Assembly (NCBI GenBank): GCA_003553085.1
Contig: PUPH01000031.1
Location: forward strand, 3 to 64,002
DNA length: 64,000 nucleotides
DNA from: Thermoplasmata archaeon
GTDB lineage: Archaea; Thermoplasmatota; Thermoplasmata; Halarchaeoplasmatales; Halarchaeoplasmataceae
Direction: 5' to 3'
Of this stretch, positions 1 to 64,000 are shown piece by piece. A program made the position numbers and the translations under genes. The notes under the pieces are model-generated. The model searched no databases, had not been told where the DNA came from, and saw only the letters and a program-made list of their open reading frames with translations. Within the stretch, counting starts at the first letter, position 1. Every line of letters begins with the position of its first letter.

Positions 1-2
1 CC

Positions 3-47
3 GAGGAAGAACCCGAGGAAGAACCCGAGGAAGAACCCGAGGAAGAT
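3..47. repeat. 12-bp coding microsatellite (gaggaagaaccc, about 3.7 copies, may continue upstream of the window)
   Basis: Direct reading: gaggaagaaccc repeated in tandem, encoding EEEP. Confidence 0.8.
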
Positions 48-491
48 AAGATCCCCTGCCCGAGCTGTGGAACAGAACTCGCTGCAGATGCTGAGATATG
101 CTACGCCTGCGGTACCGAAATGGGTGAAGAAGAACCCGAAGAGGAACCTGAGGAAGAAGGAAAGGTCGAGTGCCCGAGCTGTGGAACAGAACTCGCTGCA
201 GATGCTGAGATATGCTACGCCTGCGGTACCGAGCTGGGTGAAGAGGAAGAACCTGAAGAGGAACCTAAGGAAGAAGGAAAGGTCGAGTGTCCGAGCTGTG
301 GACCAGAACTCGCAGCCGATGCTGAGATATGCTACGCCTGCGGTACCGAACTAGGTGAAGAGGAAGGAGACGAAGGACTGAGCTGTCCCGTTTGCGGAAC
401 CGAACTCAGTCCAGATGCAGAGATGTGTTACGCCTGCGGCTCGGATGTAGATAATAAGGAGAAATCCTCTGGCAAGAAGAAGATAGTCTGA
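3..491 (+). CDS. 5'-truncated acidic zinc-ribbon repeat protein. It has four tandem CPxCG-x8-C(Y/Y)ACG zinc-ribbon units joined by EEEP/EEPK acidic linkers.
   Basis: The frame is open from the window edge with no stop before 491. Translation gives EEEPEEEP...CPSCGTELAADAEICYACGTE repeated three times, then CPVCGTELSPDAEMCYACGS. Confidence 0.6.
   Translation, partial: EEEPEEEPEEEPEEDKIPCPSCGTELAADAEICYACGTEMGEEEPEEEPEEEGKVECPSCGTELAADAEICYACGTELGEEEEPEEEPKEEGKVECPSCGPELAADAEICYACGTELGEEEGDEGLSCPVCGTELSPDAEMCYACGSDVDNKEKSSGKKKIV
57..440. repeat. Imperfect tandem coding repeats (114, 117 and 96 bp units), each encoding one zinc-ribbon unit
   Basis: The motif tg(c/t)ccgagctgtgg recurs at 57, 171 and 288, with a diverged copy at 384. 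Confidence 0.7.
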
Positions 492-550
492 GCAGACTCC
501 TCAGAAAACCTTTTATCCCCTCTTTCATTCCTTATTTTAAGTGAAATGTT

Positions 551-2698
551 GTGCTGATGAATCAGATTATGGTCTTTGTGATGACGTCATTATTAGAAAA
601 CATCGAATCTGACCATGGATCACCGGACCTGGAAAAGATCCTAGATCGGGCAGAAAAACTCTGTGACCAGGAGCGCTACTTAGAGGCTACCGAGTGCTAC
701 AAATCAGTACTGCGTTACAAGAAGGATAAAGTCGTTGCGAACAATCTAGGGGTGGCCTACGATGCCATCGATCAACATGAACGAGCCATAGAGTGTTATG
801 AACTAGCTATCAAATTCGATCCCGAATATGTGACCGCTTGGCACAACAAAGGTAACTCCCATTTTTACCTGGAAGAATATCGAAAATCGATCCAGTGTTA
901 CGATGAGGCCATAAGGTTAGATCCTACGAACTCTCAAGTTTATTTTGACAAAGCAAGCGCATACGTCAGGTTGGGTAGAAGGAGAACGGCAAAAAAATGG
1001 GCGGACAGGGGTGTCAAAAATGGAGATGACAGAAAAGATCTATTATTGATCAAAAAGGCTGAGATATACGAAGATATCGGAGATTTTAAGAGCGCTGTAA
1101 AGATATATCACAACATCCTGAAAGCAAAACCATCCAATATGAAAGCTTTGAAAGGGTTGGCTGACGCATTGATGGAACTGGGACGATACGATGAAGCAGT
1201 TGATACATATGACGAATATCTGGAGGTGGTACCAGATGACGAAGAGGTTTGGAACAACAAAGGGTACGCTTTGTTTTCACAGGGTTTTCATCAAGAAAGC
1301 ATGAATTGTTACAGGACAGCACTTAACATAGATCAGGATCATGGTCCAGCACACTACAATATGGGCTATCTACTTCATACTATTGGTGATTATGAAAGGG
1401 CGATACAACATTACGAAGAGGCTTCAAAATACAGCACCATCAATGAAGTCCTTTGGAATAACCTTGGGAATGCGTTGTACAATCTTGAAAAATACGAAGA
1501 ATCTATACCTTATTTTATGAAGGCTATAGAGGTCAATCCAGAATATGAAATAGCCTGGAACAACATCGGTAATGCTCAGAGCAAGATGGGGTGCTATGAA
1601 GAGTCCATAGAATATCACGAAAAGGCATTAGAATTGAAACCTGATTTCGATTATGCTCTCTACGCTTTAGGACGGTCCCTGGCGGAAGTCGGGAAGTTGG
1701 AGGATGGTTTAGAAAAGGTGGAACTTTCTCTTGACCTGAATCCGGACTACGAAAAGGCATGGTACGCTCGTGCTGAGATCCTTAGATATATGGGTCGGTA
1801 CGAAGATGCGTTAGAGTCTTTGAAGACCGCTGTTGAAATAGATCCTTTGTTTTCGGAAGCCTACTGTTTGAAAGGTGAGATCCTGGAATCTGTGGGTGAT
1901 TTCGATGAAGCACTACAGGCATTCAATAAGGCGCTAAGAACATATGATAAGCTATATAGGAGATATGGAGATATAATAGCCTTGGCTGACAAAGCAGAAC
2001 TGCTTTACGAGCTTGGAAGTATCGAAGATGCATTGAAGGAATATGAAACGCTGCTGAAGGAAGATGAAGATGATCCTGAGGTGTGGAGACGCATAGGTGA
2101 GATTCACCTAGAGTTGGGCGAAATCAGTCAAGCACTTGAAGCCGCTGAAGGGGGGTTGAAACGGGAGATGACACCAGGATTGTTGGTAATTAAGGCCAAC
2201 GCATACGATGGATTGGGAGAAGTCGATAAAGCTATGAAAGCCTTCAGAGATGCGGTGAAGCTAAATGGAACTCACGCACGTGTAAGTTTTTCCAGATATC
2301 TGATGGACCTCGGGAGGTATGAAGTCGCCTTGAGGGTTGTACAAGAAGATAATTGGGAGGAGAAACTGCTAAAAGCGAACATCTTGCTGGAGAAAGGAGA
2401 TCATGGAGAGGCCGTGTCCATGTTCCAGAAAGTACTCAAGGAGGATGAAGTAAGTTCTCCAGCTTGGTTCGGTTTAGGTAAAGCACTAGCGGCATCCGGA
2501 GACCTTAAAAGAGCGTCTAAAGCTTTCGATACCTGTATCGGGATAACGGAAGATTTCGCCCCGGCTTGGTATGAAAAAGCTCTGCTTTTCAAGGAGAAAG
2601 GAGATCACAAGAGAGCGAATGAGTATGCAGAGATTGCCATGGATCTGGGATATGATGAAGCTGAAGAACTGTTGAGCTCGGAGCCAAAAAAAGTATAG
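551..2698 (+). CDS. TPR-repeat protein (715 aa, about 18 TPR units)
   Basis: Repeated 34-aa units with the W-LG-Y/A-G-Y-A-F-A-P pattern, for example AWHNKGNSHFYLEEYRKSIQCYDEAIRLDP. Confidence 0.8.
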   Translation: MLMNQIMVFVMTSLLENIESDHGSPDLEKILDRAEKLCDQERYLEATECYKSVLRYKKDKVVANNLGVAYDAIDQHERAIECYELAIKFDPEYVTAWHNKGNSHFYLEEYRKSIQCYDEAIRLDPTNSQVYFDKASAYVRLGRRRTAKKWADRGVKNGDDRKDLLLIKKAEIYEDIGDFKSAVKIYHNILKAKPSNMKALKGLADALMELGRYDEAVDTYDEYLEVVPDDEEVWNNKGYALFSQGFHQESMNCYRTALNIDQDHGPAHYNMGYLLHTIGDYERAIQHYEEASKYSTINEVLWNNLGNALYNLEKYEESIPYFMKAIEVNPEYEIAWNNIGNAQSKMGCYEESIEYHEKALELKPDFDYALYALGRSLAEVGKLEDGLEKVELSLDLNPDYEKAWYARAEILRYMGRYEDALESLKTAVEIDPLFSEAYCLKGEILESVGDFDEALQAFNKALRTYDKLYRRYGDIIALADKAELLYELGSIEDALKEYETLLKEDEDDPEVWRRIGEIHLELGEISQALEAAEGGLKREMTPGLLVIKANAYDGLGEVDKAMKAFRDAVKLNGTHARVSFSRYLMDLGRYEVALRVVQEDNWEEKLLKANILLEKGDHGEAVSMFQKVLKEDEVSSPAWFGLGKALAASGDLKRASKAFDTCIGITEDFAPAWYEKALLFKEKGDHKRANEYAEIAMDLGYDEAEELLSSEPKKV

Positions 2699-2721
2699 TG
2701 TTCGTCCTATTTACAAACATC

Positions 2722-3525
2722 ATGATATATCTAGGGCCCGGAGGAACACCTCACGGAGTAAAAGGAACGAAAAAGAGTATGGCCTATCTAAATAAGATAG
2801 GACTCAACGCCATGGAAGTGCAGTTCGTTAGAGGGGTGAGGATGAAAGATTCCACCGCTAAAGATATAGGTGATGAGGCTGAAAGAAACGGCATACATCT
2901 CAGTGTCCATGCCCCATATTATATAAATCTGAATTCTGATGATGAAGATGTTATAGAGAAGAGTAAAGAACGTATGATCAATAGCGCTAGAAAGGCGCAT
3001 CTAATGGGTGCAAAAGTGATAGTCGTCCATGCTGGGTATTATGGTGGTAAAGATTCCAAAGAGGTCACCACTATCATCGGTGATGGTGTGCTGGAATGTG
3101 AGGAGACCATCTCTGAAGAAGGTCTGGATGTGAAGATAGGTCTGGAACAGATGGGGAGGGTAAAAAGCTGGGGGACCCTAGATGAGATCGAAGAGGTGAT
3201 GAAGAGGACCAAGATAACGGTTCCCGTGCTAGATTTTGCTCACTACCACGCTAGATACGATGGTAGATTGACCGGTGAAAAGGAGTTCGCCGGACTGCTA
3301 GATCGATACGAAAAGATCCATCCAGGGCCACTGCACAGCCATTTTTCATCTATAGAATACAACGATACCGGTGAACGTGAACATCTCAACCTAAAAGATA
3401 AGGAGCCGGATTTCCAACACTTGGCTCCCTTACTATTGGAAAAAGATTACGATATAACTATAATATGTGAAACTCCAGAGCTTGATAGGGATAGCCTTAG
3501 GATGAAAGATATTTTGGGGCTTTAG
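2722..3525 (+). CDS. nfo: Endonuclease IV (AP endonuclease family 2, TIM barrel)
   Basis: HAPYYINL, VIVVHAGYY, LEQMG, LDFAHYHA and HSHFSSIEY(N)D...EREHLNL motifs are collinear with the Nfo metal-binding motifs. The ORF track starts at GTG 2698; the first ATG is 2722. Confidence 0.8.
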   Translation: MIYLGPGGTPHGVKGTKKSMAYLNKIGLNAMEVQFVRGVRMKDSTAKDIGDEAERNGIHLSVHAPYYINLNSDDEDVIEKSKERMINSARKAHLMGAKVIVVHAGYYGGKDSKEVTTIIGDGVLECEETISEEGLDVKIGLEQMGRVKSWGTLDEIEEVMKRTKITVPVLDFAHYHARYDGRLTGEKEFAGLLDRYEKIHPGPLHSHFSSIEYNDTGEREHLNLKDKEPDFQHLAPLLLEKDYDITIICETPELDRDSLRMKDILGL

Positions 3526-5933
3526 ACCCTTTGTACCTGGGAAACACCGTCTTCCTTACTGACGATGTATTCGATCTCTGCAAGGTTGGCTATCTCGTTT
3601 TCGTGAGATACGATGATTATCTGATCTGCGTTGGTTTTCTCCAGCACATCCTTCAGACGAGTCAGCTGCTCCCTACTGAATCCCATGGTAGGTTCGTCCA
3701 AAACGAGTAAGTTACTTTCCAAACCTAGCTGTTCTTTGATCATTGTGTTGAAGGCTAATCTGTAGGCCAACGCCACCGATGTCCTTTCGCCGCCGCTCAG
3801 ATCATCTACCCTCGTAACGTCGGAAGATGTTGATATCACCGGGGCGAACTTATCGTCCAGCTGGGCATGCTTGGCCGGATCATCCAATATCTCATTGAAC
3901 CATCCCCTGAAATAGGATTCGAATTGTTTGTTGATCTGTACCATCCTGTGCTCTTCTATGGTCTTGATCGATTCTTTGAAGGGACCCTCTATCCAAGATT
4001 TGATACTCTGGTAATGTTTTGACCTGTCTCGGGCCTCTTTCATCTTTTCTATCCTTTCTTTGATCATCTCGGTCCTTTCTTCGATATTTTTCAAGGAACT
4101 TTTTATATTCTCCGTTCGCTCCATTAGTTTACTACGCCGAGCTATAGCTTCTTGATGACTCCGTTTGATATCTTTGTACTCGGACAATGAAAATTTGTCC
4201 TCCAACTCCTCTATCCTCTCATTCACCGTAGAAATCTTCTCGTCCGTATCCTTTATCCGAGAACTGTGTTCGTCGATTTCCTTTTTCAGATCTTCACGTT
4301 TCTTCAACTTTTCAACTAATATGAGATACTCATCTCTATATTCACTGAGTTCATCTTCTTTAGACTCTAGTTTCTCCAGGTCCGAGGTATCCCACTCAAA
4401 AGAGGCTATCTTCTCTTTAGTGGACCCGATATCCTGCATCCTATCAGCTATCTTTTCCTCCAGTTCGACGACCTTTTCATCCAAACCGTCCAATTTCTTC
4501 AGTTCCTTTTCATAGGAGTACAGTTCTTTCTCCTGTTGGGTCAGTTCTTTGATGTCGTCTTGTATAGAAGAGAGTGCATCATCTATATCCCCATCTTGTT
4601 TGGTGAGTTCAGCTAATTTATCGTCGATCCTCGCAAGGTCATCGTCTATCTCACCGACGATGAATGAAACGTGTTCCTGTGAGATGGGTTGCTTACATTT
4701 GGGGCATTCGGCCTCATCTTCGAGCTGCAGAATCTCCTTCTTTTCATCCTTCAACGATGATCTTTCTCTCTTCAAAGACCGTATGTCTCCTAGTATCTCG
4801 GACCTGGTCTCCTCTTTATCTCTTTTTTCCTCTCTCAGTATTTTTAATTCCTTGCGTAAACTCTCATTATCTTGGATGAACTCCTGGATCTGTTTTTTTC
4901 TATCCGATCTGGTTTTAAGATCTGTTAGTTCTCTTCTTTCTGCTTCCAACCTGGTCTCAAGAGCCTCGAGCTTACGCTGGAGCGTCTCCTTCTCCTTTAC
5001 GACTCCCTTTACCTCCGCAACCTTCCTTTTCACTTCTTCGTGCTCTTCTGCTTTATCTTTCAAAGGATCCAATCTTTCCGCCTGCTTCTCTAAGTCTTTC
5101 AGCCGATCCTCCATTTCGGTGAGCTCTTTTTTAAACCGTTCCGATCGTGATAGGAGATTATCCTTCTTATTCCTCGATGAAAAGAGTTCATCTTTTAGTT
5201 CAGACATCTCATCTAGTTTCTCGTCCAAGCTATCGAGCTCTTCTTCGATCTCGTCGAGTTCTGTCTTAGATCTCTCTAGTTCCTCCTCTTTTTCTTCCTT
5301 CTCCTCTCGCAGCCTTATCAATTCTTCTCGAGTTTCTTCCAGCATCTCCGCCCTGGTCCTCATCTGTGTGATCTCATTCCTCAACTCTCGACTGATTATC
5401 GAGATGTTATCGACCGCTCTTTTATAATCCTCTAGATTGAAGATCCTCCGTATGGATGTGAGCCTCTGATCGTCGTTTATGGAAAGGATCTCATTCATCT
5501 TTTCCTGAGGTATGTAGATACCCATGTGAAACGTTTCGACCTTGTATCCCGAGCCTTCTCTCAACTTCAACAACGAATCTATCTTGTCCCTCATCTCTCT
5601 CCATGAAAGTTCCATCCTCGTATCATCTACATCCAAGTAAGATTCGTATGGTTGGATGCCGCTCGATGTGCGCCTTATACTGCGATAGGCGGTATAGTCC
5701 ACTTCGTCTATCTGAAAATCCAGCTTCACACATGCCTTATCCGCCCCATGACGCATGATCTTATCGTAAAAATGCTGCTCGGTACCTCCGAAGAGAACGA
5801 ACTCCATGGCAAGAAGTATGGATGATTTACCAGATCCGATATCACCTTGGAATAGGATGACTCCAGGATAGAATTCGATGTCCTCCTTTTCATAGCTACG
5901 TATGTTCTCTATTTCCATCCTCTTCAACATCAT
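3522..5933 (-). CDS. rad50: DNA double-strand break repair ATPase Rad50
   Basis: N-terminal Walker A GDIGSGKSS, long E/K/L-rich coiled coil, central CPKC zinc hook. The C-terminus has the signature LSGGERTSVALA and Walker B LLVLDEP. Confidence 0.9.
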   Translation of the reverse strand: MMLKRMEIENIRSYEKEDIEFYPGVILFQGDIGSGKSSILLAMEFVLFGGTEQHFYDKIMRHGADKACVKLDFQIDEVDYTAYRSIRRTSSGIQPYESYLDVDDTRMELSWREMRDKIDSLLKLREGSGYKVETFHMGIYIPQEKMNEILSINDDQRLTSIRRIFNLEDYKRAVDNISIISRELRNEITQMRTRAEMLEETREELIRLREEKEEKEEELERSKTELDEIEEELDSLDEKLDEMSELKDELFSSRNKKDNLLSRSERFKKELTEMEDRLKDLEKQAERLDPLKDKAEEHEEVKRKVAEVKGVVKEKETLQRKLEALETRLEAERRELTDLKTRSDRKKQIQEFIQDNESLRKELKILREEKRDKEETRSEILGDIRSLKRERSSLKDEKKEILQLEDEAECPKCKQPISQEHVSFIVGEIDDDLARIDDKLAELTKQDGDIDDALSSIQDDIKELTQQEKELYSYEKELKKLDGLDEKVVELEEKIADRMQDIGSTKEKIASFEWDTSDLEKLESKEDELSEYRDEYLILVEKLKKREDLKKEIDEHSSRIKDTDEKISTVNERIEELEDKFSLSEYKDIKRSHQEAIARRSKLMERTENIKSSLKNIEERTEMIKERIEKMKEARDRSKHYQSIKSWIEGPFKESIKTIEEHRMVQINKQFESYFRGWFNEILDDPAKHAQLDDKFAPVISTSSDVTRVDDLSGGERTSVALAYRLAFNTMIKEQLGLESNLLVLDEPTMGFSREQLTRLKDVLEKTNADQIIIVSHENEIANLAEIEYIVSKEDGVSQVQRV

Positions 5934-7201
5934 TCGGGAGCACCACCATAGCTCTCAAGGGTCAACTGAGAGGGCTTTTGGGGATCTAGTTCCTTCTCCG
6001 GTTTTTCTTCCAACTCTCCCTCTTCTTTGATGTTCTCTATCAGCGAGCGGGTCTGATGCCATATCCGATTTTCATAGTCTGTTGTCGTTTCTCCCTCCTT
6101 CTTTTCACTCTTCAATATCCTGAGGAGTCTTTCACCTAAGTCCCCCTGTGTACCCTCGGGAGTACCTTGTTCCTCGAATACCTTCTTTTCGATCACCTCT
6201 TCCCTTTCCTCATCGACCTTGACCTTTTCCACCCTTTCCGCTTCCAGTGAATTCTTGTTCAAGAAAACCGTTCTTTCACCATCACTCTCCAGTAGGTTGA
6301 TGATACTGGCAAAGTCTATATCTTGAGGTGAACCCTTGAACAGCTTTCCCTGGACCCTGACAAGCACTATATCGCCTTCCAAAACCGCTTCAGCTTTCTC
6401 GATCAACATCTCCTCGACTTCAGAAGCGGTAAACCCTTCCGCATCGACAAGGACTTTTACCATGGAGCAAACATCTACAGGAACGTACTCCGGCCGCCAA
6501 TCCTCCACCATGTAAAATCCACGTTTTTCTTCTCTCTCAAGATCGGTGTAAGAGGAACCGAAAGTTGTCCCGGAGAATATGACCGGTTTTCCATCTTTTA
6601 AATCTTCCAATGGACGGTGTATATGCCCTCCTGCATAGTAGTCATAACCATCGGGCAAGGACGAGATAGGCACCACGTTCTTGTCGGGTATATCGACAGG
6701 TTTCATCTCTGCGATGGGAGAATGGAAAACGAATATACTATCTCCGTCTGGAGTATCAAATTCTATCTGCTCGTAATATCCCTTCTCTAGTCGGTTTTTC
6801 CTCCCGCTCAAACCTGTTATACTGACTCCGGTCTTATCCTTGACGGTGGTGAGTCTATTTTCCGATTCTAGATAATTGACTACGTTCTTGAAGAGCTCCG
6901 CACTCTCCAGAACATCTATCAAGGACGCTCGAGCCAGATTGTAATCGTGGGAGCCGTAAACAGCATATGTACGTATGCCTGCATTCTTGACCTTCATCAG
7001 CAGTTTTACGGTGCGGTTCACTATGTCCATATCGGGTAATGGATTATGGAAAAGATCACCAGCGATTATGATGAAATCTACCTGCCGTTCTATACATTTT
7101 TCTATGGCATCCTCGAACGCCTTTATATTGTATTCTCTCAGCTCTGGCTTACGTCCGAAGGCTCCAAGATGACAATCAGCGATATGGGCGAATCTCACCA
7201 T
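5930..7201 (-). CDS. mre11: DNA double-strand break repair nuclease Mre11
   Basis: Calcineurin-like phosphoesterase motifs: ADCHLG, GDLFH, GSHD, GGHIHR. There is a 4-nt overlap with the rad50 start. Confidence 0.9.
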   Translation of the reverse strand: MVRFAHIADCHLGAFGRKPELREYNIKAFEDAIEKCIERQVDFIIIAGDLFHNPLPDMDIVNRTVKLLMKVKNAGIRTYAVYGSHDYNLARASLIDVLESAELFKNVVNYLESENRLTTVKDKTGVSITGLSGRKNRLEKGYYEQIEFDTPDGDSIFVFHSPIAEMKPVDIPDKNVVPISSLPDGYDYYAGGHIHRPLEDLKDGKPVIFSGTTFGSSYTDLEREEKRGFYMVEDWRPEYVPVDVCSMVKVLVDAEGFTASEVEEMLIEKAEAVLEGDIVLVRVQGKLFKGSPQDIDFASIINLLESDGERTVFLNKNSLEAERVEKVKVDEEREEVIEKKVFEEQGTPEGTQGDLGERLLRILKSEKKEGETTTDYENRIWHQTRSLIENIKEEGELEEKPEKELDPQKPSQLTLESYGGAPE

Positions 7202-7312
7202 TATGTGCGACGATATGCCTTGGATATTAAAAGACTTTACCTAGTGGTCGGTGAAAGTGTGAAAATGGGCTAACTTTAATATGGGGTTCACGTTAGGTGG
7301 ATATCAAGGTGT

Positions 7313-7969
7313 ATGATCATCACAGTTAAAGCACGTAATCAACAGAAACCGGCAGTGATCTTCGATCTGGACGGGACGATCTTCAAAACGAGAGAGGTTG
7401 TGCTACCCGCCGTCAAGGACGCCCTATCGGATGTAGGGTTATCACCTGCCGAAGATGAAAAGATCATCTCTCTGCTGGGTGAAAAGACCGATGAATTCTG
7501 CAGACAGTTAGCAGGAGACGACGATGAAGAGACACTATCTCAGTTCATCGAGAGATTGGGGCATTACGAAGCGATCTACATAAGAGAGTACGGTGAACTT
7601 TACCCAAGAACGAAAGAGATACTACAGTATCTACGAGATCAGGGATACATCATCGCTATGTGTAGTAATGGGAGCGAGGAATACGTGGAATACGTACTAC
7701 ATACTATGGATATAAGATCCTTTTTCGACTCTATATCTTCCGGTCAAAATCACCTATCCAAAGGGGTGATGATCGAAGAAATACTCCAGCAGTTGGGCGC
7801 TGAAGAGGGGGTTATGATAGGAGATTCCCCACACGATATCCAGGGTGCCAAAGAAGCTGGTATCCCCAGTATAGGTGTGCTGTACGGTTACGGAGACGTG
7901 TCTGAGGCAACCTATAAAGTGAGATCACTCATGGAGATCAAGGGCGTACTCGAGTCATTGTCTTCCTAG
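7313..7969 (+). CDS. HAD-superfamily phosphatase (phosphoglycolate phosphatase-like)
   Basis: DLDGTIF motif I, SNGS motif II and a later GDSPHD motif. Confidence 0.75.
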   Translation: MIITVKARNQQKPAVIFDLDGTIFKTREVVLPAVKDALSDVGLSPAEDEKIISLLGEKTDEFCRQLAGDDDEETLSQFIERLGHYEAIYIREYGELYPRTKEILQYLRDQGYIIAMCSNGSEEYVEYVLHTMDIRSFFDSISSGQNHLSKGVMIEEILQQLGAEEGVMIGDSPHDIQGAKEAGIPSIGVLYGYGDVSEATYKVRSLMEIKGVLESLSS

Positions 7970-7980
7970 GAAACATAGGA

Positions 7981-8205
7981 ATGTTTATATCCAACACAAT
8001 CGATGTACCTAGTCCTAAATGGAGGAAAAAACCGATGCTAGACCGGGATACGGAAGTGTATTATGGACCTGGGTTGGGAGAGGGCATATATTTTGAAAGA
8101 TTACTTAGCTCGGCAAAGCGTTCCAAAATAATAGCATCGGAAGAGAAAGATCTCTCGATCTGTCTGGATAGGGTGATCAAGTACATCGAAGAAGGTCTTT
8201 TGTGA
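7981..8205 (+). CDS. Hypothetical small protein (74 aa)
   Basis: ORF only, no recognisable motif. Confidence 0.3.
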   Translation: MFISNTIDVPSPKWRKKPMLDRDTEVYYGPGLGEGIYFERLLSSAKRSKIIASEEKDLSICLDRVIKYIEEGLL

Positions 8206-8261
8206 ATCAATATATATGATCGGTCTTTTAGTTCCTACTTCTGGATCAGACTTGACGATAT

Positions 8262-8290
8262 CTTAAAAAAGAGAAAGAAAAGTGGTTTTT
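8262..8290 (-). terminator. Oligo-T tract immediately after the M14-A stop codon (archaeal-type terminator)
   Basis: The minus strand reads ...ACTTTTCTTTCTCTTTTTT directly after the stop. Confidence 0.5.
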
Positions 8291-10012
8291 TTAGTAATCG
8301 ACTGTCCATTCAACGTTTTCATCAGCATCGTTGTAGAGCCAATAACCGCTTCCAGGGGAGAACTCGAACCCTTGTGAATCCACGTAGGCAACGTTGTACT
8401 CCTCAGTAGCTTCGAAGTATCCCACTGTCGTCACTTCAGTCGGCAGATCATGGTGCCCTGCACTATCGCTGGGCAGCCCCACCATGTTCCAGCCTGGTTC
8501 TAGTGTAAGAGTAGTGGTTCCTGGTTCAATACCTTCCACCGTTAACGTATCCTCCACGTTCATCTGGACCCAGACGCCCATGGTGTGGTCCCATGTACCG
8601 AGGTTGTTGAAGTGATCCGCTCTGTCAGGTACATAAGAATACCAACTTCCTGAATCGAAGTACATAACTTTATCGTAATTACCGGCTATTCCATTATCAG
8701 GGTCCTCGAGGATCGCTTCCAACGACGTATCATCAGGTATCAGATTGAACGATACGAAGTTCCAGCCGTCGGCATCTGCGGTCAACTGTATGTCCATGGT
8801 AGTGGTTTCTGTACCGGGCTCCTGAACGGCGTTTTCATTATCTTCTTCCAAGCCGTTAGTACCAACAGCCCTAACGACGTACCACCAAAATATGTCGTCC
8901 GACATACCTTTATCATGATCAAGGTGTTCATAATCAGCTGAACCATCGGCAGTTACGCTTTCTACAAACGTACTTTCGTCCCACGGACCTGACTGCGATT
9001 CAGAGCGATATATATTGTAATGGCTGACATCTCCGGTCAGCTCATCAGGGCTGGCGTCCCACGAGATCAGGTTGTGATCATCACCCTCAGAGGGGATGCC
9101 TTCTGCGGTAACAAGGACGTTATCTATACGCCAGCCAGCTCCGAAGTCCTCATCATACTCCTCTATACCGGCTTCCCAGCGTAGATGTATCGTATCTCCA
9201 GCATGGGCTGATAGGTCAAAGGTCACTGTTTCCCAGTCCACTGAACTACCCCAGGCCGGTTCACCACCTAGTGGATTGCCAAAGCCGTCGTTTATCTCTC
9301 CGTCGTAGCCCTCGTTAGGGGTTATAAGATCGAAATTCCCGTTCACACCATTGGTCGATAGTTTCAGATTTCCGCCGTCGACCATTGTCGTGACGAAGCC
9401 GAGATCGCGCCAGTGGTCGAACGATAGTTCCACTTCCGTGGCCTCTGCAGGTATCTCTATAGCCGGTGAAGTCAGCATACTTATGTAACCCGCTCCTGAA
9501 GATTTGTGATACTGACCATCTCCGAAGTCCCATGAATTGGAGCCGACCGATGAGCCGTGCTGTCGGATATCCCATTCACTTCCACTGGCACTTCCGGAAA
9601 CGTCCGTTGTGTAACCTTTGTCCGCCGATACGTCGTCCTGGAACAGTATAGCTGTATCTCCACCGGTGTGCTGTACTTCCAAGTTATCAGGAGGTGCCGG
9701 CGGTGTGCCGACTATGGTAAATGTGCTGGCACTTTCGTCGTCTCCCCGTCTACCGGCGGTATCCACTGCTTCCACCCGTACCAAACAGTCGCTGCTGTGC
9801 TCGTTGGGCACCGTCCATGTGTACGAGCCCGTGTCAGCCACGTTGGTATCTATGGTCTGCCAGTTACTACCGGCATCTACACTGTACTCCAGATTGATGT
9901 GATCGACTGGGTTGTCACCAGGTGTCGTACTCCAAGATATCGTTTCTTGTGTACCCGCATCGAATGTCTCTCCTCCACTGGGCTGTGTGACCGATATCTC
10001 CGGAGGCTCTCC
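8291..10012 (-). repeat. Shared C-terminal cassette, copy 1 (modules A-B-C-D)
   Basis: Begins at GEPPEISVTQPSGGE and ends ...GYWLYNDADENVEWTVDY. Long identical nucleotide runs with the copies at 11571-13262 and 18408-20123. Confidence 0.8.
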
Positions 10013-11434
10013 GGCTATGATCTCTATATCTATCCTCTGCCCCCATTCATCGCTTATGGAGAAATCCTCAGAATAGGTTTCTGTATATATCCTAAAGTCA
10101 TCATCGAGCTCATAACCCTCTTCCACAAGATTTCCAAAGTTCAGTTCATAATAGCCATTTCTATCTGTATCGATGGATATGGTTTCACCGGTTTCCATAT
10201 TCTCGATGCTGACTGTAACTCCTTCTGCGTGACCACCGCCATCATATCCTACCGTCCCATATACTAAATACGGTACCGGTGGATAAAGCGTTACATCGCC
10301 ATCTCCGAGATCAGTATCTGCCACCCTGCACTGGTAGATCAAAGAGTCATCGACATCTTGGTTTATCGTCATTATTTCATCGGGATGAGGATAGAATCCT
10401 TCCATACCCCATCCACCTGTATAGATTTCATAAACCAACCCATGAGCACCTAGTGCGTCGTAAGCCCAGTCTGCAGCCCCTCCGGGTGCACTGTAACCTA
10501 TCAATTCATGCGGCTGACCATAGACGTACTGGGAACTATCATCTCCAAGACGGGAAGTTTGCGAAGTCATATGACCTGCCATGCCTCTAAACCAATCGTC
10601 ATGAGGTGACGGAGAGCTTGTGTGCATATAAGGTATCAATAGAGAATGATGGTGACTGTGGATGTTTTGATATGATTGAATATCATTAGAGAGCATGAAA
10701 TCTCTCAAATATTTATTCTCATACTCGGAGAAGGGTGCTTCACCACGATAAGTGTCCGAACTCGGATCGGAAACTCCCTGCTCCCATGCTATATCCCAGT
10801 TCCTGTTAAGATCCACACCGATAGATGTTGTAGGGGTCGAGTCGTTAGTGTTCTTTCTCCACCCTGATCGTTCCTCGTAAACGCCGTCTCCATCATATAT
10901 GTAGCCATCTGGATTCTGAATCGGCATTACGAAGATCCTTCTATTGTTCAGTAACCAGTATATGGTTTCATTGGTTTCGTACTCATTGAGCATCCTCCAG
11001 GTTAGATAAGAAGCTACCTGGGGTCCCGACCATTCTCGAGAGTGCATTATCGCATCGATCAAGATCTCTGGTTTATCATCTACTTGAACGTCCTCATCGG
11101 ATGTGATCTCAAGGACCCAAAGGTCTCTACCTTCATAACTGTTCCCGATATGTATCTTTGATACAAGTTCTGGAAATTCTATCACGAGATCATCGTACCA
11201 ATCGTATAATTCTTGAACACTGGGGTAGTGATCCGGGAACGGATACTCAGATCTCTCGGCGATACTTTCATCCCTAGTATCTTCATTTAAGATATCACAA
11301 GATCTAGACTCATCTATGCACAGGTTCGTATAGATCGAATCGTCTCCACTCTGCACGACACTTACCGAAAAGATCGACAATACTAAAAAAACCGTTATCA
11401 TTAGAACGCCTAGCTTAGTTTTCTCCTCGAACAT
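8291..11434 (-). CDS. Secreted M14 zinc carboxypeptidase (paralog A). Domain order: signal peptide, M14 domain, carboxypeptidase-regulatory-like domain, shared 570-aa C-terminal cassette.
   Basis: N-terminal hydrophobic signal. M14 motifs IMHSREWS (HxxE) and NPDGY. GGAG Shine-Dalgarno 9 nt before the ATG. C-terminal cassette shared with the three downstream genes. Confidence 0.85.
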   Translation of the reverse strand: MFEEKTKLGVLMITVFLVLSIFSVSVVQSGDDSIYTNLCIDESRSCDILNEDTRDESIAERSEYPFPDHYPSVQELYDWYDDLVIEFPELVSKIHIGNSYEGRDLWVLEITSDEDVQVDDKPEILIDAIMHSREWSGPQVASYLTWRMLNEYETNETIYWLLNNRRIFVMPIQNPDGYIYDGDGVYEERSGWRKNTNDSTPTTSIGVDLNRNWDIAWEQGVSDPSSDTYRGEAPFSEYENKYLRDFMLSNDIQSYQNIHSHHHSLLIPYMHTSSPSPHDDWFRGMAGHMTSQTSRLGDDSSQYVYGQPHELIGYSAPGGAADWAYDALGAHGLVYEIYTGGWGMEGFYPHPDEIMTINQDVDDSLIYQCRVADTDLGDGDVTLYPPVPYLVYGTVGYDGGGHAEGVTVSIENMETGETISIDTDRNGYYELNFGNLVEEGYELDDDFRIYTETYSEDFSISDEWGQRIDIEIIAGEPPEISVTQPSGGETFDAGTQETISWSTTPGDNPVDHINLEYSVDAGSNWQTIDTNVADTGSYTWTVPNEHSSDCLVRVEAVDTAGRRGDDESASTFTIVGTPPAPPDNLEVQHTGGDTAILFQDDVSADKGYTTDVSGSASGSEWDIRQHGSSVGSNSWDFGDGQYHKSSGAGYISMLTSPAIEIPAEATEVELSFDHWRDLGFVTTMVDGGNLKLSTNGVNGNFDLITPNEGYDGEINDGFGNPLGGEPAWGSSVDWETVTFDLSAHAGDTIHLRWEAGIEEYDEDFGAGWRIDNVLVTAEGIPSEGDDHNLISWDASPDELTGDVSHYNIYRSESQSGPWDESTFVESVTADGSADYEHLDHDKGMSDDIFWWYVVRAVGTNGLEEDNENAVQEPGTETTTMDIQLTADADGWNFVSFNLIPDDTSLEAILEDPDNGIAGNYDKVMYFDSGSWYSYVPDRADHFNNLGTWDHTMGVWVQMNVEDTLTVEGIEPGTTTLTLEPGWNMVGLPSDSAGHHDLPTEVTTVGYFEATEEYNVAYVDSQGFEFSPGSGYWLYNDADENVEWTVDY

Positions 11435-11537
11435 TTTTTTATCTCCTATGAACCGACGATTAACTTAGCTAGAATTTACCGGGTTAATAAACGTTGGTTG
11501 CAAATTTACATACCTTCTTCCTAAAACCAACTATATT

Positions 11538-11570
11538 CAAAAAAAAAATAAAAAAAGAAAGAAGGGTTTT
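11538..11570 (-). terminator. Long oligo-T tract after the S8 peptidase stop codon
   Basis: The minus strand reads AAAACCCTTCTTTCTTTTTTTATTTTTTTTTTG. Confidence 0.55.
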
Positions 11571-13262
11571 TTAGTACTCAACGGTCCAATCTACTGTGTG
11601 ATCCCCGTCGTTGTACAGCCAGTAGCCTTCTCCAGGTGAGAACTCGTATCCGGCTGCATCCACGTAAGCGATGTTGTATGCTTGCGCAGGATCGAAGTGA
11701 CCGACCGTAGTTACTTCCGCCGGGAGATCGTGGTTCCCGGCTGTAGAGCTAGGTAGTCCCACCATGTTCCATCCTGGATCCAGAGTTATGGTCGTCGTAC
11801 CTGGTTCGTTACCTTCAACCGTTAGCGTATCGTCCACGTTCATACGTATCCAAACACCCATGGTGTGGTCCCATGTACCAAGATTATTGAAGTGGTCCGC
11901 TCTATCAGGCACATACGAGTACCAACTCCCAGAATCGAAGTACATCAGGCTGTCGTAGTTACCAGCGATGCCGTAGTCTTCGTGTTCAAGTATGGATTCC
12001 AGATCTGTGATACCAGGTTCTAGGTTGAAAGATACAAAGTTCCAACCGTCGCCGTCCCCGGACAATTGGATGTCCATTGTCGGTAGGGCATCTCCTCCAG
12101 GTTCCTGTACCGAATCGGTGTTCTCTTCTTCCATGCCATTGGTACCAACAGCTCTAACGACATACCACCAGAATATTTCATCAGCCATACCTTTATCCTG
12201 ATCCAAGTAGTCATAAGTGGCTGAACCGTCGGCGGTTAGACTGTCTATCAGAGTGGTTTCGTCCCAAGGACCGTTCTGGTCTTCGGAACGATAGATATTG
12301 TATCCACTGACTTCATCGGGGTCATCAGGACTGGCGTCCCATGTGATCAGGTTGTGCTCGTCTCCGTCGGAAGGTACTCCCTCGGCTGTGACGGATATAT
12401 CATCGATACGCCATCCGGCACCTCCATCAGTGGTCCAGTCTTCAGCTCCTGCATCCCAACGTATCTGTATCGTCTCTCCGATGTTATCCGTCAGGTCGAC
12501 TGTGACCTCTTCCCAGCCTACCGTGCCGCCCCAGGCATCTTCGCCCTCTATGGGGTTGCTGTATCCTGTGCCGATGGTATGGTCGTACCCCGGTTCCGGG
12601 TCTTCGATCAGATCCCAAGTTTCTCCATCGGTTGATATCTTAAGGTTAACTCCATCCCAAGTATCTGCGATATCTCTCCAGTGCTGGAAGGTGAGTTCTA
12701 TGCTGTCTGCACTCTCCGGTATCATGATCTCTGGAGATATCAGCCAGGCGCCTCCACCTACCTTATCGTACTGTCCATCACCCCAGTCCCAGGAGTGATC
12801 TCCTATCACAGATCCATGATCTCTGATATCCCATCCGACTAGACCGCCGCTTGTTCCGCTAATATATCCAAGGTCCTCGGATACATCGTCAGCGAAGAGG
12901 ACTCCGTCTCCTAAGCCTTCGTGCTCCACGACTAAGTTGGAAGGCGGTTCGGGAGGTGTACCTTCTATGGTGAACACGCCGCTTATGTCTTCACCGGATC
13001 TACCTGAAGTATCCCTCACATTAGCTCTGATCAGAGATTCTGTGCTCTGCTCGTTCGGTACAGTCCATGTGTAACTGCTGGTGTCCGGTAGACCAGACTC
13101 GATCAGGTTCCAAGAGTCTCCGTTGTCAACACTGTAATAAAGATCAACATGATCGACCGGATCGTCGCCTTCCTGGGTATTCCAAAGGATATCTTCCTGT
13201 GTATCAGCGGTGAGCACTTCTCCGCCACTGGGTTGAGATATCGTTATCTCCGGAGGTTCTCC
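11571..13262 (-). repeat. Shared C-terminal cassette, copy 2
   Basis: Begins PGEPPEITISQPSGGE and ends ...GYWLYNDGDHTVDWTVEY. Confidence 0.8.
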
Positions 13263-15476
13263 GGGGACTTCATCGACCGCGTTATACATGACCAAGGCAT
13301 AATCCTGCCCGGTTCCCACGACAGGATCCGGGACATCGTACCCGTGTATTCGGACGGTGTAAAAACCTTCCTCTAGGTCTGTATCGCGTATGAAGACGTT
13401 CTCAACATTATTCACATCGTCCCATCCATCTCCGTTTGAATCAAAGGAACCGTATGTGGATTCCCCGGGTTCGGACCAGCTTTCTACTAGATTGTTACCT
13501 CTATAAACGTCACCAGTGGGTGAAATAACTTCCAGATTCAAGTCGTTCTTCAACGTCGGGTCATCTCCATCCATAGCTTGTGAATCGGACCACACCAAGG
13601 TTATCCTTAAAGGCTCTCCATCGTCCTGGTACTCTATCATATATTCATCAACATCTCCGGTTGATAGGACGGAAGTTTCATCTACGAACACTGAATCTAC
13701 GGGTGGATCGACAATCTGTGGTAAGTTAACCATACCCCAGCCTTCATCCTGATTGGGTATATGAGGACTGTTTTCACCACCGTTGTTGTTTGCCAGATTG
13801 TATGCCGTATTTACCATCAAGGCCTTTACCATGGATGGATTAGGCAGGCTTCCGTAGTGGGTATCATACCAATCAACGATAACGGTTCCTGCTCCGGCTG
13901 CAGCGGGACAAGCCATAGACGTTCCCGACATAGAACCGTATCCTCCACCAGGCATGGTAGATTCCACGTTATCACCAGGTGCTACAACATCAGGCTTTAC
14001 ACGATTATCATTGGTCCATCCACGAGAACTAAAACCAGCCATGTTATCAGGATTACCTCCACGTGATCCATAGTTCTCAGTTGCACCGATGGATATGATG
14101 TTTTTACCGTTAGCCGGACTGCCGATAGTATTAGATCCACTCCCAGAATTACCGGCCGCCACAAATATGACCATCGGTTCTCCGTCACCAGCGTCTCTAG
14201 TTAGCATGTCGAATTCTTCGTCTCCTAAGGTGTATTCTCCTGCGGTTTCCGCACCCCATGAATTTGAGTGAACGTATGCACCGCTGCGGTCCCTGGCTTC
14301 GGTGATTATCCTAACATATGAATCCGTTGGACCGATCCAACTTCCTCCGCCATCGAATATCCTAAGTGCGAACAGGTCGGTTTCAGGGGCAGACCCCTGT
14401 CCAGAATAGTAATCCTCATAGACCGTTGATCCGGTCCCATGATATGTATCGCCGCCCACCGAGCCGGTACAGTGTGTTCCGTGACCGTGACCGTCGTTCC
14501 ATGAACCTTCAGCGTCTGTCTCGTCACCAAAATCATAACCTCCTAGTACTCTACCAGTGAAGTCTTGGTGACCTGCATTCGGAGTAGTCCCATCGCCTAA
14601 CCCAGTATCAGCCACAGCAGTGACTACTCCAGCCCCTTTATATCCTATCTGGTTGGCAAAGGAACCATAATCTCCGTGCTCTCGGTAAGCTGTATCTGGA
14701 TCATCGTCATCATCGTAAACCCATAGACCGCCACCTATCGTCTGGGTAGCCATCTCATCCCATAGTTGGGGTTCTACATAGTTTGATATATAGTAAACAT
14801 CGTTTTTGTTCGCGAGCTCCACGAATTCAGATTCATCTTCAACGACGGTGAGTAATTTGTTTCCATCGGTGGTCCGGATCCTAACCATACCCGGCTCTAG
14901 GCCTTCAGCGAGTTTGAAACCAGGTTGGTATATTCCGATCCAATCAACGAACCATAGATCCTCAACACGATCAGCAAGTTCGGGTGTCATAACTACCTCA
15001 AAAGCGAAGTTTGGTTGATAGTTTATTATCTTAACACCCATCTCCTCCAGCTCAGCTCTCCATGAAGAAGATACCGGTCCGAGCACATGTATGAGGTATA
15101 TTCCCTCTTCACCAGGGCTGTAGCCGTCGATGGTTAATTCCGTATCGAATCGAGGTAAACCCTCGTTTATATCGAATACGTGTCCCTTGATACTGAGTTC
15201 CGTCCTTCCGATCAACGGATTCATTTCCATACCCTGATTTTGTAACGTATTGGCTGTTTCAAGATCCATATCTACAAGAGCGTAATCTCTGTATCTATAC
15301 AAGATCTGGGCATTCGATCGTTTCAGTCTGCTTATTTCTTCGATACTTTGTATATCCACCATAAAGTACTCCGTACTATCAGATCCTACAGAGTTGAACC
15401 CCGTAACAACGAAAACTGACAACAGCAGTACTACTGCGGTGAACACACACAGCATCTTTAGAACTGTCTTTTTCAT
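11571..15476 (-). CDS. Secreted S8 subtilisin-like serine peptidase. Domain order: signal peptide, S8 domain, P-domain-like region, shared C-terminal cassette.
   Basis: Catalytic triad context DTGLGDG, HGTHCTG, GTSMACP and oxyanion AAGNSG. SD GGTGGAG 6 nt before ATG 15476. The ORF-track start 15488 is a GTG. Confidence 0.85.
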   Translation of the reverse strand: MKKTVLKMLCVFTAVVLLLSVFVVTGFNSVGSDSTEYFMVDIQSIEEISRLKRSNAQILYRYRDYALVDMDLETANTLQNQGMEMNPLIGRTELSIKGHVFDINEGLPRFDTELTIDGYSPGEEGIYLIHVLGPVSSSWRAELEEMGVKIINYQPNFAFEVVMTPELADRVEDLWFVDWIGIYQPGFKLAEGLEPGMVRIRTTDGNKLLTVVEDESEFVELANKNDVYYISNYVEPQLWDEMATQTIGGGLWVYDDDDDPDTAYREHGDYGSFANQIGYKGAGVVTAVADTGLGDGTTPNAGHQDFTGRVLGGYDFGDETDAEGSWNDGHGHGTHCTGSVGGDTYHGTGSTVYEDYYSGQGSAPETDLFALRIFDGGGSWIGPTDSYVRIITEARDRSGAYVHSNSWGAETAGEYTLGDEEFDMLTRDAGDGEPMVIFVAAGNSGSGSNTIGSPANGKNIISIGATENYGSRGGNPDNMAGFSSRGWTNDNRVKPDVVAPGDNVESTMPGGGYGSMSGTSMACPAAAGAGTVIVDWYDTHYGSLPNPSMVKALMVNTAYNLANNNGGENSPHIPNQDEGWGMVNLPQIVDPPVDSVFVDETSVLSTGDVDEYMIEYQDDGEPLRITLVWSDSQAMDGDDPTLKNDLNLEVISPTGDVYRGNNLVESWSEPGESTYGSFDSNGDGWDDVNNVENVFIRDTDLEEGFYTVRIHGYDVPDPVVGTGQDYALVMYNAVDEVPGEPPEITISQPSGGEVLTADTQEDILWNTQEGDDPVDHVDLYYSVDNGDSWNLIESGLPDTSSYTWTVPNEQSTESLIRANVRDTSGRSGEDISGVFTIEGTPPEPPSNLVVEHEGLGDGVLFADDVSEDLGYISGTSGGLVGWDIRDHGSVIGDHSWDWGDGQYDKVGGGAWLISPEIMIPESADSIELTFQHWRDIADTWDGVNLKISTDGETWDLIEDPEPGYDHTIGTGYSNPIEGEDAWGGTVGWEEVTVDLTDNIGETIQIRWDAGAEDWTTDGGAGWRIDDISVTAEGVPSDGDEHNLITWDASPDDPDEVSGYNIYRSEDQNGPWDETTLIDSLTADGSATYDYLDQDKGMADEIFWWYVVRAVGTNGMEEENTDSVQEPGGDALPTMDIQLSGDGDGWNFVSFNLEPGITDLESILEHEDYGIAGNYDSLMYFDSGSWYSYVPDRADHFNNLGTWDHTMGVWIRMNVDDTLTVEGNEPGTTTITLDPGWNMVGLPSSTAGNHDLPAEVTTVGHFDPAQAYNIAYVDAAGYEFSPGEGYWLYNDGDHTVDWTVEY

Positions 15477-15655
15477 GCTAGACTCCACCTGCTAAGTTTT
15501 CTCCTCAAAACAAAATTTTAAGGCTTTGTTTAATCATGCAATGTAGTTATACAATATAAAGATTTACATCAAGATGGCATATAGAACAAACTATTTATCC
15601 ATGAATCCACAATATATTAGAAACCGCGATTAAAAATAGAAAGGAAAAGATGGGT

Positions 15656-17377
15656 TCAGTAGTCGATAATCCATTCAACACTTTGGTCGGCGTCGTTGTA
15701 GAGCCAGTAGCCCTCTCCAGGTGAGAACTCAAAGTTCGACGGGTCATGATCGTAGGCCAAATTATATTCAACGAAATCATCAAAATATCCTATACAGCTG
15801 ACTTCTCCGGGTAGGTTATGATTTCCAGATGTTGAACTAGGCATACCGACCATGTTCCAACCCGGGTGTAATACAATATCAGTACTGCTCAGTAAATACC
15901 CTTCAATAGTCAATGTATCGTCTGAAGTCATACGTATCCAGATACCCATGGTGTGATCCCAGTCTTGGAGATTGTTGTAGTGCTCATCTCTACCAGGGAC
16001 GTATGAAAACCATTCATGGCTTTCAGCGTCGTAGTACATCACCTGATCATATCGTCCTTGTATCCCAGTATTTGGATCATTTAAAATTGCAGTGATGCTA
16101 GTATCACCATATAACGGAAATAAGTTATAAGATACAAAATTCCAACCGTCGGCATCGCCGTCTGCGTACAGAGGGATATCAAAGGCACCTATATAACCTG
16201 TTTCCTCACCAACATCGGTGTTCTGCTCTTCTAGTCCATTTACTCCAACAGCACGCACTACGTAACACCACCAAACATCATCGGCCGTACCTTTACCTAT
16301 GTCGATGTAACTGTAATCTGCTGAACCGTCAGCGGGTAAGCTGTCTATGAGAGTACTGTCATCCCATGGACCTGTGTGTTCATCCGAACGATAGATATTG
16401 TAATGGCTCACCTCATCTGGATCATCCGGGCTAGCATCCCAGGTCAATAAATTATGATCGTCTCCGTCACCGGAAACCTCTCCTGTAACTAAGATATCAT
16501 CTATCCTCCAGCCCGCATGTGTTGAACCATAATTGTCAACACCGGCGTCCCATCTGATCCAAACACTTTCACCTTCGTATCCGCTGAGATCAACGGTTAC
16601 CTCTTCCCAGTCTGTAGAATGTCCCCATGCTGGTTCTCCCTCAAGTGGATTATCCCATCCACCTTCTACCGTACCATCGTATGCAGGATTCGGATCAGTT
16701 ATGAGATCCCATGAGCCCTCTGGGCCGTCCGTCGATATCTTAAGGTTGCCGCCGTCCCATATTGAGCCATCATCTTCAAATTCCCTCCAGTGCATGAATG
16801 TCATCTCTATCTCAGTCGCATCTGTCAGATCGATCTCAGGTGTTATCAGCCAGCTGAGTCCGCCATTGCTGGGATCGTTATAGTTACCATCGCCGAAGTC
16901 CCATGAATAATCTCCGACTGCGGATCCGTGGGTACGGATACTCCACTCGCTGGCACCGTCAGTCTGTCCTGTGGTATATCCAAGGTCGCCGGATTCCACA
17001 TCATCCTCAAAGATGACTTGAGTAGCTTGTCCGATGTGGTCCACTATCAGATTAGAAGGTGCTGATGGGGGGATACCGTGGATGGCAAAAACGCCGCTGA
17101 TATCTTCGTTCCAGCGTCCCAAGGAATCTACAACACGGACTCGGATCTTACATTCCAAACTATCCTCGTTGGGAACACCCCAGGTATAACTTCCAGTATC
17201 TTGGATATCGCTATCGATGTTATACCATGAATCTCCGGTATCCGTGCTGTACCATATTTCTATACCGTCTATGGGATCTTCCCCTTTTTCAGTAGTCCAT
17301 GTGATGTCTTCTTCTTCGAAGGCATACCATTCTTCTCCACCTATGGGAGAAGTGACGGTTATGGATGGAGGATCCCC
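15656..17377 (-). repeat. Shared C-terminal cassette, copy 3 (most divergent)
   Basis: Begins GDPPSITVTSPIGGEE and ends ...GYWLYNDADQSVEWIIDY. Confidence 0.75.
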
Positions 17378-18376
17378 TTCTGCTACGGGTTGAGCTAGGT
17401 GTCCTAGGCTAGCGATAGCGTGCCTGGTCGTATGGGTTATCTGTGGAAGTGTGAGTTTGTCCAGCGTGTCATCTGCCGTGTGATAGTAGGGGCTAAAGAC
17501 GGTTTCTATGGACAGAGTGGCATTGTATCCCTCGTCCCAAAAGCTGGAATGGTCTGAACGCCATTCAGTGCTGTCGTACTCATAGGTGAAGTTGATTCCT
17601 ATGTTATCATAGGCCTCGCTTACATCCGCCTTGTAATCCAGCATCCAGTTGGAGGGCGTATTTGCGTGAAGTGTGATGGCCAAGTCAGGTTCCGCGTATC
17701 CAACCATATCGTAATTGAGTTTACCCAACAACTGTTCCTCCGTTTCATCGATGTTAGAAGCATAGTAACTGCTACCGTGCAGTCCCTGTTCCTCCGCACC
17801 CCATAGTGCAAAACGGATGGTACGTTCAAAACTGTATTGGGACATTATCCTCGCAGCCTCTATAGTCACTGCTGAACCACTGCCGTTATCGTCTGCACCA
17901 GGAGCCGCCCCGCCCCAATTGTTTATACTATCAAGGTGCCCGCCGATGATATATGTCTGAGGCTCTAGGTCTGGATTGGTTCCAGGATGTACCGCTATAA
18001 CATTCGTGCTGCTGTGCCCACCAGATGTGAAGTTCTGCATATAGGTATCTAAACCGAAGGAGCTAAGTTCTTGATATGCCCATAGAGCTGCATCATCGAA
18101 ACCACTGGTACCGGTTAATCTGGTCGGTACGCCGTTTTCATCCTCAAAACTTTGTAAAGTATCGATGTAATCATATATATTTGATTCTTCGACTTGATCT
18201 ATCATCATCTGTATCTGAGGATCATGTCCTGGAAACACAGGTGTATCGAGGATATACTCATCGCTTTCATGGTCTAAAATAGGTCCTCCAGAGGTCAAAG
18301 ATACTACCTGTGAGAAAACAGATAGCACTAACGATAAACCGACAAGAAGAACCAGTGATTTCATCTTTTTTTTCAT
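15656..18376 (-). CDS. Secreted M28 zinc aminopeptidase. Domain order: signal peptide, M28 domain, shared C-terminal cassette (divergent copy).
   Basis: M28 metal-ligand motifs GGHLDS, GADDNGSGS, EEQGLHGS and DMVG. Only 31 bp separate it from the upstream M14-B gene, with a GGAG SD in the gap. Confidence 0.8.
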   Translation of the reverse strand: MKKKMKSLVLLVGLSLVLSVFSQVVSLTSGGPILDHESDEYILDTPVFPGHDPQIQMMIDQVEESNIYDYIDTLQSFEDENGVPTRLTGTSGFDDAALWAYQELSSFGLDTYMQNFTSGGHSSTNVIAVHPGTNPDLEPQTYIIGGHLDSINNWGGAAPGADDNGSGSAVTIEAARIMSQYSFERTIRFALWGAEEQGLHGSSYYASNIDETEEQLLGKLNYDMVGYAEPDLAITLHANTPSNWMLDYKADVSEAYDNIGINFTYEYDSTEWRSDHSSFWDEGYNATLSIETVFSPYYHTADDTLDKLTLPQITHTTRHAIASLGHLAQPVAEGDPPSITVTSPIGGEEWYAFEEEDITWTTEKGEDPIDGIEIWYSTDTGDSWYNIDSDIQDTGSYTWGVPNEDSLECKIRVRVVDSLGRWNEDISGVFAIHGIPPSAPSNLIVDHIGQATQVIFEDDVESGDLGYTTGQTDGASEWSIRTHGSAVGDYSWDFGDGNYNDPSNGGLSWLITPEIDLTDATEIEMTFMHWREFEDDGSIWDGGNLKISTDGPEGSWDLITDPNPAYDGTVEGGWDNPLEGEPAWGHSTDWEEVTVDLSGYEGESVWIRWDAGVDNYGSTHAGWRIDDILVTGEVSGDGDDHNLLTWDASPDDPDEVSHYNIYRSDEHTGPWDDSTLIDSLPADGSADYSYIDIGKGTADDVWWCYVVRAVGVNGLEEQNTDVGEETGYIGAFDIPLYADGDADGWNFVSYNLFPLYGDTSITAILNDPNTGIQGRYDQVMYYDAESHEWFSYVPGRDEHYNNLQDWDHTMGIWIRMTSDDTLTIEGYLLSSTDIVLHPGWNMVGMPSSTSGNHNLPGEVSCIGYFDDFVEYNLAYDHDPSNFEFSPGEGYWLYNDADQSVEWIIDY

Positions 18377-18383
18377 TTTTGAT

Positions 18384-18387
18384 CTCC
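18384..18387 (-). promoter_or_regulatory. Shine-Dalgarno GGAG for the M28 gene, inside the 31-bp gap after M14-B
   Basis: The minus strand reads TAAATGAGCATGTATATATCCAAGGAGATCAAAAATG. Confidence 0.5.
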
Positions 18388-18407
18388 TTGGATATATACA
18401 TGCTCAT

Positions 18408-20123
18408 TTAATATTCGATCGTCCAATCTACATCATGATCCGCGTCGTTGTACACCCAATAACCGCTACCGGGCGAGAACTCGAATCCACTGGCATCGGT
18501 ATAAGCGACGTTATACTCCTCACTTGCATCGAAGTATCCCACTGTCGTTACTTCCGCCGGTAGGTTGTGGTTCCCGGCTGTAGAGCTAGGTAGTCCCACC
18601 ATGTTCCATCCAGGATCCAGAGTTATGGTCGTAGTACCGGGTTCGTTACCTTCGATCGTTAGCGTATCGTCCACGTTCATCTGGATCCAGACACCCATGG
18701 TGTTGTCCCACGTACCTAGGTTGTTGAAGTGATCCGCTCTATCCGGTACATAAGAATACCAACGTCCAGAATCGAAGTACATAACTTTATCGTAATTACC
18801 GGCTATACCGTTATCCGGGTCCTCAAGTATATCCACTAGATCGGTGCTGCCGAGCTCAAGATTGAAGGATACGAAGTTCCAGCCGTCGGCATCTGCGGTC
18901 AACTGTATATCCATGGTAGTGGTTTCTGCACCCGGTTCCTGCACCGCGTTTGTGTTATCTTCCTCAATACCATTGGTACCTACCGCTCTAACGACATACC
19001 ACCAGAATATTTCATCAGCCGTACCTCTTTCGGGGTCGATATACTCGTAACCTGTAGAACCGTCGGCGGTAACACTGTCTATCAGGGTACTTCCGTCCCA
19101 CGGTCCATCACTGGATTCAGCTCGATAGATATTATAGTGACTGACTTCGTCAGGATCATCTGGACTAGCATCCCAGGTGATCAGATTGTCTTCGTCTCCA
19201 TCCGAGATGATGCCTTCCGCCGTCACCAGGATATCGTCGATACGCCAGCCCTGGGCACCACCATCATAATCTTCGACTCCAGCGTCCCATCTAAGCCATA
19301 TTGAGTCTCCGGCATATTCACTCAGATCTACCGTTACCTGTTCCCACCCCTGAGAATCAACCCAGGCTGGCTCTCCTTCTATGGGATTTTCAAATCCGGT
19401 TCCAAGGGTTACATCATAAGATGGGTCGGGGTTTTCGATCAAAGACCATTCTCCGTTGGGATCCGCACTTTCCACGGATATCTTTAGATTTCCTCCGTCG
19501 TAATAGTTCGTCCATGAGTCATCGTAATCGAAGTCCCTCCAGTGCTGGAATGTCAACTCCACCTCCTCGGCTTCTTCGGGTATATCGATCTCGGGAGATA
19601 TCAACCAGCTGACTTCTCCTACTTTCTCATAGCCTCCATCGCCCCAATCCCAGGAACTGTCTCCGACTATGGATCCGTGGTCTCTGATATCCCATTCGTT
19701 CGTGCCTTCACTGCTGCCTGTGGTATATCCAAGGTCCTCCGATGCATCATCATGGAATAATACTTCTTGTCCTGAACCAACATGCTGTACATCTAGATTT
19801 TCCGGAGGGTCTGGAGGTGCGCCTTCGATGGTGAAGACATCACTGATGTCTTCTCCACTCCTACCTACCGTGTCTATTACGTTCAACCTGACACGACATT
19901 CCGTACTATCTTCATTGGGTACGGTCCATGTATAGCTTCCCGTATCTGCTACTCCGGATCCGATAGATGCCCAGCTATATCCATCATCTACACTGTACCA
20001 TAGATCTATAGAATCGATAGGATCGTCCCCCTGTTCGGTAGTCCAAGTGATATCTTCTTCAGTGCCCGCGGTGAAGGTCTCTCCTCCTTCAGGTCGGTTT
20101 ATGGTGATATCCGGGGGATCCCC
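18408..20123 (-). repeat. Shared C-terminal cassette, copy 4
   Basis: Begins GDPPDITINRPEGGE and ends ...GYWVYNDADHDVDWTIEY. Confidence 0.8.
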
Positions 20124-21656
20124 CACCTCTTCCAGAACGATATCTATCCTCTGGCCCCATTCTTCACCGATGGTAAAATCTTGATCATTATGATCGGCAG
20201 AAATACGGAAGGTGTCGTCGGTCGTGTATCCACTATCTACAAGATTTCCAAAGTTCAATTCGTAGTAGCCGTTACTGTTCGTCCCGATGGAGATCGTTTC
20301 TGATGTATCGACGTTCTCTACCGTTACTGGAACATCCACCACAGAACCTCCTGAAGAATATTCGACCGTACCGTAAACCAGGTAGGGGACCGGAGGATGG
20401 AGGTGGTTTGTACCGTCTCCGAGATCTATATCGGCTATCCTTCCTTGATATATCAGGGCGTCATCAACGTCTTTATTGATGGTCATTATCTCATCTGGTG
20501 GTGGATAAAATCCATGACCTCCGGTTTCAAGTTCGAAAACCATCGAGAAAGCTCCGGTTTCATCATAGACCCAATCTCCAGCACCACCAGGTGCTGAGTA
20601 ACCGATCTCTTCTCCCGCCTGACCATAGCTGTAGGGATCATTCTCATCCCCCATCTGAGAGGTCAGAGAAGTCATATGTCCTGCCATCCCTCGGTACCAA
20701 CTATCATGGGGCGATGGATCAGTAGAATTACACCAAGGGATCAACATGGTCCCGGCATAGCTGTGGATGTTCTGATACGTGTCGATATCGTTTTCAAGTA
20801 TGAAATCCCTGAGAGACTTAGTCTCATACTCAGAAAACGGTGCCTCGCCGTGATAATCGTCTGCACCACCTCTTGAATTGCCGTCTTCCCAATGTATATC
20901 CCAATTCCGATTAAGATCTACACCTACAGCATCATCAGGGATCGTATCGTTACGGTTTTTCCGCCAATTATTTTGGTTTCCGTAATCGCCGTCACTATCA
21001 TAGATATACCCATCAGGATTGACCATGGGCATAACGTAGATCCTACGATTGTTGAGCATCCAGTGGATGGTCTCGTTGGAGTCGTATTCGTCCAGTATCC
21101 GCCACATGAAGTAGGCTGAAGCCTGAGTGGATGACCATTCTCTTGCGTGCATCGATCCATCCACAAGGAAACCAGGTTTGTGATCCACCTGTGTATCTTC
21201 GTCAGAGGTCACCTCCAGGACCCATAGATCTCTGCCCTCCCAGGACTGGCCTATGTTGATCTTCGATACAAGATCGGGATACTCGTCGACCAGGTCATCG
21301 TACCAATCATTCAACTCACTCACACTGGGATAGTGGTTGGCAAAAGGATAGTCGGTTTCAAGGATCTTTTCTCTGTCCTCTTCCTGCCTAATAACCTCGA
21401 CCTCCATACCTGAAGATTCCAGATAAGACAAGGTTGAATCATCGGTTTCAACTAATAGATTCATACCATCTCGCACCAATATTTCAGTATTGGCTTCGTT
21501 TATACTCTGTAAGTCCGCTAGAGATCTCATCTGGACTCCAGCTTTGATCACCTCTACATCTTCATCTTCGTAGTGGTTTACAGCTACAAAACAGACAGAA
21601 AACATCAAAAGCAGAACTACCGTTATTACCCCGAGGGGGATCTTTGTATTGTGCAT
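18408..21656 (-). CDS. Secreted M14 zinc carboxypeptidase (paralog B). Domain order: signal peptide, M14 domain, carboxypeptidase-regulatory-like domain, shared C-terminal cassette.
   Basis: SMHAREWS and NPDGY motifs. Collinear with and similar to paralog A. GGAGG SD 6 nt before the ATG. Confidence 0.85.
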   Translation of the reverse strand: MHNTKIPLGVITVVLLLMFSVCFVAVNHYEDEDVEVIKAGVQMRSLADLQSINEANTEILVRDGMNLLVETDDSTLSYLESSGMEVEVIRQEEDREKILETDYPFANHYPSVSELNDWYDDLVDEYPDLVSKINIGQSWEGRDLWVLEVTSDEDTQVDHKPGFLVDGSMHAREWSSTQASAYFMWRILDEYDSNETIHWMLNNRRIYVMPMVNPDGYIYDSDGDYGNQNNWRKNRNDTIPDDAVGVDLNRNWDIHWEDGNSRGGADDYHGEAPFSEYETKSLRDFILENDIDTYQNIHSYAGTMLIPWCNSTDPSPHDSWYRGMAGHMTSLTSQMGDENDPYSYGQAGEEIGYSAPGGAGDWVYDETGAFSMVFELETGGHGFYPPPDEIMTINKDVDDALIYQGRIADIDLGDGTNHLHPPVPYLVYGTVEYSSGGSVVDVPVTVENVDTSETISIGTNSNGYYELNFGNLVDSGYTTDDTFRISADHNDQDFTIGEEWGQRIDIVLEEVGDPPDITINRPEGGETFTAGTEEDITWTTEQGDDPIDSIDLWYSVDDGYSWASIGSGVADTGSYTWTVPNEDSTECRVRLNVIDTVGRSGEDISDVFTIEGAPPDPPENLDVQHVGSGQEVLFHDDASEDLGYTTGSSEGTNEWDIRDHGSIVGDSSWDWGDGGYEKVGEVSWLISPEIDIPEEAEEVELTFQHWRDFDYDDSWTNYYDGGNLKISVESADPNGEWSLIENPDPSYDVTLGTGFENPIEGEPAWVDSQGWEQVTVDLSEYAGDSIWLRWDAGVEDYDGGAQGWRIDDILVTAEGIISDGDEDNLITWDASPDDPDEVSHYNIYRAESSDGPWDGSTLIDSVTADGSTGYEYIDPERGTADEIFWWYVVRAVGTNGIEEDNTNAVQEPGAETTTMDIQLTADADGWNFVSFNLELGSTDLVDILEDPDNGIAGNYDKVMYFDSGRWYSYVPDRADHFNNLGTWDNTMGVWIQMNVDDTLTIEGNEPGTTTITLDPGWNMVGLPSSTAGNHNLPAEVTTVGYFDASEEYNVAYTDASGFEFSPGSGYWVYNDADHDVDWTIEY

Positions 21657-21755
21657 TTTTTTCCTCCAATTTTACCAAGAATCTATGTATCGTTGAACAC
21701 ACAGGTCATAAATAAATCTTCTTAGCACATTTAGCTCGAAAAAGGCGGTGATAAC

Positions 21756-21765
21756 TTTCATATAT
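21756..21765 (+). promoter_or_regulatory. TATA-box-like element (ttcatatata) centred about 27 nt upstream of the cysS ATG, which suggests a leaderless transcript
   Basis: AT-rich octamer at the canonical archaeal TATA distance from the start codon. No SD motif in between. Confidence 0.4.
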
Positions 21766-21787
21766 AGCAATAAGAATACAACTTCGC

Positions 21788-23227
21788 ATGACCCTAAATC
21801 TGTATAACACCCTCAATGGTAAAAAAGAGCCTTTCGAACCCATCGGGAACGTAGTCAGGATCTATTCCTGTGGGCAGACGATCTACGAGGATATGCACGT
21901 AGGCAACGCAAAGACATACAGTGCCTGGGACATCCTGATTAGATACCTTAGATGGAAAGGCTACGAAGTATTTCATGTGATGAATATTACAGATGTGGGT
22001 CATCTGACCGACGATGCAGATCAGGGAGAAGACAAGATAGAAAAATCTGCTAGAGAGAAAAAACTTGAGCCTATGGAATTAGTGACCCGTCAGGTCATCA
22101 AATTTTATAACGAGATGGACAGGCTGAACATGTGTGGTGCGAACGTATACCCTCGAGCTACTGGACACATGGTAGAGATGATCGAGGCGGTCGAAGATAT
22201 CATGGAGAACGGTTATGCTTATGAAGTCAACGGCACGGTTTACTTCGATGTGCCGAAGTTCGCAGAGGACCATGGATACCCTATGTTGGGAGGCAGAACT
22301 ATCGAAGACCTTGAAGTCGGTGCCGGAGGCAGAGTTGGTGAAAGGGAGTTGAAGGAAAAAAGATCGCCTCTTGATTTTGCATTGTGGATAAACGCACCTC
22401 CTGAACATCTGATGAGATGGACCTCACCATGGGGAGAGGGATACCCGGGTTGGCACTTGGAATGCAGCGTCATGGGAAATAAATATCTGGGTGAGACATT
22501 CGACATCCACGCCGGCGGTGTGGACCATATATTCCCACATCACCCTAACGAGAGGGCACAGAACATCGCCATGAACGATCTTGATGAAGAACCTGTGAAG
22601 TATTGGCTGCACAGCGCTTTTATCACTGTTGATGGAGAGAAGATGTCCAAGAGCAAAGGCAACTACTACACCGTCGAAGATCTGTTGGAAGAGTACGACC
22701 CCATGGTTATAAGGACCTTCTTCGCAGGACTTCACTACCGGTCCCAAAGCGATTTCAGTGAGAAAGCACTCAAAGAAGCAGAAAAAAATCTAAAAACCAT
22801 GGAGAACGCTATCCGGCTTGCTAAGGAAAGTGAAGGGGGTTCCGGAGAGGAACTAAAAGAGAGTATTAAGGATGTTAAAAACGGATTTGAAGATGCCATG
22901 GACGAGGATCTGAACACCTCTCTGGCGTTGAGTAAGATCCTCAATTTTGCTAGAGCTATCAATCGCAACTTGGATGATAGACCTGAAATATTGCTTTTGG
23001 CAGTGGATACCTTGAAGGAGCTCGCGGGTGTACTCGGGATAAGGTTGGAAAGAAGCAAGACCATCATCCAAGGTGATGAATACATAGACTTACTGGTGGA
23101 CATCAGGGAGGAACTGAGAACGAAGAAGGAGTTCGATCTGGCGGACAAGATAAGGGACGAGTTAGCATCCAGAGGTATCGTAGTAGAAGATACAGCCGAT
23201 GGTACAAAATGGTATCAGACAGGGTAG
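21788..23227 (+). CDS. cysS: Cysteinyl-tRNA synthetase
   Basis: Class I HIGH-type motif HVGNAKTY, KMSKS motif KMSKSKGN and Zn-binding Cys. Confidence 0.9.
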   Translation: MTLNLYNTLNGKKEPFEPIGNVVRIYSCGQTIYEDMHVGNAKTYSAWDILIRYLRWKGYEVFHVMNITDVGHLTDDADQGEDKIEKSAREKKLEPMELVTRQVIKFYNEMDRLNMCGANVYPRATGHMVEMIEAVEDIMENGYAYEVNGTVYFDVPKFAEDHGYPMLGGRTIEDLEVGAGGRVGERELKEKRSPLDFALWINAPPEHLMRWTSPWGEGYPGWHLECSVMGNKYLGETFDIHAGGVDHIFPHHPNERAQNIAMNDLDEEPVKYWLHSAFITVDGEKMSKSKGNYYTVEDLLEEYDPMVIRTFFAGLHYRSQSDFSEKALKEAEKNLKTMENAIRLAKESEGGSGEELKESIKDVKNGFEDAMDEDLNTSLALSKILNFARAINRNLDDRPEILLLAVDTLKELAGVLGIRLERSKTIIQGDEYIDLLVDIREELRTKKEFDLADKIRDELASRGIVVEDTADGTKWYQTG

Positions 23228-23295
23228 AACGGTCTCCGAAAAGGTAAAATCATATCAGGCTTTATTCATCTTCAACTAAAACGAGATGTAGTTCG

Positions 23296-24993
23296 ATGTT
23301 TGAGATGAAGGATAATCCACGAATATCCGTGATGATGATCACTGCTTTGATCTTGATTACGCTATCGATCTCAACTTCAGTTCAAGGGTTCCAAGAATAT
23401 CCCTGGGGTTCGTACGGTGGAGATCCAAGGAACAGTGGTTTAAGCCCTCACGACACTTCACATCATGAAGGTGAGATAATATGGGACTATGAAGTCGATA
23501 GAGCCATAAGCGCTTCACCCATAATCGGACCTAGAGATCAAGTGTATGTCGGAACGGTAGGAGGCTATCTTTACTCACTATCTTCGGCCGGGCTTCAAAG
23601 ATGGGTACACTCAGTCCAAGGAGCCATAAGGTCCACACCGGCCATAGGGGTTAACGATATGATCTACGTTGGGTGCGACGACGGTATGCTCTATGGGATC
23701 TCAGATCATGGTGAGCGTGTTTGGGAGCACGAGATCGGTGGAAATGTGAGATCATCTCCTACGGTCGGAGAGGATGGGAGTTTGTATATCGGTTCCAGCT
23801 CGGGACATGTTTACTCCTTTTCGCCTCATGGTGATCTTAGATGGAAAACATATGTGGGTGGAAGGATCACCGGTTCACCGGCCTTAAACGATGATAATCT
23901 ATATGTCGGTGTTAATATAGATGCATTCGGCGATAACGCCACGCTGATATCCATGGACCTTGGTGGTGAGGTAAGGTGGAATCATTCTATCAATACGAGC
24001 ACACTTTCTTCCCCATCGATAGATGATCAAGGAAACCTATATATCGGTGGCGGTAATAATTTGTACTCATTCGAGGCCGATGGTTCACCCCGATGGACAT
24101 TTCAAACAAACGGCACGATAAGATCATCGGCATCCATAGGGCCGAATGCAGAGATATACGTCACCTCCATGGACAAAAATCTGTACGCTTTAAATACCGA
24201 TGGGCAGATCAGGTGGTATTTCGAAACGGGAGCTTATATAAGCGGCTCACCGTCGATCTGTTCGGATGGAAACGTGTTCGTCGGTTCTGCCGACGGTAAA
24301 CTGTACTCACTGAATTATGAGGGGGATCTAAGGAGTACCGTCAACGTCGGTGAGAACATAATCAGCACACCAGCCATCGGCTCAGATGGAAAGATATATT
24401 TTGGTACAGTGGGAGGTGTTTTTTATGCAGTCAATGGGCACGTCGAGGACGAGAAGACACCACCTATACCCGTATCGGTCAGTGTTGAAGTCGGAGCAGA
24501 TCATATAAACATCAGCTGGGAATTACCGTCTGAAGAACTTGAGGTGGATCACTTCAACATATACAGAACCGATGTAGATGGTAATAGATCCTACCTATTT
24601 TCCATAAGCGGAGCGAGGCGTTACTACAGAGATGGTATGGTGGATCACGATGTGAAGTATATCTATCGCATTTCTTCCGTGGATGAAAGAGGGGAGTCCT
24701 TACCGAGCGAACCTATGATCATATCTTTAACTCCACCCGAAGATAAAGAAGAGATATCTGTTTTTGAAAGGGGGGAAATCCTTCTGCCCATACTGTTAGT
24801 AACCATCATCTCCTTCGTGATGATCTGCAAACATCTTAAAAAGAAAAGAGAAGAAAAGAATCGACTCCCTATGGAGATAGGGTTGCGTTATACCTGCCCA
24901 TACTGTGCCAATAAAGTGTATTCATCAGGTGATCCCGGAGAATGTGTGAACTGTACTCGATGTGGTAGTCTGATCAAGGGGTTGAATCACTGA
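23296..24993 (+). CDS. Membrane-anchored PQQ-like beta-propeller protein. Domain order: signal peptide, about 8 propeller blades, FN3-like domain, TM helix, C-terminal zinc ribbon.
   Basis: Repeated (D/N)G.(L/I)Y.G(S/T) blades. The FN3-like stretch contains HFNIYRTD. TM segment LLPILLVTIISFVMICKHL. C-terminal CPYCANKV...CVNCTRCGS. Confidence 0.7.
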   Translation: MFEMKDNPRISVMMITALILITLSISTSVQGFQEYPWGSYGGDPRNSGLSPHDTSHHEGEIIWDYEVDRAISASPIIGPRDQVYVGTVGGYLYSLSSAGLQRWVHSVQGAIRSTPAIGVNDMIYVGCDDGMLYGISDHGERVWEHEIGGNVRSSPTVGEDGSLYIGSSSGHVYSFSPHGDLRWKTYVGGRITGSPALNDDNLYVGVNIDAFGDNATLISMDLGGEVRWNHSINTSTLSSPSIDDQGNLYIGGGNNLYSFEADGSPRWTFQTNGTIRSSASIGPNAEIYVTSMDKNLYALNTDGQIRWYFETGAYISGSPSICSDGNVFVGSADGKLYSLNYEGDLRSTVNVGENIISTPAIGSDGKIYFGTVGGVFYAVNGHVEDEKTPPIPVSVSVEVGADHINISWELPSEELEVDHFNIYRTDVDGNRSYLFSISGARRYYRDGMVDHDVKYIYRISSVDERGESLPSEPMIISLTPPEDKEEISVFERGEILLPILLVTIISFVMICKHLKKKREEKNRLPMEIGLRYTCPYCANKVYSSGDPGECVNCTRCGSLIKGLNH

Positions 24994-25493
24994 TGATCTA
25001 TCGTTTTGTCGAAATCCTTCATCTTATCTAAAACGGTTTCAGTCTCTGGTAAAAACTTTTTGTGTTTTAGGTGTTCGTCTATTTCGTTGAATGGTACGAA
25101 CTCACCTTCCTGAAACTCGTTTGGATTCAGCCGTACTTCCTCGGGAGGAACTGTAGTCTTAAAGAGTGAAACGTGTTCTATCTCTTCAGGCAGTTCCTTA
25201 ACGAAATTCCCTATGTGTACGTGTTCACCGACAGTACCTATCTCCTCCTCCATCTCTTTAAGCAACGTTTTTTCGTATGAATCACCGGAGGAGACATGGC
25301 CACCTAATACAACGCTCCAGTGACCCCCGAAAAACTCCTTATCATTACTCCGTTTGGTTATCAGTACACGTCCATCGTTACTGACAACGAAGAACATCAC
25401 AGTTCTATGTGGTAATTTTTTTTCATGAACTTCTTTACGTGTTGCCTTTCCAACGACTTCGTTCTTTTCGTTCACAACATCGATCAGTTCCAT
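24987..25493 (-). CDS. NUDIX hydrolase
   Basis: Nudix box GGHVSSGDSYEKTLLKEMEEEIG. Confidence 0.75.
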   Translation of the reverse strand: MELIDVVNEKNEVVGKATRKEVHEKKLPHRTVMFFVVSNDGRVLITKRSNDKEFFGGHWSVVLGGHVSSGDSYEKTLLKEMEEEIGTVGEHVHIGNFVKELPEEIEHVSLFKTTVPPEEVRLNPNEFQEGEFVPFNEIDEHLKHKKFLPETETVLDKMKDFDKTIDHQ

Positions 25494-25611
25494 GGAGTAC
25501 TTGATAAGGTTTTCATATAAAAAGTATGTCTTTGATAAGTCTAGTGTGCACGGATATGAGTCAAAAATGACGAATTATCAGAGTAAAGTTTTAAATAATT
25601 TAAACCTTTAT

Positions 25612-26037
25612 TCATGAATCCATGCTTTTTCTCTTGGAGTAGTAGCGTATGTCCAGATCCTCGTAACCTAGCTTTTCGAAGAATTTCATAGACTCGGGAT
25701 TATCCCCTTCTATCAAAACACCGATGATCTCTATTCCTTTGTTATAAAATTCTTCCTCCAGAGCGCTGACCAATCGGGTCCCTAGACCCCGGTTCCGATG
25801 CTCGGGATGAACAGCTAAACGGTTTATCCAACCCTTTCTACCGTCGTCAGTACCGAAAGCCACCGCCACCATCCTATCACCCTCATAGAATGCCTTCCAG
25901 TATTCCGGTTCCCTCTGTATCTCTTTTCTGATCTTATCACGGGTATCCCTCCCTCGAGGTTTATACGGTAAACCGCAAATACCCCATAATTCCATCATGT
26001 CCTCATAATCCTGGATATCTACCGTGCTTATCCTCAT
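25612..26037 (-). CDS. GNAT family N-acetyltransferase
   Basis: Acetyl-CoA-binding motif HPEHRNRGLGTRLV. Confidence 0.7.
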   Translation of the reverse strand: MRISTVDIQDYEDMMELWGICGLPYKPRGRDTRDKIRKEIQREPEYWKAFYEGDRMVAVAFGTDDGRKGWINRLAVHPEHRNRGLGTRLVSALEEEFYNKGIEIIGVLIEGDNPESMKFFEKLGYEDLDIRYYSKRKSMDS

Positions 26038-26076
26038 AGGATGGGATAGAATATTATCGGTTTATAATCCTTATGT

Positions 26077-26346
26077 TCATTTCAGATCCAGCTTCAGGTG
26101 ATATTCGTCCCTCTCCAACCTATATTCCCAGACTTCACCAGTTAATCCTTTAGCCCGCCTTTTATCCAGCAATCCAACTTTAGAAAGAGACCGTAAATAT
26201 GTGACCGCTGTGGCTGTGGTTATGCCGATATAAGATGCGAGCTCGTTTGCTTTGATCCAATCCTTCCTCATCAGTTCACGGATCACTTCTGGCACGTGCT
26301 TTTTCCCTAGGATACGAGCACACTCATTGAACTCTTCGATATACAT
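26077..26346 (-). CDS. Small winged-helix (ArsR/TrmB-like) transcriptional regulator
   Basis: HTH stretch ANELASYIGITTATAVTYLRSLSKVGLL followed by a wing. Confidence 0.55.
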   Translation of the reverse strand: MYIEEFNECARILGKKHVPEVIRELMRKDWIKANELASYIGITTATAVTYLRSLSKVGLLDKRRAKGLTGEVWEYRLERDEYHLKLDLK

Positions 26347-26363
26347 GCAATAGGTATTAAGTT

Positions 26364-26376
26364 TTAATATTATTAA
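26364..26376. promoter_or_regulatory. Perfect 13-bp palindrome TTAATAT-TATTAA in the divergent regulator/nurA promoter region. Candidate operator or BRE-TATA.
   Basis: Direct reading. It is centred about 24 nt upstream of the regulator's start codon. Confidence 0.35.
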
Positions 26377-26486
26377 ATCTTTACTCCTCGACCGAATGAA
26401 TTTATCTTATCACCCATCTACAGAACCCACTACCGCAACGCACTTTCACTCATCTCCCTCGTCAAAGATTAAGTACTCCCTGGTAT

Positions 26487-27524
26487 ATGCTGGTTCAGAT
26501 GATCCAAGAGCTGTGGCGAATACTGAATGAGATGGGAGGAGTGCCCGATGATTGGGGGGACCCTCACTTCCAGCATCATCAGGGGTATTACGAGTCTGTG
26601 CCACTATCTACAGACAACTTTACACCCTTCAGTTCTACCGGGGAGGAGGATAAAGTTGTATGCTGTGTTGACGGAGGGAACAACTGCATCTATAGATCAC
26701 CGATCGATTCACTTCACCTGATACGGATATATTTCAACCTATTCAAAGGACGAACCCGGTCTAAAAATGTAAAACCCCTCAACGCCTTCCTTACTGTCAA
26801 ACAGGGATATGAATCTATCGAATGTCGAATCAGACCGATAGAATCCTACATGCCGATCTCAGAAACGGAGTTCATATTGAATAAGGAAGACCTAGGTGAT
26901 GGAAACGGGGAAAACGCCGGTAGGATCATACGGACATACCTGGAATGGGATACCATGAGTCATGTGGTTGAAAAACACCTCGATGAAGGTGATATACTGG
27001 TCAAGGACGGAGTACTGCAGACCAGTGTAGAGGGGGAGAAGGAACATTCAGATAGATTATACGGATTAGTGGAAAAGCACAACATCAACCTTGTTGGGGT
27101 GGCAAAGAGCTGTTCATTAAAGACCACCATGGGCCACCCACTCATATCCGCTGTTCGATTTATTGGTGATGGACTCGAAGAAGACCTTTGGTACTATCAC
27201 CCACTAGCGATAAATAAAAACCCTGATCATAAGGGGGATATGGCCATAGTAAAATATCATCCACGGTCTGAATATGTCTTTAGGACCGAGTTCTACGAAG
27301 GTGTTGATATGGATAAAAAAGAAGTACTAGGTCATCTGGCAAACCAGGCCAAGGATCCTTTGTTCCTTGGTTACCCTTACGGGTTGGTTGATGCAGATAT
27401 GAAAGCGAGAGTAACGGATGAAGAGACAAGACACCTTCGACGTGCTGGGACGGACCGTATGAGAAAAGAAGTATCGTACCGAATAAAAGCGTTAGATGCA
27501 CATGATAGATTGAGCAATCTTTGA
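26487..27524 (+). CDS. nurA: NurA 5'-3' nuclease (HerA partner)
   Basis: Lies immediately upstream of herA in the same orientation. Has an N-terminal VDGG(N) aspartate motif and is about 340 aa. Confidence 0.65.
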   Translation: MLVQMIQELWRILNEMGGVPDDWGDPHFQHHQGYYESVPLSTDNFTPFSSTGEEDKVVCCVDGGNNCIYRSPIDSLHLIRIYFNLFKGRTRSKNVKPLNAFLTVKQGYESIECRIRPIESYMPISETEFILNKEDLGDGNGENAGRIIRTYLEWDTMSHVVEKHLDEGDILVKDGVLQTSVEGEKEHSDRLYGLVEKHNINLVGVAKSCSLKTTMGHPLISAVRFIGDGLEEDLWYYHPLAINKNPDHKGDMAIVKYHPRSEYVFRTEFYEGVDMDKKEVLGHLANQAKDPLFLGYPYGLVDADMKARVTDEETRHLRRAGTDRMRKEVSYRIKALDAHDRLSNL

Positions 27525-27539
27525 ATTAGGGATGATCAT

Positions 27540-29039
27540 ATGACAGTTATAGGACAGATAATAGGCGGAGAATACGGAGAACTCTACGTTAGACAGAAAG
27601 CACGGAAAACCATAGAGATAGGAGAGCTGCTTTCCGTCGGAGGAGATGTGATACTCCAAGTGCATGATCTAGGTTACGACTCGTTGATGGAGGATGACGA
27701 TCTAGCCAGGATCAGCGGGATGCAGTTAGAAGGGTACGACGACACCGCTATAATGGAGGAAGAGATCAGGAACTACATATGTGCTAGGGCGAAGCTCCTG
27801 GTACACGTTAAAGATGGTACAGCCAAGATACCTAAGAAACTACCACCTTTCTTCGATCAAGTCAGAAGGGTCAGTGAAGAAAACTTCGAGTTCTTGGATG
27901 AACCGGAGAATGGACTGTACTTGGGGAAGATAAGGAGCGGCAGCAGAGTGCTCGATGTCCCCGTATATATCGACGGGAAGAAGGCTTTGTCCCATCACAT
28001 ACTGATCCCGGCAACCACCGGCAGAGGAAAGAGTAATCTGGTAAAGGTGATGCTGTGGAACCTCATACCTAAGGACTACTGCGGCATGTTGATCATCGAT
28101 CCACATGATGAATACTATGGAAGGAACGAACTAGGCGCCAAAGATCATCCAGAAGCCCCGAACAAGGTAGAATACTATTCTCCGAACCCTCCACCGGGAG
28201 GGTACAGTCTAAAAGTTAACACGAACTTGCTTCGACCCTGGGATCTAAGAGGCATCATAGATCTAACATCTGCTCAGACCGATGCGATGTACGTTTACTA
28301 TGGGATATATGGTGAAGAATGGCTTGGATCTATCATGGTCAGCGACCCTGAGGAAGCCAAGATACACGGTGTGCAGGAATCCACCCTCGATGTATTACGA
28401 CGTAAGCTCTCTCTAGCCATCGATATCAACGAGGTCAATGGAAGGGTTTACTGTGACAGCACGATATTCACAACCGAGGGAAATGAGAACATGATGAACC
28501 AGATCGTTGAATCCATAGAAGAAGGAAAAAAAGTGATATTAGACACAAGTTCCATGCCCCAAGACAAGGAACTACTCATAGCCGGGATGATCACAAGCCG
28601 TGTGTTCAACAGATACAAACATTACAAAGAGAAGGGAGAACTGGATGGTAAACCAACCGTTAGCGTCGTCATCGAAGAGGCGCCTAGAGTACTCGGTGAA
28701 AGAGCGGGCAGGAACGTATTCCACACTATCGCAAGAGAAGGTAGAAAATTCAGGGTCGGTCTGATAGCCATCACACAGTTATCCAGCATGATACCCCGAG
28801 AACTACTGGCCAATATGAACACCAAGATAATACTCGGCAACGAGATGAGGAGTGAAAGAGAAGCGATCATCGGTAGTGTAGCACAGGACCTATCCAAAGA
28901 CAGTAAGAACATCGCTAGCCTTGACAAAGGGGAAGCCATAGTCAGCAGTATATTCACAAAGTTCGCAGTTCCGATAAAGATCGACCTTTTTGACGATATT
29001 GTAGAAAGGAAGGAAAGAAAAAATTTGAAGTTCTTTTAA
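27540..29039 (+). CDS. herA: HerA DNA helicase/translocase (FtsK-HerA ATPase)
   Basis: Walker [12 protein letters not shown], Walker [11 protein letters not shown] and the N-terminal barrel region typical of HerA. About 500 aa. Confidence 0.8.
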
Positions 29040-29071
29040 AAAATAAAGAAAAGGGGTTTTGGGGAAAGAGT

Positions 29072-31618
29072 TCACCAGACTTCTTCATCATCGGATTCCG
29101 AATCCTCTTCGATGGAGACTTCCTCATCATCCAACGGTGGAGTTTCAGCCCAGGATCTCTGGTCTTCAGGTGATTCCTCAGGTATCTCGGGTACCTCTTC
29201 CTCCTTGGCAGGTTTTTCCGACTTCCTTGCCATGGCGATCATGGCCACTATCAATGCGATGATCACTATGATAGCTATCAATAGTACCTCAAAGAGTGGA
29301 GATTCCATCCCGAATATTCCAGTGGTTTCTTCCTCTTCCTCTGTTTCTTGTGTCCTGATGGTTATCGGATAATCTACTTCCCACATCTCTCCATCAGAAT
29401 CCATAGTCTGTATTGAGATGGTTTCTTGGTATGGTTCGCCAAGCTGCATGTGCTGAGAGGATACCATGCTGAACGAAACCGTTACACTCTCACCAGGGGC
29501 AAGTTCTCCGACATACAGAGTCCATATGTGTGGTCGTGGAGCGGAAAGAGCTCCTTCGAAATAGAAGTGCAGGTCAACTAGATCCTCTGCAGAATCTATC
29601 CCCAAACTCTCTAAAGTCACTTCCTCTGAAACATTCTTGGACTCATGTATCAATCCGAAATCCTCTACGTCTGTGCTAGAGGATATAGCTTTGATGAACC
29701 CGTGCAGAACATCCCAGTTCTCATTGTCGTAGAGTTCTGGAATCATGCTTACCCAGGTGTCTCTAGCAGTATCGTCGCCGTGGTTGGATATCGTGTAGTT
29801 CAGTGTGAATATTTCACCGGGCTCGATCAGATTATCTTCTAGTTCTCCTTCCACAACGAGTCTTGGACCCATACCTCTTAGTTCACCTGTAACAGGGATC
29901 TGAAAACCAGAGAGCTCCTCGTTTGTATCAACATTCACAGCTCTTGTTACATTAATGTAGGAAACATAAGCGTGGGCTCCTTCGTTCAACCTTTGTTGTA
30001 CGTAAGCAGAGTTTATGTCCACATTGAAGTAAACATCTACAGAATCCTCCGCTGCCAGATAATCTCCAGAAATGGGGTCCATCTCTACATGATCCAATGA
30101 TGGGTCAACGGGATTGAGGAACGGTGTGTTCTCTCCGACCTCAAGCTCTACGATCAGATCTTTGAAATCAACCAGTTCATGATTAGTTAGTGTCACTTCT
30201 AGTTGAACATAGGTGATATCGCCCAATAGTGCTACCTGTTCCGAAGTCGCAGTCATATGGATAGCCACTGAAGAAACCTGTAAGAATCCATACGGTCCTC
30301 TCCAAGGACTCTCGAGCTCTGTATCCCCTGCACCTGGATTATACATGTGATCATCTTCTTCGACCTCGTATAATATCGCCCGGTTGGGGCTCACTGTCTG
30401 ATCCCAGTCAGCACCGACATGGATATATCTTGTGGCTTCGCCGGTTGAACCGTCATTATAGTACCAACCATCCCATCTGAACATCATCTTATGAAGACCG
30501 TCTTGAAGGTAACGATGTAGTCCGATGGTGATCTCCATGGTCTCGGTATCTCCAACGGATAAGTCTCCAAGTGGGACTGCCACATACCTCACATCTTCAC
30601 CATACTCATAATGATCCACGGTCTGTACGAAGAAGTCGTCATCTGTAATCAGACCGATGTGAACATCGCTTAAGTCTACGTTACCGGTGTTTTCGAAGTC
30701 AACTTCGAATGTCACCTCTGTATCACCTTGTTCGATGGTAACTTGGTCCTCGATATCCGCCTCGATCCTTGGAGTGAACTCGACTACTACATCGACTACA
30801 CCTACCTCTGTGATCTCTACACCGTCCCTGGTGCCAACCAGTTCATAATCTAAGGTATAGATGCCAGGATCTACGTTAGCAGCAACATCTACGCGGAAGT
30901 ATGCGGTCGTGGTCTCTCCATCCGGCAGATCACCTGGGATATATGCGGTCGAATCAAGGATTGAAACACCTGCTGGTGCACCGCTCAATTCGAGATATAT
31001 ATCCTGAACTGCCTCATCACCTATATTTTCTACGTCCACCTCCAACTCCTGGAAGTGTTCTCCAGCCCATAAGGTTGTATCGATATCTAAAACGTTAGTG
31101 TTTTCCCAGATTTCAAAGGTGAGCCATGTTTCCAATGTCCCATCTTGAGTTACGTTCTCATCGTCAACGTATACATAGTGTACCTCTATATCCATAACGT
31201 ATTCTCCGGGTGTAGCATCAGGGTTTGCGTGGAACTCGAAGGGGCCGAATGAATAAAATTGGTCTCCATCAGGTTCGCTCATGTCAGTTCCATTCTCACC
31301 GGGGATGTGTATGTTGTTTACCCATGTGATCTCTCCAAGGTTGTTACCTGGATCGACTTCCACCCAAACATCGGTAACATTGCTTTCAGTTCCATCTCCA
31401 TACAAGAGAGATTCCACTTGCAATTCAAAGGCTATATTTTGTTCGCCTACGTAGCAGTCCAGATCGCCCACGATATTCACGATTTCAACAAAATCGTCTT
31501 CCGGGTCTGGGGCGAGTTCACCGGCTTCAACAGGTGTATAAAATACACCAATTATTGATAGCAGCAGTGCTGTTGCCACAAATATACTTATTAGTCTATT
31601 CATTTTTTTGCATTTCAT
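29072..31618 (-). CDS. Cell-surface (S-layer-like) protein with CARDB-like repeats, a C-terminal TM helix and a 60-aa acidic cytoplasmic tail
   Basis: Signal peptide. Repeated N(I/T)G...V.L patterns (NIGDEAVQDIYLEL, FENTGNVDLSDVHIGL, ISNHGDDTARDTWVSM). TM segment LFEVLLIAIIVIIALIVAMIAM. Strong GGAGGA SD. Confidence 0.6.
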   Translation of the reverse strand: MKCKKMNRLISIFVATALLLSIIGVFYTPVEAGELAPDPEDDFVEIVNIVGDLDCYVGEQNIAFELQVESLLYGDGTESNVTDVWVEVDPGNNLGEITWVNNIHIPGENGTDMSEPDGDQFYSFGPFEFHANPDATPGEYVMDIEVHYVYVDDENVTQDGTLETWLTFEIWENTNVLDIDTTLWAGEHFQELEVDVENIGDEAVQDIYLELSGAPAGVSILDSTAYIPGDLPDGETTTAYFRVDVAANVDPGIYTLDYELVGTRDGVEITEVGVVDVVVEFTPRIEADIEDQVTIEQGDTEVTFEVDFENTGNVDLSDVHIGLITDDDFFVQTVDHYEYGEDVRYVAVPLGDLSVGDTETMEITIGLHRYLQDGLHKMMFRWDGWYYNDGSTGEATRYIHVGADWDQTVSPNRAILYEVEEDDHMYNPGAGDTELESPWRGPYGFLQVSSVAIHMTATSEQVALLGDITYVQLEVTLTNHELVDFKDLIVELEVGENTPFLNPVDPSLDHVEMDPISGDYLAAEDSVDVYFNVDINSAYVQQRLNEGAHAYVSYINVTRAVNVDTNEELSGFQIPVTGELRGMGPRLVVEGELEDNLIEPGEIFTLNYTISNHGDDTARDTWVSMIPELYDNENWDVLHGFIKAISSSTDVEDFGLIHESKNVSEEVTLESLGIDSAEDLVDLHFYFEGALSAPRPHIWTLYVGELAPGESVTVSFSMVSSQHMQLGEPYQETISIQTMDSDGEMWEVDYPITIRTQETEEEEETTGIFGMESPLFEVLLIAIIVIIALIVAMIAMARKSEKPAKEEEVPEIPEESPEDQRSWAETPPLDDEEVSIEEDSESDDEEVW

Positions 31619-31741
31619 CTTTTATTCCTCCTTATAGGAATATTTTAAGTTATAGGGTTATGCATCATATATTATATTTTTGGTATGTTAATGAAATGAA
31701 CCGAAAGTGGTTTAACGTTCACTTCGATTTAGTCTACCAAT

Positions 31742-32161
31742 ATGTCAGTCGAAGAGATAGTATTCAGAGTAAAGACCTCGAAAGAGCTGGATATCAAAGA
31801 CATCACACCACATGTGAAAGAAGCGGTGAGCAAAACCGGAATAAAGGAGGGTATAGTTCTAGTCTTCGTTCCAGGGTCAACCGGTGCCATAACGACCATC
31901 GAGTACGAACCCGGACTATTGGAAGATTTCCCAAGAGCATTGGAGAAACTCTTTCCAAAGGACATAAGATACGAACACCACGAGAGATGGCACGATGGAA
32001 ATGGTCATTCACATGTTCGTGCTTCATTCATAGGACCTAGTCTTATGATACCGCTATCTGGCGGATCCCTCACATTGGGTACATGGCAGCAGATAATCCT
32101 ATGCGATATGGATGTCCCCGCTAGAGAGCGAGAGATAATCGTTAAAATCGTGGGTGAATAG
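31742..32161 (+). CDS. YjbQ/UPF0047 family protein (secondary thiamine-phosphate synthase-like)
   Basis: Family signature FVPGSTGAITTIEYEPGL and HDGNGHSHVRASFIGPS. Confidence 0.8.
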   Translation: MSVEEIVFRVKTSKELDIKDITPHVKEAVSKTGIKEGIVLVFVPGSTGAITTIEYEPGLLEDFPRALEKLFPKDIRYEHHERWHDGNGHSHVRASFIGPSLMIPLSGGSLTLGTWQQIILCDMDVPAREREIIVKIVGE

Positions 32162-32162
32162 C

Positions 32163-33119
32163 TCACTGTCTTTTCGCTTCCAGTGCGAAATGAGCAAGTA
32201 GAGACTCCAGCTGTATACGTTCGTTGGAACCCTGAACCATACGATACTCCGCCTCGCCGATCTTCTCCACCAACTTCATCCTCTTCCAATTGTCCATCGG
32301 AACGTTATAGATGCTTTTATGGATCTGTTTGATGATGTCTCCTCCCGATAGACCGTTCTCGATCAAAAGGTTATCCAATTTGTTACGTACGACCATGAAC
32401 TCTTCTTTCATAGCGGATACTATCAATTCCTCGACATCCTTCGGTCTCGCTATATTTGCACTGCGTCTGACGATCTCAGCGGTGATCCGGGTGGTTGTAG
32501 ATGCGGATATCTGGAGTAGATTGGTAGCTCTCCTCAGATCGCCTTCGGACAATCTGACTAACATCTGCATAGCATCCTCGGATATCTCCAGATCTTCTTC
32601 ATCTGCGATGTGCTCTATCCACTTTCTGACGTCTTCATCGTTTATGTGTCTGAACCTGAAAACAGCACACCTAGATTGTATCGGGTCTATGATCTTAGAG
32701 GAATAGTTACAAGATAGGATAAAACGGCAGTTATTGGAGTACTTCTCCATGGTCCTCCGAAGGGCGGCTTGTGCTTCTGATGTGAGAGAATCTGCCTCAT
32801 CCATGAAGATTATCTTGAACCCGCGTTGACTGATGGCGGTTGTACGGGCATATTCCTTTATCTTATTTCTGATCACATCTATGCCTCGTTCATCGCTGGC
32901 GTTGAGTTCAAAGAAAGCGGCGCTCCATTGATCCCCGTACATCTCCTTGGACAGGGCTATCGCTGATGTGGTCTTCCCAGTTCCAGCGGGACCTGCAAAG
33001 AGTAGATGGGGAAGGGTTCCTTTTTCAACGTATGCCTGTAAACGTTCGATAACCCTCTGTTGACCGTAAACATCACTCAGCCTGTCAGGCCTGTACTTCT
33101 CCGTCCAAATCTTTTCCAT
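32163..33119 (-). CDS. rfcS: Replication factor C small subunit
   Basis: WTEKYRP, Walker A GPAGTGKTT, DEAD-like DEADSLT, and the SRC motif in IQSRCAVFRF. Confidence 0.9.
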   Translation of the reverse strand: MEKIWTEKYRPDRLSDVYGQQRVIERLQAYVEKGTLPHLLFAGPAGTGKTTSAIALSKEMYGDQWSAAFFELNASDERGIDVIRNKIKEYARTTAISQRGFKIIFMDEADSLTSEAQAALRRTMEKYSNNCRFILSCNYSSKIIDPIQSRCAVFRFRHINDEDVRKWIEHIADEEDLEISEDAMQMLVRLSEGDLRRATNLLQISASTTTRITAEIVRRSANIARPKDVEELIVSAMKEEFMVVRNKLDNLLIENGLSGGDIIKQIHKSIYNVPMDNWKRMKLVEKIGEAEYRMVQGSNERIQLESLLAHFALEAKRQ

Positions 33120-33218
33120 CTAAGAACCGCACGTTGGAAGCCGTAATATATTTTTCGTCCGAAAATGGGTGGTTCGGAACTAAAAACTAAAATAACATGA
33201 GTTAAATGTTGGTACCGT

Positions 33219-33413
33219 ATGGTAAAAGAAGATGCTGATGAACTGGTTGAAAAATACACTCGCGAGGATCTTAACAGACTTGCTCTTAACTTAGGTGTTA
33301 CTGGACCGGAGAAACTACCCAACAAAAAAACAGTAGCACTGGAGATAGTAAAGGCTCGTAAAACAAGAGAATACATTAGAAAACCCGTAGGATTATACCT
33401 CGGTGAAGATTGA
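33219..33413 (+). CDS. Small SAP/HeH-like protein (64 aa)
   Basis: The helix-extension-helix pattern EDLNRLALNLGVTGPEKLPNKKTVALEIV resembles SAP/Rho-N motifs. Confidence 0.35.
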   Translation: MVKEDADELVEKYTREDLNRLALNLGVTGPEKLPNKKTVALEIVKARKTREYIRKPVGLYLGED

Positions 33414-33430
33414 TGATCAGGTTATGAACC

Positions 33431-34987
33431 ATGTTCCCCGGTTTATTCAGAAAAGGACCAAAACGAGCTAGCAAAGTCGAAGAACAGAAGCTAATAGAGA
33501 TGGGGCAGAAGTTGAAGAAGGACCCATCCGTAGTCATACCTCGGTGTGAAGATAACTGCTTACTATGTAAGTTCGGTAAAGAAAAGAGATGGATGAAAAA
33601 ACTCGAAGCATCCAAGGAAGATAAAAATAAGCTCGAAAAATACTCGAAAAAAGGTCCCGACCTCACCAAAGCAGTAGCGGCTACGATGCTGCTGGCCCAC
33701 GAAAAAAAAGCTAAAGTATTGGCCACGGCATCCATACCAGGAGGTAAGATATCTTATGCGAAAAAAGGAAATGCCGGTGCAAAATACCTGGTAGGGGTCC
33801 AATACTTCGACGATCCATTCCTCAGACTCATGGCATATCATGAATACTCACAGAAAGGATACTACATATATTCTTGGAAAGATAATATAGTCTGTACCGG
33901 GAAGGATGATAAACCCCCCAAAGGATACATCAAAGACAGGCTCGGTTCCACACCATACGATCTCAGAAGTAAGGGGAAAAAATTCTCATGCCCACATGAT
34001 CATGAAGAAAATTCATCATTCACATTAAGATGGATAACACCAGAGTGTTCTATCAAGATATGTGAGAGATGTGCTTCTAAAGGGTCAAACATGTTCATAC
34101 ATCTCAGTGAAGGGATAGCATCTCCGGAGAACAAAAACATGTTCGACCTTTCAGGTGAATACCGGATGAGATGTGAATCAGATTGTGATACCTGTATCGC
34201 CGCCGGTGACACTTCTTTGAAGAAGGAAGTCAAAGAAGAGTTCTTTAAAGGATCTATCTCAGATAGAGATCTGATAGAGAAGATCATCGAAGATAAACGT
34301 AAGATCCTGAAAAATAGAAAACACATCTTCGCCGTGGGAGAAAGGTGCTTTGGTAAAGACGCCGATGCATTCCTAGAGTCTTTGAGATATGAGAGTTGGG
34401 AACAAGATGTTCTTAAAAAGACCATAGAATTGACAGGACCGGTGATGCTTGAACAGGGTACTGTGAACGAGCTCTTGGAACTCGGATGGAAGGAAGATCC
34501 CTATGAAATCTTAAAAGTTCTTCTCGATGATGAAGATCGTATCGGAGAGTTGGTGGAAGATAGTGATAAAAAGATACCCAGAGATATCGTAAGAGAAGCA
34601 AATAAAAGGAAGACTGAACTCGATGAATTATCCGCTTTACCCAACTTTTCCAAGCTACCGCCCCGGGCGAAATTGGCACACGAGCTGTCTCTGGCCTACA
34701 AGACCGGTGGTGCAGAACAGGCCATCAACTACCTAAAAGGTGTCAATCCCAGGGAAACACGGATGAAATCCATAGCATACAGTTTCCTCGTGGCCATCGG
34801 AAGAGCGGAATCACACAGGTGGAAGTATGCTGACAACGAAGTGGAAACAGGAGAATTCTTATCTACTTACTTCAAAAAACTGATAGATAGTTCGGGCGAA
34901 GAGTACGCAAAAACACTACAGGAGTTGTTGAAGATGAGCGGTTCGACTGAAACCATCGTGTTAGAGGATGGGTCTAAACTCCGTTGA
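33431..34987 (+). CDS. Hypothetical 518-aa Cys-rich protein, no recognisable family
   Basis: Long ORF with coding-like composition. Cys clusters at CEDNCLLCKF, CPHDHEEN...CSIKICERC and CESDCDTC. Confidence 0.5.
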   Translation: MFPGLFRKGPKRASKVEEQKLIEMGQKLKKDPSVVIPRCEDNCLLCKFGKEKRWMKKLEASKEDKNKLEKYSKKGPDLTKAVAATMLLAHEKKAKVLATASIPGGKISYAKKGNAGAKYLVGVQYFDDPFLRLMAYHEYSQKGYYIYSWKDNIVCTGKDDKPPKGYIKDRLGSTPYDLRSKGKKFSCPHDHEENSSFTLRWITPECSIKICERCASKGSNMFIHLSEGIASPENKNMFDLSGEYRMRCESDCDTCIAAGDTSLKKEVKEEFFKGSISDRDLIEKIIEDKRKILKNRKHIFAVGERCFGKDADAFLESLRYESWEQDVLKKTIELTGPVMLEQGTVNELLELGWKEDPYEILKVLLDDEDRIGELVEDSDKKIPRDIVREANKRKTELDELSALPNFSKLPPRAKLAHELSLAYKTGGAEQAINYLKGVNPRETRMKSIAYSFLVAIGRAESHRWKYADNEVETGEFLSTYFKKLIDSSGEEYAKTLQELLKMSGSTETIVLEDGSKLR

Positions 34988-35031
34988 GCATCATAAATGA
35001 TAAATACACTGCATTGTATTTCTCTTAAGAA

Positions 35032-36198
35032 GTGAATTATATGTTGGACCTAAATACAGTCAGGGAAAAACTGGATTACTATGATTTTAGTAAGACAAAG
35101 ATAGGGGTAGTTGCATCACATTCAGCACTCGATGTGTGCGATGGTGCGGTGGACGAGGGTTTTCCTACTCTAGCCATCTGCCAGAAGGGTAGGGAAAAAA
35201 CATATGACCGATATTTCAAAACCATATTCGATGATAAGGGAGATCGTCTTAGAGGTGTGGTGGATGAGACATGGGTGCTGGATAAGTTCGCCGATGTTTT
35301 GAAGGATGAATATCAGAAGAAGTTGATCGAAGAGAACGTGATCTTCGTACCTAACCGTTCTTTTACCTCTTACGCACCGCTAGACAAGATCGAGGATGAG
35401 TTCGTAGTTCCCATGGTGGGCAGCAGGAATCTACTGAGGAGCGAAGAGAGGGAAGAGGAAAAGGATTACTATTGGATATTGGAAAAAGGAGGTTTACCTT
35501 TCCCTGAGAAGATCGACGACCCTGAGGATATCGATAGACTGTGCATAGTGAAGTTAAAACACAAGGTAAAAAGACTCGAAAGAGGGTTCTTCACAGCAGC
35601 GTCATACGAAGAATACCAGGAAAAAGTTGATAATCTTATCAGGAACGACGTGATCACTAAAGAAGATCTCGGCAATGCAAGGATTGAAGAATATATCATC
35701 GGACCGGTATTCAACTTCGACTTCTTCTACAGTCCCTTGAATGCCAAAGGTTCGGAGATAGAATTACTCGGTATAGACTGGAGGTTCGAAACAAGTCTTG
35801 ATGGGCATGTAAGATTACCTGCCCCACAACAGATGACACTGAACGAAGAACAACGGGTTCCGGAGTACACCGTCACCGGACACAACAGCGCTACGCTGAG
35901 GGAATCACAGCTGGAGAAGGTCTTCGAGCTGGCTGAACTATATGTAAAAGCCACCAAAAAGCACTACGACCCCGGAGTCATAGGTCCGTTCTGTCTTCAA
36001 ACCTGTGTTGATAAAGACCTTAATTTCTACATATACGATGTGGCTCCAAGGACCGGTGGAGGTACCAATGTTCATATGAACGTTGGCCATCCATATGGAA
36101 ACACACTATGGGGTAAACGTATGTCCACAGGTAGAAGACTCGCCCTGGAGATAAGAAGGGGGATAGAGATGGACAGACTAAAGGAGATAATCACGTGA
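35032..36198 (+). CDS. purP: 5-formaminoimidazole-4-carboxamide ribonucleotide synthetase (archaeal PurP, ATP-grasp)
   Basis: ASHSALDV...EGFPT...CQKGREKTY at the N-terminus, then IGPFCLQ and GGTNVHMN, as in PurP. Confidence 0.7.
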   Translation: MNYMLDLNTVREKLDYYDFSKTKIGVVASHSALDVCDGAVDEGFPTLAICQKGREKTYDRYFKTIFDDKGDRLRGVVDETWVLDKFADVLKDEYQKKLIEENVIFVPNRSFTSYAPLDKIEDEFVVPMVGSRNLLRSEEREEEKDYYWILEKGGLPFPEKIDDPEDIDRLCIVKLKHKVKRLERGFFTAASYEEYQEKVDNLIRNDVITKEDLGNARIEEYIIGPVFNFDFFYSPLNAKGSEIELLGIDWRFETSLDGHVRLPAPQQMTLNEEQRVPEYTVTGHNSATLRESQLEKVFELAELYVKATKKHYDPGVIGPFCLQTCVDKDLNFYIYDVAPRTGGGTNVHMNVGHPYGNTLWGKRMSTGRRLALEIRRGIEMDRLKEIIT

Positions 36199-36235
36199 AG
36201 ATGAAATCGTATATGAATTACTGGAGGATCTGAAT

Positions 36236-39200
36236 ATGGGTTTCTTAGACTCTATAGATAATTTACTGGATAAGGAAAAAAGAGTGTTGAATAAAGCACA
36301 AAAATACCTTGATAAATCTGAAGAACAACGCCAGGAAGGCGATATCTCAAAGGCGAAGGAACTGTGTGATAGAACATGGGATCTTCTCAAAAAGCACGAA
36401 GAAAACTTCTCAGAACAGCAGGAAGAGGTGTCTAAAGCTTTCGATCGATTAGGATGGCTGTACTACCATCTGGGCTACGAAGATCATGCACTTCACTCAG
36501 AAGACCAAGCCATCAGATATGATAATAACAACATCGAAGCTTTGAACCACAAAGCGTTGATCTTGACTCAGAAGGGGAGTCCTAGTAAAGGGTTGAAGTT
36601 GTTATCCCGAGCGCTTGAGATAGATCGCAAAAATAAGTATTCGTTGATAAATCGTGGAGACATCCTCACAAAGATGGGGAGGAAAGAAGAAGCGGTCAGG
36701 ACTTATGAAAAAGCTCTAGAAGTGGATGAAGACGATATATCCGTTTACGATAAGATACTCGAAATTGAACCAAGGAACGGTGAGATCTGGGCAAAAAGAG
36801 GGCTCGCCCTGAAAAGAGGAGGTAATTACGAGAAGGCCATTGAATCCTTCAACAAATCCCTCGAAATCAACCCAAATCAAGAAAAGATATGGCTGTATAA
36901 AGGTCTCACCTTAAGAGATATGGAAAAATTGAACGATGCAGTGGTTTGCTTCGATAACGGGCTGGAGATAAACCCGGATAATAAAGACCTTTGGAGCGCT
37001 AAAGGGACCACTCTACACCTATTGAAAAGGGACGAAGACGCATTGGAGGCTTTCAGCAGAGCTCTAGAGATAGATTCTGAAGACAAGGACCTCTGGAATC
37101 GAAAGGGGACCATATTGTATGAGATGGAACGTCACATAGAGGCAGTAGAAGCCTTCGACAAAGGTATCGCTATAGACCCCAGCGACGTGAGACTACTCAA
37201 CAACAAAAAGGAAGCTTTGAAGCCACTCGGTAGATACGAAGAGCTGATCAGAGTTTGTGATAGGATCCTTGAAAAGAATCCCTCCGATGCTGGAAGTCTG
37301 TATGATAAAGGTGTAGCTCTCCACAAGTTGGGAAAACCGGAAGAAGCTATAGCACAGCTGGAAGAAGCCCTGTCATATAATCCCAAAGACATCTACGCCC
37401 TGGAGAGGGAGAAGAAGATATACAAAGAACAGCAGGACTGGGAAAACGTTGTCCGTACTGCTGACCGTATCCTAGAATTTGAGCCCAACAACTGGGAGGC
37501 TTGCTATGATAAGGGTACATCATTGCTAAAGTTGAACAATCCACAAGGGGCGTTAGAAAGCTTTGAAGAAACCCTCAGGATAAAGGATAACGACCTAGAT
37601 GCTCTTGTGGGTAAGAAGGAAGCATTGAAATCACTGGGAAATTACGAAGAAGTGGTCTTCGTGTGTGATAGGATAATATCCATGGATCCTGACAACATAG
37701 AGGCTTACTTCGATAGGGCAAAATCACACGAAAAGCTGAGAGAATACGATAGAGCCATCCGAGATTATCGTAAGGGCCTTTCTTACGATCCTTCCAACGA
37801 TGAAGCATGGAACGACAAGGGTCTCTGCGAATATCGTTTGAAACGATATGAGGAGGCGCTAGAGAGTTTCGATAAAGCGATAGGTATCAATTCAGATGAT
37901 AAAAAATACTGGAACAATAAAGCTCACTGTTTGGTCAAATTGGAAAGGTACGAAGAGGCGATCAAATCCTACGATAAAGCTCTAGAGATCGACGTCAGCG
38001 ACGATAGGATATGGTACAGCAAAGGATTGGCCCTTGAGGGACTGAATCGATATGAAGAAGCCATCATATCATACGACAAGGCTTTGGAGATCGATGATGA
38101 AAACGCAAGAGTACTCTACAGTAAGGCGATAGCGTTGGAATGGTTGGACAGATACGAGGAGGCGGTGGAAGCCTTCGATAAATCATTGAAGATCAAACCT
38201 AACAACCGCTTCGCATACATCCGTAAAGGACTAGCCCTGGCCAACCTCGGCCGTCATGAAGATGCCGTTCAAGCCTACGATAGAGCTCTGGATATGCAAA
38301 GTCAGGACATCAAGTTATTGGAGAAAAAGAAAGACTCTTTGATAACCCTAACACGATGGAGCGATATCATAGAAACGTGCGATAGGATACTGGATATAGA
38401 TTCCAATAATCTACAAGCATGGAGGGATAAAGGCGAGGCTTTAAAAAAGCTAGGAGAGCCTCAAAGTGCTTTAGATTGTTTCGAAAGGGCATTGTCCATA
38501 CAAGAATCGGTTGTAGATCTGGTTAAGGCAAAGGATCTTCTAAAAGAGCTGAACATGCCCGAAGAAGTGGTTGAACACTGTGAACGTATAATCGAAGATG
38601 ATCCGGAAAATATCGAGGCATGGCAAGATAAGGCCATGGCCTTGAAGTTGCTCAAGAGAAGAGAGGAGGCACTAGAGGCTTTCGATGAGGCGCTAGACCT
38701 GGATCCCGATAACAAGAAGATGTGGCTGCACAGGGGCATGGTGTTCGAACACCTGGAACAATATGAAAACGCCATAAGATCTTACAATGAAGCCCAAGAA
38801 TTAGATCCTACCGATGTGATACCCATCGCACGTAAGGCAGAGTGTCTACGTAAGATGGAAAGATATTCAGAGGCCTCAGAATGGTTCGATAAAGCCATGG
38901 ATCTTGAACCCGAAAATACCCTATACATCAACCGGAAAGGAAGATGTTTGATAGAGATCGGAGAACTGGAGGAGGCTGATGAACTGTTCGAGAGATCATT
39001 GAACATAGACGACCAGAATGGCACCACCTGGAAATACAAAGGAATCCTCGCTGAAAAGTTGGAAAAATACGAGGAAGCGATCAGTGCCTTGGATACCGCT
39101 GTTAAACTAGGGATCGACGATAGTGAGGTATGGATAACCAAGGCTGAATGTTACGATTACCTCGGAAGGAAAAGGGATGCCATCGATACTTATGATAAGG

Positions 39201-40414
39201 CAATAGATCTATCTCCAGACGATGCTCATCTTTGGTTTAAGAAAGGCGAGTTACAGATGGAGATAGAAGATCACGCAGGTGCTCTGGAAAGCTTCGACGA
39301 GGCTACGGAGATAGATCCGGATTACGAAGAAGCATGGTTCGAGAAAGGACGTGTTTTAGAGGAGGTCAGTAGGTATCAGCGGGCGATAGAGGCATACGAC
39401 CGTGCCATCGGTTTAAAGTCAGAAGATAAATACGCCTGGAATAACAAAGGTCGAGTACTTATCGAAGTGGGTAAAACGGATAAGGCTATACGTGCATTCG
39501 AGAAGGCACTTGAACTCGACCCTGAGATGGAATCAGCTAGACATGGTCTGGACATAGCTAGAGAAAAGGAAGAGGAAAGGAAGTTAGAAGAGTACGCCAA
39601 ACGGATACTTGAATATGAATGTTCCAGGAATCGTGAGATCTCGAAAGAAGAAGCTTTCAAAAAATGCAATGTCCCCTATAACTACATAGACGATGTGTTC
39701 GGTTATCTATCACTACGTGAAGCCCTGGACATCGGTGCTTTAGATGAAGAAGAGAAAGACAAGTTGGAGAACGCTTCTCGAGCGGTATTGAAGAAACTAG
39801 CATTGGTATCTCGGGAAAGCCTGATAAAAAATGGGGTGAGGCTCTGTGACATAGTCACTAACTTCCCCGACAAATCGATACCGGAAGCCAAAAGGGTCCT
39901 TGAATACATCCGTGAAGTCGATTCAATGGATATCTCTGCCGAACAGATAGATGAAAAAACCGAACGTTTATTGAGGAAAAGGGTGCTGACGCTCCCTGAA
40001 GAAAAACGTGATTTCCTCACGCTGATCACCAATCTGAACGTGGGTATATATCAAGCGAAGAAGGTACTGGCCGCATTGAAGAAGTTCGAAGGAAAGGATT
40101 ATAAACCGCCCAGTACAGAGATATCGACTCTGGTACAGGAAGATTTCGTAAGAAAAGAAGATAAAGCGGAGATAGACACCGTTGGTGAAGAGCAAAAATC
40201 TGAAAAGCCGAAAAAGAAGGTGAAAAAGAAGGTGAGTTCCGAACCGGAGCCGGACTGTCATTTCTGTGGCAAAGCGACCAACTACAAACACGACTGCAAT
40301 GAACTACCTTTATGCCCTTCCTGTGAATCCAAACATGCTGGAGAATTCTGCCCAGAGTGTAGTGAATTGATCGGTTCCATTGACACCGACGAAGAAGACG
40401 ATATGATGCTCTAA
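36236..40414 (+). CDS. Giant TPR-repeat protein (1392 aa) with a non-TPR C-terminal region ending in a zinc ribbon
   Basis: More than 30 consecutive 34-aa TPR units. The C-terminus has CHFCGKATNYKHDCNELPLCPSCESKHAGEFCPECS. Confidence 0.8.
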   Translation: MGFLDSIDNLLDKEKRVLNKAQKYLDKSEEQRQEGDISKAKELCDRTWDLLKKHEENFSEQQEEVSKAFDRLGWLYYHLGYEDHALHSEDQAIRYDNNNIEALNHKALILTQKGSPSKGLKLLSRALEIDRKNKYSLINRGDILTKMGRKEEAVRTYEKALEVDEDDISVYDKILEIEPRNGEIWAKRGLALKRGGNYEKAIESFNKSLEINPNQEKIWLYKGLTLRDMEKLNDAVVCFDNGLEINPDNKDLWSAKGTTLHLLKRDEDALEAFSRALEIDSEDKDLWNRKGTILYEMERHIEAVEAFDKGIAIDPSDVRLLNNKKEALKPLGRYEELIRVCDRILEKNPSDAGSLYDKGVALHKLGKPEEAIAQLEEALSYNPKDIYALEREKKIYKEQQDWENVVRTADRILEFEPNNWEACYDKGTSLLKLNNPQGALESFEETLRIKDNDLDALVGKKEALKSLGNYEEVVFVCDRIISMDPDNIEAYFDRAKSHEKLREYDRAIRDYRKGLSYDPSNDEAWNDKGLCEYRLKRYEEALESFDKAIGINSDDKKYWNNKAHCLVKLERYEEAIKSYDKALEIDVSDDRIWYSKGLALEGLNRYEEAIISYDKALEIDDENARVLYSKAIALEWLDRYEEAVEAFDKSLKIKPNNRFAYIRKGLALANLGRHEDAVQAYDRALDMQSQDIKLLEKKKDSLITLTRWSDIIETCDRILDIDSNNLQAWRDKGEALKKLGEPQSALDCFERALSIQESVVDLVKAKDLLKELNMPEEVVEHCERIIEDDPENIEAWQDKAMALKLLKRREEALEAFDEALDLDPDNKKMWLHRGMVFEHLEQYENAIRSYNEAQELDPTDVIPIARKAECLRKMERYSEASEWFDKAMDLEPENTLYINRKGRCLIEIGELEEADELFERSLNIDDQNGTTWKYKGILAEKLEKYEEAISALDTAVKLGIDDSEVWITKAECYDYLGRKRDAIDTYDKAIDLSPDDAHLWFKKGELQMEIEDHAGALESFDEATEIDPDYEEAWFEKGRVLEEVSRYQRAIEAYDRAIGLKSEDKYAWNNKGRVLIEVGKTDKAIRAFEKALELDPEMESARHGLDIAREKEEERKLEEYAKRILEYECSRNREISKEEAFKKCNVPYNYIDDVFGYLSLREALDIGALDEEEKDKLENASRAVLKKLALVSRESLIKNGVRLCDIVTNFPDKSIPEAKRVLEYIREVDSMDISAEQIDEKTERLLRKRVLTLPEEKRDFLTLITNLNVGIYQAKKVLAALKKFEGKDYKPPSTEISTLVQEDFVRKEDKAEIDTVGEEQKSEKPKKKVKKKVSSEPEPDCHFCGKATNYKHDCNELPLCPSCESKHAGEFCPECSELIGSIDTDEEDDMML

Positions 40415-40953
40415 AAGAAACCTTGTCGACGCCTCTTGATGTCTGTCCTTTTGCTCTCAAGGTAGCTGTAAACCGAGCTGTGTTCCGCACCCTCTAGTAT
40501 CATCTGTATCGCCCTTCGTGCGATGGACAGTTCCAAAGAAGATCCGATTATAGCAACGGTGTTACCATAAACAGAAACATAGCTCTCGCTCAGTTCTTCT
40601 ATCAATTCCCTAGTTCTACCTTCTTTCCCGATTATCCGAGCCTTCATGCGGTGTACCGCATTGGAACTCTTTCCTACGTAAGAACGTATATCCATGAGTT
40701 CAAAGTAGATCTCGTCATCCACTAGAGATAGGGCTTTTTTAGGATTGAATCCACGACCTATGGCTCTGATAATGTCTTCCACCTTGAGTTTTAACACAGG
40801 ATCTTCCACTTCTCGTGTATCGATCTCAACGACACCAGTTTTGGAATCGATATCCAATGTGGTACCTGTAACTTCTTCGATCTTCATTTTTGTCTTACCA
40901 CCCTCACCGATGAGTACACCGATACGGTCCTTTGGGATCTTTATTGTTGGCAT
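40411..40953 (-). CDS. KH-domain RNA-binding protein (Dim2/Krr1-like, two KH domains)
   Basis: GxxG loops IGEGGKT and IGKEGRT. Adjacent to the Rio kinase gene, as is typical in archaea. Confidence 0.75.
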   Translation of the reverse strand: MPTIKIPKDRIGVLIGEGGKTKMKIEEVTGTTLDIDSKTGVVEIDTREVEDPVLKLKVEDIIRAIGRGFNPKKALSLVDDEIYFELMDIRSYVGKSSNAVHRMKARIIGKEGRTRELIEELSESYVSVYGNTVAIIGSSLELSIARRAIQMILEGAEHSSVYSYLESKRTDIKRRRQGFF

Positions 40954-40958
40954 GGATA

Positions 40959-41708
40959 TCAGCTCTCTTCCTCCATGATAGTTTTGATAATTATATCTTC
41001 TGTTGTTTCCAGCCCGTATTTGCTGAAATATCTGGATAGATTCGATACGTCTCTTAAAAATAGTTCATCGGCCATTGGATGACTTGTTGGTACGGATTGA
41101 GACACATCGATCAAGTAAGGTACCCCTTCGGAATACAAGATATTGTATTCGCTCAAGTCACCATGTATCATCTTTGCCTTTTTTACCGATATGCGATAAT
41201 TTTCTAGAACTATATCGTAGATGTCCTTCATTTCGTCCAGTTCCAAATGTACATCCTTTAACAGAGGTGCTGCCACACCCTGATGTTCTAAAAGCTTCAT
41301 GATGAGCACATTTTTTGAAAATGTGACCGGCTCTGGAACATTCATGGAATGTTCATGCATCCGTTTAAGATTAGAGAATTCTTTTCTAGTCCAGTTATAG
41401 ACCAGATTCCTACCTCTTCCCACACGTTTGAACCTATAATCCCCCTCGATATACTTACGATATTCTTTAAAAATTGAAGTGCTCAATCTCATAATCTTTA
41501 TGGCTAATAGCTCACCTTCAGGAGATACCGCTCTGAAGACCTTCGCCTCTTTTCCGGTAGATATGGGATAATCTACATATTCCACGTAATCCTTGTTCAT
41601 AAGATCATAAAGGACTTCCAAGGTGCTCTTGTCGAAAACCTCGTCTATGGTCTTTCTACCGGGAACATAGATCTCTTCTTCATTCCGACTCATATCATCG
41701 ATCTTCAC
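40959..41708 (-). CDS. rio1: RIO-type serine/threonine protein kinase (Rio1-like)
   Basis: STGKEAKVFRA...AIKIMR, the catalytic loop HGDLSEYNIL and the metal-binding IDVSQSV. Confidence 0.8.
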   Translation of the reverse strand: MKIDDMSRNEEEIYVPGRKTIDEVFDKSTLEVLYDLMNKDYVEYVDYPISTGKEAKVFRAVSPEGELLAIKIMRLSTSIFKEYRKYIEGDYRFKRVGRGRNLVYNWTRKEFSNLKRMHEHSMNVPEPVTFSKNVLIMKLLEHQGVAAPLLKDVHLELDEMKDIYDIVLENYRISVKKAKMIHGDLSEYNILYSEGVPYLIDVSQSVPTSHPMADELFLRDVSNLSRYFSKYGLETTEDIIIKTIMEEES

Positions 41709-41719
41709 TACGATGGAAG

Positions 41720-42067
41720 TTAAAAACGTTTCGAATCTTCCACAGGGTACTTGCTCCTGTTTTTTTCCAACTTTTTCATCACTGCTTTACCTAGGTCAAT
41801 ATCCATCACATCCACCAAAGAGAGAAGATAGATGAATACATCCGCCATCTCCTCCTCGACCCGCTCCTTTTCAACCATATCCGGATCTCTCCACTGAAAC
41901 AACTCTAGTAATTCCGCAGCCTCTACAGATATCGATATGGAGAGGTCCTTGGGATTATGGTATCTCAACCAATCGCGTCGATCCCTGAACTTCACGACCT
42001 CTTTTTTTAACTCATCGATCTTATTCATGGTTCCTTGAACTATCAAGGTATATTTCAGTCTTGTCAA
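41720..42067 (-). CDS. MazG-like nucleotide pyrophosphohydrolase
   Basis: EAAELLELFQW...EEEMADVFIYLLSL, the EExxE/D MazG signature. Confidence 0.65.
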   Translation of the reverse strand: MTRLKYTLIVQGTMNKIDELKKEVVKFRDRRDWLRYHNPKDLSISISVEAAELLELFQWRDPDMVEKERVEEEMADVFIYLLSLVDVMDIDLGKAVMKKLEKNRSKYPVEDSKRF

Positions 42068-42113
42068 AAGAGATGATAAGAATGGGTTTCATTGACTCTA
42101 CCTATGTGTCATC

Positions 42114-42422
42114 TCAGGCCAGTTTCATAGTTATTTCCATGGAAGACACGTTGGCGGTACCATCGTCACCTTCACGTTCTAACTGTTCAGTGTCGGTTAT
42201 GATCTCGATGATCTCTGACTCTGGCACGAATCTGTGCCTGGTGATCTCCGCTACATCCACTGCTTTACTTATGGCTCTGCCTCTTGCTTTGATCACTACT
42301 TCGTTCGAGCCACTGTTGAACTGAGTCACGACAGCCATTACGTAGTTCATGGTTTCTTTTTTTCCGATATACACTGTGTTTTCATCATCCATCTGTATTC
42401 CTCCTGGATCGATTCTAGGCAC
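42114..42422 (-). CDS. albA: Alba (Sso10b) DNA/RNA-binding protein
   Basis: [44 protein letters not shown] is near-identical in pattern to Alba. Confidence 0.9.
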
Positions 42423-42490
42423 GACTCTAACTTAAGGCAGGTATTTAATATTTTGGTTTTTGAACTATAAACATGATCTTCAGCAAAAAG

Positions 42491-42628
42491 CGGACTCGCC
42501 GGGAGTTCCGTCCGATGAGGTGTTTCCTCACCAATTTTCGAACCCGGGTTTGGGGCTCCGGAGGCCCCAGTGATATCCATTGTAGTCCAAGCACGAGTAT
42601 GTACGTTGGATTGCTACACCACGAGCCC
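42491..42628 (-). tRNA. tRNA-Arg (anticodon CCG) with two putative 32-nt non-canonical introns. The mature form is about 74 nt with no encoded CCA.
   Basis: Acceptor stem GGGCUCG/CGAGUCC. D-arm GUGU-AGCA[intron]UGGAUA-UCAC. Anticodon stem-loop GGGGC-CUCCGGA-GCCCC. T-arm CCGGG-UUCGAA[intron]U-CCCGG. Discriminator G is followed by an oligo-U run. Confidence 0.6.
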
Positions 42629-42780
42629 TATTTATTTTTGAATTCCGTATATCCACACTTTCCGCAGGATACCCTATCTTCATGTACCGCTAGGAAAACA
42701 CCATCGCCGCATTTTGGGCAGCTGCGTCTCAAACGCTTCAGCTTGCCGTTCTCTACTTCGTACATATCTTTCTTAGCCAT
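42628..42780 (-). CDS. rps27ae: Ribosomal protein S27ae (eS31), 50 aa. Not in the ORF track because it is under 60 aa.
   Basis: Manual translation gives [50 protein letters not shown] with a C4 zinc ribbon. The stop codon's last G is the first G of the tRNA. Confidence 0.8.
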
Positions 42781-42785
42781 CTCTA

Positions 42786-43088
42786 TCAACCCTTCAACTT
42801 GTTTCTAGCTATCTGGTAATCGCGTTCGTACTCCAATGCATCTTCTTTCTTATCGTATAGTTTTGCCTGGACCCTGGCTCTATCCATACCGAATTCTGAT
42901 CTGATCTTGTTCACTACTATCTTATCCTTTTCAAAACCGGTTAGTGATGCGATCCCTGCCTTTATCTGCTCTCGTGTGGGCGTGGGACCAGACTCATGAT
43001 GTACTGTTAGTACGAGTTCCCTTCTATTTAGGAGTTTGTTCTCCTTTTCCTCTTCTATGTCTATCGATATTTCCGACATTCTATCCAC
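42786..43088 (-). CDS. rps24e: Ribosomal protein S24e
   Basis: [27 protein letters not shown]...KLYD matches the S24e pattern. Canonical position upstream of S27ae. Confidence 0.85.
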
Positions 43089-43593
43089 CTTGGTTCACTT
43101 TTTCCATACTATTTATTACTTGCCACGTCTTTTCCTTGATTTTATCGTCTATGATATTGACTACCATGCCCTCTAAGGGTATCCCATATATTACAATTCC
43201 TCCTATAGGGGCTAGAGCTATAGATGCCAATGCAAGTAAGTCCTCTTCTCCATGCACATTGATCAACACCGGTTCATGGGATAAAACGGCGTCTTCGATG
43301 GCTTCCCATGCCTCTACCGTTATATACTCCGGAGGATTGTGGACTTCGACTTGAATCCCTACATCGGGTCTATCTCCCTTGAAAGGTCCTCGACGCGTTT
43401 TACCGTCGAAGATCCCTACATCCGGAATCACACCCTGCTCATGCAATACATCTAGCACGTAATCACCAACGGCGATCATAGGATGGTGATCCAAGTATCT
43501 TTCAGGTAGAGGACCAGAGACCACTTCGCCTAACTTTTGTTTTAGTGCATCTCTGAGCTCATTTGGTAGCTTCAGATCTCTATCTAAGGACAT
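43081..43593 (-). CDS. DUF359/UPF0218 protein (archaeal GTP-dependent dephospho-CoA kinase family)
   Basis: GEVVSGPLP...AVGDYVLDVL...GIFDGKTRRG. Conserved position between spt4 and rps24e in archaea. Confidence 0.65.
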   Translation of the reverse strand: MSLDRDLKLPNELRDALKQKLGEVVSGPLPERYLDHHPMIAVGDYVLDVLHEQGVIPDVGIFDGKTRRGPFKGDRPDVGIQVEVHNPPEYITVEAWEAIEDAVLSHEPVLINVHGEEDLLALASIALAPIGGIVIYGIPLEGMVVNIIDDKIKEKTWQVINSMEKVNQGG

Positions 43594-43599
43594 GATGTT

Positions 43600-43791
43600 T
43601 TATTCTCTTACTTTTAACGCAAATTTTCCGTTGGTACTGATACCCATCTTACGAGCCAATTCAGAGTGTTCGTGTTCGATGACTATCAAGTACCCCTGCC
43701 ACTCTTTGGCTACTTCAGAACCACAGAGTGGGCATTCGTTCTCATCTGTGATGGCGTTACACCTCTTGCAGGCTTTCATCTTCTTTGCCAT
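43600..43791 (-). CDS. spt4: Transcription elongation factor Spt4 (RNA polymerase subunit E'')
   Basis: 63 aa, CKRC...CPLCGS zinc finger, adjacent to rpoE'. Confidence 0.8.
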   Translation of the reverse strand: MAKKMKACKRCNAITDENECPLCGSEVAKEWQGYLIVIEHEHSELARKMGISTNGKFALKVRE

Positions 43792-43792
43792 T

Positions 43793-44341
43793 TTAAGCCT
43801 CCTGTTTCTCTTCTATCCATTCCAGCTTACCCAATCCAGTTTGGCGCATGGTCAAACCGATCTTGCTCTCCCTAGGACTTCGCTCGTTAACGCTGACGGT
43901 CACTATCCTGGCCCTCAGCTTGTCGTTGACGCCGATCTCTTTTTTGGACTCTCGTCCTCTGAGACGCTGATTTCCGATGTCAACCTCCACCTTATCGTTC
44001 ATTATCTGACTTATGTGAAGCAATCCATCGAGTGGACCGAACCTTACGAATGCACCGAACTTGAGTATCTCGCACACGTATCCATGTATCAACTCGTGTT
44101 CCTCTAATTCGAAAACCAGTGCGTCATAGGTAACATGCTGATATATACCACCGTCACCGTGAACGATCTTTCCGTCTCCAACACGCTCGACGTTGGTGGC
44201 CATGATGATCAGCTTATTACCGTCTTCAAGGGTTCCCTCAAAGGTTTCATTAGCTATCTCTCCTGATATCTCATCTAGGTCCTCGTCTAACCTGTCTGGA
44301 GGGATCCTTATACTGTCCTTTTTCTTTTCCATCTTGTACAT
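43793..44341 (-). CDS. rpoE: DNA-directed RNA polymerase subunit E' (Rpo7), S1 domain
   Basis: S1 fold motif GYVCEILKFGAFVRFG...GLLHISQI. Gene order rpoE'-spt4. Confidence 0.8.
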   Translation of the reverse strand: MYKMEKKKDSIRIPPDRLDEDLDEISGEIANETFEGTLEDGNKLIIMATNVERVGDGKIVHGDGGIYQHVTYDALVFELEEHELIHGYVCEILKFGAFVRFGPLDGLLHISQIMNDKVEVDIGNQRLRGRESKKEIGVNDKLRARIVTVSVNERSPRESKIGLTMRQTGLGKLEWIEEKQEA

Positions 44342-44355
44342 GTGGTTTCACCGAT

Positions 44356-46437
44356 TTAAATGAGTCCGTACTTGGCTATCACGCTGGCAAAAACCAGAGC
44401 CACGATAGACATCAACTTTATCAATATGTTCAAAGAAGGACCTGAGGTATCTTTGAACGGGTCGCCGACAGTGTCACCTACAACTGCGGCCTTGTGAGCG
44501 TCCGAGCCCTTACCTCCATGGTGCCCCTGTTCTATGTACTTTTTGGCGTTATCCCATGCACCGCCTGCGTTGGCCATCATTATCGCAAGCACAAAGCCAG
44601 TACCCACAGACGCCATCAGGAAACCTCCCAATGCCGCAGGTCCGAGCAGTAAGCCGACTGCTACAGGTACTACTATGGCTAATATGCCGGGTATCACCAT
44701 CTCTCTGAGTGCTGATGCGGTGCTGAGATTTATCACCCTTTGATAGTCTGCATCAGCTTCGCCTTCTATTAGCCCGGGTATCTCTTTGAACTGCCTTCTG
44801 ACTTCCTTGACAATCTCGAAGGCTGACTTACCAACGGCCTTCATCGTGATGGCACAGAATATGAACGGTACCATAGCACCGAGGAAGATGCCCACGAGAA
44901 CGGGAGGCTCAAGGATGCTGAAGTCACCGATAGCGATGTCTACCCGTGTAGCATAAGCTGCTGTCAAAGTAAGGGCGGTCAAGGCTGCAGAGCCGATGGC
45001 GAATCCTTTTCCAGTGGCGGCAGTGGTATTTCCTAGGGAGTCCAAAGCATCGGTCCTATCCCTGACCTTGGGATCGAGTCCGCTCATCTCCGCAAGACCA
45101 CCTGCGTTATCCGCCACAGGACCATAAGCATCTGTCGAGAGTGTGACTCCCAGGGTTGAGAGCATACCGACCGCGGATATGGCTACTCCATAAAGCCCTG
45201 CTAAATAGAATGATGTGAGTATGGCTGCACAAACTATTATCACCGGGAACAGAGTACTTTCCATACCGCTCGCGATACCCTGTATGATGAACGTAGCAGG
45301 ACCCGTTTCGGTGGATTGTGCCAGTGTTTTGGTCGGTTTGTACCTATCTGAAGTATAATATTCCGTGAAATAGCCTATCAAAGAGCCCGCTACGAGTCCA
45401 GCTATCACCGCTCCCCATATACCCAGGTTATCGGGTGCGAGTAGATAAACTATGATAAAGGAAAAAACGGCAACGATAACTGCTGCACCATAAGTTCCAC
45501 GTCGTAGAGCATTCAACAACGCTTCTTGGCTTGCATCTTCCCTCGTCCTTACGAAGAATATGGCCACCATGGAAGCTATTATACCTGCAGCGGCGATAAG
45601 AAGGGGGATGGCGAATATTTCAGCACCCATACCATCCACGGGACTCTCCAACAAAGGAGTCATATCAGAGCCTTCATAGGCCATCCACCCGAGGGTAAGA
45701 GCCGCTATGATCGAGTTAGTGTATGATTCGTAAAGGTCGGCACCCATGCCGGCAACGTCGCCCACGTTATCACCGACGTTATCGGCGATCACTGCTGGGT
45801 TCCGAGGATCGTCTTCTGCAATGCCGGCCTCGACTTTACCAGCCAAGTCTGCGCCTACATCGGCAGCTTTGGTGTAGATACCTCCTCCCACACGGGCGAA
45901 GAGTGCTATAGAACTTGCACCGAAACCGAATCCGGCTATGAACGTCAGGGAATCCTCCAGCCCCACCATATAATCCGTTAATAAGAGTACGGAACTCAAT
46001 CCTAGAAGTCCAAGGCTGACCACGGACATACCCATGACCGCACCACCCCTGAATGCTATACGAAGTGATTTATCTAGACTTTTTCGGGCAGCCTGTGTCG
46101 TGGGTGCACTGGAATTGGTCGCGGTGATCATCCCAAGATATCCTGCGGTAGCGGATAATATCGCACCCACCAAGAAAGCTAACGCGGTATAGGGTGCATG
46201 TCCATCAGCTACATCCATGCCCGCTAGCAATATAGCCACTATGGCTACAAAGATAGCTATGTATTTGTACTCAGTATGTAGATATGTTTTAGCCCCTACC
46301 TGCACTTGACCAGCGATCTTTTTCATCAAACTCGTTCCACAGTCCTGTTTGGAGATATATTTTGTAAAGTATCCCGCCAACACTATTCCGAGCAAAGATG
46401 CCAATATCGCTACTATGCCGTACTCTATGCCATTCAT
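44356..46437 (-). CDS. hppA: Membrane-bound proton-translocating pyrophosphatase
   Basis: About 16 TM helices. Signature motifs GGG(I)[28 protein letters not shown] and [13 protein letters not shown]. Confidence 0.9.
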
Positions 46438-46558
46438 TTTAACACCTGATTGATTAAAGGCACTGAAATTTAGTATTTATATTTTTTCGATGTTCTGTGA
46501 TAAATCCATCGTATTTTATTTTATGATCTACAACGGAAAAGACCTAATCATTATGGAT

Positions 46559-47938
46559 TCATCCGGAAACGAAAGACAAGTCCTCCACGCGTACATACGG
46601 CAACTCCATGCAAAGCACGGTGACTACGAGCTCAATGTCTGAAGATATATTCGATATATTTGTAAAGAGGTCGAAAACATTTCCAGATACCATCATCTGC
46701 TTCAGCGGATGTACTATCTCACCACCTTTGATCATATGTCCACCTTTGACTACTCCCGAAAAATCACCGCTGACCGGATCGACATCTCCAGAAAATCTAT
46801 TGATCAGAACTCCGTGCTCAACTTGTTCGATCATACTATCATATCCGATGTTCCCCGGTTTGACCACCAAGTTCGTTGGATCTATATAGGGTACCGACCG
46901 TGGCCCTCCGGAGGCGTGCCCAGTCGATACGGTCTCCATGGCACTGGCAGTATAGCTATTGTGAAACAACGACTTCAGTACCCCGTCTTCAACGACGGTC
47001 ATCTTTGGAGTGGGCAACCCTTCACGGTCGAAAGATCGGCTCCTCAACGCATCCTTCTTCGATGCATCATCGATCAATGTGAAGGATCCCGAAGCGATCT
47101 GCTCCTCCAACTTATCTCCCATGGGACTCAATCCCTTCACCACCCTATTTCCTTTCAAGGGGTATAGTAACCCCATGAACAAGATTTGTGCAAGGGCGTG
47201 TGGAGAGAAGATACCAACACCTTCGAAACTTTTACCCTTTTCAGCACCGAGGTTATCGACTGCGGCCAAAACCAGCTCTCTGGCAACACTCTCTACATCT
47301 ATGTCCTTGATCGTTATGGAACCGCCGGCTTTAACATCCATGTTGGATACCTCACCATGGGATGATGCCAATCCGATACCGAGATAGTGGAAACCGCTGG
47401 ACCGCTCGGATTCGGCTATACCCTTCGAGTTGATAACAGCCCTTTCTACGTCGTGGGATGCAAAAAAACCTTCGTTGAATCTGAACCTATCATCCGCTTC
47501 TAGAGCGGTATGAAGGAAGTTTTTTCCATACTCCAAGCCATCTTCGACCCCGAAATTCTCGATATCTTTGTCGTAGAGTCCATCTAATTTCTTGACTTTC
47601 ATCGGCGATGGTATATTATTATGCTTATCTGGTATCGAGGACCGGGCTAGCTTGACGGCTTCCTTTATCTTGTTTATGATAGCATCTTTGTCCAAAGAAT
47701 TGAGAGATGTGAATCCAAGCTTGCCATCTTGAATATAACGTATGCCCACCTGCTCCTTCTCATGGCATCTAGACATGTTGATCTCATCCCGTTGTATGCC
47801 CACATCTATGTTCTTGTCGGAACCCATATACAGTTCGATATCTCCGGGCACATCGACCTTTTCTAATATTTCCGCACCTAGATCCAGTAACTTTGACAAA
47901 TGAATACCTCCTCTACTTTCCTCCCACGGTGGCTTCAC
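46559..47938 (-). CDS. pmbA: PmbA/TldE-family protein (metallopeptidase-like, no HExxxH), copy 1
   Basis: Overall TldD/PmbA (U62) architecture without the HExxxH motif. Downstream partner of tldD-1 with overlapping ends. Confidence 0.7.
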   Translation of the reverse strand: MKPPWEESRGGIHLSKLLDLGAEILEKVDVPGDIELYMGSDKNIDVGIQRDEINMSRCHEKEQVGIRYIQDGKLGFTSLNSLDKDAIINKIKEAVKLARSSIPDKHNNIPSPMKVKKLDGLYDKDIENFGVEDGLEYGKNFLHTALEADDRFRFNEGFFASHDVERAVINSKGIAESERSSGFHYLGIGLASSHGEVSNMDVKAGGSITIKDIDVESVARELVLAAVDNLGAEKGKSFEGVGIFSPHALAQILFMGLLYPLKGNRVVKGLSPMGDKLEEQIASGSFTLIDDASKKDALRSRSFDREGLPTPKMTVVEDGVLKSLFHNSYTASAMETVSTGHASGGPRSVPYIDPTNLVVKPGNIGYDSMIEQVEHGVLINRFSGDVDPVSGDFSGVVKGGHMIKGGEIVHPLKQMMVSGNVFDLFTNISNISSDIELVVTVLCMELPYVRVEDLSFVSG

Positions 47939-49298
47939 ATCTCATATTCGGTCCGCCGCCATCCACCTTCGCGCTCTGGAACTTACCGCAATAGCCCGAA
48001 CCCATGCTGAACTCGAAGTTGTCTGCTACCGCGTCTACACTCCTGAGTACATCGAAGCCAGAACCAGAGATGGATACTCCTCGTAGTAGTTCTGTCAATT
48101 CACCGTTCTCTATACGCCATGCCTTCTCGACTCCGAATGTAAACTCAGCATTGGCATCGGCCTGCCCACCTTTTGCACCTTCTAGATAATATCCATCCTT
48201 AGTTTCCTCTATCATCTCATCCACACCGTATTCTCCTGTCTCGATGAACGTGTTCGTCATACGTATTATCGGTGGGTCGGAATACTGATAAGCTCGTGCG
48301 TTGCCCCTAGGTGTCATCTCGAGTACCCGGGCGGTCTCAAGATCACACAGGTATCCTTTCAGCACACCGTCTTTTATTAGCTCAGTTCGTTGAGACAACG
48401 TTCCTTCGTCATCTACCGGCGTCCATCCTGCTGCGTGTGGGTCCGCCACCCCATGATCCACTAGGGTGACCAATTCACTCGCTACCTTCTTCCCCAATTT
48501 ATCCTGTGCAACGGAGCCCGAGAGTACAAAATCAGCTTCCACCGTATGTCCGATGGCTTCGTGTGCTATCAACCCGACCAGCTCCGGATTCAGGATCACC
48601 TTAGCGGGACCACCTTTGGGATGTTCGGCTTTTAAGAGTCTTTGAGCCGACCCAACGGCCTTATCCGCCATCTCATGAGGTGTACTTTTAGCGAACAAGT
48701 CGTCCCATCCACCGGTGACCCCTCTGCTTTCGATCCCCGATATCTTTTCACCATGAAGGTTTGCATAAGCTATCGTATAAAAATCCACTTTTTCATCGTG
48801 TATCTCCACCTCGGTCCCAAAGCTGTTGACGATAAACTTGTCGTCCTGCATCTCGTTCCAAAGACATTTGGCAGAGTTGATGGATTTTTTATTCCTCATC
48901 TCCGAGTCTAGTTCTTTCAATAATTCTATCTTCTTTTCGATAGGATGATCTGTAACACTATCGTTCACCTCTGCACGAAACACTCCGGAGCAAGGGATGA
49001 CATCACCGATTTCGCCTACCTTTTGTGTTTTCAACCGTGAGGTGATACGTGCCGCCTTCTCCGCTCGTTGGATGGTGTTGATTATATCTTTGTCATCCAT
49101 CTTACTGGTGCTGCTGAACCCCCAGACACCGTCATGAAGAACTCTCACCCCGATACCAGAGTAGGTGGACGAGTGTAGGTCCTCTACATCGCCCCTTACT
49201 ATCTCTATCTTCTTCTGCTCTCTAGAATGATACCTTAGCTCAACATAGGCCGCCTGGCTCTTCTCTACTAACTTCGATAGCTTATCTTTCATATTCAC
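47913..49298 (-). CDS. tldD: TldD family metalloprotease, copy 1
   Basis: HEAIGHTVEAD (HExxxH), C-terminal GxC motif and the U62 family pattern. Confidence 0.75.
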   Translation of the reverse strand: MNMKDKLSKLVEKSQAAYVELRYHSREQKKIEIVRGDVEDLHSSTYSGIGVRVLHDGVWGFSSTSKMDDKDIINTIQRAEKAARITSRLKTQKVGEIGDVIPCSGVFRAEVNDSVTDHPIEKKIELLKELDSEMRNKKSINSAKCLWNEMQDDKFIVNSFGTEVEIHDEKVDFYTIAYANLHGEKISGIESRGVTGGWDDLFAKSTPHEMADKAVGSAQRLLKAEHPKGGPAKVILNPELVGLIAHEAIGHTVEADFVLSGSVAQDKLGKKVASELVTLVDHGVADPHAAGWTPVDDEGTLSQRTELIKDGVLKGYLCDLETARVLEMTPRGNARAYQYSDPPIIRMTNTFIETGEYGVDEMIEETKDGYYLEGAKGGQADANAEFTFGVEKAWRIENGELTELLRGVSISGSGFDVLRSVDAVADNFEFSMGSGYCGKFQSAKVDGGGPNMRCEATVGGK

Positions 49299-50623
49299 TT
49301 ACCCGAGATGGTTACATCCTTCAATTTGACCGAAGGAAGCTCGATGTTTATAGTAGCAGATCCGATGCTGTCATAGATCTTCTTGTGATCATCACCCAAC
49401 TCCATGGTATGCAATGATCCGGGTAGATTACCTGATATCATCAGACCTTCTAAACGTCCCTTTTTGATACCATCTTCCACCAACCATGCGGGATTGGCCA
49501 CCACACTAAAGTCACCGCTTGCAGGACTGGATGTATGGGCACCCATGACATTGTCCACCAATATCGTTCTACCTGCAAACAGTTCCTCTCTCGGTATATC
49601 CTCACCACTCATCATCACGTTCCTACTGCCTATCTGAGGGGGTGATTTAAAGGATGGGCGTACTCCATTGGCAGTACTCTTTGTGCCGCTTTGTACAGCC
49701 TCTTTAAGATCGTAAAAGAAGTTGTCCAATATTCCTCCGGATATAAGAGATACTGGTGAGCTGAGTACACCCTCATCGTCGAAGGGGAAACTGCCAAGCC
49801 CCCAATTAGATGTGGGATCTTCCACCAGATCGATGTATCCTGCGGCCACTTCATCCCCTACTCTATCTTCATACACAGATTTACCTTTCCTAACGTTCTC
49901 ACCGTCAAAGGATGGGAGCAATCCGAAGTGGATCAATATCCCCATGGCGTCGGGGCTTAAAATTACCGGGATCTTATCTCCTGGGATCTCCGCTAGATCT
50001 TTCATAGAAACTACCCTTTCACCTGCGGCGATACCTACCTCTTCAAAATCTATATCGTACTTTCTACTGCTAGATGATTCACTGGCCATAAGAGATGTCT
50101 TCTCACCGGGCAAAGTCGCGGCCACGCCTCCAGTGATGATGGATCCGTCCTGTGAGTAAAAAAGACCTTTGGTATTGCCGACGATCACGTTTCCTGAAGC
50201 TATCTTCAATGTACCTCGAGAGGGGAGTATATCGTCATCAACGGATGAGGCACCATCTACCATCTGTTGAGCTATCTCAATTCCATCGTCCATTGCCCTT
50301 TCCACTTTTTTATCGTACGTCTTTACTGCTGGTGGTTTCTCGCCCATCGGGAGCTCCATCTCCGTCTTTGGAGATAAAGATGTTAGCTCTATGGCTCTTT
50401 TTACACCGATCTCTTCTTTTCCAGGTGCGCAGTATCCGAAGCCGACTCTTCCGTCCTTAAATACCCTGATGCCTAAACCCATATCCTCATACTCATTACT
50501 GTCGGATACCTCTCCGTTCATTATCGAATAGCTAAGGATCCTTGAACGGATTCCATAAACATCTCCTGTCAACCCCTTTTTCTTCAACTGCTCTAAACAC
50601 TCTTTGATACCCTCTTCGATCAT
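49295..50623 (-). CDS. pmbA: PmbA/TldE-family protein, copy 2
   Basis: U62-like without HExxxH. 4-nt overlaps with both flanking genes. Confidence 0.7.
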   Translation of the reverse strand: MIEEGIKECLEQLKKKGLTGDVYGIRSRILSYSIMNGEVSDSNEYEDMGLGIRVFKDGRVGFGYCAPGKEEIGVKRAIELTSLSPKTEMELPMGEKPPAVKTYDKKVERAMDDGIEIAQQMVDGASSVDDDILPSRGTLKIASGNVIVGNTKGLFYSQDGSIITGGVAATLPGEKTSLMASESSSSRKYDIDFEEVGIAAGERVVSMKDLAEIPGDKIPVILSPDAMGILIHFGLLPSFDGENVRKGKSVYEDRVGDEVAAGYIDLVEDPTSNWGLGSFPFDDEGVLSSPVSLISGGILDNFFYDLKEAVQSGTKSTANGVRPSFKSPPQIGSRNVMMSGEDIPREELFAGRTILVDNVMGAHTSSPASGDFSVVANPAWLVEDGIKKGRLEGLMISGNLPGSLHTMELGDDHKKIYDSIGSATINIELPSVKLKDVTISGK

Positions 50624-52020
50624 TCTCTACCACCTACCGTGACCTGGGAGATGAGGGTGTTACCCCCACCATCGGTGACCGATGCACTCTGACCCTTTCC
50701 ACAGTGTCCGATCCCCATACCAGTCTCTTTTGTGATACCTACGATGTTCTGTAGTGTTTCAAGAGTAAATCCGTTAAAACTTACGTTCCTCAGTGGTCTC
50801 CCTATCTCTCCGTTCTCTATGAGATATGCGACCTGTGCGTTGAATTGGAAGGTACCCTGGGCGGTGTTCACCTGTCCACCGCTTGTAGATCTTGCATAGA
50901 TACCCTTGTCTATATCTTCTATCAATTCATCAAAGACCATATCACCGGCTTCCATGATGGTGTTACTCATCCTTACCAAGGGTTTGACACGGAAGTCCTC
51001 GGCTCTAGCACCACCGTTGGGTTCCATGTTCAGCTTCCATGCATTTTCACGGTCCAGTATGAAATCGTTCAGCACCCCGTCTTTGACCAGTACACGGTTC
51101 TTCGCTCGTGTTCCCTCGTCGTCGAAGGGGAAACTCCCGTAACCGTCCATCGTTGGATCATCCTTGATGGTGACTATCTCGGAGGCTACCTTCTCACCTA
51201 TCTTTCCCTTCAAACAACTGTTACCGCTGGAAACCAGGTCGCCCTCTGCGGCGTGGCCGAAGGCTTCATGGGAGAATACACCGGTAAGGTGTGGATCCAT
51301 TACCAAAGGTAACTTTCCCGAAGGCGGACTCTTTGCTTCTAAAAGGGCTCCCAATCTGTCCAGTAGGATATCGGCCTTCTCGAATGCCTCACCGCTCAAC
51401 TCGAAGCCGCCGGTTCCCCCGATGGCTTCGGTAGCCATCTGTACCGTATCGCTTTTACCGGTGACTATCATATAGGTTACCAGTCGAGGTATCTCCATGG
51501 TCACGTGCGTACCTTCACTGGTGATTATCTCCTTTTCCACCAGTAGATCTCTGTATCGTAGATCGGTCGATCTGACGATATCGCTCTTTAGATGGGTTTC
51601 CAACTCCTGTAAAAAATCCAGCTTCTCCTCGGGACTCACATCAAGAAAGCTGTCTTTCATGGGATATACAGCCTTCTCCTGCAAAGGCTCCACCTCTGCC
51701 AGTCCAGTTCTATCTTTTTTCAGCTTATCACTGTTCTTCGCCATGGATAACGCTCTTTCCAGCGATCGTTCTAGTGAAGATAGATCAGCAGTACCTACAT
51801 AACCCCATCCATCACCATATAATACCCTGGTCATGGCACCTTCTTCTTCCCCCTGTATCACCGTTTCCGGAACTCCATCCTTTAGATAAAGGATCTTCCT
51901 GTGCCACTTTTCCTTTCGTATATCACAATACTGAGCACCCTTCTGAAGGATACTTTGTATGAGCTCTTTTTCTTCCATCGCTTGCGAAGAGGACCTTGGG
52001 GATAAAAGTATTTTGTGCAA
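50620..52020 (-). CDS. tldD: TldD family metalloprotease, copy 2
   Basis: HEAFGHAAEGD (HExxxH). The start may be the internal Met (MEEKELIQ). Confidence 0.75.
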   Translation of the reverse strand: MHKILLSPRSSSQAMEEKELIQSILQKGAQYCDIRKEKWHRKILYLKDGVPETVIQGEEEGAMTRVLYGDGWGYVGTADLSSLERSLERALSMAKNSDKLKKDRTGLAEVEPLQEKAVYPMKDSFLDVSPEEKLDFLQELETHLKSDIVRSTDLRYRDLLVEKEIITSEGTHVTMEIPRLVTYMIVTGKSDTVQMATEAIGGTGGFELSGEAFEKADILLDRLGALLEAKSPPSGKLPLVMDPHLTGVFSHEAFGHAAEGDLVSSGNSCLKGKIGEKVASEIVTIKDDPTMDGYGSFPFDDEGTRAKNRVLVKDGVLNDFILDRENAWKLNMEPNGGARAEDFRVKPLVRMSNTIMEAGDMVFDELIEDIDKGIYARSTSGGQVNTAQGTFQFNAQVAYLIENGEIGRPLRNVSFNGFTLETLQNIVGITKETGMGIGHCGKGQSASVTDGGGNTLISQVTVGGRE

Positions 52021-52035
52021 ATGTGTACAATATTA

Positions 52036-53226
52036 TTAACGATCTCTCATCATCGCCTGAATGGTTCTAACGACATCTACCGTTTCATGGACATCGTGGA
52101 CCCTCAGTATCCCGACCTTCTTTTGGACCGCCAGTGCCGCAACCGCAAGAGAGCCGTAAAGTCGCTCATCTGCCTTTTTGTCCAACACCTGTCCTAAAAA
52201 GCTTTTACGAGAAGCTCCCAGTAATACCGGATAACCCATGGAATTGAACTCCTCCAAACGTGAGATGATCTCCAGGTTATGATGTATCCTCTTTCCGAAT
52301 CCGATACCAGGATCGATAATTATATTTGATGGGGATATACCGGCCTCCTCGGCTTGGGAAGCCCTGTTTCTCAGGTATCGATATATCTCGGTGATCACAT
52401 CATCGTATCTAGGGTCGTCCTGCATGGTTTCAGGTGTTCCCTGCATGTGCATGATCACCACGGGTACGTCCAGGGTTGCAACGGTTTCGCGCATACCTTC
52501 ATCCCTTAACCCATAAACATCATTGATCATGGAGGCACCTGCATCCACGGCGGCTTCAGCTACCTTCGGTCGATGGGTGTCGATACTCAGCGGTACGTCT
52601 ATCTTATCCACGAGACTATCGATCACTGGCAGCACCCTATCGATCTCATCTTCTACGGATACACGTCCACTTCCAGGCCTGGTACTTTCACCGCCTATAT
52701 CTATTATATCGGCACCTTCGCCCACCATATCCTGAGCTCGTTCGATGGCTCTGTCCAGATCGTAGTTTACACCACCATCATAGAAGCTATCCGGAGTCAC
52801 GTTCAATATCCCCATCACTCGTGTTCCTTCACCGGGAACGGGAGGTTCGGCGGGATCGTCAAAATTCTTTAAAGCGGTCTTTACCTCTTCAGATAAGTTC
52901 GGTAATCCCAGGGGTTGTTCTTCGAGTTTTCTAAGGACCCTTCTATAATGAGAGAGGGTCCCCATCATGATCACTTCGCTCTCATCTTCGGATACGTTCA
53001 ATGCGGCCCAGGATACCGCAGCCTCCGCTCCTGCGGCTAAAAACTCTTGCTTTAAGATGTTGGCAGCTCTTGGATCGAGTCCAGATGCTCTGATCAAGCG
53101 GTACGTCCCTTTGGGTGCCATGATCTCTACACCCCTTGGATCACACCCCATGCGTTCTAGTTCATCGGCTATACGATCTTTTGAGAGTATCCGAGTTTCG
53201 AACATATTCTCAGGTAATATGAACAC
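52036..53226 (-). CDS. folP: Dihydropteroate synthase with an unusual N-terminal extension of about 110 aa
   Basis: Pterin-binding core GILNVTPDSFYDGG...DIIDIGGESTRPG...NDV...GIGFGK. The residues before the core match no family I recognise. Confidence 0.8.
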   Translation of the reverse strand: MFILPENMFETRILSKDRIADELERMGCDPRGVEIMAPKGTYRLIRASGLDPRAANILKQEFLAAGAEAAVSWAALNVSEDESEVIMMGTLSHYRRVLRKLEEQPLGLPNLSEEVKTALKNFDDPAEPPVPGEGTRVMGILNVTPDSFYDGGVNYDLDRAIERAQDMVGEGADIIDIGGESTRPGSGRVSVEDEIDRVLPVIDSLVDKIDVPLSIDTHRPKVAEAAVDAGASMINDVYGLRDEGMRETVATLDVPVVIMHMQGTPETMQDDPRYDDVITEIYRYLRNRASQAEEAGISPSNIIIDPGIGFGKRIHHNLEIISRLEEFNSMGYPVLLGASRKSFLGQVLDKKADERLYGSLAVAALAVQKKVGILRVHDVHETVDVVRTIQAMMRDR

Positions 53227-53238
53227 ATGATAAAAAAG

Positions 53239-53781
53239 TTAATCCTCGAATATTGCCCCACATCCGGGACACTCATCTGCACTCTCGGACACTTCGCTGC
53301 CGCACAGGGGACACATGAACTTTAATTCAAAATCATACTCTTCTTCCGATTCCTCCATCAGGAACGCGAACTGTTTTATTTCCTCGACCACCGATTCAGT
53401 ATCCGTGATCTCGAAAGTGCGGTCATCCACGTTTTCGAGTAGTTCTTCCAGAAGGGTCTGGTGGATGATCTCCTTTAGATCCGCTCCGCACTCCGGGCAT
53501 TTCTTTTCTTTTATGGTGGCTTCAGATCCACACTCAGGGCATGCTACGGTCTTTCCCGGGTCCATCTCGTGCCTGACTTCCTCACCCTCTTCGGATAACA
53601 CTGAAACATAGGGTACCCTGTTTCCGCTCCTATCTACGAACCTTTGCCCCATCTGAGATATTATCCACTCTAAGTCAACATCACATTCTGGGCACTTCTT
53701 ATCGGAGCTGGAGATATCCGAACCACATCTCGGGCAGTGGTCGGGTCTTTTTGTTTCACTTTCCTGCTCGGATGACATCAT
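53239..53781 (-). CDS. Triple zinc-ribbon protein (three CPxCG-x9-10-CPxCG units)
   Basis: CPRCGSD...CPECDVDL, CPECGSE...CPECGADL and CPLCGSE...CPGCGA. Confidence 0.6.
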   Translation of the reverse strand: MMSSEQESETKRPDHCPRCGSDISSSDKKCPECDVDLEWIISQMGQRFVDRSGNRVPYVSVLSEEGEEVRHEMDPGKTVACPECGSEATIKEKKCPECGADLKEIIHQTLLEELLENVDDRTFEITDTESVVEEIKQFAFLMEESEEEYDFELKFMCPLCGSEVSESADECPGCGAIFED

Positions 53782-53819
53782 ACACCTTCCAAGGATACAC
53801 AGTAAGTACGATTAAAGAT

Positions 53820-54800
53820 TTATCCCTTGAAGATCGGCCTTTGTATGCCTTCTTTTGACACATAGACCATCTCTTCGTCCTCTTCACTCACTTCTTCCTT
53901 CGCCTGTAAGAAACCTCGCATACGAACATTGAGCAGATCTATATGGTGTAATGCAACCGCTTCTTCCATCCTGGGACTACGGGCGCTTCCCCACTCGAAA
54001 TCTCCGTGGTGGGATAGTATTATGTGAGAAAGTTTCAGTGATCGTTCGTCCGTCAGATCATCGATTTTTTGTGCACGTTCCCTGACCAGTCTTTCACAGA
54101 GTACGGTATGACCGATCAATCTAGCTTCTGTGGTCAATTCTATGGAGGTGTAATGTTCATATTCTAGGACCTTACCGAAATCGTGGACGATGGATGCTGC
54201 CAGGAGTAGATCTCGGTCCAACTCAGAATAAAGGGATGTTACATGATATGATAAACGTACATCGTCGAGAGTGTGCTCCAGCAATCCACCGAGGTAATTA
54301 TAACTATAATTTTTACTGTAAGGACTCCTTTTGAACGCTTCAGCGAAGGGTTCGTCTTCCAGAAAGGACATCGTCAATGAATATAGTCCTTTATCCTCTA
54401 TCTCAGCTGCATACTCCATGAGCTCTTCAAACATGGCTTCCACATCTCTGTCCGTGGTGGGCATGAACTCCGAGGGATCTATTGATCCTATATCCGCACG
54501 CCTCAATTTATGAAAATCATCTGGACTGATGGATATCTGTAGATCGCCTCTATAGGTGGTGACCGAGCCGTCGACTTCCAACACATCGCCCACCTTGATC
54601 CTTTCATAAAGGTCGTTCACCATCTGTCTATCTACACCACCCCAGTAAACTAAAGGGATATCGCCGGTCCTATCACCGACTTTCAATCTAAAAAACCAGC
54701 CTTTGGAATACTCCTTAGGTGGCATCTTCGTCCTCACCGCGAACCTATCCCTTACGTTTTGACCCTCTACAAGGTCCTCCACATACTTTTTCTTTTCCAA
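53820..54800 (-). CDS. OB-fold plus HD-domain phosphohydrolase (YhaM-like 3'-5' exonuclease family)
   Basis: N-terminal OB fold. HD motifs HTVLCERL...HD(F)GK...LSHHGDFEWGS. Confidence 0.6.
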   Translation of the reverse strand: MEKKKYVEDLVEGQNVRDRFAVRTKMPPKEYSKGWFFRLKVGDRTGDIPLVYWGGVDRQMVNDLYERIKVGDVLEVDGSVTTYRGDLQISISPDDFHKLRRADIGSIDPSEFMPTTDRDVEAMFEELMEYAAEIEDKGLYSLTMSFLEDEPFAEAFKRSPYSKNYSYNYLGGLLEHTLDDVRLSYHVTSLYSELDRDLLLAASIVHDFGKVLEYEHYTSIELTTEARLIGHTVLCERLVRERAQKIDDLTDERSLKLSHIILSHHGDFEWGSARSPRMEEAVALHHIDLLNVRMRGFLQAKEEVSEEDEEMVYVSKEGIQRPIFKG

Positions 54801-54851
54801 TCTATCACGATATGCTCAAAGTCCGAAGGGATATTTAACTTAAACGGTTTT

Positions 54852-55805
54852 TCACACTTCCACTTCAAGATCTAATTCGTCCACCAGTTCCTTATATCGG
54901 TTCCTTACGGTGACCTCGGTGACCGCCGCCACATCGGCAACTTCTCTTTGAGTTCTACGTTGATTTTTTTGTATAGAAGCTATGTATATGGATGCCGCCG
55001 CCAGGCCCGTAGGACCCTTTCCTGAGATCAGTTCCTTTTCCTCGGCCATCTTGATTATCTCGTCCGCTCTCCTCTGTACTTTACCGGATAAGCCCAGTTC
55101 GCTGCAGAAGCGACCCAGATATTCTTCTGGTCGGGTGGGTTTCAGTTTGAGAACAAGCTCCCTGCTAAGGAAACGATAAGTTCGGCCTATCTCTTTCCTA
55201 TCCGATGAAGTGGCTTCAGCTATCTCGTCCAGTGTTCTAGGAACGCTGGCTTTCCTGCAGGCTGCGTAAAGTGATGCAGCCACCACACTGTTTATGCTTC
55301 TACCTCGGATAAGATTCTTTTTCACTGCGTTCCTATAGATCACCGCGGCACTCTCTCTGATGTTCTTAGGAAGCCCCATGGTGGAAGCCATCCTGTCAAG
55401 TTCGGTAAGTGCGTAAGCTAGATTTCTCTCCGTAGCATCGGAAACACGTATCCTCCTCTGCCACTTCCTTAAACGATAGATTTGTGCCTTCTTTTTACTA
55501 GGTATGGATCTGCCGTAAGAATCGCGGTTGGATTGATCTATACCAGTGGATAATCCCTTGTCGTGGACCATCTGTGTCATAGGGGCACCTGTACGCGCTC
55601 TGCTCTGTTCCTGCTGCATATCGAATGCCCTCCATTCAGGCCCTTCGTCCACATACTGATCATCCACCACCAGACCGCATTCTTCACACACTAATTCTCC
55701 CCGATCGTAATCTTGAGCTAGATGTTTACTATTGCACTCCGGACATTCGGTTATCTTTTCGACCCGGTCTCGACCCCGGCCAACTGCTTCGGTATCATCA
55801 TTCAT
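54852..55805 (-). CDS. tfb: Transcription initiation factor TFIIB (TFB)
   Basis: N-terminal zinc ribbon CPECNS...CEECGLV, B-reader, two cyclin folds and the C-terminal HTH. Confidence 0.9.
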
Positions 55806-56040
55806 AGTTTTCGTCCTCCACGAAAACCGATCTACCTACCATGGTAAGAGGTCTCCTGGAATCCTTCCTTGGTTTTACTTCGACATATGGTGAACCGACT
55901 GGACCAAAAACCCACGAAATCTTACCGATAACATTCCTTCTCTTATCGATTACCTCTGTGCCCGGTGGAACATACTGAGGAAAGCGAGTGATAATTTCCC
56001 CTCGATGGGACACTGTGTGGATCTTTCCTTCGATTCGCAA
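55798..56040 (-). CDS. gar1: H/ACA ribonucleoprotein subunit Gar1
   Basis: 80 aa. [19 protein letters not shown] matches the Gar1 core. Classic tfb-adjacent position with an 8-nt overlap. Confidence 0.75.
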
Positions 56041-56160
56041 TATTTAAAGCCTCCATATGGTGGTAGCGGTTCTTCAGCTTAACCACATAAGTGGGGTGGA
56101 AGTATATAAAACTTTCGAAAAACTTTATTACATAATCGATTTCATGCAAAATAAAGGTTT

Positions 56161-57036
56161 CTACAAAAGATGCATCAACGGATTTCCTATCAAAAATGAT
56201 ATCACAAAACCGATGGTCATAGGTACTATAAAAGGTATCTTTGGTGTCACCCATATCCTCTTCCTTCCCTTCAAACTGTCGAACATATCTTCTTCATCCC
56301 CCCTAGGTCTGAGTATTACTTTTCTCTCACCTCCTTCATAGAACTCCATTGGCCAAACGAACGATCCCCTTGCCTTATCGATCCCGGTTCTATAACCAAA
56401 GAACATCAAAGGGAACTCAAGATCACCCCTCTTAAGGTTCAATATCAGATATGATACCGGAAGAACCAGCATTATAACTGATGAATTCAAGAGCACAACG
56501 AAGGTGAAGGGAAACAAACTCTGCATGGATTCTATAACCTGAGTCGAAGCACCATGGTCGGTGATGCCATGTAGTACCGGGTAATAAGGAAGTAGGATGG
56601 CAAGAACGACTACAGCCTTTGCATCCGCACCGCCATAGATGATGCCATAATAATAGAACACGAATGCTACAGCCATCATACCGGGTATCCATAGCAAAGG
56701 CCATAAATCTGGATCTGTGAAAGATGAAAAGATCAGGAATCCCACTGTAACGACCGGCAGTAGGAACCATAGTACCACTAAAAAATTGACTCCGGATTCA
56801 TCGTATAGTACCGGTAATTCAACGAAGGCTTCAACCAGTAGAAAGAGTATGGGAACCAGTATCAGATAATAGTGTATCGGAGATCCAGCAGAGATCATCT
56901 GATAGATCAATATACCAAGGGCAAAAAATGACATGATGATCCAGACCTTGTCAGGAACCCTCCTAGTTTTCAAGTCGCATATAGATGCGAATAGCAGGAA
57001 AGTGATCCCAACAAGAAATCTAGCTGACGAGTACAT
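56161..57036 (-). CDS. A24-family prepilin/preflagellin peptidase (PibD/FlaK-like)
   Basis: Polytopic membrane protein. First catalytic Asp in ASICDLKTRRVPD and second in YGGADAKA (GxGDxK-type). Confidence 0.65.
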   Translation of the reverse strand: MYSSARFLVGITFLLFASICDLKTRRVPDKVWIIMSFFALGILIYQMISAGSPIHYYLILVPILFLLVEAFVELPVLYDESGVNFLVVLWFLLPVVTVGFLIFSSFTDPDLWPLLWIPGMMAVAFVFYYYGIIYGGADAKAVVVLAILLPYYPVLHGITDHGASTQVIESMQSLFPFTFVVLLNSSVIMLVLPVSYLILNLKRGDLEFPLMFFGYRTGIDKARGSFVWPMEFYEGGERKVILRPRGDEEDMFDSLKGRKRIWVTPKIPFIVPMTIGFVISFLIGNPLMHLL

Positions 57037-57037
57037 T

Positions 57038-57859
57038 CTACCTCTCGATGGTCATGGAAACGTCGACTGCAGGTGCGGAGTGTGTAAGTGCACCAGATGA
57101 GACTACGTCCGCATGTGGTGTATAATCCTTTACGTTGTATATATCGATATTTCCGGATACTTCGACGAGTATATCCTTACGTATATCTTTAATTTTTGTG
57201 TAAGCCCTCTCGACCTCAGAGGGGGTCATGTTGTCCAGCATCACGATGTCCGCTCCGTTTTCCGCAGCGATCACGGCGCCTTCAAAATCCACCACCTCCA
57301 CATCGATCTTTTTGGAAAAAGAGGCTTTTTTAGCCCGTTCTATAGCTTCCTGCAAACCTCCAGCAAGTGCGATGTGATTGTCCTTGACCAGGACCATATC
57401 GTCCAGGCGCATCCTGTGTGTATCTCCACCACCGTCCTGAACCGCCTTTTTCTCGAAGTATCTGAAGCCGGGTGTTGTTTTTCTAGTGCAGGCCACCACC
57501 GTACCCTCGGCGGCATCCACCATGGAACGTACCTTCGTAGCTATTCCTGACATCCTCATTATCAGATTCAAGGCCAATCGTTCCAGGCTCAATATCACGG
57601 AAGCCGGACCTCTGACCTCCATCAATACGTCACCTTCGCCGACTCTATCCCCGGGGTCAAAGTACTCTTTGACCTCGACACCGTGATCTTCGAAGAGTAC
57701 TGTGGCCTCACGGACACCACTCAACACGAAATCCTCTTTTGAAGTGACCACGCCTTTAACGATCTCATCTTCCACACACAGTCGTGTGGTGATATCACCG
57801 TCGCCGAGATCTTCCTGGATGAACTGTTCTAGATGTTTGAGTAGGATCCATCTATCCAT
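57038..57859 (-). CDS. nadC: Nicotinate-nucleotide pyrophosphorylase (quinolinate phosphoribosyltransferase)
   Basis: TRKTTPGFR...KKAVQDGGGDTHRMRLDDMVLVKDNH matches NadC. Confidence 0.9.
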   Translation of the reverse strand: MDRWILLKHLEQFIQEDLGDGDITTRLCVEDEIVKGVVTSKEDFVLSGVREATVLFEDHGVEVKEYFDPGDRVGEGDVLMEVRGPASVILSLERLALNLIMRMSGIATKVRSMVDAAEGTVVACTRKTTPGFRYFEKKAVQDGGGDTHRMRLDDMVLVKDNHIALAGGLQEAIERAKKASFSKKIDVEVVDFEGAVIAAENGADIVMLDNMTPSEVERAYTKIKDIRKDILVEVSGNIDIYNVKDYTPHADVVSSGALTHSAPAVDVSMTIER

Positions 57860-57863
57860 GGGC

Positions 57864-59087
57864 CTACACCTCTATCGTTTCTCCTTCGACGGGCAAACGA
57901 ACATCGTATTCATCAAGATCCTCAGCCACCAGTTCGCGTTTGTCACCGTGCATAAGAACTATCTTCTCAGGTTCACATCCGTGGGCAAAGTCGATGAGTT
58001 CGGAGTGACCGCCATGGGCACTGAAGTCGTACTTCTTCACACAGCACTCCACAGGCACCGTAGCTCCTCTATCGTGGACCATACCCGTGTTCAGTAATCG
58101 GTCTCCGTTGGTACCTTCCACCTGATATCCGGTCAAGAATATGGCACTGTTCGGATCCCTACGTTTGTTCATGATGTACTCCAGCACGGGACCGCCTTCC
58201 ACCATACCGCTGGTGGTCACTACTACCTCGGCCTCCTTTGCACGTTTTCTGCTCTTATTTGAATGTACTGGGTTCGCGTTACCAACGGCCTTTTTCAACG
58301 CCTTACCTTTCCTGAGGAAGCCCTGGTGATTGAGGTATATCTGATTCACCGTACGTCCCATACCGTCGAACCACACGTCGTAATCTCTATCGTTAAGGAC
58401 CATCAGTACTTCTTGAGTACGTCCCACTGCGAAGGCAGGAACGATGGCCTGGCCGCCTTTGGCTAAAACGTCGTCTATATCGTCTAAAAATTCCTTCTCA
58501 GACTCTTCTCTATCCTTATGTTCTTCTCCACCGTATGTTGCTTCTAATATCAATGTGTCACATTTTACCGGATGTGCACCCCAGAGCAATCTGCTGTTTC
58601 CAGTGTTCATATCTCCGGTGAACACCACAGTTTCCTCTCCCCTGAGCTCGGTCATCATGGACCCGGGTATGTGCCCTGCTGAGTGAACCTCTATCTCCAT
58701 TCCACCTATATCCCTCTTGGAGTTGAACCCCATGAGGTCGAAGGCGGCTTTGGTCCTTTTGATATCGCTTTTATCGTAATACTGTGGATAGCCCTCTATG
58801 TTGGCTATCTTCAAGCTGTCGTACAGCAGTAACTCAGTGACCTCTAAAGTCGGGTGTGTCGCCAGTACGTTAACATCGCACATCCTGACCAGAGAGGGTA
58901 TCATACCACAATGGTCCAGGTGCGAGTGAGTTAAGAAAGCTAAATCAACAAGCGGCGGTCGCATAGGGTATTCTGGAGGGTCCGCCGGAAGCATACCGTG
59001 ATCGAATATCAAAGTCGTATTCTTGTATTCCATAACCATGGAGAGGGGTCCGACTTTCGACACCCCTCCTAAGAAAGTCAGTTTCAT
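57864..59087 (-). CDS. Metallo-beta-lactamase/beta-CASP ribonuclease (short aCPSF2-like)
   Basis: MBL motif HSHLDHCG, beta-CASP motifs and a C-terminal His. Confidence 0.65.
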   Translation of the reverse strand: MKLTFLGGVSKVGPLSMVMEYKNTTLIFDHGMLPADPPEYPMRPPLVDLAFLTHSHLDHCGMIPSLVRMCDVNVLATHPTLEVTELLLYDSLKIANIEGYPQYYDKSDIKRTKAAFDLMGFNSKRDIGGMEIEVHSAGHIPGSMMTELRGEETVVFTGDMNTGNSRLLWGAHPVKCDTLILEATYGGEEHKDREESEKEFLDDIDDVLAKGGQAIVPAFAVGRTQEVLMVLNDRDYDVWFDGMGRTVNQIYLNHQGFLRKGKALKKAVGNANPVHSNKSRKRAKEAEVVVTTSGMVEGGPVLEYIMNKRRDPNSAIFLTGYQVEGTNGDRLLNTGMVHDRGATVPVECCVKKYDFSAHGGHSELIDFAHGCEPEKIVLMHGDKRELVAEDLDEYDVRLPVEGETIEV

Positions 59088-59169
59088 ATATTTTTCACCG
59101 TTTCTTTTTTTTTCAATATTGCTTAAACATTAAGGGGTGGTATATATTGGTTTTGTGTGTCTCTTTTGA

Positions 59170-59935
59170 TCAAAATTCGACTATAGCGGCCAAATTTTGC
59201 TCCTCCGGGTCGTATGTCCCTTCCATCTTTATACCGATCACCATCCCGTTCACAGGGGACTTAACCTCCGACCCCTCAAGCAGTCCCAGTATATCTCCTT
59301 CTTTGACCTCCATACCCGGTAGTATCATGGGTACGTAATATCCAGCCTTCTCTACTGAGAACTGCTGGTAGCTGTCGAAGAATCTTACCTTCTCCGGAGC
59401 ACGACCGGACAGGTAATCTTTCAAAGCGTCCTTGACCAGATCGAGTTCGTCCCTCAACCAGCGTCGCCCACCGGTTTCTATGATCATGGATGGGATACCG
59501 ATTTTCGAGAGCTCTAAAAACATTTGTTGAGAAGTTCCTGCGGTCTGAACCGCATATGGAATACCCATCCTTCTGCAGAACTCCCTGTTGTGATCCTTCC
59601 TCAGGTCGGTCAGCATGTAGGGAACACACCTTCCAGCTTTACCATAGGTGTGAAGATCGATCACCCGGTCGTAACGTTTGGCCTTACCGAACAACTCAGC
59701 GGCTATGACTTCTGATACGGTACCGTTCAGGTCCCCGGGGAAGCACCTATTTAGATCTTTACCGTCCTTCGGATTCTCTCTCATGCCTTCCTCGATGGCT
59801 TCGGGGTTGACTTCCGGGATCACGTCAACATTTTCCATACCGATACCCTCTATCCATCCCCTGAGCTCACGAGCTATCATTACACTGCCGATCTCGTCGC
59901 CATGTACGCCTGCAGTTATCAGCACCTTCTCCATG
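59170..59935 (-). CDS. Succinylglutamate desuccinylase/aspartoacylase (AstE/AspA) family zinc deacylase
   Basis: MEKVLITAGVHGDEIGS, the Zn-binding HxxE of the family. The ORF-track start 60078 is probably an over-extension. Confidence 0.6.
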
Positions 59936-59995
59936 CTACTACATGAACTTTGCACCTTATATTCTTTTTTGAGATAGAAGCGTAAAGTTATAACC

Positions 59996-60271
59996 GTGGT
60001 CGTGTATTGTATCATCGGTGTCGAGATGCAAGATACTGAAGAACTGAAAGAAGTCATGACGACTTTGAAAGAAACCATACCAACATTGATCTCCGGGATG
60101 ATAGAGGCTGTTTACAACGCTGAAGACGGCGAAAGTTTGGCTAGGATCACAGCGAGATTCTACCGGGAATTGGTGACTGCGGGGATGGATGAAGATAATG
60201 CCTTCCAACTCACCAGAGAATTCATGAAGAGTAGAGATGTGACCAACATCGCTAAGGAAGTGCTCAGATAG
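59996..60271 (+). CDS. Hypothetical small acidic protein (91 aa, or 81 aa from Met 60026)
   Basis: ORF abutting the downstream aldo-keto reductase. No recognisable motif. Confidence 0.3.
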   Translation: MVVYCIIGVEMQDTEELKEVMTTLKETIPTLISGMIEAVYNAEDGESLARITARFYRELVTAGMDEDNAFQLTREFMKSRDVTNIAKEVLR

Positions 60272-61435
60272 GTGGTCGATATGAGATACGATACGATAAA
60301 CGGGGATGAGATATCCGCTATAGGTATGGGGTGTTATGCTTTGAGCGGAGCTTACGGTTCCGTGGATCATCATAAGTACAGGAAGGTCATAGATAGGGCC
60401 ATCGAACTAGGTGTCGTTCTTTTCGATACCGCCGATACTTATGGAGAGGATGCTGAAAGGGTGTTGGGAGATGCATTAGTGAATGTCCGGGAAGATGTAT
60501 TCATCTCCACGAAAGTGGGGATCACCGAGGGTAAGAAGCCGGATCTTTCTTACGATTCAGTTGTGGATGCATGTAAAAATAGCCTTTCGCGACTAAAAAC
60601 TAATTACATCGATTTTTACTTGATACACTTCGATGACCCTGAAACCCCTGTAGAAGAGACTGTGGAGGCTTTAGAACATCTACAGGACGAGCAGATGATT
60701 TTACATTATGGTGTCAGCCATATACCCCATCAAAGGGTCGAAGAATATATCGAATTAGGGGACCCATCGATATTGATGTTCGAGTACAGTGCTGTGGCAA
60801 GGGACGCAGAATCAAGATTGTTCCCCCTATGTCGAAAACATGATCTAGCAGGTCTGGCTTTCAGCGTTACAGGGCGGGGTGTTCTTACAGGGAAGATAAC
60901 TCCTGAAACAGAATTCGGTGAGGGGGATATCCGGAACAACGACCCACTCTTCAAGTACGCTAGGTTCGGATCCGCTCTGAGGATTGCACGGAAGATGGAG
61001 GAGATCGGAAAAAAACACGATAAGACCCCTGTGCAGATGGCTATCGCATGGGTACTTTCGCACCCAGAGATAACCTGTGCCCTGACAGGTCCATCGTCCA
61101 TAGAGCACCTGGAAGAGAACGTTCAAGGTGCCGAATTCACTATCCCCGATGAGGACATGGAAGAGCTGGAACAGTTCCTCAAACAAGACCACCAACGTAT
61201 GCTGGAGGATGAGAGCGAGCTGTTAAAGAAACTACTCAAAGAACCATTGGACCAGAAAAGTGGGGTCAGTGATCTGGTATACGTTTTTGAGACCGCCATC
61301 TCACGAGGATGGGCTGAAGAAACGGACTTGATGCCGCTATTCATGCGATTGTGGAAGATGAAAGAGGATCCCGACAGTGCAGTCATGGAAGAGATCCAGT
61401 CTGTTCTCAAAGAAGGTCTGCTGGATAATATTTGA
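60272..61435 (+). CDS. Aldo-keto reductase with a C-terminal extension of about 90 aa
   Basis: AKR motifs GMGCYALSG, FDTADTYG and IHFDDPE. The ORF-track start is GTG; the first ATG is 60281. Confidence 0.75.
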   Translation: MVDMRYDTINGDEISAIGMGCYALSGAYGSVDHHKYRKVIDRAIELGVVLFDTADTYGEDAERVLGDALVNVREDVFISTKVGITEGKKPDLSYDSVVDACKNSLSRLKTNYIDFYLIHFDDPETPVEETVEALEHLQDEQMILHYGVSHIPHQRVEEYIELGDPSILMFEYSAVARDAESRLFPLCRKHDLAGLAFSVTGRGVLTGKITPETEFGEGDIRNNDPLFKYARFGSALRIARKMEEIGKKHDKTPVQMAIAWVLSHPEITCALTGPSSIEHLEENVQGAEFTIPDEDMEELEQFLKQDHQRMLEDESELLKKLLKEPLDQKSGVSDLVYVFETAISRGWAEETDLMPLFMRLWKMKEDPDSAVMEEIQSVLKEGLLDNI

Positions 61436-61436
61436 T

Positions 61437-61973
61437 CTAGGCTTCCATCTGTCCCTCTAGGAAAGCTGATATCCGTTCTACGTTCTCAAGGTTCTTTCCA
61501 TAATCCACAGCAGTTGTCGGAGAGACCGGTTCACTCAAAAAATATACGCTAGTTTTCTCCTCATCCACACTCTCCACCTTGAAGATGATCCTTTCTCCAA
61601 GTGTTTTGGATGACATCCCGGTCCTGCCAACGATACGGCCTTGAGAGCGGTCAAGTTTGTTGATAGATGCCTTTTTGATCTCTTTCAAAGATTCGATGCA
61701 AAGGTTGAAGGTTTTATCATAAGACAAAGATAGGACCATCCTCCTTTCTTGCTTGACTTCCAGCGCATCCTCATAATCTTCATAAGGGAGTTGCTTCACG
61801 GACCTGCGGTGTAGAAAACCGAGTATCAATGATAAAGTACTGCCCACGAACATACCTCCGATCAAACCAGCTATCAGACCTGCTGGAAAGCCCCTCTGCA
61901 TGTGATAAAAGGTCCCGAACACTAATCCGAAGGGGATACCGGTCGTTAGAAAGATCTTGATATATCTATCCAT
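61437..61973 (-). CDS. Hypothetical membrane protein (two N-terminal TM helices)
   Basis: Hydrophobic N-terminus followed by a soluble domain. No recognisable motif. Confidence 0.4.
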   Translation of the reverse strand: MDRYIKIFLTTGIPFGLVFGTFYHMQRGFPAGLIAGLIGGMFVGSTLSLILGFLHRRSVKQLPYEDYEDALEVKQERRMVLSLSYDKTFNLCIESLKEIKKASINKLDRSQGRIVGRTGMSSKTLGERIIFKVESVDEEKTSVYFLSEPVSPTTAVDYGKNLENVERISAFLEGQMEA

Positions 61974-62053
61974 GTGAAGTACCTCCCCAACGACTCAGGT
62001 GTTGAATACTTTGACATCCGTGGGTCATGGAGTGCTTATCAAGAAGACGAAAA

Positions 62054-62671
62054 TTAAATCTTTTGTTGAGCATCGTCCATCATTTTGTATTTTCTTGCGA
62101 TGTTCTCATGTTTCTTCAACGCATCTTTTACGAAAGAATCCAGCAGCTCTTTTGCACCGTCGTTCTCTATGATACGACCTGAGATCGAACTTTGGGAATA
62201 ATTATGACTTTGCAAAAGGATTATTTCTTCGTGTTTCTTCAGGTCGGAAGACAACAGATCCACGGTTTCTTTACCACCGGATTCCTCATTACCTATCACG
62301 ATGTAGTACTTACTGACCCTTTCGAATCGGTTATACAATCGAACATCATGGAAAACACTTTGAGAGCGTTCTCTGAAAGCAAAATATTTCGAACAAGGAG
62401 CGCCGCTGTAGATAGGGACACTGATGAATACCAGGTCGTGATCCACTATCTCTCCATATATATCGGAAATATCATCGGATTTTGGACAGTCTTTATCTGG
62501 ATCAAAACATTGATACTTGCACTCGCTGCAAGGGGCGATGTTGTGATCATTCATCTCGATGAGGTGACTATCCACTCCTTCTTCGTCAAGGATATCTGAT
62601 ATGTGATCCAACGTACCAAGGCAGTTGCCCATGGTTTTCCTACCACTGAAGGACAATAACAGAGCTTTCAT
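62054..62671 (-). CDS. Flavodoxin-fold NAD(P)H-dependent FMN reductase / iron-sulfur flavoprotein-like protein
   Basis: MKALLLSFSGRK...Cys cluster CSECKYQC...DCP, then FISVPIYSG. This is a pattern call only. Confidence 0.4.
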   Translation of the reverse strand: MKALLLSFSGRKTMGNCLGTLDHISDILDEEGVDSHLIEMNDHNIAPCSECKYQCFDPDKDCPKSDDISDIYGEIVDHDLVFISVPIYSGAPCSKYFAFRERSQSVFHDVRLYNRFERVSKYYIVIGNEESGGKETVDLLSSDLKKHEEIILLQSHNYSQSSISGRIIENDGAKELLDSFVKDALKKHENIARKYKMMDDAQQKI

Positions 62672-62817
62672 AGTACCAGCGTCCTCTCATAGTTCATAAT
62701 CTTTCTACGTACATACTTGTAAATTAAATCTTTGCTGTGTTAAGGGGAATACCCAAGCTACAAAAATTTATTTAAGGTGTATGCTATCATAATATAGCAC
62801 AGATAAAGGGATCCACT

Positions 62818-63552
62818 ATGGAAAAGACTAAACAAGGTTTAAAATATTCGATGACGGGATTGTTATCAGCTACCCTGGGGATGATGGGGTTTTTTATGCT
62901 AGGTTTTCAACATTATCTATTGAGGGATATTGAAGAGGTAGGAGCAACCTCTATAAGTTTCGCAGGTTTTGGGATCCTCCTATCCATGATAGCTATGGGT
63001 TTCCTTCTAGTCGGGATAGTAAACCTTAGAAAGGACTCCGATGAGTTAGGGGATGATCACAAAATGAATGTTCAGAAGAGCTCACGATTTTTAGCTTTTG
63101 GGATCATCTTTTTCATATTGTTTATTTTGCTACTGTTCGTGTTCGGATCACGGCCCGTGGTGCGTGCGGACACACCCCAAGAAACCATAAATGAGATCAA
63201 AATTCTTATCTTCGCCTTACAGATATCATCCATAATTTCAACAGTTTTTATCTGCCTTGCAGCGGTTTACCAAATATATGACGTAGTTTCAGGATTATGG
63301 AGAAAGATACTTTGGTCTGCTGCGGGAACTGGTATCGTCTCAACTTTGGTAGGATTCGGGATGTTCTTTTCGATCTACATAGGGAACGATTTCGTGGACG
63401 TCATAAGAAGATTCGATACATCACATTTTTTGACCAAAGGGTTCGCATTCATCGCGTATGGGATCTTTTTTGTGACTTATTTAACCGTCTACATCAACCT
63501 GAAAAGAGACGGATCTGAAAAGGAAAAAGATAATAAAAATCCTTTTCAATAA
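62818..63552 (+). CDS. Hypothetical polytopic membrane protein (about 7 TM)
   Basis: Hydropathy only. Confidence 0.4.
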   Translation: MEKTKQGLKYSMTGLLSATLGMMGFFMLGFQHYLLRDIEEVGATSISFAGFGILLSMIAMGFLLVGIVNLRKDSDELGDDHKMNVQKSSRFLAFGIIFFILFILLLFVFGSRPVVRADTPQETINEIKILIFALQISSIISTVFICLAAVYQIYDVVSGLWRKILWSAAGTGIVSTLVGFGMFFSIYIGNDFVDVIRRFDTSHFLTKGFAFIAYGIFFVTYLTVYINLKRDGSEKEKDNKNPFQ

Positions 63553-63559
63553 CAGATCA

Positions 63560-64000
63560 TGACGGATCTGAAATTCGGAGTGTGTGGTAACCTCGATTGG
63601 CACGGTACACCCGATGAATTGAACCCGATATCCACATTGAAGAGAAATGATGTTGGGGAATTACTGCTAAAACTCAACAGGGAACCTATGGGAAAAAGTG
63701 ATCTCATTGATGAATACGGTGATCTAGAAGAGGAGATCGAAAAGCTGCTCAGATTAGGGGCTTTGAGAGAAGATGATCTGGTTTATGTAAACTTCACATT
63801 CATAGATGAAAAAGACAGCGATCACGTGTTCAGAGAAAGCGAGCCTTTTGCCAGACGTTTATGTGGATCGATCATGGAGAATAAGGGTACACTGTATGAA
63901 ACACTCGATAGATACGATAATCCTGAGGTTTCTAAAGAAAAGCTCGCCTTCTTCATAATAGGCTGTTACCTACTCGATTGGGGCGCGTTGGAGATGTTCC
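63560..64000 (+). CDS. Hypothetical protein, 3'-truncated at the window edge. Absent from the ORF track because there is no stop.
   Basis: ATG at 63560 and an open frame to the end (MTDLKFGVCGNLDWHGTPDELNP...). Confidence 0.4.

Follow-up and report, generated by a model that had tools for sequence, protein, structure and literature searches.

Two anciently diverged TldD/TldE-type gene pairs lie head to tail in a four-gene cluster of a Thermoplasmata archaeon

The stretch of DNA analysed here (64,000 nucleotides of a Thermoplasmata archaeon contig, hereafter the window) carries on its minus strand, at 46559-52020, four real, uninterrupted genes in the order D1-E1-D2-E2, where D1 and D2 encode TldD-type metalloprotease subunits and E1 and E2 the TldE/PmbA-type, non-catalytic partners. 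Their products probably form two independent canonical TldD/TldE heterodimers, D1-E1 and D2-E2, most likely co-transcribed. The two pairs are anciently diverged and belong to separate subfamilies of the PmbA/TldD family, and their adjacency is, among the matches listed, particular to the small immediate clade of the window. The cluster amounts to a local peculiarity of gene order in a family that is well known, not to a new system, and nothing in the sequence points to a new mechanism. No further TldD/PmbA genes are found elsewhere in the 64,000 nt.

The longest open reading frames of the four genes span 50620-52020, 49295-50623, 47913-49298 and 46559-47938. The overlaps of 4, 4 and 26 nt given in the initial annotation are true of these longest frames, but the value of 26 nt is an artefact of choosing them, and three of the starts are revised by the orthologs. 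In the ortholog alignment, D1 (50620..51978, 452 aa; orthologs 451-453 aa) starts at the position of ATG 51978 and not at TTG 52020, to which its longest frame reaches. Its stop overlaps the start of E1 (49295..50623, 442 aa) in an ATGA, the sole firm overlap in the cluster, which is kept in all relatives. D2 occupies 47913..49298 when read from GTG 49298 (461 aa, 4-nt overlap with E1), or is 459 aa long and separated from E1 by a 2-nt gap when read from ATG 49292, the start that its orthologs suggest; in all complete relatives, this junction is at most 5 nt long or overlapping. The orthologs of E2 (445-446 aa, with the N-terminus MSELLELG) align to residue 14 of the longest frame in the window, which begins at GTG 47938; this residue is the in-frame TTG 47899, giving a protein of 446 aa encoded at 46559..47899. 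A Shine-Dalgarno-like AGGAGGT can be read in the sequence 6 nt upstream of this TTG (47906..47912, minus strand), and the ATG of E2 in the relatives is also preceded by GGAGG-like strings. Because the ortholog-supported start follows AGGAGGT, the genes at the D2/E2 junction do not overlap but are 13 nt apart, with a ribosome-binding site in between. The four genes are tightly packed whichever starts apply.

All four proteins match PmbA_TldD Pfam domains (E values of 1e-57 to 1e-68). D1 and D2 match the first, second and third PmbA_TldD domains (PF01523, PF19290 and PF19289) over their full length, all above the gathering score, while E1 matches all three domains and E2 the first and the third. 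The first gene has the motif HEAFGH and the third HEAIGH, as originally read, and neither E1 nor E2 contains HExxxH, GxCGK or RMxNT when both sequences are checked for these motifs. When aligned with E. coli TldD (5NJ5_A), D1 (E 3e-54) places HEAFGHAAEGD, at residue 251 of its 466-aa frame, on the metal site HEAVGHGLEGD (residues 262-272), and D2 (E 5e-45) places HEAIGHTVEAD (residue 246) on the same segment. The fragments GHCGK in D1 and GYCGK in D2 align to the GVCGK region around Cys454 and Lys456. Thus, both D proteins keep HExxxHxxExD, RMxNT and GxCGK, aligned to H262/E263/H267/E270/D272 and C454/K456 of the E. coli enzyme, the roles of which are taken from its solved structure (PMC5810440); among them are the catalytic Glu, the His/His/Cys set of metal ligands and the Glu, Asp and Lys of the clamp. 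E1 is closest by sequence to the structures 6J6A (a TldD/PmbA family protein; E 1e-28) and 1VL4 from Thermotoga maritima (1e-26), and E2 to 6J6A (5e-31), followed by E. coli PmbA (5NJ5_B, 4e-23). Both 6J6A and 1VL4 are, unlike the heterodimer, single-protein structures from which nothing partner-specific can be transferred, and a literature search on 6J6A returned nothing relevant.

Among the closest characterised systems, E. coli TldD/TldE is a heterodimer that forms a closed shell (PDB 5NJ5; Ghilarov et al. 2017, PMC5810440). The proteins of the window share its three-domain family, D1 and D2 aligning end to end with TldD, and E1 and E2 aligning with PmbA (TldE) and likewise having no metal site. 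In E. coli the tldD and pmbA genes are unlinked, whereas in the window the E gene of each pair comes immediately after its D gene and the two pairs adjoin. The presence of multiple tldD/tldE pairs in a genome is common and already published (Hu et al. 2012, PMC3497727), which goes part of the way to the refutation named in the initial annotation, although their adjacency is a feature of the small clade described here. Sulfolobus solfataricus, also an archaeon, has two such pairs, Sso0660/Sso0661 and Sso1151/Sso1152, with an HEAIGH-type motif and the GxC cysteine (PMC3497727), but there, judged by the locus numbers, the pairs are found at two loci, whereas those of the window abut. In addition, with NF040952, the equivalog model of archaeal TldD, D1 reaches 341 bits and D2 295, below the cut-off of 635. 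Both are also below the cut-off of 513 for the E. coli TldD equivalog NF008006 (about 195-196 and 167 bits, respectively), as are E1 and E2 (62 and 103 bits) below that of 438 for the PmbA equivalog NF008268. D1 and D2 are members of the TldD family (MEROPS U62/M103) and not equivalogs of the characterised enzymes, and since the scores of all four proteins are far below the NCBIfam equivalog cut-offs, the same function as that of the E. coli or Sulfolobus enzymes stays putative. A literature search on TldD paralogs of Thermoplasmatota found nothing.

The split between the two pairs is ancient. D1 and D2 are 33% identical, and E1 and E2 26.5%, whereas D1 shares 47% identity with proteins from Methanocella, and D2 47-50% with its orthologs in Nitrososphaerales, Asgard archaea and many bacteria, so that each D protein is closer to distant orthologs than the two are to each other. 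In a neighbour-joining tree, the D and E subtrees mirror each other, the D1 clade matching the E1 clade and the D2 clade matching that of E2, with orthologs in other phyla. The partners are consistent as well: 73 of 73 complete gene pairs of the D2 type among the matches listed have an E2-type partner, and D1-type genes at least about 43% identical to D1 have an E1-type partner wherever inspected. In the relatives, among the matches listed, E1-type genes are always directly downstream of D1-type genes, and E2-type genes downstream of D2-type ones. We infer the pairings D1-E1 and D2-E2 from this co-inheritance, that is, from adjacency and the mirrored phylogeny. That a single tldD-tldE pair was recently duplicated in tandem, which the repeated D-E-D-E order and nothing else would suggest, is hardly conceivable, as it is contradicted by the pairwise identities and the tree, as well as by a sister genome that keeps the pairs at separate loci.

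In the sister genome, the metagenome-assembled genome GCA_018335095.1, contig 76 carries D1E1 and contig 5 carries D2E2. These stand-alone pairs (loci L169 and L088), an example of those in other Thermoplasmatota, are direct orthologs of the pairs in the window (D1 being 72% and D2 59% identical), and they share the order of D followed by E and, in D1E1, the ATGA overlap. Their surroundings are different, with DUF2238 and MatE genes next to one pair and NAD kinase and radical SAM genes next to the other, instead of folP and the H+-pyrophosphatase (H+-PPase) gene. Outside the clade, the sample, taken among the matches listed, comprised 80 loci from GTDB found with a D2-type profile and 80 from metagenomes found with a D1-type profile, and in none of these 160 does more than one pair occur within 8 kb on either side. 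One locus (L091) that seemed to carry two D genes was rejected, as its HEKVGH is a chance string at a non-catalytic position of an E1-type protein. The D-E-D-E cluster with the same synteny is complete in four relatives (L001, L171, L172 and L173) and partial in a fifth (L174), always located between folP and the H+-PPase gene. An assembly artefact is ruled out, since the arrangement is common to independent assemblies from different projects.

Neither pair shows signs of decay, a possibility that had been raised initially. In each of the four complete relatives, all four genes are uninterrupted, with proteins 58-80% identical in amino-acid sequence, and in the window no frame is shifted and no metal ligand is missing from D1 or D2. 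The dN/dS values calculated against a 97.6%-identical relative are 0.18 for D1, 0.21 for E1 and 0.17 for D2 (in the last case over the 340 codons present in the partial relative L174), indicating purifying selection. Pseudogenisation of one pair is ruled out by the open frames and kept ligands, together with these ratios and the four intact complete relatives. The presence of two differentiated pairs, as originally proposed, is upheld, and both are predicted to be functional, as supported by their sequences.

The cluster is flanked by folP (52036-53226) and the H+-PPase gene (44356-46437), in agreement with its initial placement. Upstream of D1, a BRE/TATA-like, promoter-like element, CAAAAnnCTTTTATC (52001..52015, minus strand), is conserved; its C, AAA and CTTTTATC do not vary between the window and four relatives, in which the intergenic sequence around it has diverged. 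The centre of the TATA lies ~27 nt before ATG 51978, which suggests, by the usual geometry of archaeal promoters, that the D1 mRNA may be leaderless or carry a very short leader. The intergenic region that ends the unit (46438..46558) includes a T-rich stretch, a putative terminator, and the separate promoter of the H+-PPase gene, GAAAAAATATAAATACT (about 46472-46489), which, as well as its AGGTG ribosome-binding site, is invariant in five genomes. This region also carries in the window a 63-nt insertion compared to the other genomes.

Because the BRE/TATA-like motif upstream of D1 is invariant and the junctions do not exceed 13 nt, the four genes are likely to be expressed as one transcript. 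Archaeal promoters inside coding sequences are known, and one located in the 3' end of E1 would allow the pairs to be transcribed separately, in which case their adjacency would have no functional meaning. This seems unlikely in view of the E1/D2 junction, which is short or overlapping in every complete relative. In addition, inspection by eye of the last 40 nt of E1, just upstream of D2, reveals no TATA-like (TTTAWA-like) motif, and the single conserved promoter-like motif found for the cluster is that upstream of D1.

The preferred explanation is that of two independent and most likely co-transcribed heterodimers. If the solved E. coli enzyme is taken as the model, D1-E1 and D2-E2 would each form a closed hollow shell, in which the TldD subunit would hold Zn or Fe by the two His of HExxxH and the C-terminal Cys, and unfolded peptides would be threaded into the cavity and degraded largely regardless of their sequence. 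The pairs, found at different genome sites in related archaea, would have been set head to tail by a rearrangement in the clade of the window, landing between folP and the H+-PPase gene. The resulting single unit would most likely be transcribed from the promoter conserved ahead of D1, and the downstream genes would be translationally coupled by way of the ATGA overlap, the gap of at most 5 nt, and the 13-nt gap with its Shine-Dalgarno site. We infer a physiological role in cytoplasmic peptide turnover. A link to the secreted peptidase array (M14, S8, M28 and M14 at 8291-21656), which the initial annotation had brought in, is speculation, as the array lies about 25 kb away with unrelated housekeeping genes in between.

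The initial annotation had left a choice between two complexes and one hetero-oligomer of four different subunits. The former fits the data, with D1E1 and D2E2 being independent units in the 160 sampled loci and in the sister genome, while nothing points to the latter. Mixed complexes, either swapped (D1-E2 and D2-E1) or of four subunits, with co-transcription setting the subunit proportions, would agree with the tight linkage under apparently one promoter and with a gene order that persists, at up to 42% amino-acid divergence, in the four complete relatives and the partial one; moreover, E. coli TldD and TldE can each homodimerise, so that the choice of subunit is not absolute (PMC5810440). 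Such complexes are nevertheless very improbable, since D-E units are separate everywhere else sampled and the tree of the D proteins matches that of the E proteins, while the solved structure shows two subunits closed into a shell, with no assembly of higher order (PMC5810440), and the low identity of E1 and E2 makes interchangeable interfaces unlikely.

The adjacency kept across relatives of 58-80% identity could reflect selection for co-expression, hinting at a functional link between the pairs. One may speculate that they were joined under one promoter through joint work, either as a two-stage degradation line with complementary preferences for length or sequence, or by subunit exchange yielding up to four heterodimers; this is a rather remote prospect, which, if true, would be the first functional coupling between TldD/E paralog pairs. 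There is also a small chance that one pair is not a housekeeping enzyme, the other being the general peptidase, and serves instead, for instance, in leader-peptide removal for a modified peptide or in a non-peptidase hydrolysis like that of TldD/E-like enzymes of natural-product pathways. Microcin B17 is matured by TldD/E (PMC5810440), TldD-like proteins appear in part of the literature on modified-peptide biosynthesis, and the deep divergence of the pairs is compatible with different substrates. Against this, the neighbouring genes (folP, H+-PPase, rpoE, spt4, ribosomal proteins and TFB) provide no biosynthetic context, the protease site is complete in both TldD subunits, and stand-alone pairs of both subfamilies occur widely, in housekeeping surroundings of various kinds.

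With two independent heterodimers as the preferred explanation, the value of the analysis lies mainly in annotation: what appears as a "double TldD/E operon" consists of two old pairs, each inherited independently, whose juxtaposition is specific to the clade, and for which three start codons have been corrected and a likely promoter has been identified. A lineage with two distinct, putatively co-expressed pairs could be suited for comparing the substrate range of the two subfamilies.

The four consecutive minus-strand genes that the initial annotation described as a tldD-pmbA-tldD-pmbA operon are borne out by the ORF list and by PmbA_TldD Pfam matches in all four products (C-terminal domain E-values from 1e-57 to 1e-68), each of which also matches solved TldD/PmbA structures. 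They are the TldD-type D1 (ORF 50620–52020, 466 aa), the TldE/PmbA-type E1 (49295–50623, 442 aa), D2 (47913–49298, 461 aa), and E2 (46559–47938, 459 aa); no further member of the family was found within the 64-kb window. In HMMER alignments, the motifs HEAFGHAAEGD, RMSNT, and GHCGK of D1 and HEAIGHTVEAD, RMTNT, and GYCGK of D2 coincide with the HExxxH site and the Cys-ligand/clamp-Lys region of E. coli TldD (5NJ5_A), in which roles have been described for His262, Glu263, His267, Glu270, Asp272, Cys454, and Lys456 (PMC5810440). Inspection thus confirmed HEAFGH and HEAIGH in D1 and D2, which share the catalytic-residue layout of the E. coli enzyme, whereas the sequences of E1 and E2 contain none of HExxxH, RMxNT, or GxCGK, as expected of TldE/PmbA. 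None of the four proteins reaches a curated NCBIfam equivalog threshold; they are PmbA/TldD family members below that level.

The overlaps of 4, 4, and 26 nt first proposed for the junctions stand only in part. The ATGA overlap of D1 and E1 is firm and kept in all D1E1 pairs examined, while D2 starts either at GTG 49298, giving a GTGA overlap with E1, or at ATG 49292, which leaves a 2-nt gap and matches most orthologs (MKD...). The N terminus of E2 orthologs (MSELLELG; 445–446 aa) aligns at residue 14 of the long ORF, where an in-frame TTG (47899) follows a ribosome-binding site, AGGAGGT (47912–47906, minus strand), at a distance of 6 nt; with that start, the D2/E2 junction is a 13-nt spacer carrying this site rather than a 26-nt overlap. 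Since orthologs of D1 (451–453 aa) begin at the position of ATG 51978 (MEEKELIQ), TTG 52020 is just an extension of the ORF.

Across five genomes, the folP–D1 intergenic sequence has diverged apart from an invariant block, CAAAAnnCTTTTATC (52015–52001, minus strand), whose T/A-rich core is centred ~27 nt before ATG 51978. As this is the usual spacing from an archaeal TATA box to the transcription start, the D1 mRNA is likely leaderless or near-leaderless. The E1/D2 junction is an overlap or at most 5 nt in all complete relatives, with no intergenic space before D2, and visual inspection of the final 40 nt of E1 revealed no TATA-like motif. Downstream of E2, the H+-pyrophosphatase (H+-PPase) gene is preceded by a promoter block and a ribosome-binding site of its own, which are strongly conserved. 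The most economical model would be one promoter serving D1-E1-D2-E2, with the second to fourth genes initiated via translational coupling or Shine-Dalgarno sites. The block upstream of the H+-PPase gene, GAAAAAATATAAATACT...AGGTGTTA, is strikingly conserved, being invariant in five genomes (it lies in the intergenic region 46438–46558 of the window, with equivalents in L001 and L171–L173); in the window alone, a 63-nt insertion including a T-rich stretch lies between the E2 stop and this block.

The same four genes occur with the same order and flanks in four relatives (loci L001, L171, L172, and L173): TFB, HD-domain protein, zinc-ribbon protein, folP, D1, E1, D2, E2, H+-PPase, rpoE, spt4. 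Neighbours in the window include TFB, rpoE, spt4, S24e, S27ae, and Alba; together with the origins of close homologs, they assign it to the Thermoplasmata. Amino-acid identities between L001 and the window are 78% for D1, 64% for E1, 71% for D2, and 58% for E2. In a fifth relative, L174, with DNA 97.6% identical, the sequence stops inside D2; dN/dS values against it (0.18 for D1, 0.21 for E1, and 0.17 for D2, from small counts) are consistent with purifying selection. E2, which the L174 sequence does not reach, is taken to be functional, since all four complete relatives carry it intact.

In the product of the adjacent folP (dihydropteroate synthase; 52036–53226, minus strand), the Pterin_bind domain (residues 138–377) is preceded by an extra ~135 aa at the N terminus that match no Pfam family; the extension is conserved, since folP in the relatives is equally long (388–389 aa). 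At 8291–21656 on the minus strand, four consecutive, very large peptidase genes (906–1305 aa) encode an M14 carboxypeptidase, an S8 subtilase, an M28 aminopeptidase, and another M14 carboxypeptidase, all with long C-terminal regions lacking Pfam matches. They look like an extracellular protein-degradation set. The link to these peptidases that the initial annotation suggested would be compatible with a peptide-degrading lifestyle, but they lie 25 kb from the TldD/TldE cluster with no operon link.

Could the cluster have arisen by tandem duplication? This origin is ruled out by several observations. D1 and D2 are only 33% identical, and E1 and E2 26.5%. Orthologs of D2 at 47–50% identity occur in Nitrososphaerales, Asgard archaea, Planctomycetota, Myxococcota, Leptospira, Thermotogae, and others, and those of D1 across Thermoplasmatota (57–80%) and in Methanocella (~47%). 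A tree built by neighbour joining from 72 D and E proteins separates D from E at its first split, and each half then shows a deep division into D1/E1 and D2/E2 types, with matching topology. Judged by best BLAST match, the partner is of E2 type in each of the 73 complete pairs that include a D2-type gene among the matches listed, and D1-type genes at least ~43% identical to D1 have an E1-type partner where inspected. D1E1 and D2E2 are therefore old, co-evolving two-gene units. More distant D1-like genes (~40% identity; L107, L112, and ~35 other metagenome loci, mostly marine) have partners of a further type, and since these TldE proteins score slightly higher against E2 than against E1, they suggest at least a third D/E subfamily.

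Among the matches listed, 80 species-representative genome loci (D2-type profile) and 80 metagenome loci (D1-type profile) each contain a single D-E pair (or, where the contig ends, only a D), and none of the 160 has a second pair within the stretches of up to 8 kb covered on either side. L091, a candidate D-D locus, was rejected: one supposed "D" (9323–10663) is an E1-type TldE ortholog with a chance HEKVGH ~40 residues downstream of the catalytic-motif position, so that a simple HExxxH regex miscalls this protein as TldD. In the next-closest relatives the pairs are separate, D1E1 adjoining aldo-keto reductase and gyrase genes (L084, L085) and D2E2 adjoining NAD kinase and a radical-SAM gene (L086–L088), and the sister MAG GCA_018335095.1 has both, D1E1 on contig 76 (L169) and D2E2 on contig 5 (L088). 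Having two pairs is thus the ancestral state and a common one, several tldD/tldE pairs in one genome having already been published (Hu et al. 2012, PMC3497727), whereas, among the matches listed, only their side-by-side placement is particular to the small clade of the window. The stand-alone D2E2 pairs of L087 and L088 are flanked by large AAA_16/TPR proteins; the window encodes a 1392-aa protein consisting almost entirely of TPR repeats (36236–40414, plus strand), a parallel that may be coincidental.

With the solved E. coli TldD/TldE (PMC5810440) as a model, each pair would form a hollow heterodimeric shell, in which the TldD subunit would bind the metal and cut unfolded peptides entering the cavity, largely independently of sequence, and the TldE subunit would complete the shell. 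The initial annotation had also raised a hetero-oligomer of four different subunits. Such a particle, like swapped D1-E2 and D2-E1 dimers, is improbable, and nothing supports either; independent inheritance of the pairs and co-evolution of their subunits make D1-E1 and D2-E2 the expected complexes. The cluster is thus real and was correctly recognised, but it is ordinary: two TldD/TldE pairs of known type, apparently brought together by a lineage-specific rearrangement.
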